A DNA stretch of 64,000 nt, from sequence record SRR22947725_670, one strand, 5' to 3'. Shown here piece after piece: positions 1 to 64,000 of the stretch (position 1 is its first letter; each line of letters starts with the position of its first letter). The position numbers and the translations under genes are program-made. The notes beneath the pieces were generated by a model. That model saw only the letters and a program-made list of their open reading frames with translations. It had not been told where the DNA came from and did no database searches.

Positions 1-1619
1 CCTCGAGGTTGATAGATGATGCCATCCTCGGAGAGCAACCGGAGACCAGAAACCCCTCCGATTCCCCCCACAAGGGTGACCGGCTTGGTCGGCTGGCCCA
101 GGGAGGAAGAACTTCCACCTGTGTCAAAGACGAGAACTTCGCCTTGCTGGGTCAGTGGGTCTTCCACTACGACCGCGACCGCTGAGTCATCGATCCAGGC
201 CGCATCCACCCCGATTCCCTCTAGTGGCCCCAACTCAACAAAATCACTCAGCGCCTCGGGCACACAGTCCTCATCGCGAGTGACCGCCGTCAGAAGAGCC
301 CGCACCCCTGTCTGGGTTTGAACCAGCAAGAGAAGCCGTGTGTCATCACGCGCCAACTCCAGGGACACCAGTGACGAGTCAGCACCGAGTTCCAGCCCCA
401 GGGTCGTGAATTCGCCATCCGGCGTAAATAACCGAATCGTCTCTTCCGAGGGGTTCGCACTGGATGACCAGGTAAGGCCACACGAATCCACGACCGCTCT
501 CAGAAGGTCGGCCCGATCATCCAGGAGTGTCGGCTCGCCACTCATTCCCACCCGCCACAGACCATCAGATCGGGTCACGAGGGCCTGATTGAAGCGGGAT
601 GAGTAGAAAATTTCCTCGGGAATGAGTGTCGCCACCGCCAGAGAAAGCTGCTCTAGGGGTTCGACCCTGCCCCCCTGGAGATAGCCAAAACTCCGATTAG
701 CCAAAACAACAAGACGCGAATCTCGCCCGGTGGCGAGGGTGGGGGTGTCCGAACCCAGGGCGGGGATAACGAGTTCATTTTGATTGACCGAAATTCTTGC
801 CGAAGAGATCCCCTGGACCTGTTGCAAACTCGCCGTGAGCTGAACCAGCATCCGGTAGCGGGTGATGTCGTCAGCCCCCAACACTTGGGTGGTGAGATCC
901 ACCGTTGCCACCCCCTCCGTCACGGGGATGGGCGTGAGCGCAAGGCCGGTTCCCTCGGGGAGTGCAGAAATGGTGGCCCCCTGGTCCAACCAGAAGGTCG
1001 GCTTTGCCAAGAGTGCCCGCACGATTTTGGTGGAAACTTCTCCCCGGCTGGCAAACCACCGAACGTCAGCAACCAATTCGCGATAACCCGTGGAAAAGTA
1101 ATACAGGCGATAACTGGTGAAGGCTTCCCTAAAGGCCGCCTGGCTCAGCACGACCCCGTCAGAAAGCGCACTAATTCGCCACTCGCCCTCTTCGAGAACA
1201 AACTGAAACTCGAAGCTTTGCGCTGGCGCCTCGGGAGAGTCAAAATACCGGCCAAACTCATCAACACTCGCCCCCACCGAAAGGACATAGCTGGCTACAT
1301 TTGCACCGCCTAAGGTGACTTCTGGTTCACCTGCTCGAATGTAAGCAACCGCATTGGGATTCCATGAATCTTGCGCCTCGACGCTGAGATAACTCCTCGC
1401 GACTCGATAGTTATCTTGGGCAGCAGCTCCCGCTGCCATGAATCCCGCCAAAATGTCATCCTGGGTTGCGCCGGCAGAGGGGCCCGGGGGCAACACATCA
1501 ACCCCGTCAGAGGTCACCCGCGGACTGAAATCCGACGACATCACGGGGCCCTGTTGGGGAATTGTGGTGCAGGCGGCGAGGAGTGCGACCATGGCGAAAC
1601 AAACGAAGAATTTCCTCAT
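1..1619 (-). CDS. lpqB: LpqB family lipoprotein (3' end runs off the window; absent from the ORF track)
   Basis: Manual translation from ATG at 1619 gives MRKFFVCFAMVALLAACTTIPQQGPV, a signal peptide with an LAAC lipobox. ATGA overlap with the mtrB stop; mtrA-mtrB-lpqB synteny. Confidence 0.88.
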   Translation of the reverse strand, partial: MRKFFVCFAMVALLAACTTIPQQGPVMSSDFSPRVTSDGVDVLPPGPSAGATQDDILAGFMAAGAAAQDNYRVARSYLSVEAQDSWNPNAVAYIRAGEPEVTLGGANVASYVLSVGASVDEFGRYFDSPEAPAQSFEFQFVLEEGEWRISALSDGVVLSQAAFREAFTSYRLYYFSTGYRELVADVRWFASRGEVSTKIVRALLAKPTFWLDQGATISALPEGTGLALTPIPVTEGVATVDLTTQVLGADDITRYRMLVQLTASLQQVQGISSARISVNQNELVIPALGSDTPTLATGRDSRLVVLANRSFGYLQGGRVEPLEQLSLAVATLIPEEIFYSSRFNQALVTRSDGLWRVGMSGEPTLLDDRADLLRAVVDSCGLTWSSSANPSEETIRLFTPDGEFTTLGLELGADSSLVSLELARDDTRLLLLVQTQTGVRALLTAVTRDEDCVPEALSDFVELGPLEGIGVDAAWIDDSAVAVVVEDPLTQQGEVLVFDTGGSSSSLGQPTKPVTLVGGIGGVSGLRLLSEDGIIYQPR

Positions 1620-3250
1620 GGTTGCGCCTGCTGGGGAAGCGCTCCCGTAACCGCGCCAGAGGGGTCTTCGACACCCTCCGGGGGTAGAGGCAAGGGTGAT
1701 ACCTGCCAGGAATCCAGGGGGATCCGGGGAATCGTCAATCTAAAGCAGGTGCCTTCGCCTTCTTTGCTCCACACATCGATTCGCCCGCCGTGTGCGACAG
1801 CGTCTTCTTGGGCAATAGCAAGACCGAGGCCGGTGCCCCCGGTGGTCCGCTGGCGGGAAGGATCGGCTCGCCAAAACCGGTCGAAGACGCGCTGAGTTTG
1901 AGCTTCGGTCATCCCCATTCCCCAGTCCCTCACCGCTATGGCCAACGCTTCTTCGTTAGAGTCGATGTAGGTGACAATCGGGCGGCCCTCGCCGTGATCG
2001 ATGGCATTGCCGACAAAGTTCAGCACGATCCGCCGGATCCTCCGCTGGTCCACTTCGGATTCCCCATAGCCGCCACGCACCTCGACCAATAACTCAGACC
2101 CTTTTTCTCGCGCAAGCGGTCCCAGCTGGTCTAAACAGTCTTCAATGAGCGGCACCACATTGGTTTCTTCCACTTCCAGAGCGACGGCACCCGCGTCGTA
2201 GCGACTCATCTCCAGGAGGTCGGTCAACATGATTTCAAAACGCTCAATCTGGGTGAGCAAAAGCTCAATGGTTCGAGCATTTTCTGCGCTGAAGCCCTCA
2301 CGCTGGGCAAACAACACATCGCCTGCCAAGCGAATCGTGGTCAAGGGGGTGCGGAGCTCGTGGGAGACGTCTGACACAAATCGCTGCTGTACTTGCGAGA
2401 GATTGGCGAGTCGCACAATCTGGCTTTCCATGCTCTGCGCCATGCGATTGAAGGACCGGGAAAGAACAGCAATCACATCTTCACCGCTTTCGGTGAGACG
2501 TTCTTCCAGAAAACCCTGTGCTAATCGCTCCGCCGTGCGCGCAGCGCGGCGGATCGGATCGATCGTCAGTCGCACCACAAAGAACGTGACCAAGCCGATG
2601 GCCCCCACCAGTGCCAGCGACCCTGCAATCAGAGTTTGTTGAATCTCCATCAAGGTGGTTTGCACATCACTCAAGTCATAGACCAGATACAACTCGTACT
2701 GGCCAGAACTTGGCACTTGCAAGGAAGCCGCAGCGACAATTCCTGGCGCAGCGGCCTCTGCCCCAAGAGACACGGACTGATAGTGCAATTGGGAGGGTTC
2801 ACCTACCACCTGGGCACGCAAGCCACTCGACACCACCGAGAGGTCTAGGCCAGCGGTAGAGGTGGAGGTCATGGTCTGGTTGGTGATTTGCCCCGGGGTT
2901 CTCAACAGGGCGAAGCCGCTACCGCCAGGGCTTGATTGAGCCGAACGAATAGCGGTCTGTGCCGTGGTGTTTGCCGTTTCCACATCAATCGTCCCCGCCG
3001 CTGTGACCGAGTTGTCAAAAAGCGTCTGGGCAACAGTTGCTGCGCGGGTCGTTTCGCCCAAAATTTGATCGGTGCGCCCGGCAAACAAATTATCCGCGAT
3101 GGTGAGGGACATATATCCGCCAATAAGAGTCACCGCGAGACCCGATAACCCCACCGTGAGGGTGACAGTGCGCGCCAGTAGGGAGCTCCGCCACATGTCC
3201 ACGGGTGCCGCAAGTCCTTGGAGGAAGGCCCGCCAGAGGGCTCTCATCAT
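1616..3250 (-). CDS. mtrB: Sensor histidine kinase MtrB
   Basis: Two TM segments, HAMP domain, FVSDVSHELRTPLTTIR H-box, GGTGLGLAI G-box; lies between mtrA and lpqB. Confidence 0.93.
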   Translation of the reverse strand: MMRALWRAFLQGLAAPVDMWRSSLLARTVTLTVGLSGLAVTLIGGYMSLTIADNLFAGRTDQILGETTRAATVAQTLFDNSVTAAGTIDVETANTTAQTAIRSAQSSPGGSGFALLRTPGQITNQTMTSTSTAGLDLSVVSSGLRAQVVGEPSQLHYQSVSLGAEAAAPGIVAAASLQVPSSGQYELYLVYDLSDVQTTLMEIQQTLIAGSLALVGAIGLVTFFVVRLTIDPIRRAARTAERLAQGFLEERLTESGEDVIAVLSRSFNRMAQSMESQIVRLANLSQVQQRFVSDVSHELRTPLTTIRLAGDVLFAQREGFSAENARTIELLLTQIERFEIMLTDLLEMSRYDAGAVALEVEETNVVPLIEDCLDQLGPLAREKGSELLVEVRGGYGESEVDQRRIRRIVLNFVGNAIDHGEGRPIVTYIDSNEEALAIAVRDWGMGMTEAQTQRVFDRFWRADPSRQRTTGGTGLGLAIAQEDAVAHGGRIDVWSKEGEGTCFRLTIPRIPLDSWQVSPLPLPPEGVEDPSGAVTGALPQQAQP

Positions 3251-3948
3251 GGCGCTTCGTCAGCTGCCTTCACACTCGCACCAGCTCGGTAGCCCACACC
3301 CCTGATCGTTTGCACGATGACGGGGTTATCGGGGTCCTGTTCCACTTTGGCCCGCAAGCGCTGAACATGCACGTTGACCAGTCGCGTGTCTGCTTTGTAG
3401 TGATATCCCCACACCTGCTCGAGCAACATCTCGCGCGTGAATACCTGCTCGGGCTTGAGTGCCAAGGTCACCAGTAACTCAAATTCCAACGGGGTGAGGT
3501 TAACGCGGCTTTCTCCGCGCGTCACTTCATGCGCGGGCACGTCAATGGTCACGTCTCCCACCACGATCACTCGCGCAACGCTCGCGCTCGTGGGGCGAAG
3601 CCTGGTGCGGATCCGGGCAACTAACTCTTTAGGGTTGAAGGGCTTCACCACATAGTCATCGGCGCCACTTTCAAGCCCGCGGACGACATCGGTGGTGTCT
3701 CCCTTCGCCGTCAACATAATGACCGGCACCCCACTCATTTCTCGTATAGCGCTACACACCTGAATTCCATCGAGGCCGGGGAGCATGACGTCGAGAAGAA
3801 CAAGGTCAGGCTTCGCGTCGGGAAATAGATCTAGGGCCTCTTTGCCATTAAAGGCTTGAATCGGAACGTAACCTTCGCCACGCAAGACAATAGAGATCAT
3901 TTCAGCCAGGGCGACGTCGTCGTCGACCACCAAAATGCGAGCAGTCAT
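3247..3948 (-). CDS. mtrA: OmpR-family response regulator MtrA
   Basis: ILVVDDD, LLDVMLPG and VWGYHYKADTRLVNVHVQRLRAK motifs. Start taken at ATG 3948 (MTARILVV). Confidence 0.95.
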   Translation of the reverse strand: MTARILVVDDDVALAEMISIVLRGEGYVPIQAFNGKEALDLFPDAKPDLVLLDVMLPGLDGIQVCSAIREMSGVPVIMLTAKGDTTDVVRGLESGADDYVVKPFNPKELVARIRTRLRPTSASVARVIVVGDVTIDVPAHEVTRGESRVNLTPLEFELLVTLALKPEQVFTREMLLEQVWGYHYKADTRLVNVHVQRLRAKVEQDPDNPVIVQTIRGVGYRAGASVKAADEAP

Positions 3949-3962
3949 GACTGGCTCCAATC

Positions 3963-4000
3963 GGCGCTATCGATGGTTATCTCGATAGCGCCCAAGCCTA
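3963..4000 (-). promoter_or_regulatory. Candidate mtrA -10 element (TAGGCT, 4000-3995) followed by an 11-bp inverted repeat
   Basis: GGCGCTATCGA (3963-3973), 8-nt loop, TCGATAGCGCC (3982-3992). Could instead be the ahcY terminator. Confidence 0.5.
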
Positions 4001-4017
4001 TAAGAGCCAGCTCTCGT

Positions 4018-5469
4018 CTAATAGCGGTAGTGCTCAACCTTGTAGGGGCCCTGCTTGGGAACCCCGATGTAGGCGGCCTGTTGATCGCTCAGCTCTGTGA
4101 GCTCAACACCTAACGCATCGAGGTGAAGCCTGGCTACTTTTTCATCCAGGTGCTTGGGCAACATATGAACACCGAGGGGATAGGCCGCTCCGTTGGTGAA
4201 CACCTCAATTTGAGCAAGAACCTGGTTGGTGAAGGAGTTGCTCATCACGAAGCTGGGGTGCCCGGTGGCGTTACCCAGATTCATCAAGCGGCCTTCACTC
4301 AGCATCAAAATGCTTCGACCATTGGGCATCTGCCATTCGTGAACCTGTGGTTTGATTTCCACCCGAGTCGCACCGGGAAGAGATTCCAGTCCCTCGATGT
4401 CGATTTCGTTGTCGAAGTGACCCACGTTGGCCACAATTGCTTGGTGCTTCAGCGCCAGCATGTGATCCACGGTCACCACGCCCAGGTTTCCGGTTGCAGT
4501 GATCAGAACATCGACCTTGTCGATTACCGATTCCAATTTCGCAACCTGGTATCCATCCATCGCTGCTTGCAGAGCCAAGATCGGGTCAATTTCTGACACG
4601 ATCACCCGGGCGCCTTGGCCCCGGAGGGACTCAGCTGAGCCCTTGCCCACATCGCCATAGCCGCAGACAAAAGTGACTTTCCCACTCATGAAAGTGTCCG
4701 TGGCGCGATTGAGGCCATCAATCAAGGAGTGACGGACGCCATATTTGTTATCAAATTTGGACTTTGTCACCGAATCGTTGACGTTGATGGCGGGGAAGAG
4801 AAGCTTTCCCTCTTTGAAGAATTCATACAACCTATGAACTCCGGTGGTGGTTTCTTCCGTTACGCCCAAGATGTCAGCAGCGATGTCGGTGAACCTGGTG
4901 GGATTCGCTGGGAGGCTTCTGGTGAGAACGTCGAGAATGACTTTCCATTCACCAGGATCGCCAGCGGCGGGTGCTGGAACAGCGCCTGCTTTTTCGAATT
5001 CAACTCCCTTATGAACCAGGAGGGTGGCATCGCCACCATCGTCCAAAATCATGTTCGGACCGCTGTGTCCGCTATCACTCCAGTCAAAAATCTGCTCCGT
5101 GCACCACCAGTACTCTTCGAGAGTCTCGCCCTTCCAGGCAAATACGGGGGTGCCTTCAGGGCTTTCTGGTGTTCCTCGACCAACCACCACGGCAGCGGCA
5201 GCGTCGTCTTGGGTGGAGAAAATGTTACAGCTGGCCCAGCGGACGTCTGCACCCAGTGCGACAAGAGTCTCAATCAGAACTGCGGTCTGAACAGTCATGT
5301 GAAGGGATCCCGCAATGCGAGCGCCCTTCAGAGGCTGATGGGGACCAAATTCTTCACGCAAGGCCATCAGGCCTGGCATTTCATGCTCGGCAAGACGAAG
5401 TTGGTGACGACCAGCTTCGGCGAGAGACAAATCGGCAACGCGGTATTGGAGTGGGGTAAGAGTCAGCAT
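4018..5469 (-). CDS. ahcY: Adenosylhomocysteinase
   Basis: [49 protein letters not shown] and a C-terminal HYRY. Confidence 0.98.
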
Positions 5470-5521
5470 TGTTCTATTCTGACATCAATTCAGCTGTGCG
5501 AACCCGGTTAATGCAACCTGT

Positions 5522-6922
5522 TTATCCCGTGGCGCGAACCAGCGCTAAAGCTTCGTCCCGGACCGACTGCATCAGGGAAGAAGTCTCTGCTTCCACATTG
5601 AGCCGCAACAGGGGCTCTGTGTTCGAGCCGCGGACATTGAGCCACCACCACCCCTCGGGTGTGACACCTGACATCGTGAGCCCGTCGAGCGAGTCCTGCT
5701 CGCCACGCGAGCCAAAAACGTCGAGAATCTTCGCAATCACGAGTTCTTGGTCCTCGACGGTCGTGTTGATTTCACCGCTCTCGACATAGCGGGAATACTC
5801 CTGCGCAATCGTGGAGAGAGCTTCTGTTCTTGCGCGCACTTCGGCAATCACGTGCAACGCTGCCAACATTCCATTATCGGCACCCCAGAACTCTGCGAAG
5901 TAGTAGTGCGCGGAATGCTCACCACCGAAAATGGCACCCGTTTCTTTCATCTGGTCTTTGATCAGTGAGTGTCCCACCCTCGTCCTAATTGGGACACCAC
6001 CGTTTTCAGCAATGATTTCTGCCACAGTCCGCGAACACAGCAGGTTGTGAAGGACAGGGATAGGTCCGGTTTCTCCCGAGTTACGAACTCGGACTATTTC
6101 CCGCTTGGCCACCATTGCTGCCACAGCACTCGGTGTCACCGGTTGCCCTAACTCGTCGATGACGAAGCACCGGTCAGCATCTCCATCAAACGCTAAGCCA
6201 AGATCCGCACCCGCGGAAAGAACTGCGGCTTGAAGATCGACGAGGTTGGCGGGCTCGAGAGGGTTAGCTTCGTGGTTGGGAAAACTTCCATCCAGCTCAA
6301 AATACATCGGAATAATCTCGATACCGCGGGCTTTTCCAAAGACGGCAGGCACCGTCAATCCCGCCATCCCGTTGGCCGCATCGACCACGATGCGAAGGGG
6401 TCGCTCACCCTGCAGAGGAACCAGGCTCGTGAGGTGCGCGGCATAGTCCGCCAGAACCGAAAGTGACTCCACCTCGCCGACAACATCTCCGTAGGGCGCG
6501 GTGCCCTCCAAAAACTTTGCCGCTCGGTCGCGAATCGACGACAGGCCCGTGTCCATGCTGATGCCTTGAGCTCGAGCCCGGGAAAACTTCAGACCGTTAT
6601 AGCTTGCGGGATTGTGGCTTGCCGTAAACATCACCGCAGGGAGATCCCAGGAACCCGAGGCGAAATAGACCATGTCGGTGGAGCACAGGCCGATGTTTTT
6701 GACACCGCCACCGCGTGATAACACTCCTTCAACAAAGGCAGCAGCAAGGAGCGGCGAAGAGTCTCGCATGTCGTGTCCCACAACTACATCGACACCGGGC
6801 CCAGAAATCACATCGACAAACGCAGCGCCCAACGCCTTCGACACCTCCGGTGTCAATTGGGTTTCGACAAGCCCGCGAACGTCATAGGTCTTGACAATGT
6901 CGAAAAGCGCTTTGGTGGTCAT
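5522..6922 (-). CDS. manB: Phosphomannomutase/phosphoglucomutase
   Basis: YDVRG, TASHNP, FDGDADR, GGEHSAH and SNTEPLLRLNVE motifs. Confidence 0.95.
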   Translation of the reverse strand: MTTKALFDIVKTYDVRGLVETQLTPEVSKALGAAFVDVISGPGVDVVVGHDMRDSSPLLAAAFVEGVLSRGGGVKNIGLCSTDMVYFASGSWDLPAVMFTASHNPASYNGLKFSRARAQGISMDTGLSSIRDRAAKFLEGTAPYGDVVGEVESLSVLADYAAHLTSLVPLQGERPLRIVVDAANGMAGLTVPAVFGKARGIEIIPMYFELDGSFPNHEANPLEPANLVDLQAAVLSAGADLGLAFDGDADRCFVIDELGQPVTPSAVAAMVAKREIVRVRNSGETGPIPVLHNLLCSRTVAEIIAENGGVPIRTRVGHSLIKDQMKETGAIFGGEHSAHYYFAEFWGADNGMLAALHVIAEVRARTEALSTIAQEYSRYVESGEINTTVEDQELVIAKILDVFGSRGEQDSLDGLTMSGVTPEGWWWLNVRGSNTEPLLRLNVEAETSSLMQSVRDEALALVRATG

Positions 6923-6970
6923 GTTTCAAGCCTAATCAGAAACACAGGCGTGCCCTCGCGAAGTGAAGCG

Positions 6971-8398
6971 TTACCGAACGCTCACAAAAACTGAGCCTTG
7001 TCGCTCCGGCGTGGGCAGCACCATGACGCTATCGATGACGGTTTCACCTCGAAGCGAAAGACCTGCATACACCGGCTGGGTGGAGGAAAGTTCATGGCCG
7101 CCAGGCGAGACTGGCCGAGTTGCGAGCGATCGAGCCGGAACGGAAACGTCTCTGCCATCGAGTCTCACCGAGACGTCCTCCGTCCCCGGGTTGACCAGAG
7201 AAAGCCTGGCTTCGCCCCCCGCGGGCACGGCAAAGGCCGTTTCCCCGATAATCAGCGGGGCGCTTCCCACCCAGTCGGTGTCGGTTCGCTGGTCGGTCCC
7301 CACGCTGGTTCGAATCGACGCAACCACGGGGGCTGACGATTGAATAAGAAGGGCTAAATCGCCGCTGCCAAATTCATCCAGTAAGAGGTCTTTGGTCTCA
7401 CCGGCCACCAGATCCACGGTGATTATTGAGGGCTCCGCTCCTACAAGGGCAACGGTTACCTGCGCACGGGTGTCTTCATCGGGTGAAAGAAGTCTCACGA
7501 TAGCTCCAAAATCCTGATACCCATCTTTTCCGCGAATAGGCCCCGAGATTTCTTCCGGGGGCGAATAGGCCCCGGTAATCACTCTTTCCGCGCTGGGGCC
7601 TGGTTGTGAACCCATCACACTCAACCCATCTGCTTCGAGGCCGCGATAGATGGAATAGTGCAGTGCCGCAACAATCCCCACACCAGCGCTGGTCACCCGC
7701 AATACCGGTGAGCGCTCCTCGGGAGCCAATCCCGCAACAGAGAGCACTCGCTGGGACATCGGAGCAACCAAAATCCCCCGCCCCAGGGGCGCCACGATGG
7801 GGCCTGTTTGACCCCACACAGAGATGTCGACCAGGGCGGGGATATCCGAGGGATTAATCAGCGATAGCGCGGTTTGTCGACCCACTGTGGTTTCTCCCCC
7901 CACCAGCCACGCCTCACGGGAGGGAATTTGGCATTCCGAGGTGGCAAGTCCTGTGACATTCAAGTTGTTCAGGGTCTGGGAACTAGATGCGGCAAGGGAA
8001 CCACTGTCCACCGGTTGGGACACCACGACAGGGGGCTCAGCAATGAGAGCAGACTCCAAAGAAAAGCCATCCACCACACTGGTGTCAAGAATCGGTGTCA
8101 CCGTAGTGTCGGAGCCTACGATCGTCTCGGTTGCTGGCCCGTAGCCCACCGCTGAAGCGCTCTGGCTGCCAAAGGAGAGTGCCGGGCCCATACACACCAG
8201 CATCCGATCCGGCTCCGCCGGAACGACTTCAATACTGGCAATCGGCGGTTTGGGGCCTTCGAAAGCGTTGACAATCCCGACCGGTAAACCCACTGCCACG
8301 AGCCCGATGGAGAGGGCCAGAAGGAGAGTGGAGACAATCGCCGTGATGGTGCGAAGAGCGAGATTCCTGGCACCGTGTTGCGGAGTGTGATCAGACAT
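6971..8398 (-). CDS. Membrane-anchored exported protein, DUF5719-like
   Basis: N-terminal TM, beta-rich body with two LxLxNP motifs and conserved Cys; usual position downstream of whiB and the membrane GT2. Start taken at MSDH (8398). Confidence 0.75.
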   Translation of the reverse strand: MSDHTPQHGARNLALRTITAIVSTLLLALSIGLVAVGLPVGIVNAFEGPKPPIASIEVVPAEPDRMLVCMGPALSFGSQSASAVGYGPATETIVGSDTTVTPILDTSVVDGFSLESALIAEPPVVVSQPVDSGSLAASSSQTLNNLNVTGLATSECQIPSREAWLVGGETTVGRQTALSLINPSDIPALVDISVWGQTGPIVAPLGRGILVAPMSQRVLSVAGLAPEERSPVLRVTSAGVGIVAALHYSIYRGLEADGLSVMGSQPGPSAERVITGAYSPPEEISGPIRGKDGYQDFGAIVRLLSPDEDTRAQVTVALVGAEPSIITVDLVAGETKDLLLDEFGSGDLALLIQSSAPVVASIRTSVGTDQRTDTDWVGSAPLIIGETAFAVPAGGEARLSLVNPGTEDVSVRLDGRDVSVPARSLATRPVSPGGHELSSTQPVYAGLSLRGETVIDSVMVLPTPERQGSVFVSVR

Positions 8399-11282
8399 CA
8401 TCCGAGGTTTCCTCCCCGAGCGTTGGCAACGCATCATCCCTGATGTCTGAGGTAGCCCGAACCCGTCGCTCCGTGGGAATCGCCAAAATGGCCACCATGG
8501 CAACGGCGATCAGGAAAAGTTGATTCCAAAGATTGAGAGAGGTGGTTTGGTCACTGGCTTCTGGCACGGTCACCTCTGGCGCCTGCCAGAGTTGCCCCTC
8601 TCCCACCGTGCTCGCACTCACAAGCCCTGGCTGGCGTGAGAGCGAAAGCGCGGCTTCTGAGTCGCTGGCATCTTGTAAGAAGACAAACCGAATCCCGTAT
8701 TCCTGAAGCAGCGGAAATGGTGTGGCAGAGCTTGGACGAATCAGCATCGCGGAGAGACGCGCAAGGTCTTCATCTGATTGAGAGAGGCCTTGGGATGGTG
8801 CGCGCACCAGAGTTGATGCACTCGACAGGCTGTCACCAGCACCTCGATGAAGCGAGACGCGATAACCCTCGCCCGCGGGTTCAATAACGAGTGTCCCTAC
8901 CTGGGGCATCAGGGCGGACTCTGCAGCGACAAATGCTGGAACGGTGCGCGCAGCCTGAGAGGGCACGACGGGAGACTGGTGTGTCCACACCTGCATTCCC
9001 ACCAGTACCGGCGCTACCAAGCTTGCGGCCACCACCACACCCACCGTGCCCCGCGCCCACCATTGGGCTCCCCCGGACAAGAAATTGCCCACGGCATCCT
9101 GAAACACGACTCGATCGAGCAGCGAGCCCGCCCCGATCAGAACACCCAGAACCAGCAGGGACACTCCGGTGCCAGGCCACACAAAAGCGGGCGCCCCCCC
9201 CTCATACCCGGAAAACAATGCTGGCGCGCTGGTTGCTGTCACGAGACCCAGGGAAAACAAACCTGCGAAACCGGCGCTGGCCCGAGGCTTACCCAAGGCG
9301 AGCGAAGCGATTGCTGTGACCAGGAGCACACCCATCCCCGCCATGATGGCAAGGGTTGCGAGCCCGGCGCCAAGTGCTCCCGCCGAGGGCAGAGTGCTGG
9401 GAATGCCCAACATCATCTGCCACCACGGTGCCACAGAATGGCTCGTTGGGACACCGGGATCGGCAAACAAAATGCCCCAGTTTTCCCACCATGCCCCGTT
9501 TCCTTGGCTCCACCAGAAGAAGAAACGCGGTGCTGCAAGCAACAGCGAGGGGATCAACACAAAAGGCAGAACCCCGGTGAACATGGCCAGCGGCTTACCC
9601 CAGCCTCGGACGATGACCAACCCGACCACCCCAAGGATGACAGCGGGGAATAGCACCGGTGCGCTGGCCGTGACCACAACTGCGGCTAAGGAGGCTGTCC
9701 CCACCCTTTGCCACGACTGGTGGGCGCTCAAGAGCGAACCGACTAACCAGGGAAGCGCGAGGTGAGCCATGACGGCACCGATTCGGCCCTCGGAAATGGC
9801 CACAAGAAAAGTGGGGCTTAGCGCCCACAGCAACGCCGAGACTGTCGTGACAAACGACTGGCGAAAGAGGTGGGAAAAACCCCACCAGGCGATGGTGCCT
9901 GCAAGAGGAATGGCAACACCGAAAAGATAGACAACGGAGGTGGAGGGAGCCCACCAGGTGAGAGAACCCAGCAGAGCAAACAGAAGAGCTGCGGGGTCAG
10001 CGGGAAGGGCAGAGGCATCAAATCCCCATTGGGTCGGAACCAGGGACCAGGCCTGGGCCCACGCGTCCTGGATTGTCGCGGCGAGCGGAAGCGCTCCACC
10101 ACCAATAAGCGCCGTGGAACCCCACCAGGGACCGAACACGGCGCCGGCAACCGCCACCAGCGCCAAGACCAGCCACGGCAGTTGTGGCAGAGCCCGTGGC
10201 GAGGGTTCAGCCCCCTCTTGTTCTTCCCGCTTTGCCCATTTCTCCTCCCGCGCAATGGCCCGCTTTTTCGCCACATCACGAGAGCCCATGCGCAGAGCGT
10301 CAATGGCCTCCCACGAGGTAGTGCGGGCGTCATTGAGCTTTTTCCGGGCACTCAGGACGGAAGGAAGCTGAACCAGGACAGCCAGTGCAGCTGACACTTC
10401 GGAGAACATCCGGTCGGGTCGCTTCGCTACCAATTGGCCCGCAGCGCGGATGACCGACCAGGGAAGCATCGCCAACAGAAGCGGAAGAGAGGCCCACAAC
10501 GGGGTGTAGACAAGCCTTCGATACAGCCAGGCTCGGAGGGATAGGTAATCATGTGTCGCACCGGGGAGTTTCTTTCCCGCGTTCCAGTCCGCAGAACTTG
10601 ATCCCACATCCACCACAGCTCGAGGGACAACGACAATGCGGTGTCCTTGCAGTCTCACCCGCACGCAGAGATCGAGGCCCGCATCGAGCCCTGGCAACGC
10701 CTCGTCAAAACCCCCCGTCGATCGCAGGGTGTCAGCATGTATCAACATTCCGGCTTCGCCCACCGCAAGTACATCGCTAAGGCGGTCATATTGCGCCTGA
10801 TCCAGTTCACGCTCGGCCAAAGCCACTCGTTGCCCCATCGGGGTCAACGTCTCCCCTAGTTCGCGCAGAAACCCGGGGCGATCAGAAAACCGCTGCTTAG
10901 GGCCCGCCACCCGGATAGAGGGAGCTCCATCGACACTCGCCGCAAGATAACCCAGAGCAGAAGGTCTGGCGACGATGTCATCCCGAAGTAGCCACAACCA
11001 ACGGTCAGATTCGATTGTCCCTTCGCCGGGGTGAAGGTGATCCAGTGCCCCCTGTATCGCGAGAGGAAAACTAGTCCTCGAAGGTAGAACGAGCGTTTCT
11101 ACCGGAAACGGGAGGCTCTCAAAGCCCTGAGAAAACTCTTCGGCCACAGACCGATCCCCGGTGAGATCAGCGACGAGCAGGCTTTGGGGCGCAAGGGTTT
11201 GTTCCCTTAAGCCTTCCAGCGCCTGAGAAAGGTGTTCGCCACCTCTGCGAACAACCAGAACCGCATCGATGCGAGAGCGCAT
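8391..11282 (-). CDS. GT2-like glycosyltransferase fused to a large multi-TM domain
   Basis: WLWLLRDD, VAGPKQ and GGFDEAL..LDLCVRVRLQGHRI motifs, followed by many hydrophobic segments; adjacent to whiB. Confidence 0.85.
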   Translation of the reverse strand: MRSRIDAVLVVRRGGEHLSQALEGLREQTLAPQSLLVADLTGDRSVAEEFSQGFESLPFPVETLVLPSRTSFPLAIQGALDHLHPGEGTIESDRWLWLLRDDIVARPSALGYLAASVDGAPSIRVAGPKQRFSDRPGFLRELGETLTPMGQRVALAERELDQAQYDRLSDVLAVGEAGMLIHADTLRSTGGFDEALPGLDAGLDLCVRVRLQGHRIVVVPRAVVDVGSSSADWNAGKKLPGATHDYLSLRAWLYRRLVYTPLWASLPLLLAMLPWSVIRAAGQLVAKRPDRMFSEVSAALAVLVQLPSVLSARKKLNDARTTSWEAIDALRMGSRDVAKKRAIAREEKWAKREEQEGAEPSPRALPQLPWLVLALVAVAGAVFGPWWGSTALIGGGALPLAATIQDAWAQAWSLVPTQWGFDASALPADPAALLFALLGSLTWWAPSTSVVYLFGVAIPLAGTIAWWGFSHLFRQSFVTTVSALLWALSPTFLVAISEGRIGAVMAHLALPWLVGSLLSAHQSWQRVGTASLAAVVVTASAPVLFPAVILGVVGLVIVRGWGKPLAMFTGVLPFVLIPSLLLAAPRFFFWWSQGNGAWWENWGILFADPGVPTSHSVAPWWQMMLGIPSTLPSAGALGAGLATLAIMAGMGVLLVTAIASLALGKPRASAGFAGLFSLGLVTATSAPALFSGYEGGAPAFVWPGTGVSLLVLGVLIGAGSLLDRVVFQDAVGNFLSGGAQWWARGTVGVVVAASLVAPVLVGMQVWTHQSPVVPSQAARTVPAFVAAESALMPQVGTLVIEPAGEGYRVSLHRGAGDSLSSASTLVRAPSQGLSQSDEDLARLSAMLIRPSSATPFPLLQEYGIRFVFLQDASDSEAALSLSRQPGLVSASTVGEGQLWQAPEVTVPEASDQTTSLNLWNQLFLIAVAMVAILAIPTERRVRATSDIRDDALPTLGEETSDDV

Positions 11283-11291
11283 CAGAACCGG

Positions 11292-11603
11292 CTAGGCGCG
11301 TCTGCGCAGACGGCGCCGCTCACGCTCGGAGAGGCCACCCCAAATGCCAAAGCGCTCGTCGTTGGAGAGAGCGTATTCCAGACATTCGGCTTTCACCTCG
11401 CACTGGCCGCAAATCTTCTTGGCATCCCTGGTGGAGCCGCCTTTTTCAGGGAAAAACGCTTCAGGGTCCGTTTGGGCACACAGCGCATCGGCTTGCCAGG
11501 AAAGGGCGCCCTCTTCGTCTTCAACGCGTCGCGCACCGGGAACGCCCAGAGCGACGGGGTCAACGAACCAGTTATCGGGAACGGAATTCCGATACTCGCT
11601 CAC
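11292..11603 (-). CDS. whiB: WhiB (WhiB2/WhmD-type) Fe-S transcription factor
   Basis: WQADALCAQTDPEAFFPEKGGSTRDAKKICGQC..CLEYAL..FGIWGGLSERERR. GTG at 11603 has an AAAGGAG SD. Confidence 0.96.
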   Translation of the reverse strand: MSEYRNSVPDNWFVDPVALGVPGARRVEDEEGALSWQADALCAQTDPEAFFPEKGGSTRDAKKICGQCEVKAECLEYALSNDERFGIWGGLSERERRRLRRRA

Positions 11604-11646
11604 TAGGGCTCCTTTACCGCCGTCAACCGGCCTGCGACATGTGGTT

Positions 11647-11695
11647 GACACCAATTACACCGCTGTAATTCGCTCCCGTCAAGTCCGGGCGTGTC
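11647..11695 (-). promoter_or_regulatory. whiB promoter: TTGACG-17 nt-TGTAAT, with GACAC motifs and an AATTACA-N4-TGTAATT palindrome
   Basis: -35 at 11682-11677 and -10 at 11659-11654. GACAC at 11695-11691 (minus) and 11647-11651 (plus). Palindrome at 11653-11670. Confidence 0.65.
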
Positions 11696-11733
11696 GAACA
11701 CTCAGGTGAGCGTTTAGGTTGACGGGTCTCGCG

Positions 11734-12795
11734 CTAGAAAAGGGGGCCCAAAGCGTCAGCAAGAATCTGAGAGGACCTCACCCAACCGGCCCTTAACTCG
11801 ACGAGTCTCTGTGCCCGCGAGGTGATTGCTAATACTTCCTCTGGCGGGGAAGATAAGAATTTTTCAAGAGCGATAACCAGGCCGGCGGAATCCCCCACGG
11901 GGAAAGACCATCCGGTAATTCCTTCGCTGATCCATTCCGCGGACCCAGGGGTTAGCGAGCACACGACGGGGATTCCCTGCGACATTGCCTCCATGATGGT
12001 GACGGAGGTTCCATCAGTTTTAGGGGTGACCACAACAGCATCTGCGGCCTGTAAGAGGGAGGAGAAATCATCGGGACTTTGCAGCGGAACCCAGCGGACA
12101 AAATCGTCGATTCCCCGGCGTGTGATGGCCTCTTTGACCTGAGACACCCCAGAACCGGACTCCACTAAGACAGCGACCACCTGAGGGTGGGAAGAAACAA
12201 CCTCGGCAAGCGCCTCCACGAAAACCATAGGGTCATAGTGTGGCTCGAGCGACCGGGGATAGAGCACAAGGGTCTGCTCCTGCCCCACACCCACTTCCGC
12301 CCGAAGCCTGGAAGCAGTCTTCGGTGGGATATCTGAGCGGGGATTCTCTGGTCCCCAGGGGACACGGATAATCGCCGATTCCCTCATTCCCAGGGCAATC
12401 AGGGCATTCTCCGTGGCGTAATTGTCGGTAACGACAGCTTGCATCCCCTCGAGTGCTTCCGAAAGACTCGCTCTCAAAGAGGAAGAACCCGCTGCACTGA
12501 CCATGACATCGGTTGCCCACGAAATCCCCACATGGGAATAGTCCCCGCCTGAAAGGGGGATGCTGACGCTATCTAGTGGGCCAGAAATTACTACGTCTGC
12601 GCCTTCGAGGTAGTCCCGAACTTCACTCCACTCAGAAAAAGTCTTTCCGGAATCACGAACGCTGATTTCGCCCGCATCATCCAAGGCGAGAGAAAGAAGT
12701 TCATAAGAATCGCTGAGTCCAGAAAATAAGCGGTCAAACCTGGCGACATGAGAATCCGCCCTGTCGGTGACAAACACCCATCTCTTTGCTGACAC
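11734..12795 (-). CDS. GT4-like (GT-B) glycosyltransferase
   Basis: LLQAADAVVVTPKTDGTSVTIMEAMSQGIPVV; last gene of the nonulosonate operon. Confidence 0.85.
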   Translation of the reverse strand: MSAKRWVFVTDRADSHVARFDRLFSGLSDSYELLSLALDDAGEISVRDSGKTFSEWSEVRDYLEGADVVISGPLDSVSIPLSGGDYSHVGISWATDVMVSAAGSSSLRASLSEALEGMQAVVTDNYATENALIALGMRESAIIRVPWGPENPRSDIPPKTASRLRAEVGVGQEQTLVLYPRSLEPHYDPMVFVEALAEVVSSHPQVVAVLVESGSGVSQVKEAITRRGIDDFVRWVPLQSPDDFSSLLQAADAVVVTPKTDGTSVTIMEAMSQGIPVVCSLTPGSAEWISEGITGWSFPVGDSAGLVIALEKFLSSPPEEVLAITSRAQRLVELRAGWVRSSQILADALGPLF

Positions 12796-12797
12796 GG

Positions 12798-13862
12798 TCA
12801 GGACAGGTGCTCTCGGGTGACCATCTCATGGAACTCGACATCTTTGATCAAAGTTTTCCCCACCACGTCCTCAAGGTGGTCAGGAGTGATGATTCCTGGC
12901 GTTGCTGGCCGCAAGGCCACCAGATGCTCTGCAGCAATAGGGGTGCCTGCCTTCAATGGGCCTGCGAAACGGAGGCCACGTCGCTGGATGACGACCGTTT
13001 CCTTTTCATTCTCCGCCACAACTTTTAGGCCGCTTCCCAGTGCTGCCTCCAATTCGCGTGTGCGCTCGACCATCTCGCGCCAGCTCACTGGGGTCATCGA
13101 AAAGTGATGGTCGGGGCCCTCTTGGTTGATGTCGTTGGTGAAGTGCTTCTCCACCACCCGGGCCCCCAAAGCAACGGCTCCCAACACGGTCACATCGCCG
13201 TGGGTGTGATCCGAGAGACCCAACAGGGCATCCGGGTATCGTTCGCGATAGGTGTTCAACACGTTGAGATGGATGTGGTTCATGTTGTCCGAAACACCCG
13301 TGTAATTGGTGTTGCACTGCATGACGGAATACGCAACCCCGTGGCGGGCAATAGTCGCCACCGCATTATCAACTTCTTCCAGTGTTGCCGCCCCGGTAGC
13401 GAGGATCACGGGTTTCCCCTTCGAAGCAATATGGTCAACTGCTTCGAGCCAGGTGATATCGCCCGAGCCGATTTTGTAGGCGGGAACAAACTCATCGACG
13501 AAGTCAATCGCTTCGATGTCATAGGGGCTCGTGAAGAAATCGATACCGATTGCCTTCGCGTGATCGGCGAGGGGTTTGGTCCATTCCCACGGAAGAGACG
13601 CGTCTTGATACACCTCGTAGACACTTTTGCTCCAGCTGGATTGGTGGGACTGCTGACCGCCGAGTTCCCGAAACCCTTTGTCGCTGACGATATGGTCGGC
13701 TCGAAAATGCTGGAACTTTGCCGCATCAGCACCGGCAGTTGCCGCCAGCGTCATCAACTCGAGCGCGCGATCCAAGTTCCCATCGTGATTAGCGGCAATA
13801 TCCGCGATGAAATACGTGGGGTGTTCTGCTCCCAAAGTTTTTGAGCCTATTTTCATAACCAC
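12798..13862 (-). CDS. NeuB/PseI-family nonulosonate synthase with C-terminal SAF/AFP-like domain
   Basis: IADIAANHDG, KFQ, YKIGSGD, GLSDHT and EKHFT motifs. Start is GTG 13862 or ATG 13856. Confidence 0.92.
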   Translation of the reverse strand: MVMKIGSKTLGAEHPTYFIADIAANHDGNLDRALELMTLAATAGADAAKFQHFRADHIVSDKGFRELGGQQSHQSSWSKSVYEVYQDASLPWEWTKPLADHAKAIGIDFFTSPYDIEAIDFVDEFVPAYKIGSGDITWLEAVDHIASKGKPVILATGAATLEEVDNAVATIARHGVAYSVMQCNTNYTGVSDNMNHIHLNVLNTYRERYPDALLGLSDHTHGDVTVLGAVALGARVVEKHFTNDINQEGPDHHFSMTPVSWREMVERTRELEAALGSGLKVVAENEKETVVIQRRGLRFAGPLKAGTPIAAEHLVALRPATPGIITPDHLEDVVGKTLIKDVEFHEMVTREHLS

Positions 13863-14777
13863 CTATTTCTGTTCCGTGCCCATGCCACCAAAGTAATCCA
13901 TGACTGCTTTTCGCTCCGCGAGTGCTCGGGCGATTCCCTGGATAGTGGAAGGAATGGGATGACCGAGTAATTCGTGCAATGTTGTTACCGACAATCCCAG
14001 GTTATGCCCCCGGTTGCCGAGCATCGTCTGGTCCGCCAGTAAGCCCTGGTGGACAAGCGACACATCGCCTCGAAGCGCCTGTGCAACAGCAACCCCGAAG
14101 TCATATTTGGGCAGTGGCGTGCTGGAGGAGAGATGGAAAAGGCCGGCAGCTTCTTTCCTCACCGCTTCGACAAGAAGCTCGAAAAGGTCCCCCATATACA
14201 GACTCGACACGATGTAGTCGCTAAACCCCGTCATCGCCGTGCCTGTTTCTATTCCTCTCGCAAAGAAATCGAGAATGCCCCTTTCGCCGCTCTGTGACCA
14301 GCCAAAGAAGTTCGTCCGAAACACCAGGGCTTGCGAATTGGCGGCGAGAACAGCCTGCTCACCTTGAAGTTTGGTGTGCCCGTACACGCTGGGAGGCAAA
14401 GCAACATCGCCCTCCCCATAGGGCTCATTGCTTTTCCCATCAAACACCGCATCGGTGGAAAAGTGAACAAATCGGGCTGAACTTTCCCCCGCAACCGCTG
14501 CCCAGAGCGCTGGGAGCTCCATATTGAGCAGGCGCGCTTCGTCAGGTTTTTCTTCACACGCTTCATGGTTCGCCAGAGCAGCACAGTTGATGATGACATC
14601 CCAGTTACCCCCTCGAATGAGCGCAGGAACATCGTCTAGCCCTTCGATGGGTGCCACCGATGGATAAAACTCAAGGGGCTTGCGAGAAACACCTGTCACC
14701 GCCCATCCCGCGGCATCGAGGGCAAAACCGGCATAGGAACCAAGAAAGCCTGAGGCGCCTAAGACAAGCGCTTTCAC
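13863..14777 (-). CDS. RmlD-like extended SDR (NDP-4-keto-6-deoxyhexose reductase)
   Basis: GASGFLG, FSTDAVFDG, YGHTK (YxxxK) and RTNFFG motifs. Confidence 0.85.
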   Translation of the reverse strand: MKALVLGASGFLGSYAGFALDAAGWAVTGVSRKPLEFYPSVAPIEGLDDVPALIRGGNWDVIINCAALANHEACEEKPDEARLLNMELPALWAAVAGESSARFVHFSTDAVFDGKSNEPYGEGDVALPPSVYGHTKLQGEQAVLAANSQALVFRTNFFGWSQSGERGILDFFARGIETGTAMTGFSDYIVSSLYMGDLFELLVEAVRKEAAGLFHLSSSTPLPKYDFGVAVAQALRGDVSLVHQGLLADQTMLGNRGHNLGLSVTTLHELLGHPIPSTIQGIARALAERKAVMDYFGGMGTEQK

Positions 14778-15469
14778 GAGGTGTTCAGAACGAATGCTCG
14801 ATGGAGTGCTTCTGCCACAGCCCAGTCCTCTGGTTCATCCATGTCAACACTCGCCCAGTCCGGCAGAATCATCGGAATAAAGGGCTTCGCCATCATCGTC
14901 TCGCGCTCCCGCCAAATCTTTGCCGTGGCAACGTAGAACTTCCCGGCGTCAAAGAACCTTTGGGGAAGATCCTGGGTCCTGGAGAACAGCGCGGAGAGAT
15001 TTTCCAGAGTCATCTTTCCTCCCTCCGCCATAACGAGCGAGCGCTCGTGGGGCGAGCGATGACGCCCCACGCTAATCACCATGTCATCGGGATGCTTGCG
15101 AGCAAGAGAAATTGCTTGATCAATCATGGAGCTTGTGATCGGAGCCGTGGGATACAGACACATCACGAGTTGTTCATCTGACACCTTCTGCTCCGCGAGT
15201 GCATGCAGAATGACCGGAGCAGTGCCCGCTGTGTCATTGGCGAGCTCGGTCGGCCGAACAAAGGGAACTTCAGCCCCACAATCGCTGCCCACCCGAGCAA
15301 TTTCGCCTGAGTCAGTGGACACCATCACTGCATCAACACACTCTGCCTGCAGTGCTGCACGAATGGGCCACTGAATCATGGGTGCGCCATTGAAGGGCAG
15401 AAGGTTCTTGCCGGGAATCCGAGTACTACCACCCCTGGCGGGAATCACTACCTGCACGCCGGCATTCAT
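14774..15469 (-). CDS. pseF: CMP-nonulosonate synthetase (PseF/NeuA family)
   Basis: IPARGGSTRIPGKN, VSTDS, RTQDL..FFDAGKFY and VDMDEPED motifs. Start taken at ATG 15469. Confidence 0.9.
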   Translation of the reverse strand: MNAGVQVVIPARGGSTRIPGKNLLPFNGAPMIQWPIRAALQAECVDAVMVSTDSGEIARVGSDCGAEVPFVRPTELANDTAGTAPVILHALAEQKVSDEQLVMCLYPTAPITSSMIDQAISLARKHPDDMVISVGRHRSPHERSLVMAEGGKMTLENLSALFSRTQDLPQRFFDAGKFYVATAKIWRERETMMAKPFIPMILPDWASVDMDEPEDWAVAEALHRAFVLNTS

Positions 15470-15476
15470 GACTGTC

Positions 15477-16502
15477 CTAGTGGGTGGCTGATGGAGCCCG
15501 ATTGGCGGACTCATCACCGAAGTGAGAACCAAGCCAGCCTTGCAGTTCAGGCACCGTCATCCACTGGGAGTTTGCGTCGCTGGTGTAAAGGAAATCCTCC
15601 GGCACCCGTGTCCCGCCCTTCACCATGTCGGTTCCCGGAGACCAGGTGTTGATTGTCGGAAGTATCTTGAAAAAGTCTCCGTATTCGTAAGTATTGGGAG
15701 CATCTTCAGCGCCAATCATCTGTTCGTGCAGCTTTTCGCCCGGACGAATACCTACCACTGTGGTGGGTTTCCCTGGCGCCACCGCCTCAGCGATGTCGGT
15801 GATGGTCATCGAAGGAATTTTACGAACATAGATTTCCCCACCCACCATGTCTTCAAAGGCTTCCCATACCAATTCGACACCCTGCTCGAGCGTAATCATG
15901 AACCGAGTCATTCGATCATCCGTAATGGGAAGCGGGGAATCTTTGCTCGCGGCATCTCGGAAGAAAGGCAATACTGAGCCCCTGGACCCCATCACGTTGC
16001 CATACCGGACGACCGAAAAACGGGTATCTTTCGAGCCAGCGTATGCATTGCCCGCAACGAAAAGCTTGTCTGAAGCGAGCTTTGTTGCGCCATAGAGATT
16101 GATGGGGCTGCTCGCCTTGTCCGTAGAAAGAGCGACAACTTTCTTCACCCCTTTATCGATGCAGGCATCGATAAGGTTCATAGCGCCAAGAATGTTGGTC
16201 TTGACCGCCTCAAAAGGGTTGTATTCGGCGGTTGGAACAATTTTGGTTGCAGCGGCGTGAACGACATAGTCAACGCCATCCACAGCCCGATAAAGACGGT
16301 CCCGGTCACGAACATCGCCAATGAAAAACCGAACCCGCTTATCGCCCTCAAAAAGCTTTGCCATTTCCCACTGCTTCATCTCGTCGCGCGAGTAAACAAT
16401 GATGCGTTCGGGGTCGTATTTCTCTAGTGCCATCGGCACGAAGGCGTGGCCGAAGGAGCCAGTCCCTCCTGTGACAAGGATGGTGGAATTCTTCAATGCC
16501 AT
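15477..16502 (-). CDS. pseB: UDP-GlcNAc 4,6-dehydratase (inverting), PseB/FlaA1 type
   Basis: TGGTGSFG, SRDEMKQ, HAAATKIVPTAEYNPFE, LSTDKA, YGATK, RYGNVMGSRGSV and GIRPGEKLHE motifs. Confidence 0.92.
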   Translation of the reverse strand: MALKNSTILVTGGTGSFGHAFVPMALEKYDPERIIVYSRDEMKQWEMAKLFEGDKRVRFFIGDVRDRDRLYRAVDGVDYVVHAAATKIVPTAEYNPFEAVKTNILGAMNLIDACIDKGVKKVVALSTDKASSPINLYGATKLASDKLFVAGNAYAGSKDTRFSVVRYGNVMGSRGSVLPFFRDAASKDSPLPITDDRMTRFMITLEQGVELVWEAFEDMVGGEIYVRKIPSMTITDIAEAVAPGKPTTVVGIRPGEKLHEQMIGAEDAPNTYEYGDFFKILPTINTWSPGTDMVKGGTRVPEDFLYTSDANSQWMTVPELQGWLGSHFGDESANRAPSATH

Positions 16503-16555
16503 GGCAACGCTCTCCCGGGTTCTCGAGTGCTTACTACCCTACCGAGGGCGGCGAG

Positions 16556-17524
16556 CTAAAGGACGGCGAGTGTCTTCCTTGCTTCCCAAGCTGACGCGAT
16601 CATTTCTTCGAGGGAATGAGTCATGGCCCACCCCAAATCGCGGGTAGCAAGGTCTCCCGAAGCAACAACGCGTGCGGGATCTCCGGCTCTTCGGGCCCCT
16701 GGGGTGGGAATGAAATCATTCCCCGTTACCGAAGCAATCGTCGACATCATGTCTGCGACTGATGTTCCCGTGCCACTGCCCAGGTTATAGGCGGGCTCAA
16801 TTGCTTTGCCCGCGGTCATCCTCTGGGCTGCTGCGACGTGAGCATGAGCGAGGTCCGCAACATGAATGTAGTCCCTGATGCAAGTCCCATCGGGAGTGTC
16901 GTAGTCCCTACCAAAAATTACCGGAGCCTCACCGCGTTCCAGTCCGGCAAACACCATCGAAAACAGGTTGTAAGGGCTGACATCGGGGAGGGAGGGGCTA
17001 GCCGACCCCACCACGTTGAAGTAGCGAAGGCTTGTATGGATGATCCCCTTGGCTACCGCTTGGTTTCGCAGCAACCATTCACCAATCACTTTCGATTCGC
17101 CATAGGGCGATGTTGGGTTGAAAGGGTGGTCCTCTTTTACCACGCCGGAGGCAGCGTTTCCATAGACCGACGAGGACGAAGAGAACACGATGTTTCTCAC
17201 GCTCGTTCGGTCCATCGCTTCCAACAAGGACATCATGGCGACAACGTTTTGCTCGTAGGTGTGGAGCGGTTTCTCGACAGAAATGCCTGCGAACTTAAAC
17301 CCGGCGATGTGGATGACACCCTCAACCGTGTGACCGCGGAGAGCCCCCTCGACTAAACCCGTATTCAGAAGGGTGCCCTCGACAACAGGCACACCATTGG
17401 GGACAAATGCTCGGACACCGGTCGAAAAATCATCGAAGACGACAACGGACTGTCCTGCTTTAACGAGCGCCTCAACAACATGCGAACCGATATATCCGGC
17501 GCCGCCGGTCACTAACCATGTCAT
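16556..17524 (-). CDS. galE: UDP-glucose 4-epimerase
   Basis: GGAGYIGSH, SPYGESK, LRYFN and DGTCIRDYIHV motifs. Confidence 0.93.
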   Translation of the reverse strand: MTWLVTGGAGYIGSHVVEALVKAGQSVVVFDDFSTGVRAFVPNGVPVVEGTLLNTGLVEGALRGHTVEGVIHIAGFKFAGISVEKPLHTYEQNVVAMMSLLEAMDRTSVRNIVFSSSSSVYGNAASGVVKEDHPFNPTSPYGESKVIGEWLLRNQAVAKGIIHTSLRYFNVVGSASPSLPDVSPYNLFSMVFAGLERGEAPVIFGRDYDTPDGTCIRDYIHVADLAHAHVAAAQRMTAGKAIEPAYNLGSGTGTSVADMMSTIASVTGNDFIPTPGARRAGDPARVVASGDLATRDLGWAMTHSLEEMIASAWEARKTLAVL

Positions 17525-17543
17525 CTCTCGAGGGTAGCCGTTT

Positions 17544-18329
17544 TCAGGCTGTCCCCTTCTTCACGCGAGCACTCAAACGCTGTGCTGCCAGCGCAGAAGC
17601 CCAAGCAACAGGCCAATGCCACAGAGGTGACGCCCACCTTAACCAGGCCGGTAGATAACTCTTCTTGATCGCCATTGCCTCCCTGGAAGAAGCCTGTCGA
17701 TCGGCAACGGTAATCGAATCTGGGTGCCAGCGAAATCGTGCAGTGACAGCGGGGATAGGGAGAAAGGATCCCAATTTTCGTAAACGTAGGAAGAGATCGA
17801 GGTCAAGGGCGTAGGAATATCCTGGAGTAAAACCACCGGCTCGCACAATCGCATCGCGTCGGACAACCGTTCCAGGGTGCGGAATCAAATTTGGTCCCCA
17901 TGGCAAGAGAAACCGAGCAAGCTTTCCCGCACGATTGAGGGCTAAAGAATTTCCCCGGGCGTCCATATAGTCACAATGGCCGTATGCCACGACCGCGTGA
18001 GAGTCGTCATCGAGCGCCGCGACCGCACGGGAGATGCCCTCACCCACTAAGAAATCGTCGTCCCCCAACCACACGTAATAGGGATGGTCCCCGCCGGCTT
18101 TGAGCGCTGCATTTATAGCCTCCGCCATTCCCGCTCCGGGATCGTCCACGATGGTTGCACCGGAGGCGACGCCTAGCGCCCTAGCTCCTGTAGCGGAAGC
18201 GGGCGCCACCAGATACACGGTTGCCGAATGAGCACCCACCAAGGTGTCGCAAGAGGCAAGCGCTAACTCGAGGGTTTCTGTGCGATGGCCCAGGGTGGGA
18301 AGCACAATCATGACGCTGGGGGCAGACAT
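17544..18329 (-). CDS. GT2 glycosyltransferase
   Basis: YYVWLGDDD, HPGTVVRR, YALDLDLFLRL and FRWHPDS motifs. Confidence 0.85.
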   Translation of the reverse strand: MSAPSVMIVLPTLGHRTETLELALASCDTLVGAHSATVYLVAPASATGARALGVASGATIVDDPGAGMAEAINAALKAGGDHPYYVWLGDDDFLVGEGISRAVAALDDDSHAVVAYGHCDYMDARGNSLALNRAGKLARFLLPWGPNLIPHPGTVVRRDAIVRAGGFTPGYSYALDLDLFLRLRKLGSFLPIPAVTARFRWHPDSITVADRQASSREAMAIKKSYLPAWLRWASPLWHWPVAWASALAAQRLSARVKKGTA

Positions 18330-18389
18330 AGAGCTCCTTTCCTTGGTTCGAGCTTTAGGCTAGTGATTGTTCACTCACGCTAGGACACC

Positions 18390-19334
18390 ATGAAGCTTAC
18401 GGACAAGGTCTACATCGCTGGGCATCGCGGCCTCGCCGGTTCCGCTATTTGGCGCCATCTCGAAAAAGCCGGGTACAGCAACCTCATCGGTTTTACCTCA
18501 TCCGAGCTTGATCTCACAGACCGCTCACGAACTCTCTCGGTCCTCACAGACATATCGCCAGACGTCGTTATTGATGCCGCTGCCAAGGTGGGAGGCATCC
18601 ATGCCAACAACACGTATCCAGCTGACTTCCTGAGTGACAATTTGCAAATCCAGGTCAATCTGATGGATGCAGCCCACCAGGCAGGTGTTGATCGATTGCT
18701 TTTTTTGGGTTCATCCTGCATCTATCCCAAGTTTGCCCCTCAGCCCATTAAAGAATCAGCCCTGCTCAAAGGGGCCCTCGAAGAAACCAACGAGGCCTAC
18801 GGAATTGCAAAGATCGCAGGAATTTTGCAAGTCCAGGCCATGCGTCGTCAACATCACCACCGATGGATATCGGCTATGCCCACCAACCTGTATGGTCCCA
18901 ACGACAATTACCACCCAGAAAACTCTCACGTCCTTGCGGCGCTAATTCGAAAATTCCATGAAGCTGTGACTTCTGGTGCTGACTCCGTAGAAATTTGGGG
19001 AACCGGGACGCCCCTTCGCGAATTTCTTCACGTGGATGATCTCGCTTCCGCTGTTGAGTTTTTGCTCCTCCATTACGACGAGCCAGAAACCATAAATATT
19101 GGGTCCGGGAGCGAAGTGACCATTCAAGAACTCGCAGAAACTATCGCTGAGGTTGTGGGCTTTACCGGCTCACTGCGCAACGACTTGGACAAGCCCGATG
19201 GAACCCCCCGGAAGATGTTGGATAGTTCCAGGCTTTCTGAAATAGGTTGGCGACCCTCGTGGGATCTTCGTGCAGGAATTGCCGATGCGTACCGGTGGTT
19301 CGTGGAAAACGAAGGTTCACTGCGCTCGGTTTAG
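18390..19334 (+). CDS. fcl: GDP-L-fucose synthase
   Basis: AGHRGLAGSA, AAAKVGGI, GSSCIYPK, YGIAK, PTNLYGP and KPDGTPRK motifs. Confidence 0.96.
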   Translation: MKLTDKVYIAGHRGLAGSAIWRHLEKAGYSNLIGFTSSELDLTDRSRTLSVLTDISPDVVIDAAAKVGGIHANNTYPADFLSDNLQIQVNLMDAAHQAGVDRLLFLGSSCIYPKFAPQPIKESALLKGALEETNEAYGIAKIAGILQVQAMRRQHHHRWISAMPTNLYGPNDNYHPENSHVLAALIRKFHEAVTSGADSVEIWGTGTPLREFLHVDDLASAVEFLLLHYDEPETINIGSGSEVTIQELAETIAEVVGFTGSLRNDLDKPDGTPRKMLDSSRLSEIGWRPSWDLRAGIADAYRWFVENEGSLRSV

Positions 19335-20497
19335 GGTTGTTGACCTTCAGGGCACACAATCCATAACGCGCCTTCGCCTTCAAACCGCATCGTTGCCTCT
19401 GAAGCGGTGACGAAATACACCTGGCCGGGGGTCACGTCTACGCTCGATTCTGCTCCACTTACTGTCCCCCGTGCACCGTCGGAAAAAACAATCGCGTGCG
19501 ATTCAAGGACAGATAGACTCCCCCCTTGCGAAAATTTATAGACCCTAAACCCAGCCGGGAAACCTGAATAAAGCAACGAATCACCGTGTTCTTGCGGGAC
19601 CACAAACGGCGGGGAAGAGCTTGGTTCCAAGCTCGCCACGGAAAGAAACTCGTCACGGTCAATATATTTCGTGGTGAGTCCCGCTCGAATCACATTGTCG
19701 CTCGGGAGCATCACCTCTAAACCCATCCCCTCGAGGTAGGCGTGAACCACACCGGCGTCCACAAAGAGCGCTTCGCCTTGTGCCAACGACACGTGGTGCA
19801 TGAGTAGACCGAAGAGGATCCCCGGATCACCGGGGTGCGCCGTAGCCAGGGTCGACATGACATGGTGCTCATCACACACTTCACCATTCATGGATGGGTC
19901 TAAATCCGCTAAAGACCAGGCGCTGAGTCCCGCAACGCACCCAGCCACATCGCTATCGCCGCTCAAGGCCCACTCGATCCCTTCGCGAAGAGGCAGATCG
20001 AGCAGCCTTTTCGCAGTGCGCAGAGCAAAAACATCAAGGCCCGCTTTTTCCCAGCGCACGAGACGCTCTGCAAGCATTTCCACTGTGATGAAACCGACGA
20101 GAGCCCTGAACTGAGGGGAGAGACAAATTATGAGTTCCGGCTTAGCCGACGGGTCTGAATAATTCCTCGTCTCAGAAACTTGTAAAGGGACTCGCTTTTC
20201 TTCTGCCGCGAATCCCTCTCTCGCTTGCTTGTCGCTCGGGTGAACTTGAATGGACAGTGGCTGAGTGGCAGCCAACAGCTTCGCCAGAAGCGGAAACTCA
20301 ATCCCCGTTTCGTCAAGCCACCCGCTGAAGCTAGTTTCGCGAGCACCCCGGGAAATTCTGGTGCCGCTCCGGGGATGGCCACCAAACCATTGCTCTGCTT
20401 CGATCGCGCTGGATACAACCTGGCCGCGAAAAGCAGAAATGGCCCCGATGGAACCCCATGCAAAGTCCTTCATGGGGGCTTCGAGAGGAGCAAACAT
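19331..20497 (-). CDS. manA: Mannose-6-phosphate isomerase, class I
   Basis: WGS, PLSIQVHP, KPEL, HAYLEG and SDNVIRAGLT motifs. Confidence 0.93.
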   Translation of the reverse strand: MFAPLEAPMKDFAWGSIGAISAFRGQVVSSAIEAEQWFGGHPRSGTRISRGARETSFSGWLDETGIEFPLLAKLLAATQPLSIQVHPSDKQAREGFAAEEKRVPLQVSETRNYSDPSAKPELIICLSPQFRALVGFITVEMLAERLVRWEKAGLDVFALRTAKRLLDLPLREGIEWALSGDSDVAGCVAGLSAWSLADLDPSMNGEVCDEHHVMSTLATAHPGDPGILFGLLMHHVSLAQGEALFVDAGVVHAYLEGMGLEVMLPSDNVIRAGLTTKYIDRDEFLSVASLEPSSSPPFVVPQEHGDSLLYSGFPAGFRVYKFSQGGSLSVLESHAIVFSDGARGTVSGAESSVDVTPGQVYFVTASEATMRFEGEGALWIVCPEGQQP

Positions 20498-20566
20498 ACC
20501 TTGAGCCTAATCGGCTCAATGGCTCGAGAGTGAGCGTGGTGGGTGCCTCTCTGCCACAATAAGCGA

Positions 20567-21274
20567 GTGAGGTCCGACTCTAAGCACTCCCCTGCCGCCG
20601 GGAAAAGTATGAAGTCCGTGTGGGTGGTTGTGCCTTTGTTTAACGAGGCCGAAGTGATTTCCGGTGTCGTCAAACAATTGAAATCAGAGTTTTCCCACGT
20701 TGTTTGCGTCGACGATGGCAGCAGCGACAACAGCGCGGCCGTGGCAGAAAAAGCTGGCGCCCGGGTATTACGTCACCCCCTTAATCTTGGTCAAGGAGCT
20801 GCTCTTCAAACAGGTTTTGATTTCGTATCCAGCCAGCACGGCGCCAGCCACGTCGTCACGTTTGATGCGGACGGGCAGCACCGAGTAAAAGATGCCGTGG
20901 AGATGGTCGAACTTGCACAGCGCAAAAGAATCTCGGTGATTTATGGGTCCCGTTTTCTCGACAAGCGGACACAGCCAGGTGTCAAAAAGCGGGTTGTTTT
21001 GAAGGTAGCTGCGCTGATGACTCGGGCCATAACGGGTCTGCGCCTGACCGATGCCCATAACGGGCTTCGTGTGTTGAGCATGGAAGCCATCGGCAAAGTT
21101 CAGCTCGAGCAGAACGGCATGTCCCATGCCAGTGAGATTGTTCACCAGCTGGCCAAGTCCAAATTGTCGTGGAAGGAATACCCGGTAGAAGTTCTCTACA
21201 CCGATTACTCCAAACAAAAAGGCCAATCACTTCTCAACTCGATCAACATCCTTATCGACCTTTTAGTGAGGTAG
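20567..21274 (+). CDS. DPM-synthase-like GT2 (polyprenyl-phosphate glycosyltransferase; GacI/PpgS-like)
   Basis: VVPLFNEA, VDDGSSD, NLGQGAALQTG, TFDADGQH and TDAHNGLR motifs; followed by DUF2304. Start is GTG 20567 (CACAAT 6 nt upstream) or ATG 20609. Confidence 0.88.
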   Translation: MRSDSKHSPAAGKSMKSVWVVVPLFNEAEVISGVVKQLKSEFSHVVCVDDGSSDNSAAVAEKAGARVLRHPLNLGQGAALQTGFDFVSSQHGASHVVTFDADGQHRVKDAVEMVELAQRKRISVIYGSRFLDKRTQPGVKKRVVLKVAALMTRAITGLRLTDAHNGLRVLSMEAIGKVQLEQNGMSHASEIVHQLAKSKLSWKEYPVEVLYTDYSKQKGQSLLNSINILIDLLVR

Positions 21275-21283
21275 GAACAAAAC

Positions 21284-21637
21284 ATGCTTAGTCAATGGGT
21301 TCTTGTAGCAGCACTCCTGCTCGTTGGTCTTTACCTCTTGAAAGCCAAGCGCTCCGCCAACCAACAAGCCATTAGGCGGCTATTTATCGTCGTGGGGCTT
21401 ATCGCCGGGTTCATCGCCGTGCTCTTCCCCGAATACACCAACATAATCGCTGGGTTTCTGGGGATCGGGCGAGGTGCTGACCTCTTGCTGTATAGCTTCG
21501 TTGTGTTCGCACTGTTTTACGCGGTCTACCAATACCGCAGACAGCTGTGGCAAGAAAAAGTCACCACCGATCTTGCCCGCGCGCTTACCCTGACGCGAGC
21601 GCAGCTGGATGAGCTTAGACGCTCGCGAAAAGACTAA
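21284..21637 (+). CDS. DUF2304 small membrane protein (GacJ/Rv3632-like)
   Basis: 117 aa with three TM segments, a LGIGRGADLLLY motif and a C-terminal T.LAR.L helix. Confidence 0.85.
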   Translation: MLSQWVLVAALLLVGLYLLKAKRSANQQAIRRLFIVVGLIAGFIAVLFPEYTNIIAGFLGIGRGADLLLYSFVVFALFYAVYQYRRQLWQEKVTTDLARALTLTRAQLDELRRSRKD

Positions 21638-23667
21638 GAAAGTCGGACGAGCGTTCCCACTCCGATCTCGGCTCCGCTTTTCAGCGAGGCATTCAAGGAA
21701 AGCACTGTTGCCAAGGCAACTGACCGGCGTTCAGCAATGCGCTCAGGCGTGTCGCCAGATTGCGCGCGGTGATAGGTCATCGTCTGCGTTGTTGTGCCGA
21801 CTATCAACTTCTGGCCTTGATAAATGCGGTTGCGATTCGAAATGGAATTATCCGCCACCAGTTTTGACACCGTCGTTGTGTTCCTAAAGGCAATTCGAAT
21901 CAACGTGTCGCCGCGGGCGACAGTGTAGGACACAGCGTTTGTTGACGTCTCGGTCACAACAGGTTCCAGGGCGGGGAGGTCCTCTTGGGAGTCGCTCGAA
22001 CTGTCCTCAGCGGGGGCCTCAGGCTCGCTCCCGGGTTCATCAACCACCTCGGGTGCTGATTCTGAATCAGCTGGCGAATCCTCCGCCGGTTCCGCTGGCG
22101 TATCCGACTCTTCAGGGGCGCTCTCGTCTGCGGACCGCCCCGCGGAGATGACAATCGAGGGATCCAGGCGGACAGGCGAATCAAAAGTTTTCACCACACC
22201 GCGTTTGGTCATCGTTAAGGTTTGCCCGACCCGGATCAGCGAGCCCCCTCTGGGGAGATTGTTCTCCGACACCACAGAACTGACGCTGACACCGTTAGCC
22301 CTGGATATCCGCCACACAGTGTCGCCGGAGGCGACGGTGTGTCGGGTGATCACGTCTTGCACGACTTCCGTTGTCGGCACGACCAACGGTGACCATTCCG
22401 AACCATCGCTGGATTCATAGGCCTTACCGTCTGTGAGGAGTACCGCAAGGTTCCCCGCAGAAGATTGGCCAAATTGCGTGACAGGATTGGACGCTGTTAT
22501 CCCCGGGAGCACACCGACGCGCTGCCACGAAACCAGCGTCGTCGATGTTGCGATTGTTCCCTCGCGATCCACAACGGTGGTGACACCATCGCGAGTGGTG
22601 GCCCATGTTCCGAAATCTTTTGTCGGATTGAACCAGTAGTTATAGACCCGCCAGAAATTGCGGTTTCCATACGCAGAGCAGGAGTCTCCGGTCGAAGCCA
22701 GGTTGGTCATGGCAATCGCATTGGGTGTGTACGGGGTGTAGTAGTACAGACCAGCGGTGGCCTGGTTGCGGATAACTACCGGCGTTGTGCCACACGATGC
22801 TTTGGGATGGTAGCGAACAGGAGCCTGGTTCCCAACCGGGAACCAGGTAAAGAACCGGCTCGTCCCTGGCGGGTTGGAATAGCGTTTGAATTGTTTAGCG
22901 GCGTTATAGACCTGGTTGTAAAAGCCGTAGTAGCGCTCATCACAGGGTGCGGTGTCCGGGCAGGCATAGCCAGTTGCTCGCTCAAACCGTGTAGCAGAGG
23001 GCGCACTCAAAGTGACTAACGACTGTTCCTTTTGAATCAGGACCAACAACGCTTCTGCGGAAACACCGCAAGCCGTTGAAACTTTTTTGATTATCTGGGC
23101 AGCGGTTTCGTTTTCTCCGCCTTCATACGCCTGGCACAGAACCGTCTTGTCTCGCGAGAACGTGGTCTCGGTGTAGTCCTTCATACACACGAAATCCTCG
23201 CGACAGTCAGGATTTCGTTGGTTAAGAAACGCTTGAATCTGGTCAACACTCATCGAGCCAGATCGGAAAAATTCGTCATCAGCGATGATATTTCCCGGGT
23301 CAAAGGCAGAGCCCAAGGGCAACATAAACCTGGTCCACGTTTTTCCATCACTACTGCGGGCCCCCTCGAAATACGAGGTGGCCAAGAAAGCACTTCCACT
23401 CCAAATAAGGGAACTCACTCCGCTCTTGGTGAGTGAAAGATTTCCGGCGCTCCAGGTGGAACCACTGTCCTCTGACCAGTAAAGGTTCCCTGCTGCGTCA
23501 GATCCTGCCCACAGCGATCCGTTCGTTGCGGCCTGGGTGATGACCGGGGCCGCCGCTTCGTCCACCGCGAACGCAGGGGTGGGTCCAGAAACAGGTGCAA
23601 TAACACCCGCGGAAATCACCGCGCCCAAAGCCAGGGCAGACAGCGCAAGATTCAACCAATACTTCAC
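21634..23667 (-). CDS. Secreted LysM protein with Asp-box repeats, an inserted Cys-rich lysozyme-like domain and three LysM domains
   Basis: Signal peptide; SxDxGxTW-like repeats; FDPGNII...LIQKEQSLV...YGNRNFW domain; LysM motifs HTVASGDT, YTVARGDTL and HRAQSGDT; acidic linker. Confidence 0.8.
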   Translation of the reverse strand: MKYWLNLALSALALGAVISAGVIAPVSGPTPAFAVDEAAAPVITQAATNGSLWAGSDAAGNLYWSEDSGSTWSAGNLSLTKSGVSSLIWSGSAFLATSYFEGARSSDGKTWTRFMLPLGSAFDPGNIIADDEFFRSGSMSVDQIQAFLNQRNPDCREDFVCMKDYTETTFSRDKTVLCQAYEGGENETAAQIIKKVSTACGVSAEALLVLIQKEQSLVTLSAPSATRFERATGYACPDTAPCDERYYGFYNQVYNAAKQFKRYSNPPGTSRFFTWFPVGNQAPVRYHPKASCGTTPVVIRNQATAGLYYYTPYTPNAIAMTNLASTGDSCSAYGNRNFWRVYNYWFNPTKDFGTWATTRDGVTTVVDREGTIATSTTLVSWQRVGVLPGITASNPVTQFGQSSAGNLAVLLTDGKAYESSDGSEWSPLVVPTTEVVQDVITRHTVASGDTVWRISRANGVSVSSVVSENNLPRGGSLIRVGQTLTMTKRGVVKTFDSPVRLDPSIVISAGRSADESAPEESDTPAEPAEDSPADSESAPEVVDEPGSEPEAPAEDSSSDSQEDLPALEPVVTETSTNAVSYTVARGDTLIRIAFRNTTTVSKLVADNSISNRNRIYQGQKLIVGTTTQTMTYHRAQSGDTPERIAERRSVALATVLSLNASLKSGAEIGVGTLVRLS

Positions 23668-23733
23668 ATCTGTCAGGTTAGGCAGAAGGGCGCCACTCGC
23701 CTGTATTTCCCTGCTGTGTGTTGCGAAAGGGTA

Positions 23734-24723
23734 TTAGTCACGCAGGGAGACATCGCGCACCATGTCGAGGACACCTCGCGAATATTTCGCGTAGCTTCCC
23801 GCCAGGCCGCGCAGTATCACAGGGACAATTCGCCTTATCCGGAGGGCTGGAAGAGCCTGTCGCCAGCGGTCGTGCCGGGTCTTTCCGGCCAACAGTGTTA
23901 GGCCCTCGCCAGTCAGCCAGCGAGGCGGGTGATCGACAACGTTCTGCAGGGCTTCGTTTCGCCGAGCTTTTTTGGCGAAGAATGACTGGCGGGTTTCTTG
24001 CAGGCGGGATTGAGCCATAGCCACGCCTGTTTTGTTGGCGCCAATCTGGTTATTACCGTGCTGGCGATAATCAATGAGTGCGCGAGCGTTGAAGGCAAGG
24101 CCACCGCGAAGCGCGGCAATAAGGCCTAACCATTCATCGTGAACCCAGCCCTTGGGCAGGGGTAGCGCATCGTCGAGGAGTTCTTTCCGGAGAACGACGG
24201 TCGCCCCGGTGACCAGGTTACGTCTCAGGAGTGCTTTGATGGCGAAACCACGGGCAAGATTATTTGTTTCCCCGCGCGTTATACGAAGAGTGGACATAAG
24301 CGAAGCTCCAGGGACTCCCTCCGCATCGATAAGCCGGGCATCGGAATGAACGAGCAGGAGGGAAGGGTTCTCAGAAAGTTGCTGGGACATGACCTCCAGC
24401 TTGTCGGCGGCCCACACATCGTCTTGATCCGATAGGGCAATAAAGTCACCGGTGGCTAGTGGAAGAGCGGAGCCAAAATTCTCAGCTGCCCCCAAGGGAG
24501 CAGCCCTTGTTCGAATGTCCCACCGAATTTCCTTAGGCGATGCATGTGCGATGCCCTCGACACGTTCGAGGGTGGAATCGTTGGACCCATCATCCGACAC
24601 GATGATTTCTGTGGGCGTGAGGGTTTGGTTCAGGATGCTCTGGAGCTGAGCTTCAATGAATGTTTCACCGTTGTATGTGCAGAGGACCACAGATATCGCT
24701 GAAGGCGCGCTTTCTACATCCAC
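23734..24723 (-). CDS. GT2 glycosyltransferase, RgpB/GacC-like putative rhamnosyltransferase
   Basis: LCTYNGETFI, SDDGS, SDQDDVW, HDEWL and YRQHGNNQIG motifs. Confidence 0.85.
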   Translation of the reverse strand: MDVESAPSAISVVLCTYNGETFIEAQLQSILNQTLTPTEIIVSDDGSNDSTLERVEGIAHASPKEIRWDIRTRAAPLGAAENFGSALPLATGDFIALSDQDDVWAADKLEVMSQQLSENPSLLLVHSDARLIDAEGVPGASLMSTLRITRGETNNLARGFAIKALLRRNLVTGATVVLRKELLDDALPLPKGWVHDEWLGLIAALRGGLAFNARALIDYRQHGNNQIGANKTGVAMAQSRLQETRQSFFAKKARRNEALQNVVDHPPRWLTGEGLTLLAGKTRHDRWRQALPALRIRRIVPVILRGLAGSYAKYSRGVLDMVRDVSLRD

Positions 24724-24727
24724 CGAC

Positions 24728-27193
24728 TTAACCCTTGCGGAATAGTTTGCGGCGCACGGCTCGAAGAAGCGAGCGAAACTCTCCGCGAAACAGGCGGGAA
24801 AACCCTCGACCTATGTCGTGAACACTAAACCTCGGTGCTCGCTTTCTGGCGGGCGAATAGCGGATGCGGCTGGCCTTTGCGGGAATAGTTCCCCCGGCAA
24901 GACCTTCAACATGGGAAACCAGTGGCTTCAATACCTCTGACCAGCGGTAACTCTCGCGCACAACGGCCAGAGCCTGGGTGGCAGAAGATCGAAACTCTGT
25001 GTCAAAGAGTGCTTTTTCTAGAGCATCAGCGAGCGCCGGGGTATCGGCGGCGGGAACCGTAATGCCGAGTCCGTGTTTTTCGACAAGGTCAGCGAAGTGG
25101 TCTCCCTCGGTTACGACCATGGGCAAAGAGGCCCAAAGATAATCCAGGATTCTCGTTCTGAACGAAAACGTCGTCTCGATGTGGGAGCGATGGGTGCTGA
25201 CCCCGATGTCCGCTTCGAGCAAATAGTTCTGGCGCTCGTCATAGTCAACCCATGAATCGTTGAAGAAAACATGGGTGCCAGAGACGCCGAGTTCCGCAGC
25301 AAGCTCACGAGCCTTTTTGATGACGGGCATTTCCGGGACTCCCGGATGCGGGTGAGCCGTTCCCATGAAAAACAACTTAACACCGGGTCGGCTCTCGGCC
25401 AGCTGGGCCACCGCTTGAATCAGAGTGAGGGGGTCAAACCAGTCATAAATTCCCCCGCTCCAGACCACAACGGAATCATCCTTTGTGATCCCTGGGACAA
25501 CACCTTTGAGGACCTTTTTCCTGTGAGCGGGAGGAGTGTCAGGGAGCCCAAAAGGGACGACGCCAATGAGTTTCTCCAGGTGCGGATCATCCCCATAGAC
25601 ACCCGGATTAACGCGGCGAAGGGTGGTCAGCTGACCTAAGTAAAAGTGGCGTTGGCGCTCAGAAGCGCAGAGGAAATAATCCCCCACTTCAAGCTGGTGC
25701 TGGATGGTGTCGGTCGCATCCGATACCTGTTTCTCCCACTGTGTCGCCGGCAAATGCCTCGCTTGTTCGAGTTGTTCCAGGTGCATAGGGTCATAGATGT
25801 CAGCAATGAGGTGCTTGGTGCTTGAGCGGAGAGAAGAAAAGACCTCCAACGCGTGGCCCTGGAAGATGATGACGTCTGCCCATTTTTCCCAACCCGCAAA
25901 TGCTTTGTCGTCACCGGCATCGACATGCACCAGTCGAACATCAGCGCTCAAGGCCTCGTCAACATCGCTCATGCTCAGTAACGTCACATCGTTTGTCTGC
26001 GCCAAAGCGTGAGCCATATGCCAAGCCCTAATTCCTGGACCGGAGAGTTTTTTTCCAATCGGGTCACCCGTAATAATCAGGACGGCTAGGGCCTCAGGGT
26101 CAGCAGTCACTCCAAAAGCCTCCGCGATAGCGTCATAACCTCGAAGATATCTTGCATCATTCGACATCGCGGCATTGGTTTCTCCAAAGAGCTTCCAGAG
26201 CGCTACGTCTGATCGCGTCCTCGAGCTCTGAATTTCTTGGCGCTTGTGGATCAGCTCTGGCAATGCGTCCACGAACTGATCCATGGCAAAGAGTGGAACT
26301 GCAGCTCCCGGTGGCATTGCCAAGGAGTCAACATTTTCCCCACCCCTGGAGAGGTCAAAGGTGGTGGTGTCTCTTCCGCTGCCCACGACAGATCGCTTAA
26401 CTGAGGCGAGAAGAGCCCCCGGCAACATCCGTGCAAGGTTGGCGTCATCCAGGTTCTTATACAGGCAATACAAAGCGTTTCGCTCGAGTAAGAACTGCTC
26501 TCGGTAGGGCGCCACGCCTCCCATGGACCCGTGATACCGGTGATAGGCCAGCGATTCCGGTTGGTAAAGATAAGTCCACCCTGCAAGGTTAAGGCGCCAT
26601 CCAAAATCAACATCTTCAAAAAACATAAAAAACGATTCGTCAAATCCACCTAGTTGGTTGAAGACTTCCCGTCGAACAAACATCGCCGCTCCCGTGCCAA
26701 AGAGAACTGGTGCTGCTTTCTGAGCTTTTTTCTTACTGGTCTTATCACCCGTGAATGGCCGATATCCCATGCCATACCAGGTCAGACCGGAGCCCTGATA
26801 GTCAATTTTCTTGCCCTCCCAGTCCACCACCTGGCTTGCTACTGCCCCGACGGATTCGTGAGTGTCAAAACTCGCGAGCGCTGCACTCACCCAGAGGGAA
26901 TCGGGTTTGGCGTCACTGTTCAAGAAGGCCACAATGTCGCCGGTTGAGCGAGAAACACCGAGGTTGCATCCGCCGGCAAAACCAGAATTCGTTTCAGACT
27001 CAACCAAGACAAATTCGTGGGGTGAATCCTTGAGACGAGCCACGCTGTCATCCCCCGAAGCGTTATCTACCACCACGATTTCGAGATGTTCGGGGTATTC
27101 GGCCAATTCGCTCAGGGCTTCAATGGCGCTCAAAGTGTCGCTTACACCCCGATAATTCACGAGAACGACACTGGTCTTGGGGCTCTCCGCCAT
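24728..27193 (-). CDS. Bifunctional glycosyltransferase (N-terminal GT2 + C-terminal GT4-like)
   Basis: VDNASGD, FLNSD and GGFDESFFMFFEDVD, then SGPGIRAW, DIYDP, WSGGIYDWFDP and FSFRTRILDYLWASLP. Confidence 0.88.
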   Translation of the reverse strand: MAESPKTSVVLVNYRGVSDTLSAIEALSELAEYPEHLEIVVVDNASGDDSVARLKDSPHEFVLVESETNSGFAGGCNLGVSRSTGDIVAFLNSDAKPDSLWVSAALASFDTHESVGAVASQVVDWEGKKIDYQGSGLTWYGMGYRPFTGDKTSKKKAQKAAPVLFGTGAAMFVRREVFNQLGGFDESFFMFFEDVDFGWRLNLAGWTYLYQPESLAYHRYHGSMGGVAPYREQFLLERNALYCLYKNLDDANLARMLPGALLASVKRSVVGSGRDTTTFDLSRGGENVDSLAMPPGAAVPLFAMDQFVDALPELIHKRQEIQSSRTRSDVALWKLFGETNAAMSNDARYLRGYDAIAEAFGVTADPEALAVLIITGDPIGKKLSGPGIRAWHMAHALAQTNDVTLLSMSDVDEALSADVRLVHVDAGDDKAFAGWEKWADVIIFQGHALEVFSSLRSSTKHLIADIYDPMHLEQLEQARHLPATQWEKQVSDATDTIQHQLEVGDYFLCASERQRHFYLGQLTTLRRVNPGVYGDDPHLEKLIGVVPFGLPDTPPAHRKKVLKGVVPGITKDDSVVVWSGGIYDWFDPLTLIQAVAQLAESRPGVKLFFMGTAHPHPGVPEMPVIKKARELAAELGVSGTHVFFNDSWVDYDERQNYLLEADIGVSTHRSHIETTFSFRTRILDYLWASLPMVVTEGDHFADLVEKHGLGITVPAADTPALADALEKALFDTEFRSSATQALAVVRESYRWSEVLKPLVSHVEGLAGGTIPAKASRIRYSPARKRAPRFSVHDIGRGFSRLFRGEFRSLLRAVRRKLFRKG

Positions 27194-27204
27194 GAAAACT
27201 CCCC

Positions 27205-27251
27205 CTAGACCGTGAATGAAGGCAACCTGCCATAATTAGCCTACGGTCTAG
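27205..27251. promoter_or_regulatory. 9-bp inverted repeat flanking divergent -10-like hexamers
   Basis: CTAGACCGT (27205-27213) and ACGGTCTAG (27243-27251). CATAAT on + at 27231-27236 and TAGGCT on - at 27243-27238. Confidence 0.45.
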
Positions 27252-27280
27252 CTTGGACTTAAAAGACGAAGGGCCTCCCC

Positions 27281-28492
27281 ATGTTTGCTCCGCGAGGTTG
27301 GCTCAAGGGCTCTGGGGCGCGGAGAATTTACCGAACAATTGAACCTTCCCCGCTCTTTGATCCTTCGTGGTACCGGGCTCGCTACCTCGCAAAAAATCCT
27401 TTTGTTGATCCACTCTGGCACTACCTTGATGCCGGATGGCAAAAGGGCCATGATCCCTCCCCCTTATTCGACACTTCTCACTACCTCGAGACTTCTCGAG
27501 ATGTGCGTCAGTCCAATCTAAACCCGCTCTTTCACTACCTCGCCTACGGAATAGAGGAAAGGCGATCACCCTTGCGCTCGGCGCGAGAAACGTTCCACCA
27601 CTACTTCCCGCAGGCCGCGCCGCTAGCTTTTTTCGACACCCCTTCTGCGGCGCAAGAAAGACTGAGCGCGGTCCTCGATGACGCCACAGAGAGCGACGGC
27701 GTATTAGACCTCGTTGACACGCTGTCATTGGCTCTTCGCTTTGCGCAAGAACATTCCCGAACTCTCCGCATCATTTCGCGAAGGAAGAATTTTGAAGAGG
27801 TCTGCCAAGCGCTAAGAACAGCGCAGGAAAAAGTGTCTTTTTCCTCTGTCGATATCGACATCGTCAACGCAATCGACACCGACGTGGGTCCCACGATTGC
27901 AATCTTCCGCGATGAGATCTTTCTTGCAACCTCGTGGACCAGTGCCTATGCCCTGCGCCATGCAGCCCCTGCGCAAAGATTGTTCGCCGTGTCGTATTCA
28001 TCATCAACGCCCCCCTCGGTTATTTCCTTGAGCGTTGAAGAAGCAGCTAACGAAGCGTGGGAAAGCGAAAAAGACCTCGACCCGCTTCGAAAAGATGCGG
28101 TGTCCCCCGCATTCGAGAAAGCTTCTCTCGAGCGAGGATCAGTGGGAAAAATTGCAATTCTGTGGGACCTCAAGCATCCCTTTGCTTACTGCCAAGCTCT
28201 TCGGGTGCTAGAGGATTGCGTTCTTCGCAACCCGGCCGCTCGTGGTGTTCTGGAATTTCACGCCCTCGGCGAAGGAATAGAGCCTGCGCACATTGCAGAA
28301 CAACCGATCGAGCGTCATCCATCGCCGCGCCACGCCTCTGGGTTTGAGGAATACGACCTGGTCCTCAACGCCTCTGGGTTTGCCCTTGAAGCAGAGGCAA
28401 TCGTTGATTGCCACTCCCCTGACCGGGGTAGGCACGAGAGAGTATCCCAAGCACTTGGCTCGCTGGTATCGAAGGTGAGCGTGATGTCGTGA
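27281..28492 (+). CDS. Protein with N-terminal FDxxWY/PLxHY repeats and a degenerate WsaF-like GT domain
   Basis: Two PLFD..Y...PL.HY...G repeats; DEIFLATSWTSAY resembles the WsaF-family motif. Confidence 0.6.
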   Translation: MFAPRGWLKGSGARRIYRTIEPSPLFDPSWYRARYLAKNPFVDPLWHYLDAGWQKGHDPSPLFDTSHYLETSRDVRQSNLNPLFHYLAYGIEERRSPLRSARETFHHYFPQAAPLAFFDTPSAAQERLSAVLDDATESDGVLDLVDTLSLALRFAQEHSRTLRIISRRKNFEEVCQALRTAQEKVSFSSVDIDIVNAIDTDVGPTIAIFRDEIFLATSWTSAYALRHAAPAQRLFAVSYSSSTPPSVISLSVEEAANEAWESEKDLDPLRKDAVSPAFEKASLERGSVGKIAILWDLKHPFAYCQALRVLEDCVLRNPAARGVLEFHALGEGIEPAHIAEQPIERHPSPRHASGFEEYDLVLNASGFALEAEAIVDCHSPDRGRHERVSQALGSLVSKVSVMS

Positions 28493-29613
28493 GCTCCCAT
28501 CCGCTGTGGAATCACAGCCTGGCCCATCGACTCTCCCTCCTGCGACAAGGCACCTATCGCGTCGCCTACCTTGCGCCAAAACCGGACCTGGGAACATTTC
28601 GATACCGGGCGTTCAACCCGACAGAGGCGCTCACAAGTAGTAGCACTCACTCAGCCAGCTATTTCTTTTACAGCGATCTTGCGCTGCTTGATGACCTTTC
28701 CACCTGGGCAGATGCTCTCGTCTTGGTCCGCGCGCCCTATGACCAGCGGGTGGACAGTATCTATCGCCAATTTCGAAACGCCGGGAAAAAGGTCTATTTC
28801 GACATCGACGACCTCGTGTTTGACTCCCGCTATTCCACCCTGGTGGCATCCAACTTGGGGTATGAGCTCCAGGAAGAAGAACTTAACAAATGGTCCGCCT
28901 TCATTAGCAACACCGGGCTAGCCCTCAGCCGGGCAGACGAAATCATCACCACCAATGACTACTTGGCCACGCGGATCAGAGATTTTGTTGATCTTCCCGT
29001 CCACGTTGTTCCCAACACATTCAATTCCCACCAGCACGCTCGCTCCGAAGCGCTCCCGGTCAGGACACCGGGACCACACGGGCTCTCGCTGGGATACTTC
29101 AGCGGAAGCCATTCGCACCTGCTTGATTTTGGTGTTGTCGCCTCAGCCCTGGTTGCTTTCCTTGCCCACTCTCCCCATTCACGCCTGACCGTCGTGGGTC
29201 ATCTGGCTTTACCGGCTGAGCTCGAGACCTTCACAGAGCGCATCACCCGACGGCCGTTCATGGACTTCCTGGAGCTTCAAGAAGCAATTCGCGAGGTCGA
29301 TGTGAATATCGTCCCCCTTCAATCCAGCGACTTCACCTCTGGCAAGTCAGAACTCAAATACTTTGAGGCAGGTCTCGTCTCTACCCCCACACTGGCCAGC
29401 AGAACCCCGGTTTTTGAAGCAGCAATCTCCGAGGGAAAAACCGGCTTCCTCGCTGATTCGGGAACCTGGCTAGATCGGCTCCATGAGATTGAGGGCTTGT
29501 CTCCAGAGCTTCGCCAGGCCGTGGGGGAAGCTGCAAGGCTTGATTCCCATAACCGCTATTCGCCCGAGTCGCTGGTGGAGCACGTGACTGCAGTATTTGG
29601 CCAGGAGAAGTAA
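28489..29613 (+). CDS. GT-B (GT4-like) glycosyltransferase
   Basis: FRYR, YFDIDDLVF, GYFSGSHSH and KSELKYFEAG motifs. Confidence 0.85.
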   Translation: MSSHPLWNHSLAHRLSLLRQGTYRVAYLAPKPDLGTFRYRAFNPTEALTSSSTHSASYFFYSDLALLDDLSTWADALVLVRAPYDQRVDSIYRQFRNAGKKVYFDIDDLVFDSRYSTLVASNLGYELQEEELNKWSAFISNTGLALSRADEIITTNDYLATRIRDFVDLPVHVVPNTFNSHQHARSEALPVRTPGPHGLSLGYFSGSHSHLLDFGVVASALVAFLAHSPHSRLTVVGHLALPAELETFTERITRRPFMDFLELQEAIREVDVNIVPLQSSDFTSGKSELKYFEAGLVSTPTLASRTPVFEAAISEGKTGFLADSGTWLDRLHEIEGLSPELRQAVGEAARLDSHNRYSPESLVEHVTAVFGQEK

Positions 29614-29623
29614 GCTTCAGATT

Positions 29624-31246
29624 ATGTCCGGAAAACCCGCGCAACACGCCCACCCAGCGGAACAGGCTCCGTGGGGGATCAGGAGCCTTCGGGTTCTCGG
29701 CGTTGTGCTTATCGCTTTGATGAGTTTCGGAGCATGGGGGTTTTCTTCAGCTGTGGGAAGCGCACCAGATGACGACTACCATCTGACGAGTATTTGGTGT
29801 TCAAGTTTTGCTGGCGATGCGTGTGAGGTTGACCCCGGTGGTGAAGGTGTCTTCATCCCCCAAGCCATTCTCGAAGCAATCGATTGTTATAGCCAAAACC
29901 CCAAGCAGAGCGCCGGGTGCCAACCATTCCTTGATGGCACGGACCCCAGGCCTGATGTTCCTTTCGCACATAACAACCCCAGCCGAAACCTTTATCCCGA
30001 TGGTTATTACCAATTCCAAAATCTTTTCCAAACAGACAACATCGAAGCAACGGCTCTCACCATAAGGTTCGTAAACATTGGTGTTTTCCTCGTCGTCGGA
30101 TTCGGCCTGTTCTTTGCCCTCCCGCTGCGCCTTCGTCAGACCTGGGTGTGGATGTGGGCGCTCGGAGTGGTTCCCATGGGGATGTTTATCATCCCCTCCA
30201 GTAACCCCAGCTCCTGGGCTATCACCGCCGTAGCTGCGGGATGGATTGCTCTGCTGGGATACCTGGAAACGACAAAGGCACGATCCTGGATTCTTGGCTT
30301 GACCTTCCTCGCGATGATTGGGCTGGCCGTTAGCGCCCGCATCGATTCCGTGCTCTATCTGGGCTTCGCCGCCATCCTGGCTGTGTGGCTTTCCCCCACC
30401 AGGGGCCGGGAGTTGCTGATGAAGACGTGGATTGGGCTAATAGGGATCGCAATTGCTGCTGTTGCACTGATTATTAACCCGGCGAACCTGGCGCGCGTTG
30501 TTCGAGGGATCGGTCAACGCTCTGATGTCTATGAAAACCCGCTTCCGTGGGTAAGCGCTGGAGAGGTAATCGATCCCAACGCTTTCGACTGGGCACTGCT
30601 CTGGAATAACTTCTGGAATATCCCAGGTCTCTGGCTCGGCGTTTTTGGCGGCTTCCCGTGGGGGTCCCTTGGCTGGCTAGATACGTCACTTCCGCAAATT
30701 GTCCTGACCGGGACAATGCTGGTGGTCGTGGGGGTTGCCTTCATCTCCCTCAAAGGAGCAAACCGACAGAAAATCATCGGCCTGCTTATTGCTCTCGGAG
30801 CTCTGTGGTTCATGCCCCTTTATCTCCTGCAGCTGGGCGGTTTCCAGGCCGGTGAAGAACTCCAGCCTCGGTATCTCATGCCGTTGATGATGGTTCTGCT
30901 CGGAATTCTGGTGTTGACCCCAACAGGCGTGCCACTGATCACCGACCGAACAAGACTGTGGCTTATTCTCGGCGGGCTTTCGCTGGCCAATGCCATTGCA
31001 CTGCACACGAACATACGTCGATACACCACAGGGATTAGGGTTCAAGGTTTCAATCTTGACTCGCCCCGCGAGTGGTGGTGGCCTTTCTTCCCGGGCTTTA
31101 TCGGACCAACTCTGGTGTGGGCACTAGGGACACTAGCGTTTGCATCACTGGTATGGATTCTGCTCTTTAGGGTTGCCCCCTCAATCATGCGAGCGCAGGC
31201 GCTGTTGCCTGTGGACGAGCCAGAAAGCGTGAAGGCTTCGAACTAG
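29624..31246 (+). CDS. DUF2142-like multi-TM protein (putative GT-C, GacL-like)
   Basis: APDDDYH after TM1, SSNPS, GSLGWLDT and QPRYLMP motifs; more than 10 TM segments. Confidence 0.78.
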   Translation: MSGKPAQHAHPAEQAPWGIRSLRVLGVVLIALMSFGAWGFSSAVGSAPDDDYHLTSIWCSSFAGDACEVDPGGEGVFIPQAILEAIDCYSQNPKQSAGCQPFLDGTDPRPDVPFAHNNPSRNLYPDGYYQFQNLFQTDNIEATALTIRFVNIGVFLVVGFGLFFALPLRLRQTWVWMWALGVVPMGMFIIPSSNPSSWAITAVAAGWIALLGYLETTKARSWILGLTFLAMIGLAVSARIDSVLYLGFAAILAVWLSPTRGRELLMKTWIGLIGIAIAAVALIINPANLARVVRGIGQRSDVYENPLPWVSAGEVIDPNAFDWALLWNNFWNIPGLWLGVFGGFPWGSLGWLDTSLPQIVLTGTMLVVVGVAFISLKGANRQKIIGLLIALGALWFMPLYLLQLGGFQAGEELQPRYLMPLMMVLLGILVLTPTGVPLITDRTRLWLILGGLSLANAIALHTNIRRYTTGIRVQGFNLDSPREWWWPFFPGFIGPTLVWALGTLAFASLVWILLFRVAPSIMRAQALLPVDEPESVKASN

Positions 31247-31974
31247 GCGATACTTGCCTGATACTGATCCACAACGCTGGAAGCGTTGCCCGTGGCCATT
31301 TGCACTCCCTGGTTGATCCAGGTAGCGCTGTCGCAAATATCGCGAACAACCTGCATCGTGTGGGTGACCAAAATGATGGTCTTTCCCTTTTTCTTGAATT
31401 CTAAAAACTTGTCAAAGCTCTTCTTCTGAAACTCTTCATCTCCAACGGAGAGAACTTCGTCCACCACCAAAATATCGGGGTCGACGTGGATGGCAATCGC
31501 AAAGCCTAAGCGCACATACATTCCTGAGCTGTAGTTCTTAACCGGCTGGTCAAGGAACTTCTCGATCCCGGAAAAATCCACGATGGCATCAAACCGGCTG
31601 TCAATTTCTTTCTTCGACATCCCCAGAATGGAGCCGTTGAGGTAGATGTTTTCTCTACCAGAAAGCTCGAGATGGAAGCCCGATCCCACCTCAAGAAGTG
31701 AGGCCATGCGGCCCTGAAATTCGATGGTCCCGCTGTTGGGCCAATAGATTTTCGCAAGACACTTCAACAGAGTTGATTTACCCGAACCGTTCGAGCCGAC
31801 TAACGCGTGAGTTTCGCCCTCTTTCACATCAAAAGTGACGTTGCTCAGCGCCCAAAAGTCTTCGTGCTGGGAGGTTTTTCCCCTCAAGATTGCTGACTTA
31901 AGCGATTGGTTTCGCTCGTGATAGAGCCGAAACTTTTTGCTCACGTCGTCAACGCGCACCGCCCAGTCGCTCAC
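31243..31974 (-). CDS. wzt: Polysaccharide ABC exporter ATPase Wzt (no C-terminal CBM)
   Basis: GSNGSGKST, PVKNYSSGMYVRLGFA and VDEVLSVGDEEFQKK motifs. GTG at 31974 overlaps the wzm stop. Confidence 0.93.
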   Translation of the reverse strand: MSDWAVRVDDVSKKFRLYHERNQSLKSAILRGKTSQHEDFWALSNVTFDVKEGETHALVGSNGSGKSTLLKCLAKIYWPNSGTIEFQGRMASLLEVGSGFHLELSGRENIYLNGSILGMSKKEIDSRFDAIVDFSGIEKFLDQPVKNYSSGMYVRLGFAIAIHVDPDILVVDEVLSVGDEEFQKKSFDKFLEFKKKGKTIILVTHTMQVVRDICDSATWINQGVQMATGNASSVVDQYQASIA

Positions 31975-32807
31975 AAGAGTTCCGCCAATTGCTTTTCCTT
32001 CGTTGCATACATCCAGATTCCTCCTCCGAAGGCGACAACCGTCCATCCCAACGCAATCAGAACAGTGGTGAGCTCGGGCATGCGGTTGTCATAGAGGAGG
32101 TTCCTGAAGATTTCGATAAACCCTTGAACGGGGTTCAACGAATAGATATCCAAGATGGTGATGGGTGTCCCCACTAACCCGCCAAACTGGTCCGACTGTG
32201 TGGCGACTAAGTCGATGGGATACAAAATTGGCGTCAGATAGAACCAGAACTGCAAGACGATGGTGAGCAAATAGGCGAGGTCGCGGAAATAAACATTGAT
32301 GATGGAAAAAATCATCGCAAGCCCCACGGAAAAAAGTGCAAAGACGACCATGAACACGATGACCAGGGGCACCCAGGGCAAGACAAAGGCGCCGAGCAGG
32401 CTTAAGGCAAGGGCAAGCACCCCCATTTCAAGAATCCACGTGAACAGGGTTGCGTTGGTGAGAGAGAGTGGCAAAACAATGCGGGGGAAGTACACCTTCT
32501 CGATAAGCCCGGCGTTAGAGACCAGAGAATCTGTCCCAAGCGTGAGAACGCGGTTGAAGAACAGCCACGGCAGTAGCCCACACACCAGCCATAACGCGTA
32601 ATTGTTAAGCCCGCTGGGGTCCCCCACCTGGGCAGGAAGCCGGAAGATGAAAGAAAAAATAAAGGTGTAAATTACGATCGCAGCAATGGGATTAGCTAGT
32701 GACCACAGCTGGCCCAGCGCTGTCCGGCGATATTTCCCCCGAACCTCGCGATTCGTGAGATTTTGGAGAAGCTCTCGAGAGCCCCAGATTTCACCTAGGT
32801 AACTCAT
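31971..32807 (-). CDS. wzm: Polysaccharide ABC exporter permease Wzm
   Basis: [28 protein letters not shown] and FYLTPILYP motifs. Confidence 0.93.
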
Positions 32808-33667
32808 GGAGCGAGAAGGCGATCGAGATAGATTCCGTAACCACTCTTGCGCAGGGGCTCTGCGAGTGTGACCAGTTGTGTGTCATCAATCCACCCCGCG
32901 CGCCAGGCAATTTCTTCGACACAACCGATCTTGAGGCCCTGGCGATCTTCAATAACCCGGACATACTCGGAAGCTTGCATCATCGATTCAAAGGTTCCTG
33001 TGTCTAACCACGCCACCCCCCGGTCCAAAATTTGGACCTTGAGGTCACCGCGTTGCAAGAAATGGTCATTGATCGCGGTGATTTCCAACTCACCTCGTGC
33101 ACTGGGGGTAATGGTGTGGGCTGCAGCAACGACGGAGGAGTCATAAAAATAGAGCCCTGGGACAGCAAAGTTGCTTTTGGGTTTCGTGGGCTTTTCTTCA
33201 ATGGACAGCGCTTTCATGTCTCCATCAAATTCGACCACGCCATAAGCCTCGGGGTGAGACACCTGAGTGGCAAAAATGAGTCCGCCCTGAATATCCGTAT
33301 TCGCGCGGAGGGATTGCCCCAACCCTGCGCCGTGGAAAATGTTGTCCCCCAAAACGAGAGCAACCGAATCATTTCCGATGAAGTCTTCACCAATCAAAAA
33401 AGCCTGGGCAAGACCTTCTGGTTTTTCCTGAATTGCATAAGAGATGGACATCCCCAAATGTGTTCCATCGCCAAACAGGTCCTGAAACTGAGACTGATGT
33501 TCAGGGGTTGAGATGATCAACACGTCCCGAATATCCGCCATCATCAGGGTCGACAGGGGGTAGTAAATCATGGGCTTGTCATAGATGGGCATCAACTGCT
33601 TAGAGATGCCCTTAGTGATAGGCCACAATCTGGTCCCTGAACCACCGGCGAGAATGATGCCCTTCAT
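32804..33667 (-). CDS. rmlA: Glucose-1-phosphate thymidylyltransferase
   Basis: [31 protein letters not shown] and WLDTGT motifs. Confidence 0.97.
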
Positions 33668-33671
33668 ATCT

Positions 33672-34244
33672 CTAACCCTGCCACGTTGGAAGCAGCCCGG
33701 TAGCCTGTGCCTCCAAGAAACTTGGTGCCGCGGTGTCTTTTTCTGAGAGTAATAATTCGCTTGCAGCGAGAGAAAACTCTAATCCGAGATCAGCGTCCAG
33801 GGGATTGATGGCGTGTTCTGCGTGTGGTTTGTAGTGGTCTGTCACTAAATATGTCACTGTGGTGTTGTCTTCTAAAGCGAGAAAGGCGTGACCCAGCCCC
33901 ACATCGAGGACGATGGCATTTCTCTCGGATGCGGAAATAATTGCTCGATCCCAGACCCCAAAGGTGGGTGAGCCCACCCGGATATCCACGACAAAGTCCT
34001 CAATAGAACCTGAGCTACACATCACATACTTCGCCTGGCCTGGGGGGACATCCGCAAAATGAATCCCCCGCAGTGTTCCCTTAGCTGACACCGAAAGGTT
34101 TGCTTGGGCGACGGAAAACTCTAGTCCCGTCGCCTGCTTCAGAAGGTCCGCGCGAAACCACTCAACAAATTCGCCACGATCATCTCCGTGAATTTTTGGC
34201 GTCACCACAAACGAACCAGGGACTGTGAGAGGCCGGATATCCAC
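33672..34244 (-). CDS. rmlC: dTDP-4-dehydrorhamnose 3,5-epimerase
   Basis: [19 protein letters not shown] and GHAF motifs. GTG at 34244 has TAGGCT 6 nt upstream. Confidence 0.95.
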
Positions 34245-34285
34245 TCGCAAAGCCTACCAATCGGCTAAGCGCAGGGCTTTGCCCT

Positions 34286-35038
34286 TTAGAGGACTTTCTC
34301 GTAGGGATAGGACAGTGTTTGAACACCCCTCCAAAGCTTCATCGCTTTGAGCCATTCCAAGAGGTAACCCCACACTCGCCTGTGCAGCGTGTTTTTGCGA
34401 GTAATGGTCGTGGTCCCCGCATCTTTGACCGCCGCAGTTCCCACCCGGGCGAGAACGATATCGGGCAGGTGCACCTCGTTAGCGCGTCTTAGAGCGCGTT
34501 TACGAAACAGAAAGTCTTTGCCATACACGCCGGCATAATCCTCATCGTGTCCCCCAATATCCCAATAGAGCTTCTTCGTCATCAGATAGCTGTTGGGATG
34601 GGATTCACGAGCCTCGCCCCCATAAAACTTGATTCTTCCCAGGGTGTAAAAAGATTGTTCTGACCTCTCCCCTTCAAGAATTGCGACGAGGCTTGAGGCC
34701 GGAACCACATGGTCAATGTCTGTCAGGAGAAGCCATGGCGCCCGGGCTTCGTGTGCTCCAATGTTGCGCGCTGCATCCTGATTCCAGCGAATGTCCTTGT
34801 AAACGCGAAAAATCGAGAGGGCTGGCAAACCGCTGGGCCTCGGAACATCGACCGCAGGGAACTGGGGTGAGCCATCATCCACCACGATAACTTCAAGCTC
34901 AGCTTTAATTTTGGCGGGGTAGGAAGCAATTTCTCGCCACTGAAGCTCGAGCATGTTCGGATTTTCATAATAGGCAAAAACCACGGTGAGCCTTGGGGTC
35001 GCGGGCCCTTCAGGGCTGCTTTCTCGTTCTCGGCTCAC
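34286..35038 (-). CDS. GT2/GT7-like glycosyltransferase
   Basis: VVDDGS, ARNIGA, LTDIDH and IGGHDEDYAG motifs. Confidence 0.75.
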   Translation of the reverse strand: MSRERESSPEGPATPRLTVVFAYYENPNMLELQWREIASYPAKIKAELEVIVVDDGSPQFPAVDVPRPSGLPALSIFRVYKDIRWNQDAARNIGAHEARAPWLLLTDIDHVVPASSLVAILEGERSEQSFYTLGRIKFYGGEARESHPNSYLMTKKLYWDIGGHDEDYAGVYGKDFLFRKRALRRANEVHLPDIVLARVGTAAVKDAGTTTITRKNTLHRRVWGYLLEWLKAMKLWRGVQTLSYPYEKVL

Positions 35039-35084
35039 TCAACCAATCTACTAGCGGGATAGTTACGACACAGGCTAAAGCCCG

Positions 35085-35100
35085 TCAAAGTAGACTTTGA
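35085..35100 (+). promoter_or_regulatory. Palindrome TCAAAGT-AG-ACTTTGA overlapping the candidate rmlB -10 (TAGACT, 35091-35096)
   Basis: Read directly from the intergenic sequence. Confidence 0.45.
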
Positions 35101-35137
35101 GAGCGTTAAGCGCAACAGACACTACGAGGAGTTGGTC

Positions 35138-36121
35138 GTGAAGCTATTTGTCACCGGGGGAGCAGGATTTATTGGCTCCAACTTCACCCGCATGGTGCTG
35201 AATAATGCTCTCCCCGGTTTAGAAAATGCGGAGGTAACGGTCTTTGACGCCCTGACCTATTCCGGCACTCTCTCTAATCTCGAATCAGTAGCAGGGTCGG
35301 AGCGATTTAGCTTTGTTGAAGGCGACATTAGGGACACCGCTGCGGTTTCAGCAGCCCTGCCTGGCCACGACGCGATTGTTCATTTCGCCGCGGAGAGCCA
35401 CGTGGATCGATCGGTCACCGACTCTCGCATTTTTGTTGACACCAATGTGTTGGGTACGCAAACTCTGCTGGATGCTGCGCTGAAGCTTGGCATCCCTCGT
35501 TTTGTTCATGTCTCAACCGATGAGGTGTACGGAAGCATCGAGGAGAGCTCGTGGGATGAAGAGGAGCCGTTGCTCCCCAATTCGCCCTACGCGGCGAGCA
35601 AGGCAGCGAGCGACCTTCTGGTCCGTAGCTACTTCGTGACCCACGATCTCAACGCCTCCATCACTCGTTGCAGCAACAACTATGGAACCCACCACTTCCC
35701 CGAAAAAGTTATTCCCCTCTTCGTCACCAACCTTCTTGATGGAATTCCTGTTCCCCTATACGGGGATGGCAAGAACATCCGCGATTGGCTTCACGTTGAT
35801 GACCACTGTCGAGGGATTGCGCTCGTTCTTCAGGGCGGCAAGGCAGGCGAGATTTATAACATCGGTGGTGGCACTGAGCTCTCCAACACTGAGCTGACGG
35901 CTCTGCTTCTCGACGCCGTCGGACGTGATGAATCTTTCATTACGAAGGTCGCTGATCGATTGGGTCATGACCGTCGCTACAGCGTCGACATTGGAAAGAT
36001 TTCCCGAGAACTTGGATACGCCCCTCAGGTTGATTTCACAGAGGGCCTTGCCGCGGTTGTCCAGTGGTATCGAGACAACCGGGTGTGGTGGGAGCCGTTG
36101 AAAGAGCGCTCCTCCCTGTGA
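35138..36121 (+). CDS. rmlB: dTDP-glucose 4,6-dehydratase
   Basis: TGGAGFIGSN, FAAESHVDRS, STDEVYGS, YAASK and HDRRY motifs; GAGGAG SD upstream. Confidence 0.97.
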   Translation: MKLFVTGGAGFIGSNFTRMVLNNALPGLENAEVTVFDALTYSGTLSNLESVAGSERFSFVEGDIRDTAAVSAALPGHDAIVHFAAESHVDRSVTDSRIFVDTNVLGTQTLLDAALKLGIPRFVHVSTDEVYGSIEESSWDEEEPLLPNSPYAASKAASDLLVRSYFVTHDLNASITRCSNNYGTHHFPEKVIPLFVTNLLDGIPVPLYGDGKNIRDWLHVDDHCRGIALVLQGGKAGEIYNIGGGTELSNTELTALLLDAVGRDESFITKVADRLGHDRRYSVDIGKISRELGYAPQVDFTEGLAAVVQWYRDNRVWWEPLKERSSL

Positions 36122-36993
36122 GTCGGATACTCGTTGTTGGGGCGGGCGGCATGCTGGGCCACGATCTCGTCTCTGGACTGGACGGACATGAGGTCACGGG
36201 GCTCACTCGTTCGGAATTAGACATCACCGATCAAGCGGCAACGATGGCAGCCCTCGAGGGCTTCGACGTAGTCGTCAATGCTGCCGCTCTCACGGCCGTC
36301 GATGATGCCCAACAAAACGAGGATTTGGCTTTTGCCATCAACGCTGATGGGGCAAGAAATTTAGCCAAGGCCTCCCGAAAAGCTGGGGCACTTCTCGTCC
36401 AGGTTTCCACGGACTATGTCTTTGATGGCGAATCAACCACTCCCTACCCGGAGGACGCAGCGCCCAACCCGCGTTCGGTCTATGGGGCTTCTAAATGGGC
36501 CGGGGAGCGGGCTGTTCTTGAGGAACATCCAGAAGGTTCCCTCATTGTTCGAACCTCATGGCTCTATGGCACACACGGCAACAGCTTCCCTCGAACAATT
36601 CTGCGCGCAGGCCTTCATAGGGAAACCCTGGATGTAGTAAACGACCAGGTTGGCCAACCGACGTGGACCAAGGATGTGGCAAGAATGATTCTCGCCCTCA
36701 TCGATGGAAGAGTGCGAACGGGCATCTTCCATGCGACAAATTCAGGTCACACCACCTGGCACGGGTTTGCCACCAAACTTTTTGATTTATCAGGCTGGGA
36801 TCTGGGTCGCGTTCATCCTGCCACCACGAAGGATTTCCCCAGACCAGCGCCTCGCCCTCCCTGGTCTGTCCTTGGTCACACGAATTGGTCTGAACACAGC
36901 CTTCCGCTCCCGCGATTGTGGGACCAGGCCCTCGAAGAAGCATGGTCGGCCGGGCTCTCAGCATTTTCTCTACCTGGAGAGAAAAACCTATGA
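36118..36993 (+). CDS. rmlD: dTDP-4-dehydrorhamnose reductase
   Basis: GAGGMLG, STDYVFDG, YGASK, DQVGQPT and APRP motifs; GTGA overlap with rmlB. Confidence 0.95.
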   Translation: MSRILVVGAGGMLGHDLVSGLDGHEVTGLTRSELDITDQAATMAALEGFDVVVNAAALTAVDDAQQNEDLAFAINADGARNLAKASRKAGALLVQVSTDYVFDGESTTPYPEDAAPNPRSVYGASKWAGERAVLEEHPEGSLIVRTSWLYGTHGNSFPRTILRAGLHRETLDVVNDQVGQPTWTKDVARMILALIDGRVRTGIFHATNSGHTTWHGFATKLFDLSGWDLGRVHPATTKDFPRPAPRPPWSVLGHTNWSEHSLPLPRLWDQALEEAWSAGLSAFSLPGEKNL

Positions 36994-37838
36994 CGTCCTC
37001 CGTCGGGCTCGTCGTTGTGGGATATGAATCAGAAAGTGAGTGGGAAGGATTCTTTGACAGTGTCCAAGAATCTACAATTTCACCAGATCAGATTGTTGTG
37101 GTCGACAACTCCCCCCAACTTTCTGTCCCACAGAAAATCTCAGGGGCTCTGTCAGTCCAGGTTATCCACCGGCCCTCAAATCCCGGCTACGGGGCTGCAG
37201 CAAATGCTGGCGTGATAGCCCTTGCTCCCGGGATTGAATGGTTAGTGGTGTGTAATCCTGATACCCGGTTCCAGAAACACACTCTGGACCTGCTCTTGGC
37301 CGAGCGGGATGCTTTCACCCACGCCGGTATTCTCGGTCCTTCCATCGTGAACCCGCTCAATGTGGTGTACCCCTCGGCCAGAGCAATTCCTGGAATCAGA
37401 ATTGGAATTGGGCACGCGCTTTTTGCTCGGTTGTGGCCGACAAACCCGTGGACCACGGCATACCTTGGGACATACACCGATCTGAATCCGCGCTCTGTGG
37501 GGTGGGTCTCTGGCGCTTTCTTGCTTATCAACCGCGAAGTCTTCAGTTCGGTGGACGGTTTCGATGAAGGCTTCTTCATGTTCTTCGAAGATGTAGACCT
37601 TGGGATGCGAATCAAACAAGCGGGGTATCGCAATGTCTATGTCCCTCGAGCCCGCGTGACCCATTCAGGTGCGGCATCGACCACGGCCCATCACAAAGAA
37701 ATGCTCCTGGCCCACCACCGAAGCGCTGAGCGCTTTCTTTCCAAACTTTACCCTTACCCAGCGCAAGCTCCTCTGCGTTTTGCCCTCCGCGTGGGCTTGC
37801 GGATTCGAGCATGGCTCCAGACCAGAAAGCTTCGGTAG
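36990..37838 (+). CDS. wbbL: WbbL-like rhamnosyltransferase (GT2)
   Basis: NPGYGAAAN, NPD, YPSAR, GWVSGA and FDEGFFMFFEDVDLG motifs; follows rmlD. Confidence 0.8.
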   Translation: MTSSVGLVVVGYESESEWEGFFDSVQESTISPDQIVVVDNSPQLSVPQKISGALSVQVIHRPSNPGYGAAANAGVIALAPGIEWLVVCNPDTRFQKHTLDLLLAERDAFTHAGILGPSIVNPLNVVYPSARAIPGIRIGIGHALFARLWPTNPWTTAYLGTYTDLNPRSVGWVSGAFLLINREVFSSVDGFDEGFFMFFEDVDLGMRIKQAGYRNVYVPRARVTHSGAASTTAHHKEMLLAHHRSAERFLSKLYPYPAQAPLRFALRVGLRIRAWLQTRKLR

Positions 37839-37844
37839 CAGGAT

Positions 37845-38330
37845 TTAGGGTTGGGGCAGAACCTTTGCCAATGATGCCTGTGTCTGCGATTCCATCAATC
37901 CTTTGAGGAAGGTCGCAACGGAGGTATTTGCGAGAGCCAGAATTCTCATAGCCAGGATTCCAGCGTTTCTTGCCTGCCCAATTCCCACCGTTGCCACGGG
38001 AATTCCTGGGGGCATTTGGACAATGGATAACAAGGAATCCATGCCATCGAGTGTGGCCAGCGGAACCGGAACACCAATCACGGGCAAAGGAGTAAGGGAA
38101 GCCACCATTCCCGGCAGGTGCGCTGCACCACCAGCACCAGCGATGACCACGCTAAACCCACGATCCGCGGCATTCTTCGCAAAGTCAACCATTTTCTCTG
38201 GCGTCCGGTGTGCCGAAACGACTTCCGATACGACTTCAATACCTGCCTGGGCTAACACTTCTGCCGCGTCTTTCATGACCGGCCAATCAGAATCTGAGCC
38301 CATTATGACCGCCACGCGCGCACTACCCAT
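37845..38330 (-). CDS. purE: N5-CAIR mutase
   Basis: [21 protein letters not shown] and SIVQMP motifs. Confidence 0.97.
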
Positions 38331-38339
38331 GGTCACACT

Positions 38340-39449
38340 CTACCCGGACCCATTCGCGAGTGATCGGGCCTCTTCAGCACGGGCGAGTAAGTGCGGGAGG
38401 TCTGACCCAATGACGACTACGTGGCCTACTTTTCGCCCTGCTCGGGCCGCTTTCCCATAATCGTGAATCTTTGCTTCGGGCACGGCTCGCCACGCTGCTT
38501 CCTTCCCGGCAGGATCGATCCCACCCAAGATGTTGACCATCACACCTACCGGCGAGGTAAAAGAGGGGGAACCAAGGGGTATGTCTGCGACGGCGCGAAG
38601 ATGTTGCTCGAACTGGCTGGTGGTTGACAGTTCCGTAAAAACGTGCCCTGAATTATGGGGGCGCATGGCTAACTCGTTTACCAACACAGAACCATCGGCT
38701 AGTTCAAAGACTTCCACAGCAAGGACTCCAACAATCCCCACTTCATCTGCGATTTGTCGGCTCAGTGTGTTTGCCTTCTCGATGAAATCGCTGGACATCT
38801 CTGGGGCTGGTGCAATGACTTCGGAACACACACCGTTTACCTGGCGCGTCTCTACCGGCAACCACGGGACCCACTCGCCGCCGTGCCGCCTGGCACTTAC
38901 GAAAGCAAGCTCTCGAACAAAAGGTACTTTTTCTTCCACAAGCACAGGGCCCTCTGCGATCCAATCCTCAATATCTTCTAGCGAATCGATCACTCGAACA
39001 CCTTTGCCGTCGTAACCGCCAACCGGCTTCTTCGCCACACACGGAAATCCGCCGACCTCATCAACAGTTGCAGCAGAGGAAACCGAAGTGTCAATTACGC
39101 CCCAGCGCGGTTGTGGCACGCTAATGCGTGCCAGATTTTTTCGCATCACGATTTTATCGTGGGTAAGAGTCAAGGCTTCGGGTGATGGAGCAATCACCAC
39201 GCCTGAATCCCTCACGGGTGTTAACACTTTTGTGGGAACGTGCTCATGGTCAAAAGTGAGGAAGTCGACCTGGTCGGCAAAGGTACCCACCTCTTCTAAG
39301 TCACGATAATCTCCCACCCAGGTAGCGGCAAGACCAGCGGGAGAACCCTCAGCTTCGGCAAATACGCGCAACTCAAGGCCTAGATTAATTGCTGCCGGAA
39401 TCATCATGCGGGCCAGTTGGCCACCCCCGATAACTCCTACTTTCTTCAC
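38340..39449 (-). CDS. purK: N5-CAIR synthetase
   Basis: GGGQLARM, GYDGKG, NELAMRPHNSGH and RKVGH motifs. Confidence 0.96.
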   Translation of the reverse strand: MKKVGVIGGGQLARMMIPAAINLGLELRVFAEAEGSPAGLAATWVGDYRDLEEVGTFADQVDFLTFDHEHVPTKVLTPVRDSGVVIAPSPEALTLTHDKIVMRKNLARISVPQPRWGVIDTSVSSAATVDEVGGFPCVAKKPVGGYDGKGVRVIDSLEDIEDWIAEGPVLVEEKVPFVRELAFVSARRHGGEWVPWLPVETRQVNGVCSEVIAPAPEMSSDFIEKANTLSRQIADEVGIVGVLAVEVFELADGSVLVNELAMRPHNSGHVFTELSTTSQFEQHLRAVADIPLGSPSFTSPVGVMVNILGGIDPAGKEAAWRAVPEAKIHDYGKAARAGRKVGHVVVIGSDLPHLLARAEEARSLANGSG

Positions 39450-39458
39450 TTCTCAACC

Positions 39459-40208
39459 TTATTGGAGGAGGTGCTCGACATCGGCGGCGGAAACTACGCG
39501 GGTCATCCCTGTCTCATCACGAACCAGGAGAGCACCCGTCGAATCAAGGCCGGTTGCTGTTCCTCGCCACCGTGGCCCTTCAGACTCCACCACTTCCACT
39601 TGCCGTCTCAGAGTCAGCATTGTTTCCTCGACTAACTGCTGGGTTATTTTCCTGTCACCGGCGAGGAAACTTCTGAGAAAACTTACAAAGCTGGACACGA
39701 ACACATCGGGAGTTTCCCCCGCAATTTCGCAGTGCTGGTCAAGAGCGCTTGCGTTAGGTGTTGGGGGCTCAGATTCAAATCCAATGTTTATCCCGACACC
39801 CACCACAACATCTTTGGTGGGCAGGACTTCACACAAGATTCCGGCAATTTTGTTACCCGCCACCAACACATCATTGGGCCATTTCACACCGACCTCTGTC
39901 ACACCCAATTCGTGGAGAGCAGACACGACGGACAATCCCGCAATCAGGGGAATCCACGATGCGGTGTCGCTTTCGATTAGCTCCCGGGGGACTAGAACAC
40001 TCAACGCTAGAGACTCGCCTGGCTTGGAAATCCATTGCCGGTCCCGCCTGCCCCGCCCCTCGGTTTGATGATGGGTCAACACGATAGAAAAAGGTGGTGG
40101 AGTAGTTCCCCGGGAGAAAACTGTATTCGTTGAACCAACCGTTTCAAGATCTAGCAGGAACGGCACACTGGCCGCAGTGCGCGGGTATAAATAAGACTTA
40201 GCTGTCAA
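39459..40208 (-). CDS. birA: Biotin-[acetyl-CoA carboxylase] ligase (no HTH)
   Basis: STN, QTEGRGR, KWPND and KIAGIL motifs. The TTG start is uncertain and overlaps the upstream ABC gene. Confidence 0.9.
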   Translation of the reverse strand: MTAKSYLYPRTAASVPFLLDLETVGSTNTVFSRGTTPPPFSIVLTHHQTEGRGRRDRQWISKPGESLALSVLVPRELIESDTASWIPLIAGLSVVSALHELGVTEVGVKWPNDVLVAGNKIAGILCEVLPTKDVVVGVGINIGFESEPPTPNASALDQHCEIAGETPDVFVSSFVSFLRSFLAGDRKITQQLVEETMLTLRRQVEVVESEGPRWRGTATGLDSTGALLVRDETGMTRVVSAADVEHLLQ

Positions 40209-42042
40209 AGGACATCAATTTCACGTATTCCTCAATCATCGGAACTCGTTTTCTGACTTCCTTGAAAGTGCCGCTATCGAGAATTCGACCATCCTCCATC
40301 ACGTGGACTTGGTCGGCATGCTGAATCGTCGATAACCGATGGGCAATCACAATGACCGTCGTGTCTCCGCCCAGGCTCCGAATTGCCCCGGCGATACTCG
40401 CCTCGGTTGCCGCATCGAGGGCACTAGTCGCTTCATCCAAGACAATCAAGTTGGGCTTGGTGTACAGAGCGCGCGCTAAGCCAAGCCTCTGAATCTGGCC
40501 ACCACTTAGCGCATCAGAATGGGACCCCAAGTTCGCGTGAATGGTGTCCGGGACGCCCCGGACATGATCCGCTAGCTGGGCTCCCTCAAGAGCCGCCCAG
40601 ATTGCTTCTTCGTCTCGCTCTGTCTCAGACAAACCCAACGCAACATTGTCAGCAATCGAACCGGTCACAAGGCCGGGCTTTTGCGGGACGTAGGACATGA
40701 GGCCCGGGTGTTCTTCCCGCAAGGCTTCAGGTTCCACGCCATCAACGGAGACGTTTCCAGTATCGGGCTTGTAGAGCCCCAGAATGATGTCGACAAGAGT
40801 GGTTTTCCCGGCACCCGAAGGCCCCACAATGGCTATGTAGCTCCCCGCAGGTGCAGAGAGGGAAACACGGTCTATCGTTTGGGTGGCAGCCCCCAAGTGC
40901 TGGAAGCTCACATTGTCGAGTACGACCCCGAGCCCACGCCTCGAATCGCGCTTTCTCGCAGTACTTCCCAGCTGTGTGGGGGCGTAAATGCTGGCATCCA
41001 GCAGCTCAGGGGTATCGCGCAGTTGCACCAACACTTCCTGCGCGGAGGTCACCCATTTCTGCATAATCCTTAGCTCATTCCAAATTTGTTGAAGCGGCAA
41101 AATCGCGCCCATCATTCTGAAAGATCCGGCGAGGAAAATACCCAATGCCAACAACCCCTCCCCCAAAGAGCCCCTGCTCAATTGCCACATCAGAAATCCG
41201 AGCGCTCCGACGATTAACCCAGCTTCAGCGATATAGCGGGGAAGGCTCTTCAAAATTTGGAGCGTGACGCCTGTGCGCGCGCCCAACTTCTTCGCCTCGA
41301 TAAATCTTGCCAAGAAGAAATCCTGTTTCGACAAAACCGCAATTTCTCGAAAACCATCAACCATTTCCAAAAGGGCCGATCCTGTTTGGACTGCTCCAGC
41401 TTGAATGTTTCGTCCCGAAGCCAGGTATTTTTTGGCCGTCGTCGCCTGAAGCAAAAAAACCAGCACGCCAAAGTAGAGTGCGATAATCAGGGCTGCAATG
41501 GGGTCAACAGCGACAAAGACGACAAAAATCGAAAGAAAAAGGGTGCCTTCAATGACGAGGGTTGTCATCGCTCCGAGAACACCTGAGAACGTTGCGTTAG
41601 TAGATTTGCCTACGAGAAAGCCAATCTCTGCTCGGGAGAAATTTCGTAATCGTTGAAGTGAGCCACTAAAGAGGTAGCGCGCAACTTTGGCAGAGTTCTT
41701 GATTTCTATCTGTACCAGAAAGACAGCGGTCCATCGAGCAAAGAGAATTCCGAGCCCACCTTTGAGGATGAACAGTCCCGCCACCAGGGCAACCACACTA
41801 ATAACGTTGCCCGCGGTCGGCTGTGGAAGTGTGAATCCAAATATCTCAAAACTCTGCCCCGATAAGCCCGTCGCGGTAATCGCACCCAGTACTCCCATGA
41901 GGCCCACCGCAACGATGTCCAGGCCGTTGAGCGCCATCCGCAGTCCGGCGCGGATGGCGAAAAAAAGTTTTTCGGATTTTGTGAGTAACGACCAGGAAAC
42001 CCCAGTGACCTTCAAAAGGCTTCGAAAACTTGCTTCCTTCAT
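40198..42042 (-). CDS. Fused TMD-NBD ABC exporter (HepA/PglK/MsbA-like, probably a glycan flippase)
   Basis: About six TM segments, GPSGAGKT, LSGGQIQR and DEATSALD; sits among glycan genes. Confidence 0.85.
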   Translation of the reverse strand: MKEASFRSLLKVTGVSWSLLTKSEKLFFAIRAGLRMALNGLDIVAVGLMGVLGAITATGLSGQSFEIFGFTLPQPTAGNVISVVALVAGLFILKGGLGILFARWTAVFLVQIEIKNSAKVARYLFSGSLQRLRNFSRAEIGFLVGKSTNATFSGVLGAMTTLVIEGTLFLSIFVVFVAVDPIAALIIALYFGVLVFLLQATTAKKYLASGRNIQAGAVQTGSALLEMVDGFREIAVLSKQDFFLARFIEAKKLGARTGVTLQILKSLPRYIAEAGLIVGALGFLMWQLSRGSLGEGLLALGIFLAGSFRMMGAILPLQQIWNELRIMQKWVTSAQEVLVQLRDTPELLDASIYAPTQLGSTARKRDSRRGLGVVLDNVSFQHLGAATQTIDRVSLSAPAGSYIAIVGPSGAGKTTLVDIILGLYKPDTGNVSVDGVEPEALREEHPGLMSYVPQKPGLVTGSIADNVALGLSETERDEEAIWAALEGAQLADHVRGVPDTIHANLGSHSDALSGGQIQRLGLARALYTKPNLIVLDEATSALDAATEASIAGAIRSLGGDTTVIVIAHRLSTIQHADQVHVMEDGRILDSGTFKEVRKRVPMIEEYVKLMSFDS

Positions 42043-42069
42043 AACTGTTCTTGGCTCCAGCGCGACGGT

Positions 42070-43083
42070 CTAGGCGACCTGCGGGCTATCAATCCAGGTT
42101 GTTGTCTGATTCTCGACAACGTGGGAATCGGCTTCCACCATAATCTTTGCGAGCTCCGGCGGCAGCACTCTAGGCTTCCAGCCCGTCACACCCGTCACTC
42201 TAGAGTGGTCACCTACTAATGAATCAACCTCAGCTGGGCGGAGGTATCGAGGGTCAAGTTCAACGTATTTTTCCCAGTCGAGACCGACGTGGCCGAAAGC
42301 AAACCCAAGGAAATCCCTTACGGAATACTCGGTGCCAGTGGCCACAACGAAATCATCCGGTGCATCCGCCTGAAGCATCCGCCACATTCCCTCTACATAC
42401 TCCGGGGCATAGCCCCAGTCGCGGACGGCGTCAAGGTTACCCATAAAGAGTTTGTCCTGAAGGCCAGCTTTGATCCGAGCGGCCGCCAACGTGATTTTCC
42501 TGGTCACAAAAGTCTCCCCCCGGCGGGGAGACTCGTGGTTGAACAGGATGCCATTGGTTGCGAACATGTCGTAGCTTTCGCGATAGTTCTTCGTAATCCA
42601 GTAGGAATAGACCTTGGCAACGCCATAGGGGGACCTGGGGTAAAACGGCGTTTCCTCGTTTTGTGGTGGAGGCGAAGCGCCAAACATCTCAGAACTGGAC
42701 GCTTGATAAAAGCGAGCGTTCGAGCCCGAAACCCTAATCGCCTCCAGCAGGCGAATGGATCCCAAACCGGTGGTGCTACCGGTGAGCTCAGGCTCATCGA
42801 AGCTGACGCGAACATGTGACTGAGCAGCAAGGTTATAGACCTCATCCGGAGCCACCAATTCAACAAGCGCCATCATGCGAGAGCTGTCACTGAGGTCGCC
42901 GTAATGCAGGAAGAGTGTCGAATCCATCAGGGATTCATCGGTGATGAGGTGGTTTATTCGTTGAGTGTTGGGGCTTGAGGAGCGCCGAACGATACCGTGG
43001 ACTTCGTAACCTTTTGAGAGCAGAAGCTCGGCAAGATAGCTGCCATCTTGGCCGGTAATTCCGGTAATGAGGGCCTTTTTCAC
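42070..43083 (-). CDS. gmd: GDP-mannose 4,6-dehydratase
   Basis: [28 protein letters not shown] and [15 protein letters not shown] motifs. Start is GTG 43083 or ATG 43104. Confidence 0.97.
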
Positions 43084-43161
43084 GATTCTCTTTCCAACTT
43101 TCATTACGTTCTGTGACTGAGATGCCCCAATCTATCGGGAAATCCTTGGCCATCCAGGCAT

Positions 43162-44115
43162 CTACCCCAGGCGTTGCCTCAGGAGCAAACCGAGATACCT
43201 GAACACCCTTGCAGCGGCATCCAGGGGGTGTCGAAGGGGGTACGCCCACATTTCTCGTGCGTCACCAGCAGACTCCACCCGATCAAGCTCGGGGTTTGCT
43301 TTAATCTCGTCCGGGTGACCGAGCGGAAAATTCAGCGTTTCAAGTTCCTGATGCGCCACCCAACTTTCGAAACGGGTGTGAGTAGAGCTGGGGCCCAAAC
43401 CGATGTTGGTCACCAGGTTTCGGGCAGGAACAGAGTTCAGGTAACCCTGGGCTACACAGTGAACAACAAAAGGAAGCGCCCAGGAATCGAGGCTCTTTTC
43501 TTCCGCCAGCATCTTCTTCATCGCTGCGGCCCGAGCCCCAGAGGGAAATTTTGCCACGATTGTGGTTTGTTGCTCTGGGCTCCAGTGCCGATCGAGGTCG
43601 CCGCTGTCGGAAAACTTTCGCCAGGTGCGACCCCACGTCGCCCAACCCCAAATACGGACATCCGTGGAAAAGTCGTAGGAGTATCGGCTCACTCTTGACC
43701 CTCTAAGCCTCGAAGACCCACTAATCATCCCCACCGCCTCTTCTCCGCGATAGCGCTCAAGTAACTCGGTCGCATAGCTGAAGAAATCTTCTGAGGGAAG
43801 GCAGTCATCTTCAATGATGATGGCTTCGTCGACGTGGGTGAAAACCTCATCTAGGCCACTGGACACACGCTTCTTCAGCCCCAGATTCGTCGAGGCGAAA
43901 ACCTCGTAAACTTCACAATCCCAATCAACACCCGCGACGGCGGCCCGCGTCGTGTCGACCAGAGTCGCGTCATCCTGGTTGTTCGGTGTGGGTCCATCCA
44001 TCACAAGAAAGAGCTGTCGCGGCTTAGCCTTGCGGATTTCCTGGAATACCTGGGCGGTCATTTCTGGTCGGTGGTAGCCCAGGAGGACAACGGGAGCACA
44101 GAACGGAAAACCCAC
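43162..44115 (-). CDS. Nucleotide-sugar transferase (GT-A fold, HlpA-like)
   Basis: RPE.T, NLGL, IIIEDDC, WGWATW and NLVTNIG motifs. Confidence 0.8.
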   Translation of the reverse strand: MGFPFCAPVVLLGYHRPEMTAQVFQEIRKAKPRQLFLVMDGPTPNNQDDATLVDTTRAAVAGVDWDCEVYEVFASTNLGLKKRVSSGLDEVFTHVDEAIIIEDDCLPSEDFFSYATELLERYRGEEAVGMISGSSRLRGSRVSRYSYDFSTDVRIWGWATWGRTWRKFSDSGDLDRHWSPEQQTTIVAKFPSGARAAAMKKMLAEEKSLDSWALPFVVHCVAQGYLNSVPARNLVTNIGLGPSSTHTRFESWVAHQELETLNFPLGHPDEIKANPELDRVESAGDAREMWAYPLRHPLDAAARVFRYLGLLLRQRLG

Positions 44116-44155
44116 AGATACTCCTTATACAGAGGTTTCCTACTAGCGTAGTGCT

Positions 44156-45334
44156 GTGCCCCCATCGATTCTTCATGTGAACTTTTCACGCTCTGGCGGC
44201 GCTGGGGCTGTTGCGAGAATCCTCTACACAGAACAAAAGGCACAGGGACATGACGCAGATTTCCGCCACGTGATCGCGAGGGATCTGCGCTCCCAGCCAT
44301 TTTCAGCCCCCCGTCACACGCTCGCCGCCGGGATTGACGACGCCATCATCAAAAAGCCGACCTTCGACGCTCCCATCAGCCTCCTAAGAGACGGTGCTGC
44401 AGGTCCCAAACTCCCCCCGCTCGACGCACTTGATGTTCTGCATCTTCATGGAATCAACGGCGTCCTCCCCAGCGACTTTGTGGAGCTGCTGCCACGAGCC
44501 ACCAAAGTCGTGTGGACACTGCACGATATGAACCCCTTTACGGGGGCTTGTCACTATTCGCTGGGATGCAATCGATTCACCCAGGGATGCAGTGAGTGCC
44601 CTGCCGTCAGGCCAGTCTTTGACAAGCTCGTGGAGCGCAACCGGAGGCGGAAGCGTGACTTTGTCGACTCAATACCGAATCTGGCCATCGTCGCTCCCAG
44701 CGCATGGCTGGCCGAGCTCGCTGCTGAAAGCTCGCTTTTCTCGAACGAAAATATCACCGTCCAAACAAATCCCATTGACCCAGCTTTCTTCTTAAAGAGT
44801 CAAGATAATGATGCAAGACCACGCTCACATTTGTTCCGCGTTGTTGTGGTCGCAAAGAACCTCGATGACCCGGTGAAGAATGTTGGCCAAACCGTTGAAG
44901 CCTTCAGCGAAGCCTTCGGAACATCTCGCCACCACCAGCTTCTTCTCGCAGGATGCGGAGGAGCGAGCTTTACATCATCCAACATCGTGCTCCTCGGTGA
45001 GCAATCACCTGGCGAGCTCGCCGAGGTCTTTGCAGGAGCCGATGCGCTGGTCGTATCTTCTCTTGCGGAAAATGCTCCGTTGGTCATTCCTGAAGCCGCC
45101 TCGCAGGGCTGCCCTTCCTTCGTTGCGGGTGTTGGGGGGATGCCAGAGCTGGTGAGCCTATTAGGTGCTGGCGAAGTTTTTTCCACGACGAAGGAGCTCG
45201 TCCAGCTCCTTCGCGGCCGCGCTGACGAAAGCGAGCACCCTCGAGCACAGGCTCGTCCTTCACTCAGTGCCGCCGCATCTCGGGTGTTTAGCCCTGCAGC
45301 AGTCGTCACAGGGTATGACAGGGTGTATTCGTGA
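44156..45334 (+). CDS. WcaC-like GT4 glycosyltransferase
   Basis: GGAG, WTLHDMNPFTGACHY..C....C..CP and ENAPLVIPEA motifs. Confidence 0.85.
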   Translation: MPPSILHVNFSRSGGAGAVARILYTEQKAQGHDADFRHVIARDLRSQPFSAPRHTLAAGIDDAIIKKPTFDAPISLLRDGAAGPKLPPLDALDVLHLHGINGVLPSDFVELLPRATKVVWTLHDMNPFTGACHYSLGCNRFTQGCSECPAVRPVFDKLVERNRRRKRDFVDSIPNLAIVAPSAWLAELAAESSLFSNENITVQTNPIDPAFFLKSQDNDARPRSHLFRVVVVAKNLDDPVKNVGQTVEAFSEAFGTSRHHQLLLAGCGGASFTSSNIVLLGEQSPGELAEVFAGADALVVSSLAENAPLVIPEAASQGCPSFVAGVGGMPELVSLLGAGEVFSTTKELVQLLRGRADESEHPRAQARPSLSAAASRVFSPAAVVTGYDRVYS

Positions 45335-46269
45335 AAGTTCTTGTCACCGGCGCCGCCGGATTCATTGGTTCTTCGGTCGCGAGGGCACTCAGCGAGCAAG
45401 GACACCGTGTTGTGGCGGTGGACGCTCTCCTCGGGGGCCTGTATCCAGCGGATGAAAAAGCGGCCCGCTGGGAAATGCTGTCCGACCTCGATGGAATCGA
45501 AACGCATGGACTCGATCTGCGCTGTGATGAGCTCTCCGTCCTTCCCTCGGATATCACGCACGTTATCCATGAAGCAGCTATGCCGGGCCTAGGGCTGAGT
45601 TGGAGTGACTTTGCTCTCTATGAGAGTTGCAACCTTGGCGCCACGGCCAGAGTGATCGACGCGGCTCACAACTGGGATCTCGAGAAGTTTGTCCAGATTT
45701 CAACATCATCGGTCTATGGAAAGAATGCCGCGGGAGATGAAACCCTTCCCCTTGCCCCAGCGTCTCCCTATGGCGTGACAAAACTTGCGGCCGAAAACCT
45801 AGCCCTCGCGCACTGGCGCGATTCAGGTTTCCCCGCCACAGTGCTTCGATACTTTTCGGTATACGGGCCAGGCCAACGTCCTGATATGGCCTACCGGAAA
45901 TTCATTCAGCAAGCTCTGATTGGAGAAACCATCAGCCTGTATGGATCCGGCGAACAAACGAGATCAAACACGTATATCGATGATTGTGTCGCTGCAACGA
46001 TTTCTGCTCTGACGCTGGGCGGGTCAGGCGAGATTTATAACATTTCGGGGAATGCAGAGCGCTCCATCAACGAAGCACTCGACATTATCGGTCGCCACGT
46101 GGGACAAGCTCTCGATATCGAGCACCTCCCCGCCGCGCGAGGCGACCAGGTGAGAACAATGGGGGACACCAGCAAAGCTCAATCAGAGCTTGGTTTCATG
46201 CACACCGTTGACCTTGACGAGGGTTTAGCACGACAGGTTGCTTGGCAGCGCGGTCTGGAACACGGCTAA
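45331..46269 (+). CDS. NAD-dependent nucleotide-sugar epimerase (UDP-glucuronate 4-epimerase-like)
   Basis: TGAAGFIG, SPYGVTK and LRYFSVYGPGQRPDMA motifs. Confidence 0.85.
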   Translation: MKVLVTGAAGFIGSSVARALSEQGHRVVAVDALLGGLYPADEKAARWEMLSDLDGIETHGLDLRCDELSVLPSDITHVIHEAAMPGLGLSWSDFALYESCNLGATARVIDAAHNWDLEKFVQISTSSVYGKNAAGDETLPLAPASPYGVTKLAAENLALAHWRDSGFPATVLRYFSVYGPGQRPDMAYRKFIQQALIGETISLYGSGEQTRSNTYIDDCVAATISALTLGGSGEIYNISGNAERSINEALDIIGRHVGQALDIEHLPAARGDQVRTMGDTSKAQSELGFMHTVDLDEGLARQVAWQRGLEHG

Positions 46270-46283
46270 CCAGGCCAGCTCTG

Positions 46284-47243
46284 ATGACATCAACCCACCG
46301 TGTGGTCTGCGCGATCGATTCTCAGATGGCGTATGCACTGGGCGTGTTGCTGGGTTCGCTGAAGCGAGAAAGCTCGAAGGCATTCAGGGTGACAGTCGGA
46401 TTCCTTGAAGGCAGTTTGCCCTCTAGGGACCGAGAGGCCGTGTCCTCTCTCGCGGCTGCGCTAAAGATCCCCCTTGATTTCATGCCCCTTCCACAGAACC
46501 CGCTGTTCATCACCCAGGGACATATTTCTCCCACGACGTTCGCGAAGTTTCTTCTCTCCGATGCAATTACCGAACCACACCTTTGGATAGATGCCGACAC
46601 CGTGGCGCTCCCGGGGTGGGACAGCATTTTTGACGTAATTGATGCCACCTCAGAAAAGCAAGAACTTGTCGTTGCGAAACGGGGAAACTCTCCCGGGGCT
46701 GCTCGCGATTCCATGCTCTTCAACGCTGGGGTGTTGGGGTGGCCTCAGGTAACCCGGAGAAATTGGGCGGAGCCGTTGAGGCAGATGGAGACTGTTGATA
46801 CGCAAGAACAGGCGCTCTTCAATGAGCTCTATTCGGACACCGCCGCATGGGTTTCCGAGAAATACAACACTCTGACCTACCGAATAGATCAACTTGATCC
46901 GACTGACCTCCCCTACATCATCCATTACGCAGGCGCCCATAAACCCTGGCACTTGGGGAGAAGGCTTGCCAAAGGCTGTGTTGACTATGGGTGCCCGTGG
47001 TCTGCGTGGTTCGCTGCTGAGGCTTCGCTGATCCAAGACATCACGGCGGGCCCGCTAGCGGAAAAAATCCCGTCACTCCAACGCGCTGCCCTGGCCACAG
47101 GACGCTTGCGGTGGCAGCGCGACCATTCCGGTCTGTGGTTCGTTAAAGCCCTCACCGCCCTTGGGCCCGGCGCTCGAGTAGTGATGTGGTGTCTGGGACT
47201 ACTGAAACAATGGGTTCCACGGGGAACTCATCCCCTCCACTAA
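46284..47243 (+). CDS. GT8-like glycosyltransferase
   Basis: IDAD, FNAGV, EQALFN and IHYAGAHKPW motifs. Confidence 0.8.
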   Translation: MTSTHRVVCAIDSQMAYALGVLLGSLKRESSKAFRVTVGFLEGSLPSRDREAVSSLAAALKIPLDFMPLPQNPLFITQGHISPTTFAKFLLSDAITEPHLWIDADTVALPGWDSIFDVIDATSEKQELVVAKRGNSPGAARDSMLFNAGVLGWPQVTRRNWAEPLRQMETVDTQEQALFNELYSDTAAWVSEKYNTLTYRIDQLDPTDLPYIIHYAGAHKPWHLGRRLAKGCVDYGCPWSAWFAAEASLIQDITAGPLAEKIPSLQRAALATGRLRWQRDHSGLWFVKALTALGPGARVVMWCLGLLKQWVPRGTHPLH

Positions 47244-47265
47244 TGGCAACGGAATTTAGGGTGTT

Positions 47266-48204
47266 GTGGCTAAACGAAACGATGAAACCAATCTGGTCGC
47301 TATCGCTTTGGACGACCACATGGCGTATGCCTTTTTCGTGCTTGTGCATTCTCTTGTCACCACGGCACAGGCTCCCCTCCATCTGATTATTGGACATTTC
47401 AGCGGCCGCCTCTCGACACACAACATCCAGGTGATGGAAAGGTTCCTTGCTTCGCACAAGCTAAGCTATGAAATACGCGAATTAACCCCCCATCCGCTTT
47501 TCACAGAGCGACGCCACCTCACGATCACAACTTTTTCCAAGTTCGTCATTTCTGATGCGGTGGCTAGCGCCCACCTCTGGATCGATTTAGACACTGTCGC
47601 TGAAAGAGGGTGGGACGATATTTTTAGCGCTATTCATGGGGCTGCTGCTGGGGTTCCCCTTGTTGTAGCGGCAAAAATTGAGAGCCCCCACACTCGCTTT
47701 GAGGGTTTCAATGCTGGCGTTCTGGGGTGGACACGGGAGAAAAGGAAGCCCTGGATTGACGCTCTCCAAAGCTTGCCGGAAAAGCGTTTTAGTTCTGAAC
47801 AGTACCTGTTCAACACCCTCTACAGCGACAACAACGACGTCGTTGACAGCCGCTTCAATTTTCTTTCCAGCTGGCATGCCCATTCGATGGAAAGAAACCA
47901 GGCCAGCATTATTCATTACTCAGGCCCCATCAAACCGTGGCACCTGCCCCGTCGCCACAGAAAAGCCTGGCTCACCATTAACCCGACCTGGGAATCCTGG
48001 TTTGAAGCGGAGGAGCTTCTGCACTCGTCGCTCCCGCCATCACTGTCACAGGAACTACGTCCCTTGGCGAGACGGGCTCTTACGAGCGGCCGGCTCCACA
48101 CCGGTAAGGGAGCCCTTGCCGGTTGGTTTATGAGGTTCCTTGCCTATGGCGGAGCTCTCGGAGACCCACTCGTTTACTTCTTGAAATCCCGGTCTCAACG
48201 ATGA
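47266..48204 (+). CDS. GT8-like glycosyltransferase (paralog of the upstream gene)
   Basis: IDLD, FNAGV, EQYLFN and IHYSGPIKPW motifs. Confidence 0.8.
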   Translation: MAKRNDETNLVAIALDDHMAYAFFVLVHSLVTTAQAPLHLIIGHFSGRLSTHNIQVMERFLASHKLSYEIRELTPHPLFTERRHLTITTFSKFVISDAVASAHLWIDLDTVAERGWDDIFSAIHGAAAGVPLVVAAKIESPHTRFEGFNAGVLGWTREKRKPWIDALQSLPEKRFSSEQYLFNTLYSDNNDVVDSRFNFLSSWHAHSMERNQASIIHYSGPIKPWHLPRRHRKAWLTINPTWESWFEAEELLHSSLPPSLSQELRPLARRALTSGRLHTGKGALAGWFMRFLAYGGALGDPLVYFLKSRSQR

Positions 48205-49640
48205 CCACGGTCAGCATCATCCACTACACCGGGGCAACGGCGAGAACCCAGTCGGTCCTGGTTTCTCTCGCAACGGACGCATCTCGTGCGGGTGCTGATG
48301 TCACCGTGATTGATATTGGCCAAACAACAGTCATCCGCCAAGGGTTCCCGCCGACCAAACTTGTGAAGGCTCTCGGCCACACTGTCTTTGATCAAGCTTT
48401 TTCACTGATTCTTCAACAATCTGGGCTTCGGCTTGTGGGTCTTCCCTTTAGTGACAGAGCCGTAACAATTACCCAGCGCGATCGCAAGGCTCTCGATCAG
48501 GCGCTCGAATCGGAACTCTTGACGTACTTTCGGTTAGACCATATCCCTGACAGTCGAGAAGCCCGGGGGCTTGAATCCGCGCTTCGCAAAGCGATGTGCG
48601 ACACCTACGATTCACTCTTCGCTCTGTGGTCGAAGACTCCGCCAGACAGGGTGATAATTCCCAACGGACGAACCTCACGGCAAAAGGCAGCAAGACTTGT
48701 TGCCGAGCGCTTAGGGCTCGAGGTTTTGCTGTATGAAAACGGCCGGGCCACCCCCAGCTCCTACTATCTCGGCACAACCCAACCCCACGATCGAATTGCC
48801 TCCCAAGAGGAAATTCTTGGGGGTTTCCCTCTCCCGAAAGGTCGCGCACTCAAGGCAAAGGCAGAGACTTGGCTTGCTGACCGGATGGCAATTAATGGCG
48901 GGACCAACGATTTTTCCCGGGGGTGGGAATCCCCATCCCTCGAAGGTAGTTCCACCTCGGACACTCCCACTGCGGTTTTTTTCGCGTCATCCTTCGACGA
49001 GTTTCGAGCGTTTGGGCCAATGTGGTCGATCGATAACTGGGGAAGTCAGTTCGAGGCTTTCGACCTGATGATGAACATCCTCGAAGAGAAAGGTGTCAAT
49101 CTCGTCCTTCGCCTTCATCCCAACCTTGGATCAAAAAGCCGGAGGTATTTTCTGCGCGAAACCCAAGAGGTATTGGCCCTCCAAGCCAAACATCCTGGTT
49201 TGACCATTCATTGGCACAACCAGCCAGCTAATTCTTACGACCTCATTCGGAAGGCCACGTATGTGATTGTCGAACGCTCCACCATTGGCTTGGAAGCAAG
49301 CGTGATGGGAAAGCCCGTGTGGGTCACCCAGGCAACCCAGTGGGACATGATTGCGGACATCCGACAGGTGCTGAAGCCCGCAGATATCACCCCCACCACC
49401 ATGGACCTCTGGAAACCATCGCCTGTAGGGGCACAGAAGTTCGTGAGTTATTGGATGGCGCAGGAACACCCTCTCCACCGCGACTGGCAGTCTTGGGCCA
49501 GCTGGAACCCCGAGCACCCACCGATGAGGATGAAGTTGGCGCAGTTGACGATCCGGAATTCTCTCCTCCACAAGTTTCGCTTGTTACGCCTCGAGGTTGC
49601 TAAGTGGCAAAACCATCGCTTTGTTCCCCCTGGCAGATAG
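48201..49640 (+). CDS. Capsule-synthesis-like (KpsS/KpsC-type GT-B) protein, candidate CMP-ulosonate transferase
   Basis: NGR, LVLRLHPN and YVIVERSTIGLEASVMGKPV motifs; ATGA overlap at 48201. Confidence 0.6.
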   Translation: MTTVSIIHYTGATARTQSVLVSLATDASRAGADVTVIDIGQTTVIRQGFPPTKLVKALGHTVFDQAFSLILQQSGLRLVGLPFSDRAVTITQRDRKALDQALESELLTYFRLDHIPDSREARGLESALRKAMCDTYDSLFALWSKTPPDRVIIPNGRTSRQKAARLVAERLGLEVLLYENGRATPSSYYLGTTQPHDRIASQEEILGGFPLPKGRALKAKAETWLADRMAINGGTNDFSRGWESPSLEGSSTSDTPTAVFFASSFDEFRAFGPMWSIDNWGSQFEAFDLMMNILEEKGVNLVLRLHPNLGSKSRRYFLRETQEVLALQAKHPGLTIHWHNQPANSYDLIRKATYVIVERSTIGLEASVMGKPVWVTQATQWDMIADIRQVLKPADITPTTMDLWKPSPVGAQKFVSYWMAQEHPLHRDWQSWASWNPEHPPMRMKLAQLTIRNSLLHKFRLLRLEVAKWQNHRFVPPGR

Positions 49641-49664
49641 TGGAAAACAAGTAGGGTGAAGAAT

Positions 49665-51263
49665 GTGAGCAAGGAAAAAGAAGCCCCCAGTGTGTCGACC
49701 ACAGCGGAGAGAATTGCTGACCTGAAAGCCCGGTACCACGAGGCCGTAACGGCGAGCGAAGAGCTCGCACAGGAAAAGCAACACACCAAAGGCAAGATGA
49801 CTGCCCGCGAGCGCATCGAAGAACTTCTCGACACAGGCTCTTTTGTGGAACTTGATGAATATGCCAGGCACCGCTCGCATGCTTTTGGGATGGAAGCTAA
49901 GCGTCCATACGGAGATTCGGTTGTCACAGGGCTAGGGACCATTCACGGGCGTCAGGTGGCCGTTTTCTCTCAAGACTTCACCGTCTTTGGTGGATCCCTG
50001 GGAGAGGTGGCGGGGGACAAAATCATCAAGGTAATGGACTTCGCCCTCTCTACGAAGGTTCCGCTCATTGGCATCTTGGATTCGGGGGGAGCCAGAATCC
50101 AAGAAGGCGTCATCGCGCTCGGAAAATATGGTGAAATCTTCAAACGCAATACCCAAGCCTCCGGGGTTATCCCCCAGATTTCGATTATCTGTGGGCCCGC
50201 AGCAGGGGGCGCGGTCTACTCTCCAGCTCTCACCGATTTCGTCATCATGGTGGATAAAACCAGTCAAATGTTTGTCACCGGCCCCGACGTCATCAAAGCC
50301 GTCACCGGTGAAGACGTTGGAATGGAAGAGCTTGGTGGGGCGCTCACCCATAACAAAACCTCGGGCGTCTCGCACTACCTCGCCAGTGACGAAACTGATG
50401 CTTTCGACTACGCCAGGGTTTTGCTCTCCTACCTGCCCGATAACTTCGAATCAGGGTCGCCAACTTATGCCTCCGACACCAAAGTGGAAATCACCGATCG
50501 CGACCGTCGTCTCAATGACGTCATTCCCGATAGCCCCTCGGTTCCCTACGACGTCACAAAGGTTATTGAGGGGGTTGTCGACAATGGTTCGTTCCTCGAG
50601 GTTCAACCCCTTTTTGCGCCCAATATTGTCATTGGCTTTGCTCGGGTAGAGGGCAACTCCGTCGGAATTATCGCGAATCAGCCCAACCACATGGCTGGGA
50701 CGCTCAACATCGACGCCGGCGAAAAGGCAGCCCGATTTGTTCGATTCTGTGACGCGTTTGGCATTCCGATCTTGACGATTGTCGATGTTCCTGGCTACCT
50801 GCCCGGCACCGATCAAGAATGGACTGGGGTTATTCGCAGGGGAGCAAAGCTTCTGTACGCCTATGCCGAAGCTAGTGTCCCGCTGATCACCGTGATTACG
50901 CGCAAGGCATATGGTGGCGCTTACATCGTGATGGGCTCGAAGCAGCTTGGCGCAGATTTGAATTTTGCCTGGCCTACGGCCGAAATCGCAGTCATGGGCG
51001 GTCAAGGTGCGGTCAACATTTTGTACCGCGGCGAAATCAAAGAAGCCGAAGCGGCAGGCGAAGACGTCACTGCGGTGCGGGCGCGCCTTGCCAGCGAATA
51101 CACCTACAACGTGGCGAGTCCTTTCTTGGCAGCAGAACGAGGCGAGATTGACAGTGTCATTGAGCCGGCAGCCACCAGAAGCGTGATTGCTAAAGGTTTG
51201 CGCGCACTCAAATCGAAAGCACCGCGCCCACCGGCGGGTAAGCACGGAAACATCCCGCTCTAG
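49665..51263 (+). CDS. pccB: Acyl-CoA carboxylase beta subunit (AccD5/PccB type)
   Basis: [33 protein letters not shown] and KHGNIPL motifs. GTG at 49665 lies 7 nt after TAGGGT. Confidence 0.93.
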
Positions 51264-51329
51264 CACGGAGTTAGCGGGGGCGGAGGTCTTTGTCCCCACA
51301 GGATTGACCTAAAGCCCTAAACTCTCGAT

Positions 51330-53090
51330 GTGGTAGCGATATCGAAGGTGCTGATTGCCAACCGTGGAGAAATCGCGGTTCGGGTTATCCGGGCGGCTCA
51401 AGACGCGGGAATCAACACAGTTGCCGTCTATGCCGATCAGGATCGCAACGCTAGATTTGCTCGTCTTGCTCACGAGGCATATGCACTCAACGGCAATAGC
51501 TCTGCAGAGACGTACTTAGTGCCCGAAAAAATACTCTCGATTGCCAAGCGGTCCGGCGCGAACGCTATTCACCCGGGCTACGGGTTTCTCTCTGAAAACG
51601 CTGACTTTGCGCAAATGGTGATCGATGCCGGCCTGATCTGGATTGGCCCGCCCCCTGCGGCGATCAGAGCTCTCGGCGACAAGGTTTCTGCACGCCACAT
51701 CGCCCAGAAAGTGAAGGCTCCTCTAGCGCCGGGGACTTCTGACCCCGCATCCAGCGCTGATGAAATACTCGCTTTCGCCAAGGAGCACGGTGTCCCCGTT
51801 GCCATTAAGGCAGCCCACGGTGGTGGTGGTCGAGGCCTCAAGGTTGCCTACACGATGGAAGAAATTCCTGAACAGTTCGAGTCCGCCACGAGAGAGGCGC
51901 TAGCGGCGTTCGGCCGCGGCGAATGCTTCGTGGAAAAGTATCTCGAACAGCCTCGGCATGTGGAAACCCAGTGTCTGGCTGATTCAGCAGGAAACGTGGT
52001 CGTCATCTCAACACGAGATTGCTCGCTTCAGCGGCGCCACCAAAAACTCGTTGAAGAAGCACCAGCTCCATTCTTGACCAAGAAACAGGAGACGCTTCTC
52101 TATAGCTCCTCCAAGGCGATCCTCAAGGAGGCCGGATACATCGGGGCTGGAACCTGCGAGTTTTTGATTGGTAAAGATGGAACCATTTCTTTCCTCGAGG
52201 TCAACACCCGTTTACAAGTCGAACACCCCGTTTCAGAAGAAATCACTGGAATCGATTTGGTTCGCGAACAGTTCCGCATCGCGGAGGGCGGCCTGATCGA
52301 ATACGGGGACCCCACCCATCACGGTCATTCCATCGAATTTCGCGTCAATGGTGAGGATCCCGGTCGAGGTTTCCTCCCCACCCCCGGGCCCATTCACTCG
52401 GTCAGATTCCCTGGGGGTCCTGGAGTGAGGGTTGACTCTGGCATCACGACTGGTGATGTGATCACGGGTGCTTTCGATTCACTCCTTGCGAAGCTGATTG
52501 TGACCGGGGCAACTAGGCAAGATGCGATCGAAAAAGCACGTCGCGCCCTTTCCGAGTTTGAAATCACCGGACTCCCCACCGTGATTCCTTTTCACCGCGC
52601 CATCGTGGAGGACCCCGCCTTCACTGCCTCCGGAAAAGAGGGCTTCTCCGTTCACACGCGGTGGATTGAAACCGAATTCACCACGGACATTGAGCCCTGG
52701 GAAGGTGCTATTGAGGAAGGCTTTGACGCGGAAGACCTTTACCGAACCGTTGTTGTCGAAGTAGAAGGACGTCGGCTCAAAGTCGGTGTGCCCTCAGGCA
52801 TCTTTGCCGCCGGCCAGAGCGCAAGTTTGGGGAAGGCACCAAAGCGAGCGAGTACGCAGCTGGTAGGTGGGTCCTCGGAAGGAACCATCACCTCGCCGAT
52901 GCAGGCCACCGTCGTGAAGGTTATGGTCGAGGTTGGCACGAGCGTTGTTGCGGGAGATATTTTGTGCGTCCTCGAGGCGATGAAGATGGAACAGCCGATT
53001 ATGGCTCCCAAGGATGGGGTTGTTGAGGCCGTAAACATCAGCGTGGGCGACTCGATCTCGGGGGGCCACCTCCTGGTAGTGCTGAACTAG
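51330..53090 (+). CDS. bccA: Acyl-CoA carboxylase alpha subunit (biotin carboxylase + BCCP; AccA3-like)
   Basis: [27 protein letters not shown] and the EAMKM biotinylation motif. Confidence 0.95.
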
Positions 53091-53125
53091 CCACCCGCCT
53101 GCTTTATCCTGGATAGGCTGAAGGG

Positions 53126-53938
53126 ATGAGCTCATCCATGGATCACACCCCTTTTGCCCTCGCCACTGATGCAGCAAAGGTCATCGCCGATCAAACGAGC
53201 ATCTCCCGCCACGACATTGCCCTCACCTTAGGTAGCGGCTGGGCGAAAGCGGCAGACCTCATCGGCGAAACCGTTGCGGAGATCCCCGCGGGAGATGTCC
53301 CCGGTTTTGCCTCATCAGGAGTCCCCGGTCACACGGGGACGATTCGCTCCATCAAGATGGCAAACGGGAAATATGCCCTTGTCATCGGTGCTCGAACCCA
53401 CTTTTATGAAGACAAAGGGGTTCGAGCTGTCGTTCACTCCGTGCGAACTGCCGCGGCATGTGGAGCAAAGATTATGGTGCTGACCAATGGCGCCGGTGGT
53501 ATCAAAGATCACTGGACCCCCGGCACCCCGGTGTTGATTTCTGACCATATTAACCTGACGGCTAGCTCCCCGTTGGAGGGGGCAACTTTCATCGATCTCA
53601 CCGACCTGTATTCCTCCCGGTTGCGTGACATCGCCCACGGAATTGACTCCAGTCTTGACGAGGGTGTCTACGTTCAATTCCGCGGGCCTCACTACGAAAC
53701 TCCCGCCGAGGTTCAGATGGCAAAGGTCATGGGAGGCCACATCGTAGGCATGTCAACAGCCCTGGAGGCTATTGCGGCCAGGGAAGCCGGCATGGAGGTT
53801 TTGGGGCTGTCCCTGATCACCAACCTTGCCGCGGGAATCTCGCCAGAACCCCTGAGCCACAAAGAAGTGATTGAGGCTGGGCAGATAGCTGAGCCGGTGA
53901 TTTCCGCTCTGTTGGCAAAGATTGTTGCCGCGCTGTGA
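53126..53938 (+). CDS. punA: Purine-nucleoside phosphorylase (trimeric type)
   Basis: LGSGW, RTHFYE, GPHYETPAE, VGMST and TNLAAG motifs. Confidence 0.93.
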   Translation: MSSSMDHTPFALATDAAKVIADQTSISRHDIALTLGSGWAKAADLIGETVAEIPAGDVPGFASSGVPGHTGTIRSIKMANGKYALVIGARTHFYEDKGVRAVVHSVRTAAACGAKIMVLTNGAGGIKDHWTPGTPVLISDHINLTASSPLEGATFIDLTDLYSSRLRDIAHGIDSSLDEGVYVQFRGPHYETPAEVQMAKVMGGHIVGMSTALEAIAAREAGMEVLGLSLITNLAAGISPEPLSHKEVIEAGQIAEPVISALLAKIVAAL

Positions 53939-55623
53939 CCAGCCACATGGACACCGTAGTGGCGGCAGCCACCACATGGCACGACCAGGACCCTGACACG
54001 CACACACAAGCTGAACTAGGGGCTCTGCTTGAGAGTCATGCTGGGGGCAATCTCGAAGCAGCTGCGACCCTGTCTGAACTCTTTGATGGCCGCCTCGCTT
54101 TTGGGACTGCAGGAATTCGGGGACCCTTGCAACCAGGACCTCGGGGAATGAATCGCGTGGTCATTGGACAAACCACCGCCGGGCTAGCCCAGTATTTGCT
54201 GGAGCATCGCTCCGCAGAACCAGGAAGAACTCTGCGGGTTGTGGTGGGGTGTGATGCAAGAACCAATTCCGACATCTTCGCAGCAGACACCGCGGCCATC
54301 ATGGCCGGTTACGGCCTGGAGGCCATCGTGCTCCCCGAAAAGCTGCCCACACCTGTTTTGGCTTTTGCCGTGCGCTATCTGAATGCTGACGCGGGTGTGA
54401 TGGTGACGGCAAGTCACAACCCGCCACGGGACAACGGATATAAGGTCTATCTCGGTGGAGCCGACGAGGGTTCACAAATCATCCCCCCGGTTGACAGTGA
54501 CATCGAAAAACTTATCGCCGGCGTTGCCCGCTCGATACGTTGGGCAGACATCCCGCGCTCCCCTGAATCGGTTATTCCCGCCCCGGAGGACATTGTTGCC
54601 CAGTATGTGGCGGCAACGGTTGCTTCTGTGGCACCAGAAGCCCCACACGATCAGCGTTTATCTGTCGTCTATACCGCCATGCATGGGGTGGGGGCTGGCA
54701 CTTTTTTCGAAACGGTGGAAGCCGCCGGATTTCCTGGCGTCCATCCGGTCACAGAGCAAACAGAGCCTGATGCGGCATTTCCCACCGTGGCCTTCCCTAA
54801 CCCGGAAGAAGATGGAGCACTAGATCTCAGTATCGCCAATGCCAAAAAGCATGATGCTGCCCTCATCATCGCCCACGACCCCGATGCAGATCGTCTCTCT
54901 TTGGCTTTGCCTCGCGACGGGGAATACATCCCCCTTACGGGGAACCAGGTCGGCGCCATTCTCGGGTGGCATTGCGCGAAGCGGGCTCACAAAAATGGAG
55001 TCACCGGGACGCTGGCGAACTCTTTGGTGAGCTCGCCTGTGTTGGGAAAGATTGCGAAACACTTTGGACTCGAGCATGAAGAAACTCTGACGGGCTTCAA
55101 ATATGTCTCCCGCGTCCCAGATCTCATCTTCGGTTTCGAAGAGGCTCTTGGTTATCTCGTGACCCCTGATGTTGTTCGCGATAAAGATGGGGTATCTGCA
55201 GGCCTTATGGCGCTGGAGATTGCCTACTCTCTCGCAGCCAAAGAAAACACACTCTGGGATTACTTGGCGACCATCGAAGAGGCCGTAGGAGGGTTCGCCT
55301 CAAGCCAAATCACAATCAAGCTCGGCGACCAAGGGAACAAAACCCCACTCGCGGAACAGCTTCGCAACACCCAGCCGGGCGCCTTCGGGACGCGTGCCAT
55401 CACTCAGGTGGATGATTTCTTGCAGGGAGTCGGAGAATTCCCCAGGGAAGACATCCTTCGCTACTACTTAGAAGACGGCTCCCGCGTGATTATTCGACCC
55501 AGCGGCACCGAACCTAAGCTCAAGATCTACTTGGACACCTCGGGAGACACACGACCTGAGGCAGAAACAGCGCTCAAGGAGTTAGAGAGCGCCCTGCGCT
55601 CTCTCGTCGATTCTCTGTCCTAG
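53935..55623 (+). CDS. Phospho-sugar mutase (PGM/PMM family; possible phosphopentomutase role)
   Basis: FGTAGIRG, TASHNP, DPDADR, FEEALG and RPSGTEPKLK motifs; follows the PNP gene. Confidence 0.92.
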   Translation: MTSHMDTVVAAATTWHDQDPDTHTQAELGALLESHAGGNLEAAATLSELFDGRLAFGTAGIRGPLQPGPRGMNRVVIGQTTAGLAQYLLEHRSAEPGRTLRVVVGCDARTNSDIFAADTAAIMAGYGLEAIVLPEKLPTPVLAFAVRYLNADAGVMVTASHNPPRDNGYKVYLGGADEGSQIIPPVDSDIEKLIAGVARSIRWADIPRSPESVIPAPEDIVAQYVAATVASVAPEAPHDQRLSVVYTAMHGVGAGTFFETVEAAGFPGVHPVTEQTEPDAAFPTVAFPNPEEDGALDLSIANAKKHDAALIIAHDPDADRLSLALPRDGEYIPLTGNQVGAILGWHCAKRAHKNGVTGTLANSLVSSPVLGKIAKHFGLEHEETLTGFKYVSRVPDLIFGFEEALGYLVTPDVVRDKDGVSAGLMALEIAYSLAAKENTLWDYLATIEEAVGGFASSQITIKLGDQGNKTPLAEQLRNTQPGAFGTRAITQVDDFLQGVGEFPREDILRYYLEDGSRVIIRPSGTEPKLKIYLDTSGDTRPEAETALKELESALRSLVDSLS

Positions 55624-56729
55624 CTTGTGTATGCGCCGACGAGGGCATCTACGAGTGCCTCGCGGTCTTCAAAGCGAGCGAATGCGCCACCGGCAGCGTT
55701 GAGCTGAAAGAGAAGAAGGTCCTCCAACCCGTAGCCAAACGCTTCGACCAGGAGAAGCAGTTCTTTGGTGAGCGTGGTGGAGCTCATCAACCTGTTATCG
55801 GTGTTCACTGTCACAGCAAAACCCAGTCGATAGAGCGCGTCAAAGGGGTGCTGGGCCATCTCGGTTCCCCACTGCGCAACGGCACCGGTCTGAAGATTAG
55901 AAGACGGACTCAGCTCCAGCGGAATGCCCCGCTCAAGTACCCACCGGGCCACGTCGCCAAGCCCTGCAACATCAGCATCCCCCGCATCGAGCGCAGCAAT
56001 GTCTTCGGCAATCCGGACACCGTGACCAAGACGCAGCGTTCTCCCATCAACCAGGGCACTACGAATACTCTCCACGCCATCGGCTTCACCGGCGTGAACG
56101 GTGATGGGGAACATGTGATTCGCCAGGTGGGTGAAGGCATCAGCAAACTTGCTGGCGGGGAAACCCGCCTCCGCTCCTGCGATATCGAAGCCCACAGCAC
56201 CTTTATCGCGGTATTTCAGCGCAAGCTCAGCAATCTCCATCCCGCGATCGTTGTGGCGCATGGCGGTGATGAGTTGTCCGACCTGGATGTTCTTACCCGA
56301 GGCTTCTGCCGCGGCGACAGCTGCGTCCAAGCCAGCTTGAACTGCCTCGAGGGCCTGCTCAAGGCTGAGATCCTGTTCGAGGTGTTGTTCCGGGGCCCAG
56401 CGGATTTCACCATAGATCACACCGTCGCTGACAAGGTCCTCCACAAATTCCTTGGCGACCCGGTGAAGCCCTTCCACGCTTTGCATCACACTCAAGGTGA
56501 CATCAAAAGTTTTGAGATATTCCACGAGTGAACCCGAGTCAGCTTGTGTGGCAAACCACTGACCCAACGCTTCGGCAGAGTCGGTGGGAGCCCCGCCAGG
56601 GAGGTCGATTCCAGCCTGCTGCGCCAAATCAAGAATTGTTTCCGGGCGCAGCCCGCCATCCAAATGGTCATGCAAAGAGACTTTGGGGAGTTCCCGAATC
56701 TGTTCCTCAGTCAGGGCCGTAGTGTTCAT
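55620..56729 (-). CDS. add: Adenosine deaminase
   Basis: LHDHLDG, HAGE, RLGHG and NTDNRLMS motifs. Confidence 0.94.
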   Translation of the reverse strand: MNTTALTEEQIRELPKVSLHDHLDGGLRPETILDLAQQAGIDLPGGAPTDSAEALGQWFATQADSGSLVEYLKTFDVTLSVMQSVEGLHRVAKEFVEDLVSDGVIYGEIRWAPEQHLEQDLSLEQALEAVQAGLDAAVAAAEASGKNIQVGQLITAMRHNDRGMEIAELALKYRDKGAVGFDIAGAEAGFPASKFADAFTHLANHMFPITVHAGEADGVESIRSALVDGRTLRLGHGVRIAEDIAALDAGDADVAGLGDVARWVLERGIPLELSPSSNLQTGAVAQWGTEMAQHPFDALYRLGFAVTVNTDNRLMSSTTLTKELLLLVEAFGYGLEDLLLFQLNAAGGAFARFEDREALVDALVGAYTS

Positions 56730-57124
56730 GATGCATACTCCTCAAGTTGTCGTGGCCCAAAAGCATCGGGCAATACTTCGTCAATTGTTTTCATTCCACT
56801 CACCGTTTCGAGCACCATGCCCGGGCTCGAGTGTTCATACAAGAGCTGACGGCATCTGCCACACGGCATCAAAATGTCTCCATGGCCATCCACACAGGTG
56901 AAGGCGACCAATTTCCCACCACCAGTCATCGTGAGCTCAGATACCAGCGAACACTCTGCACACAGCCCCACTCCGTAGGAAGCATTTTCGACGTTGCAGC
57001 CAGACACGATTCGACCGTCATCCACCAGAGCCGCAGCCCCTACGGGAAAATTCGAATAGGGCGCATACGCCCGCTCCATCGCTGCGTTTGCTGCGTCCCG
57101 GAGTGCTTGCCAATTGATGTCGAT
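56726..57124 (-). CDS. cdd: Cytidine deaminase (homotetrameric type), probable ATC start at 57124
   Basis: AYAPYS, GCNVENASY, CAE and PCGRCRQ motifs. The first in-frame ATG is at 57079, but the frame continues upstream as (I)DINWQALRDAANAA behind an AAGGAG SD. Confidence 0.92.
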   Translation of the reverse strand: MDINWQALRDAANAAMERAYAPYSNFPVGAAALVDDGRIVSGCNVENASYGVGLCAECSLVSELTMTGGGKLVAFTCVDGHGDILMPCGRCRQLLYEHSSPGMVLETVSGMKTIDEVLPDAFGPRQLEEYAS

Positions 57125-57127
57125 GAG

Positions 57128-58399
57128 TTACTCCTTGATATAGGGCTTGCCAACGGAGGCGGGTGGTCGGACTCGGCCCACAAACCCCACCACAGCAATG
57201 ATGGTGACCAAATAGGGAACCATGATGATGAAGTCGGTGGGGATGCCCGGGCTCACCTGATTAGCCCACACCCGAAGGATGATGGAAAAACCAAACAACA
57301 GGGCCGCAGCGGACATATAGAAGGGGTGCCAGCGACCCAGGATCACCACGGCGAGCGCGATAAAGCCTTGCCCGTTAGACATCTCTTGCCCAAAAGCACC
57401 AACGTTACCGATGGTGAAGGCAGCGCCACCCAAACCAGCGAGCGCACCGCCCGTGGTGACCCACCAGAACCTGGTGCGAGCAACATTAACACCCATCGTG
57501 TCGGCCGCCATCGGGTACTCGCCAACTGCTCGTGCCCGAAGACCCAGGCGGGTGCGAAACAGCACAAACCACAGCAATGGAATACAGAGGAACGCTAGAT
57601 ATACGGTCAGGCGGTTTTCAAACACCACAGGGCCGAGGATCGGGATCTCACTGAGGAAGGGAATCTTAACAATCGGAAAGGTCCCTGGGTTATTAGCCCC
57701 GGCGCTGTCTTGCGTCAACCATTGCGAGTAGAGAAAGTTTGTGACTCCAATAATGAGCACGTTGAGAACAACACCCACGATGATTTGATCAACGAGGTAT
57801 CGCACAGCGAACACGGCAAGGATCGTTGACACCAGGGCAGAGGCCACCATCGCGGCGACCAGGCCAGCATAGAGATTCCCGGTGAGCGTGCCCACTACAG
57901 CCGCCACGAAAGCCCCCGTGAGGAGCTGGCCTTCAATAGCAATATTCACCACGCCGACACGCTCTGACATCACGCCCGCCATGCCGCCGAAAATGATCGG
58001 GATCGCGAGCACAATGGCGTTAGCCAGGAGGAACGCAAACGGAACTCGATCTCCCGCTGCAAGCCAGCCAAGCAATGCCACCACTGCGATAAACCCAAAC
58101 ACCATCGACCACCACAGGGGCACCGGACGTTTCGAGCTGACGCGGAAAAAAGCGAGAGCCGAAATCAGCATCATAACGATGCCAAGAACGATCCCCACGG
58201 TGCTGGAAAGCGCGGTGATGGAGGGCAGTGAAATCGCCGCATCATCAGCCGTCACCGTGTATTCCACGGGTTCCCGTCGGCCCAAAATACCAAACGCCAC
58301 AAAGACGAGGACAGAGAAAACAGCCATCAGTGACGGCGCCTTCCAGCTCACCTTGGCTTCGGCGAGGGAGAACATTCCTGGTTTCACCTCGAGGCTCAT
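57128..58399 (-). CDS. Nucleoside ABC transporter permease
   Basis: SERVGVVNIAIEG, RAVGE and GFIALA..ILGRW motifs. Confidence 0.9.
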   Translation of the reverse strand: MSLEVKPGMFSLAEAKVSWKAPSLMAVFSVLVFVAFGILGRREPVEYTVTADDAAISLPSITALSSTVGIVLGIVMMLISALAFFRVSSKRPVPLWWSMVFGFIAVVALLGWLAAGDRVPFAFLLANAIVLAIPIIFGGMAGVMSERVGVVNIAIEGQLLTGAFVAAVVGTLTGNLYAGLVAAMVASALVSTILAVFAVRYLVDQIIVGVVLNVLIIGVTNFLYSQWLTQDSAGANNPGTFPIVKIPFLSEIPILGPVVFENRLTVYLAFLCIPLLWFVLFRTRLGLRARAVGEYPMAADTMGVNVARTRFWWVTTGGALAGLGGAAFTIGNVGAFGQEMSNGQGFIALAVVILGRWHPFYMSAAALLFGFSIILRVWANQVSPGIPTDFIIMVPYLVTIIAVVGFVGRVRPPASVGKPYIKE

Positions 58400-59589
58400 G
58401 AAGTAGTCTCCTTCCGCTGGAGCTTGGCTCTCAGCCGGTCAAGGGCGGGGGTTGACGCCAAGGAAGGCAGCCGGAAGATTGCCCGCACCAAAGGTGGCGC
58501 GGCAATAAAGAGGACGATGGCCCCTTGGACGATGCCCAGCACTTCAGGGGAGACACCAATCACCTGCATCTGCGGTCCACCCGCCTTGAAAGCGCCGAAC
58601 AGGAGGCCTGCAAAAAGAATGCCCACGGCGTTTCCGCCACCCAGCAACGCAACCGTGATGCCGTCAAACCCGATACCGGCGTGGACCGTTTCGGTGTAGC
58701 CGACCTGGGTTCCCAGTGCTTGATTGGCTCCGGCAACCCCGACAAAAGCGGCAGATGCGGCCATGGCCCACACATATGTTCTCTCGACCGAGATTCCCGC
58801 AGTCCTGGCGGCATGAGGGTTATGTCCGACCATCCGAAAGCGGTACCCAATCGCAGAACGCTCCATGAGCCACCAATACACTGCAACCGCAATCAGAGCG
58901 AAAATAAACCCTAAGTGGAGTGAATACGTCCCGGGGAAAAGTTGCGGTAGTTGAGCCGTGAAGGCAGGGGCCTCTGCCTTCGGTGTCCCTCCCGCTTGCT
59001 CAGCCTGTAACAGGTTGGGCGAGCGAATGAACCAGGTGAACAAGCTAATGGCCACATAATTCAACATGATCGTCAAGATGACTTCGTGGGCGCCGGTTTG
59101 TGCCTTCAGGAAACCAACGAGAGCGCCCCACAAGGCAGCGCCCAAAATTGCAACTATCACGGCGACAACCATGTGGAGAATCACGGGCAATTCCATGCGG
59201 GTACTGATCCAGGTGGCCCACAAGATCCCAAAAATCATTTGACCGTTTCCACCAATGTTGAAAAGGCCTACCCGGAAACCCAGCGAGATACCCAGGCCTG
59301 CTGCAATCAGCGGTCCGGCAAGGCGCAAAGTCTCCGTCAGTGGACGCAAAGCGGTAGCTAGGTCATCGGCACGAGTATTGAAGATAGAGCCACGAAACAG
59401 GGCGGCATAACCATCGGCAACGGTTCGCAGTGCGGCTTGGATCGCGTCCATGAGTCCGCCCGATTCGAGCGCCTTACCGACATCCTCGCTAGAAACCATC
59501 ATGAAGATTGCTCCCACGAGAAAGCCCATCACGATCGAGAGAAACGCTCGCGTCGCACTGGTGGAGAACACTTCTTTGAGAAGACTCAT
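58396..59589 (-). CDS. Nucleoside ABC transporter permease
   Basis: GLFNIGGNGQ, HEVILTIMLNY and GFDGITVALLG motifs. Confidence 0.9.
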   Translation of the reverse strand: MSLLKEVFSTSATRAFLSIVMGFLVGAIFMMVSSEDVGKALESGGLMDAIQAALRTVADGYAALFRGSIFNTRADDLATALRPLTETLRLAGPLIAAGLGISLGFRVGLFNIGGNGQMIFGILWATWISTRMELPVILHMVVAVIVAILGAALWGALVGFLKAQTGAHEVILTIMLNYVAISLFTWFIRSPNLLQAEQAGGTPKAEAPAFTAQLPQLFPGTYSLHLGFIFALIAVAVYWWLMERSAIGYRFRMVGHNPHAARTAGISVERTYVWAMAASAAFVGVAGANQALGTQVGYTETVHAGIGFDGITVALLGGGNAVGILFAGLLFGAFKAGGPQMQVIGVSPEVLGIVQGAIVLFIAAPPLVRAIFRLPSLASTPALDRLRAKLQRKETTS

Positions 59590-61100
59590 GCGGATACTCC
59601 CTCCGGCATAATTCCCGCCATCATTTGCCCCATATCTTCCCGAGAAATTGTCGGTGGAACGATTCCTACGATTTTGCCCCGATACATCACGGCAATACGG
59701 TCTGCGAGGTTGAACACTTCATCCAATTCCGTCGAGATAATCACCACGGGGATTCCCGAATCACGCGTTTTGATGATGCTTTCGTGAATGAACTCAATGG
59801 ATCCCACATCAACACCCCTTGTTGGTTGAGCGGCCACAAAAAATTTCAGTTCACGGGAGAGCTCCCTCGCCACAACGACTTTCTGCTGATTTCCACCCGA
59901 AAGTTTTTTAACCAGGGTCTGGCCTGACGGTGTCCTCACGTCAAAGCGCTTGATGAGATCTTCGCTGTGCGCATGACGGGACGCAAAATCGATCGATAAG
60001 CCTTTGGTGAAGGGCTTGGAGAATGAACCATCCAACATAAAGTTCTCTTCAATCGTGAAGTCCGCGACCAAACCGTCTTTTTTGCGGTCTTCGGGAACAT
60101 ATCCGACACCCGCTTCCAGCACTTCCTTCACGCTCGCGTGAGTGATGTCCTCGCCCGCGAGAGAAATAGTTCCCTCACTCACGTTGCGCAAACCTAGGAG
60201 AGTTTCCGCTAAAGCGGTTTGACCATTCCCCTCGACCCCCGCAATACACAACACTTCACCAGCGCGAACATCAAGGCTCACGCCATCGATGACCCGTTGC
60301 TGGCGCTCATCCACTACTACCAAATCTCGGATCTCTAGGACTGTGGCGCCCGCAGTGGCCTCCACCTTATCGACGGAGAGGTCAACTTCACGGCCCACCA
60401 TCAACGACGCAAGCTCACCCACCTCTGTTGAGGGCGAAACCGAATCGATAACCTTTCCACCGCGAATGACGGTGACGACATCGGCTACGGCCTTCACCTC
60501 CCGCAATTTGTGCGTAATGAAGACGATTGATGTTCCCTCTTGCGCGAGCTGCCGCATGATCTCCATCAACTCATCAGTCTCTTGCGGTGTGAGGACGGCG
60601 GTAGGTTCATCCAGAATCAGAATTTTTGCGTCCCTCGCAAGAGCCTTGACGATTTCCACTCGCTGTTGAATACCGACTGGCAAGTCTTCGATGAGCGCAT
60701 CAGGGTCAATATCAAATCCAAATCGGGCAGAAATGTCGCGCACCCGATCGCGCGCTGTAGCAAGATCCAACGCACCGATCGCGTTGGTGGGTTCGTTGCC
60801 CAAAACAACGTTTTCTGCCACGGAGAATACGGGAACCAACATGAAGTGTTGGTGGACCATTCCGATACCAGCGGCCATCGCATCACCGGGGCCAGAAAAC
60901 TTTACTTCCACATCATCAAGAAGGATGCGTCCCTCATCGGGCAGATAGAGACCATACAGCAGGTTCATCAGCGTGGACTTGCCGGCGCCATTCTCCCCGA
61001 GCAGCGAGTGGATTTCGCCGGGCTGCACGATAAGAGAAATGTTATCGTTGGCGACAACGGGGCCAAATCGCTTCGTCATTCCCTGCAGTTCAAGCTTCAT
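59586..61100 (-). CDS. Nucleoside/sugar ABC transporter ATPase (tandem NBD)
   Basis: GENGAGKST, DEPTAVLTPQE, LSGGNQQK and QPTRGVDVG motifs. Confidence 0.93.
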   Translation of the reverse strand: MKLELQGMTKRFGPVVANDNISLIVQPGEIHSLLGENGAGKSTLMNLLYGLYLPDEGRILLDDVEVKFSGPGDAMAAGIGMVHQHFMLVPVFSVAENVVLGNEPTNAIGALDLATARDRVRDISARFGFDIDPDALIEDLPVGIQQRVEIVKALARDAKILILDEPTAVLTPQETDELMEIMRQLAQEGTSIVFITHKLREVKAVADVVTVIRGGKVIDSVSPSTEVGELASLMVGREVDLSVDKVEATAGATVLEIRDLVVVDERQQRVIDGVSLDVRAGEVLCIAGVEGNGQTALAETLLGLRNVSEGTISLAGEDITHASVKEVLEAGVGYVPEDRKKDGLVADFTIEENFMLDGSFSKPFTKGLSIDFASRHAHSEDLIKRFDVRTPSGQTLVKKLSGGNQQKVVVARELSRELKFFVAAQPTRGVDVGSIEFIHESIIKTRDSGIPVVIISTELDEVFNLADRIAVMYRGKIVGIVPPTISREDMGQMMAGIMPEGVSA

Positions 61101-61148
61101 TGCTTGGTTCTCCTCTGGTTTGTGGCGCTCTCCATTGTGCGGAAAGCA

Positions 61149-61182
61149 GGAGGGGCCCCGGACGCAGGTCCAGGGCCCCTCC
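61149..61182 (-). terminator. Strong intergenic stem-loop after the BMP gene (partial terminator or mRNA stabiliser)
   Basis: Minus-strand GGAGGGGCCCTGGAC-CTGC-GTCCGGGGCCCCTCC forms a 15-bp stem with one G-U pair; followed by TGCTTT. Confidence 0.75.
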
Positions 61183-61213
61183 GCTACTTCACGTCAGAAC
61201 GTCGTGCCGCTGT

Positions 61214-62317
61214 CTAGGACAGAGGGTCGATCGTTCCGTCGATGATGCCCTGCTTGATTTCAGCAAGACGATCCTTGATGTCCTGGGACACCTTGCCATC
61301 GAAGGCGTAGAACGGAGAGATGTCCGTTCCGGCATTCGCAAGGTCACCCATGTAGTAGTCACCATTGAAGTTACCGTTGACTGCAAAGTCTTCGATGATG
61401 TCGAAGGTTGCTGCACCCATACGCTTTTCCGCAGAGGTCAGGATGTAGTCGGCATATTCAGGCGACGTGGCGGCGATGTCCTTGTCGACACCGATCATCA
61501 CAGCATCCACACCGGACTCCTTGATAGCTTCTGAACCTGCACCGAACTGGTCTCCACCCACGGGGAAGAGAACGTCAGCGCCCTGCTCGAGCTGAGAAGC
61601 GGCGATGCTTTTACCGGTGGGGTCATTCGGAGCAAATCCGCCCCAGAAGTCACCGGTTGCTGCCATGGGGTCCCAACCGAGAACGGTCACAGCGGTGCCG
61701 GTTTCGGTTTCGTAGGCCTTGGCTCCGTAGTAGTAACCAGACATGAAGTCGGTCACAGCGTCAATCTGGAGTCCACCATAGGTGCCCACAACCTTAGAGG
61801 TCGAGTAGGCAGCTGCCAGGTATCCAGCCATGTAGCTGGACTGGTTCATCTTGTAGCCAACAGGCTTGAGGTTGTCGTTTCCTTCGCTCCAACCATCGAC
61901 GGTCACCATGGACACGTCGGGGTTTGCAGCAGCGGCGAGGTTGACGTCAGCAACCAGGTTGAACCCGACGGCAAAGATGACATCGCAGCTCGCGTCAACC
62001 ATGGCCTGGAGGTTGGGAGCGAAGTCCTCGGCGCTGTTGGACTCTGCCTCAGCGATCTGAACACCCAACTCTGATTCTGCCTGGGCTAGTCCGTCATACA
62101 CAGCTTCGTTGAAGGAGTTGTCGTTCCAGCTCCCTTCGTCAGAAACTGCACAGGCGAGGAAGTCAAGGGACTCTTCGGGCGCGACTGCTTCTTCAACAGC
62201 TGCTTCTTCGGTGACGGCTTCCTCTGTTGTATCAGCAGCACAACCTGCCAAAACCAGAGCAGCGACACCCAGTGCGGCGATACCTGCGAAGGTACGCTTT
62301 GCGGTGATTGCTTTCAC
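61214..62317 (-). CDS. BMP-family ABC substrate-binding lipoprotein (nucleoside)
   Basis: LAGC lipobox, DNSFN, AVGF and IGVDKD motifs. GTG at 62317 has a GAGAGGA SD. Confidence 0.92.
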   Translation of the reverse strand: MKAITAKRTFAGIAALGVAALVLAGCAADTTEEAVTEEAAVEEAVAPEESLDFLACAVSDEGSWNDNSFNEAVYDGLAQAESELGVQIAEAESNSAEDFAPNLQAMVDASCDVIFAVGFNLVADVNLAAAANPDVSMVTVDGWSEGNDNLKPVGYKMNQSSYMAGYLAAAYSTSKVVGTYGGLQIDAVTDFMSGYYYGAKAYETETGTAVTVLGWDPMAATGDFWGGFAPNDPTGKSIAASQLEQGADVLFPVGGDQFGAGSEAIKESGVDAVMIGVDKDIAATSPEYADYILTSAEKRMGAATFDIIEDFAVNGNFNGDYYMGDLANAGTDISPFYAFDGKVSQDIKDRLAEIKQGIIDGTIDPLS

Positions 62318-62345
62318 TTGTGTGGTCCTCTCATTGCTTTTCGAT

Positions 62346-62425
62346 GCCAGACACCGACCGATTCGCGACTGTCGCCTCAACAGAGTGCTACGCGAAAGGG
62401 TGTCTGACGCTTTGGTTTCATTCTA
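62346..62425 (-). promoter_or_regulatory. -10 TAGAAT (62425-62420) and a structured 5' leader of the nucleoside ABC operon
   Basis: Nested stems GUCAGACACC/GGUGUCUGGC, UUCGCG/CGCGAA and CUGUUG/CGACAG. Confidence 0.55.
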
Positions 62426-62505
62426 GGGCGCGAAAATCACAGCCTTGCGAGATAGAGCACAGTCCGCGCAGATGAGCCTCAAGCCTCAGTTGAGAGTGTC
62501 TGTCG

Positions 62506-63477
62506 CTAACTTTTCAGCCCCACAATTTCGCGCGAGGGAGTCGTCGGGGTCGCCATGGTTTCTTTGATGTACTTAAGGAAGGCGGCGGCATCCACAGCCT
62601 CAATCACGCGGGCGTTAGCCTTCAGTCCATGAATACCCCAGGACATCGCAGAATATCCCCTCGTCAGTTCAGAATCTGCCTCAACATCCACGGCGTAGAG
62701 GGCACTGCTGGTGATGAGCTCCGGGTGCAGCAAGAGCGCCACCGTCAAGGAGTCAGGGTGCGACGATCCTGGGATGCCGACACTTTCATCGAAGTCCAGG
62801 GTCGCTTCACACACCTGGGCAAAAAAAGACGCCACCGGCGATCCGGCAGCACCAATTTCTGCCATGTGTTGCCTGGAGAACAGAGCATCCTGAATAGTCA
62901 GGGGCTCCCAAGGGATGACGGTGATGTCAAAGCCAGCATCAAAAACAACCTTCGCCGCATCCGGGTCAACATAGAAGTTGAATTCAGCGGCAGCCGTAAT
63001 GTTTCCTCGAGCGTTGTTGGATCCACCCATGATGTAGAGGGATTTCACCCTGTCGGAGAAAGTGGGATCTTTGATCACCGCCATGGCAATGTTGGTGAGC
63101 GGGCCAATCGCCACAACGTTTATTTCGCCCGGTGACTCTTTCGTCAACCTCAGCAGCGCGTCTACCGCGTGTTCGGCTTCCGGTTCGATTCCAGAGTTGT
63201 CCATGGTGAGTCCACCCGCCCCATCTCCATGAACGTTCTCTGCAGAGACCCAGGCTCGAACCATGGGTCGGCGGCAGCCCAGAAACACCGGGCATTCGCC
63301 GAGAGCTCCGGCGACACTCAGTGTCATGAACGCATTCTTTGTTTGTTGCTCAAATCCCACGTTGCCCGCCACCATCGTGATGGCACGCAAATCCGCCACG
63401 GGATCCAGTAGCCCGAGCAAGATTGCGACGCAATCATCTTGAGCAGTGTCGGTATCGATGATTAGAGGGATCTTCAC
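62506..63477 (-). CDS. Nucleoside hydrolase (IU-NH family)
   Basis: IIDTDTAQDD (DxDxxxDD), VHG, GPLTNIA, AEFNFYVDP and HPD motifs. Confidence 0.93.
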   Translation of the reverse strand: MKIPLIIDTDTAQDDCVAILLGLLDPVADLRAITMVAGNVGFEQQTKNAFMTLSVAGALGECPVFLGCRRPMVRAWVSAENVHGDGAGGLTMDNSGIEPEAEHAVDALLRLTKESPGEINVVAIGPLTNIAMAVIKDPTFSDRVKSLYIMGGSNNARGNITAAAEFNFYVDPDAAKVVFDAGFDITVIPWEPLTIQDALFSRQHMAEIGAAGSPVASFFAQVCEATLDFDESVGIPGSSHPDSLTVALLLHPELITSSALYAVDVEADSELTRGYSAMSWGIHGLKANARVIEAVDAAAFLKYIKETMATPTTPSREIVGLKS

Positions 63478-63489
63478 GGGCGTTAGTTC

Positions 63490-64000
63490 TTAGCCTGCGA
63501 GATGGTGGCGGAAATACGCAATGGTTTTTTCCAGTCCTTCGCTCAGCGGAATGTGTGGCTCCCAGCCCATTGTCTTCTTCGCGAGGCTGATATCGGGCTG
63601 GCGCTGTCTCGGGTCATCGGCGGGCAGGTCTCGGTGCTCGATTTCCGAGGAAGACCCCGTCAGCTCCAACACCTGCGAAGCCAATTCCAACATGGTGAAT
63701 TCGCCCGGGTTTCCGATATTTACTGGGCCGGTTTCTTTATGGGTGTTCTCCATCAGCCCAACCAGTCCTGACACGAGGTCATCGACGTAACAGAAGGACC
63801 TGGTCTGGGATCCATCGCCATAAATAGTGAGCGGCTCACCGCGCAGGGCTTGAACAATAAAGTTGCTCACCACACGACCATCATCGGCCGCCATCCGGGG
63901 ACCATAGGTATTGAAGATGCGAGCAACACGAATCTCCAACCCGTGTTGCCGGTGGTAGTCAAAAAATAGGGTCTCGGCTACTCGCTTGGCCTCGTCATAA
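63490..64000 (-). CDS. uxs: UDP-glucuronate decarboxylase (UDP-xylose synthase), 5' part outside the window
   Basis: The frame extends to the window edge: [62 protein letters not shown]. Confidence 0.9.

Follow-up and report, generated by a model that had tools for sequence, protein, structure and literature searches.

A five-gene operon in the 64,000-nucleotide stretch of DNA analysed here (the window) probably encodes a route to a CMP-activated 5-acetamido-3,5,9-trideoxy-non-2-ulosonate, C11H19NO8, a fusaminic-type nonulosonate whose single N-acyl group sits at C5 and whose C7 carries a hydroxyl group; from the sequence, the probability of this reading is put at about 65%. PseB converts UDP-GlcNAc to UDP-2-acetamido-2,6-dideoxy-beta-L-arabino-hexos-4-ulose, which is established chemistry, and the operon's dehydratase, assigned to that family by its profile match, would carry out the same step. 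The RmlD-like SDR would then use NAD(P)H to reduce the 4-keto group, giving UDP-6-deoxy-L-AltNAc or UDP-6-deoxy-L-IdoNAc, after which UDP would be taken off to leave the free sugar, with the adjacent GT4 protein as a candidate for this step. The divergent NeuB-family synthase would join the free sugar to PEP, and the PseF-like enzyme, going by its family, would form the CMP sugar, which would be destined for a cell-wall glycopolymer whose genes occupy the rest of the window. The choice between the altro and ido forms and the C4 configuration that separates fusaminic acid from 7-hydroxy-Pse lie beyond what sequence can tell. The original prediction, in which an SDR takes the place of PseC and PseH and leads to a 7-hydroxy, mono-N-acyl nonulosonate, gains support from a separate synthase clade, the synteny of SDR and PseB, SDR-synthase fusions, and the absence of PseG, of PseC and, in some genomes, of any DegT protein described below. 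The features concerned are as follows, with ORF limits as listed in the window.

11734..12795, minus strand: GT4-family GT-B protein (353 aa; PF00534)
12798..13862, minus strand: NeuB-family nonulosonate synthase of a distinct clade (354 aa; NeuB and SAF domains)
13863..14777, minus strand: RmlD-like extended SDR, putative UDP-2-acetamido-2,6-dideoxy-L-arabino-hexos-4-ulose 4-reductase (304 aa; TIGR01214, PF04321)
14774..15532 as listed, minus strand: PseF-like CMP-nonulosonate cytidylyltransferase (TIGR03584, PF02348)
15477..16502, minus strand: PseB, inverting UDP-GlcNAc 4,6-dehydratase (341 aa; TIGR03589, PF02719)
16556..17524, minus strand: GalE-type UDP-hexose 4-epimerase, upstream of the operon and co-oriented with it (TIGR01179)
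17544..18329, minus strand: 261-aa protein with faint GT-A or nucleotidyltransferase likeness, heading the same-strand run
36064..36993, plus strand: true rmlD of the dTDP-rhamnose set (PF04321, 302.5 bits)

The tight packing originally described for 11734..16502 was borne out by five abutting minus-strand ORFs, whose existence and coordinates agree with the window ORF list, and by their NCBIfam and Pfam matches. In gene order, these are PseB (Polysacc_synt_2), the PseF-like cytidylyltransferase (CTP_transf_3), the RmlD-like SDR (RmlD_sub_bind), the NeuB-family synthase (NeuB plus SAF) and GT4 (Glycos_transf_1). The cytidylyltransferase and SDR genes overlap by 4 nt, the SDR and synthase genes meet with a 0-nt gap, and 2 nt separate the synthase from GT4. 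PseB scores 517.7 bits against TIGR03589, above the cut-off of 407.75, and 321.7 bits against PF02719. The cytidylyltransferase reaches 203.3 bits with TIGR03584 (PseF), slightly below the cut-off of 205.7, and 94 bits with PF02348; its ORF as listed opens at TTG 15532, and the PseF match begins at residue 29 of this long form. An alternative ATG at 15469 (231 aa), 8 nt past the PseB stop, is the likelier start. The window synthase is 97% identical to that of locus L001, and the sequence identifies the source organism as a Pontimonas-like member of the Microbacteriaceae, a small marine actinobacterium.

The operon SDR scores 133.5 bits against TIGR01214 (rmlD), under the cut-off of 224.05, and 138.3 bits against PF04321, and is thus RmlD-like but not RmlD. 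It keeps the S/T-Y-K triad and the GxxGxxG motif of extended SDR reductases, with G7, G10, G13, S107-T108-D109, Y132 and K136 invariant across 12 aligned sequences. A separate true rmlD, earlier placed at 36118, lies at 36064..36993 with rmlB adjoining and rmlA and rmlC at 32804..34250 in the window Pfam scan, so that the operon SDR, with which it shares 26% identity, is not needed for rhamnose. The two proteins have their fold and catalytic motifs in common, and RmlD, the dTDP-4-dehydrorhamnose reductase, reduces a 4-keto-6-deoxy-L-hexose nucleotide, the same kind of substrate as is proposed here. The operon SDR differs from RmlD in its sub-cut-off score and in its nonulosonate operon context instead of rmlABC.

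The synthase falls below the cut-offs of both TIGR03569 (NeuB/LegI; 268.4 bits, cut-off 399.65) and TIGR03586 (PseI; 249.8 bits, cut-off 340.25), and so is neither a NeuB nor a PseI equivalog, while its Pfam matches are clear (PF03102, 242 bits; SAF, 26.9 bits). It retains E238 and the metal ligands H219/H240, these residues (H219, H240 and E238) aligning to H215, H236 and E234 of NmNeuB; Asp stands at the positions of NmNeuB Glu25 and Glu134 (D21 and D135). A tree was built from 80 clade loci, 9 cut-off-passing PseI sequences and LegI of genome G005 (416.1 bits, above the NeuB cut-off of 399.65), the last of which roots outside the clade. The 80 clade members, spread over many phyla, form a single clade (SH-aLRT 100) whose sister group is true PseI (SH-aLRT 92), a position consistent with a Pse-like, L-configured 6-deoxy substrate.

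Synteny was surveyed in the best 80 of 392 confirmed relatives, chosen by likeness to the window synthase, and genes were counted by tblastn with few queries at E<=1e-6. The expected co-occurrence of the clade with the SDR was evident: the SDR gene immediately precedes that of the synthase in 52 of the 70 loci with enough flank and is found elsewhere in the locus in 12, and its absence from the remaining 6 counts against the proposed 7-hydroxy pathway. In six protein clusters (P0001-P0006), SDR (1-285) and NeuB (about 350-597) are fused in one chain, 52-57% identical to the window synthase. PseB is present in 41/44 clade loci, and the gene directly downstream of the synthase encodes GT4 (37) or a short GT2 (18), together 55 of 69 loci. 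The module of PseB, SDR, synthase, GT4 or short GT2, and cytidylyltransferase occurs sporadically in many phyla, with carriers among Chloroflexota, Actinomycetota, Acidobacteriota, Pelagibacteraceae and further environmental lineages, and it is seen bare in genomes G465 and G523.

The genes for amination and hydrolysis were sought in the window and in relatives. The window Pfam scan covered the non-overlapping frames of at least 150 aa other than the end-cut ORF 63490-63999, and the statement that the window has no PLP aminotransferase, N-acyltransferase or PseG held among these ORFs. DegT (PF01041) had no match in 53 window ORFs (11+42), nor did tblastn of two DegT-containing queries find any in the window at E<=1e-3; the GNAT, hexapeptide and Glyco_tran_28_C families and any PseG-like protein were likewise missing from the scanned ORFs. 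Genome-wide tests were run on relatives' genomes that carry the module; the source genome may yet encode an aminotransferase outside the window. PseG was found in 0/13 and PseC above its cut-off in 0/10 such genomes, against 5/5 for each in five control genomes with a true PseI. The expectation that the clade lacks an aminotransferase fared unevenly: three of eight module genomes, namely G001 (a complete 2.6-Mb chromosome), G004 and G465, hold no real DegT aminotransferase, but a DegT-type domain lies within 10 kb of the synthase in 15/80 loci, and on this sequence evidence the products of some clade members may be aminated.

These results bear on the alternative that the operon makes pseudaminic acid or another 5,7-diamino nonulosonate, with the aminotransferase, acetyltransferase and hydrolase located elsewhere or borrowed from a legionaminic cluster, and with the SDR serving another sugar. 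PseB, a near-cut-off PseF, a synthase clade sister to PseI and the DegT domains near some loci are all compatible with it, as are the closest relatives examined, G512 and G005 of the Pontimonas group, each of which has LegC inside a separate Leg cluster and a NeuC-type hydrolase too. What these two genomes hold is a legionaminic-type cluster with its own aminotransferase, rather than the pseC/pseG/pseH set that the original prediction had named as evidence against itself. Such Leg clusters are self-contained: in G523, the module adjoins a full one whose own synthase and cytidylyltransferase indicate two separate pathways. Together with the PseG and PseC counts in relatives' genomes, the three of those genomes devoid of DegT, the synthase score below the PseI cut-off and the six clusters of SDR-synthase fusions, this makes a diamino product improbable.

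A different division of labour could be drawn from the known uses of such reductases. In the pathways to UDP-L-RhaNAc and UDP-L-QuiNAc (WbvB, WbvR, WbvD) and to UDP-L-FucNAc (FnlA/B/C), a 4-ketoreductase takes over after a PseB/FnlA-type dehydratase, with UDP-2-acetamido-2,6-dideoxy-L-hexos-4-ulose as its substrate; WbvR is RmlD-like, and these pathways end in a UDP-sugar that transferases use directly. By analogy with WbvB/WbvR, PseB, SDR and GT4 might form a separate branch that makes UDP-6-deoxy-L-HexNAc (6-deoxy-L-AltNAc, L-RhaNAc or similar) and transfers it into the wall polymer, leaving the synthase and cytidylyltransferase to an unrelated precursor. The GT4 model resembles BshA and MshA, which use UDP-HexNAc, and the short GT2 retains normal transferase motifs (DxD and a candidate base) and in some proteins is joined to membrane domains or to others of glycan assembly (P0018, P0019), in P0018 to a Wzy_C-like membrane domain at 26.4 bits, under the cut-off. 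Against this, the SDR-synthase fusions and the fusions of NeuB to GT4 (P0007) and to GT2 (P0020) link every part to the synthase, the five families keep company from phylum to phylum, and G001 and G465 have neither a cut-off-passing NeuC nor PseG to supply another free HexNAc precursor. A separate branch is accordingly judged unlikely. The operon further departs from the Wbv and Fnl pathways in that its reductase is tied to a nonulosonate synthase, in some organisms as a single fused protein, and its dehydratase scores as PseB rather than FnlA (259 bits, cut-off 730).

The 7-hydroxy pathway needs a UDP release, a step that the original prediction had overlooked. The operon GT4 (PF00534, 85.1 bits; model pLDDT 93) is of the GT-B fold, has Glycos_transf_1 as its C-terminal domain and keeps both domains intact; its best PDB matches are HepE (4xso, TM 0.81), BshA and MshA. 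Where the usual GT4 site is E-x7-E, this protein reads D261-x7-E269, with D261 present in 37/37 members of its family, and on its model it looks like an ordinary retaining GT4. It adjoins the synthase in all Actinomycetota and Chloroflexota loci compared, and in G001, G002 and G003 the best match of the window GT4 is the synthase-adjacent one (96, 91 and 88 bits; next best 36, 31 and 39).

With close to an even chance, and on mixed evidence, GT4 is the UDP-sugar hydrolase. It is also plausible, at rather less than even odds, that GT4 is a transferase attaching the finished nonulosonate or 6-deoxy-HexNAc to an acceptor, with UDP released by an unrecognised or unspecific enzyme. The ordinary fold with intact domains suits a transferase, a literature search found no paper tying GT4 to PseG-type hydrolysis, and we know of no GT4 that is a dedicated hydrolase. 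To our knowledge, however, all three known nonulosonate routes employ a GT-B-like NDP-sugar hydrolase, and the module conserves no other candidate for the required activity. Loci L030 and L023 have, next to GT4, an additional GT29-like candidate sialyltransferase, and GT-B and GT-A proteins swap at the one position after the synthase, a pattern in keeping with one simple reaction on the UDP-sugar common to both. On the side of a transferase, both sugars occur in the O-antigen of F. nucleatum, according to the title of a paper in the reference list of PMC12940168.

Set beside the pseudaminic acid pathway (PseB, PseC, PseH, PseG, PseI, PseF), the operon has the same start, a true PseB, and a like ending, a PseI-sister NeuB-family synthase and a PseF-like cytidylyltransferase, and its expected precursor retains the L-configured 6-deoxy-HexNAc frame. 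It differs in the RmlD-like reductase that follows PseB, with PseC, PseH and PseG not found among the scanned ORFs, in a synthase of its own clade below the PseI cut-off, and in the OH expected at C7, where Pse has NHAc. The legionaminic acid route (LegB, C, H, G, I, F) likewise leads to a nonulosonate; the nearest relatives encode a full copy of it away from the module, and G523 has one right next to the module. Its dehydratase, aminotransferase, NeuC-type hydrolysing epimerase, synthase and cytidylyltransferase are enzymes of its own, none of which lies within the window. The closest counterpart of the product is fusaminic acid of Fusobacterium nucleatum 25586, a 5-N-acyl-3,5,9-trideoxy-L-glycero-L-gluco-nonulosonate, which has the predicted skeleton and, judging from the title of Vinogradov 2017 as given in the references of PMC12940168, occurs in one polymer with 6-deoxy-L-AltNAc, the predicted free-sugar precursor. 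Fusaminic acid is known by its chemical structure. The searchable literature yielded neither an assigned gene set for fusaminic acid biosynthesis nor a description of a 7-hydroxy, amination-free nonulosonate route.

More tentatively, and well short of even odds, the module may represent a fourth general nonulosonate route, spread by transfer: a self-contained set of five genes in which a 4-ketoreductase replaces transamination and acetylation, a synthase clade of its own has Asp at NmNeuB Glu25, and a recruited GT4 or minimal GT2 replaces PseG/NeuC as UDP-sugar hydrolase. If true, it would join the Neu, Leg and Pse routes and provide the genetic basis that fusaminic acid still lacks.

Further genes were noted alongside the module or in the genomes of its carriers. 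Locus L037 carries a WbuX-type amidotransferase, which could make an acetimidoyl form, and the genomes of the L018 and L054 isolates hold DegT-type genes. The GalE-type gene at 16556..17524 (TIGR01179, 305.8 bits, cut-off 262.3) adjoins PseB in 9/11 Pontimonas-group loci, the remaining two being without that flank, and no counterpart was detected in L012-L080 at E<=1e-10 save one weak 25% match in L043; by these comparisons, the epimerase is a companion of the module in the Pontimonas group only. The 261-aa protein at 17544..18329 matches PF12804 (20.4 bits) and PF00535 (17.8 bits), each below its cut-off, and among the loci compared its homologues are confined to the Pontimonas group.

The operon was located where the original prediction had placed it, as five abutting ORFs on the minus strand from 16502 to 11734, and the Pfam families of its proteins are concordant with the NCBIfam ones. 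These ORFs and the separate rhamnose reductase gene of the window are as follows:

16502..15477, minus strand: PseB (TIGR03589, 517.7 bits; NCBIfam cut-off 407.75)
15532..14774, minus strand: cytidylyltransferase (TIGR03584, PseF, 203.3 bits; NCBIfam cut-off 205.7)
14777..13863, minus strand: SDR (TIGR01214, RmlD, 133.5 bits; NCBIfam cut-off 224.05)
13862..12798, minus strand: NeuB-family synthase (TIGR03569, NeuB, 268.4 bits, cut-off 399.65; second model TIGR03586, PseI, 249.8 bits, cut-off 340.25)
12795..11734, minus strand: GT4 (family call by Pfam)
36064..36993: true rmlD (RmlD_sub_bind, 302.5 bits; 26% identity to the operon SDR)

An in-frame ATG at 15469, 8 nt past the PseB stop, is a likelier start for the cytidylyltransferase than the listed 15532. 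At the junctions that follow, through the SDR and synthase to the GT4, the genes in turn overlap by 4 nt, abut exactly and lie 2 nt apart, and a scan of the operon for promoters and terminators revealed no signal exceeding chance. Two genes upstream on the same strand encode GalE (305.8 bits; cut-off 262.3) and a protein of 261 aa that has no more than a faint GT-A likeness. According to Pfam, the remainder of the window is devoted to a cell-wall glycopolymer, with rmlA, rmlB, rmlC, rmlD, gmd, fcl, manA, phosphomannomutases, numerous glycosyltransferases and a Wzm/Wzt-type ABC exporter, bordered by mtrA/mtrB/lpqB-type genes. The source organism belongs to the Microbacteriaceae and is Pontimonas-like, with 97% identity to L001, one of the loci encoding a related synthase. 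In agreement with the original prediction's account of the window, no DegT aminotransferase, GNAT or PseG-like protein is present among the 53 ORFs of 150 aa or more that were scanned with Pfam, and a tblastn of the window with two DegT-containing queries gave no match; the rmlD at 36064..36993 likewise agrees with the separate true rhamnose enzyme noted there.

PseB produces UDP-2-acetamido-2,6-dideoxy-beta-L-arabino-hexos-4-ulose, RmlD and the RmlD-like WbvR reduce 4-keto-6-deoxy-L-hexose nucleotides, and NeuB-family enzymes require a free reducing sugar. The operon SDR, for which a protein-cluster look-up returned generic RmlD-like clusters only, has intact cofactor and catalytic motifs. 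In the proposed route, it would convert the PseB product by reduction into UDP-6-deoxy-L-AltNAc or UDP-6-deoxy-L-IdoNAc; once UDP is removed, the synthase would add PEP to yield a 5-acetamido-3,5,9-trideoxy-nonulosonate of expected formula C11H19NO8 (293.11 Da), which the PseF-like enzyme would activate with CTP. Reasoning from nomenclature, an L-altro precursor would lead to an L-glycero-L-manno product, the 7-hydroxy analogue of Pse, or to an L-glycero-L-gluco product, the fusaminic configuration, which would arise if C4 were attacked from the opposite face. Accessory genes in two related loci, encoding a WbuX amidotransferase with a sugar O-methyltransferase (L037) and a PIG-L deacetylase with a formyltransferase (L067), are consistent with one amino group being modified.

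A scan for synthase relatives, with one genome per species, yielded 392 stretches, of which the best 80 encode synthases with 47-97% identity to that of the window. These 80 loci are spread over Actinomycetota, Chloroflexota, Acidobacteriota, Verrucomicrobiota, Planctomycetota, Bacteroidota, Pseudomonadota of several classes (Pelagibacteraceae among them), Bacillota, candidate phyla and a single archaeon; the carriers of L018 (Nocardioides nematodiphilus R-N-C8) and L054 (Thiomonas sp. FB-6) are isolates. Synteny was counted by tblastn (E<=1e-6) with the window proteins and a few locus-derived queries in loci with sufficient flanks, with a GC3 filter for gene calling in high-GC loci; the sample is biased toward loci resembling the window synthase, by which they were picked. 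Of 70 loci, 52 have the SDR immediately 5' of the synthase, 12 have it at another place and 6 lack it, which upholds the anticipated co-occurrence of reductase and synthase clade. PseB is present in 41/44 loci, and a CTP_transf_3 protein is close by in most. Of 69 loci, 37 encode a GT4 directly 3' of the synthase and 18 a short GT2 (210-257 aa), while three of the 14 loci without a glycosyltransferase there have one 1-2 kb further on. The families were verified by NCBIfam and Pfam scans in 11 loci. The module is distributed sporadically, the clade synthase occurring in 4/151 sampled Microbacteriaceae, G005 (a carrier genome) included, and in 0 further genomes among 300 sampled Actinomycetota.

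The synthase tree, a quick maximum-likelihood reconstruction (LG+G4) with SH-aLRT support only, comprised 95 segments: the window, 84 segments of the 80 loci, nine cut-off-passing alphaproteobacterial PseI, two PseI-like proteins below the cut-off, and one LegI as the root. L092, a cut-off-passing PseI locus, was left out because its match was <250 aa. Eighty clade members, including the window, form a single group with support of 100 and a stem length of 0.87; the PseI group (support 100) joins it as sister with support of 92, a relation less certain than monophyly because the two groups are joined through their long stems. Which type of glycosyltransferase lies downstream mostly tracks the tree within the clade. 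Eighteen alignment columns distinguish the clade from PseI, one of them the NmNeuB Glu25 column, occupied by Asp in 79/80 clade members and by Glu in 9/9 PseI and LegI. The window synthase (12798-13862) has D21 there and D135 at the Glu134 position, and retains the equivalents of H215, E234 and H236. The Asp-for-Glu replacement might offer a lead to the stereochemistry, rather than evidence of it.

A search for fusions, limited to long proteins, identified six clusters (P0001-P0006, 649-674 aa) in which an RmlD-like domain at residues 1-285 precedes NeuB from about residue 350, with 52-57% identity to the window synthase; one of them comes from a nanoarchaeal MAG. The single-member clusters P0007 (NeuB, then a GT4 domain) and P0020 (NeuB-SAF, then a short GT2) could be read-through or calling artefacts, since domain order in the fusions equals gene order in the module; the reductase-synthase clusters are harder to dismiss in this way. 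In P0008 and P0010 (793 aa), with 46-49% identity to the window synthase, NeuB-SAF is fused to a class-III aminotransferase (PF00202), a family with no part in nonulosonate pathways that we know of.

The presence of pseudaminic genes elsewhere in the cell was assessed in 13 relatives' genomes carrying the module, which stood in for the window's own. PseG (TIGR03590) matched in 0/13 and PseC (TIGR03588) exceeded its cut-off in 0/10 of these genomes; in five control genomes with true PseI, PseG was present in 5/5 (four over the cut-off, each adjoining PseI), as was cut-off-passing PseC. The expectation that carriers lack aminotransferases held in part. Three of eight carriers searched with PF01041 contain no real DegT, namely G001, a complete 2.6-Mb actinobacterial chromosome (best match 32 bits, partial), G004 (23 bits) and G465, a 3.7-Mb single contig (no match at E<=1e-10), but G005 and G512 encode LegC in legionaminic clusters. 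In G512, which has 97% identity to the window over the synthase, this LegC homologue is the single DegT gene and lies in a LegB-LegC-LegI-LegG-PtmE-WbuX-WbuZ-HisH cluster on a different contig, and G005 is arranged likewise. A cut-off-passing NeuC-type enzyme occurs only in G005, G512 and G523, always within such a separate cluster:

L081 (G005 contig C60, 1-12073): legionaminic-type cluster
L095 (G512 contig C61): legionaminic-type cluster
L096 3436-10244 (G523): legionaminic-type cluster, directly adjoining the module

These clusters, complete and carried by Pontimonas-group relatives, score 486 bits for LegC, 416 for NeuB/LegI and 419 for NeuC, and also encode LegB, a PtmE-like nucleotidyltransferase, WbuX/WbuZ/HisH amidotransferase genes and a cytidylyltransferase. 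They would not be a source of PseC, PseH or PseG. Since relatives carry such a cluster with WbuX/WbuZ/HisH, the window organism may additionally make legionaminic acid with an acetimidoyl group. G465 carries the bare set PseB-SDR-synthase-GT4-cytidylyltransferase, and in G523 the same five genes immediately follow, on the downstream side, a complete Leg cluster that has a dehydratase, aminotransferase, hydrolysing epimerase, synthase and cytidylyltransferase of its own; the module thus appears to be a pathway in its own right, not a fragment of a Pse or Leg pathway.

Through clade, synteny, fusions and the absence of PseC and PseG, comparative genomics supports the prediction that a ketoreductase takes the place of PseC/PseH, and this conserved, mobile five-gene module most likely represents a separate route leading to nonulosonates with a 7-hydroxy and a single N-acyl group. 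It works like the pseudaminic pathway with the middle replaced, but falls outside it in PseC, PseG and PseI. Its first two steps resemble those of the UDP-L-RhaNAc route, and the skeleton of its predicted product matches that of F. nucleatum 25586 fusaminic acid.

The release of UDP was not taken up in the original prediction. No NeuC- or WecB-like gene whatsoever was found in G001, and because the glycosyltransferase-like protein after the synthase is the sole remaining conserved module member while PseG is absent in 13 carriers, it is a candidate UDP-sugar hydrolase, a role to which we tentatively give slightly less than an even chance. In the carriers G001, G002 and G003, the window GT4 has its best match in the GT4 next to the synthase, 50-60 bits above paralogues, marking an orthologous family linked to the module; GT-B and GT-A proteins interchange at this position, both types occur fused to the synthase, and, to our knowledge, all three other nonulosonate routes employ an NDP-sugar hydrolase of glycosyltransferase fold. 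A role as a transferase is favored by the GT4 model (pLDDT 93), which is that of an ordinary GT4 with the transferases HepE, BshA and MshA as closest structures and no PseG in ranks 1-50 of the structural matches listed, although this model-based fold comparison does not distinguish hydrolase from transferase. The short GT2, moreover, retains a DxD motif together with an Asp that may be catalytic, and also occurs joined to a weakly scoring Wzy_C-like membrane domain (three members) and to a weakly scoring Epimerase_2-like domain. In the GT4 family (11734-12795), D261 of a D261-x7-E269 site, presumably the location of the usual E-x7-E motif, is present in 37/37 members, and H16 and R19 of the N-terminal domain are likewise invariant.

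Nonulosonic acids cap bacterial surfaces and influence recognition by phages and immune lectins as well as the properties of biofilm matrices. Genome-based prediction today assigns their synthases to Neu, Leg or Pse; in the accessible part of PMC8208679, synthases are sorted into three lifestyle groups only. If the module makes a 7-hydroxy sugar, it would constitute a fourth class, accounting for NeuB homologues outside all three, and would provide candidate genes for fusaminic acid and hint at a UDP-sugar hydrolase of a new kind. The available text of PMC12940168 cites the occurrence of fusaminic acid alongside 6-deoxy-L-AltNAc in F. nucleatum 25586 and discusses fusaminic-acid LPS as a Siglec-7 ligand, and that of PMC7371886 describes diamino and trideoxy forms of Fus. 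In the literature searched, with subscription journals mostly outside it, neither a gene assignment for fusaminic acid nor a PseB/RmlD-like/NeuB route was found, and an earlier description of the route is possible; neither appears in the accessible portions of PMC7371886, PMC12648312, PMC12940168 and the SugarBase preprint. Because the five enzymes are small and soluble, the claim is directly testable in vitro.

Several further genes were noted, some of them candidates for transfer of the product. A 505-aa ORF without a family at 48123-49640 (plus strand), with a very weak Capsule_synth (KpsC/KpsS-type) match (E 0.09), is a possible ulosonic-acid transferase for it. At 20543-21637 (plus strand), a DUF2304 membrane protein comes after a 243-aa GT2 that has 29% identity to the short GT2 encoded 3' of proteobacterial synthases. 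In two actinobacterial loci (L030 7962-8666 and L023 362-1039), a 234-aa protein directly 5' of the SDR shows a weak sialyltransferase (GT29) motif match and is a candidate nonulosonate transferase; the 261-aa protein upstream of the window operon, considered for the same role, proved unrelated to the L030 protein.

On the 3' side of the window operon, a WhiB-family regulator gene (11292-11654, minus strand) directly follows the GT4 in the same orientation, with 79 nt between them, and 6971-11282 (minus strand, as the operon) encodes a 963-aa protein with an N-terminal GT2-like domain only, followed by a DUF5719 protein. A variant without PseB occurs in four Bacillota loci (L050, L059, L061 and L063), in the order 778-aa cytidylyltransferase-DegT fusion, SDR, synthase, GNAT, WbcJ-like UDP-4-keto-sugar reductase (364 bits, cut-off 500) and WecB-type 2-epimerase. 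In Thiomonas sp. FB-6 (L054 5410-11727), the module adjoins flgK/flgL and an acetolactate-synthase-like thiamine-diphosphate enzyme lies between PseB and the SDR, a context that suggests glycosylation of flagellin by a sugar carrying an additional modification.
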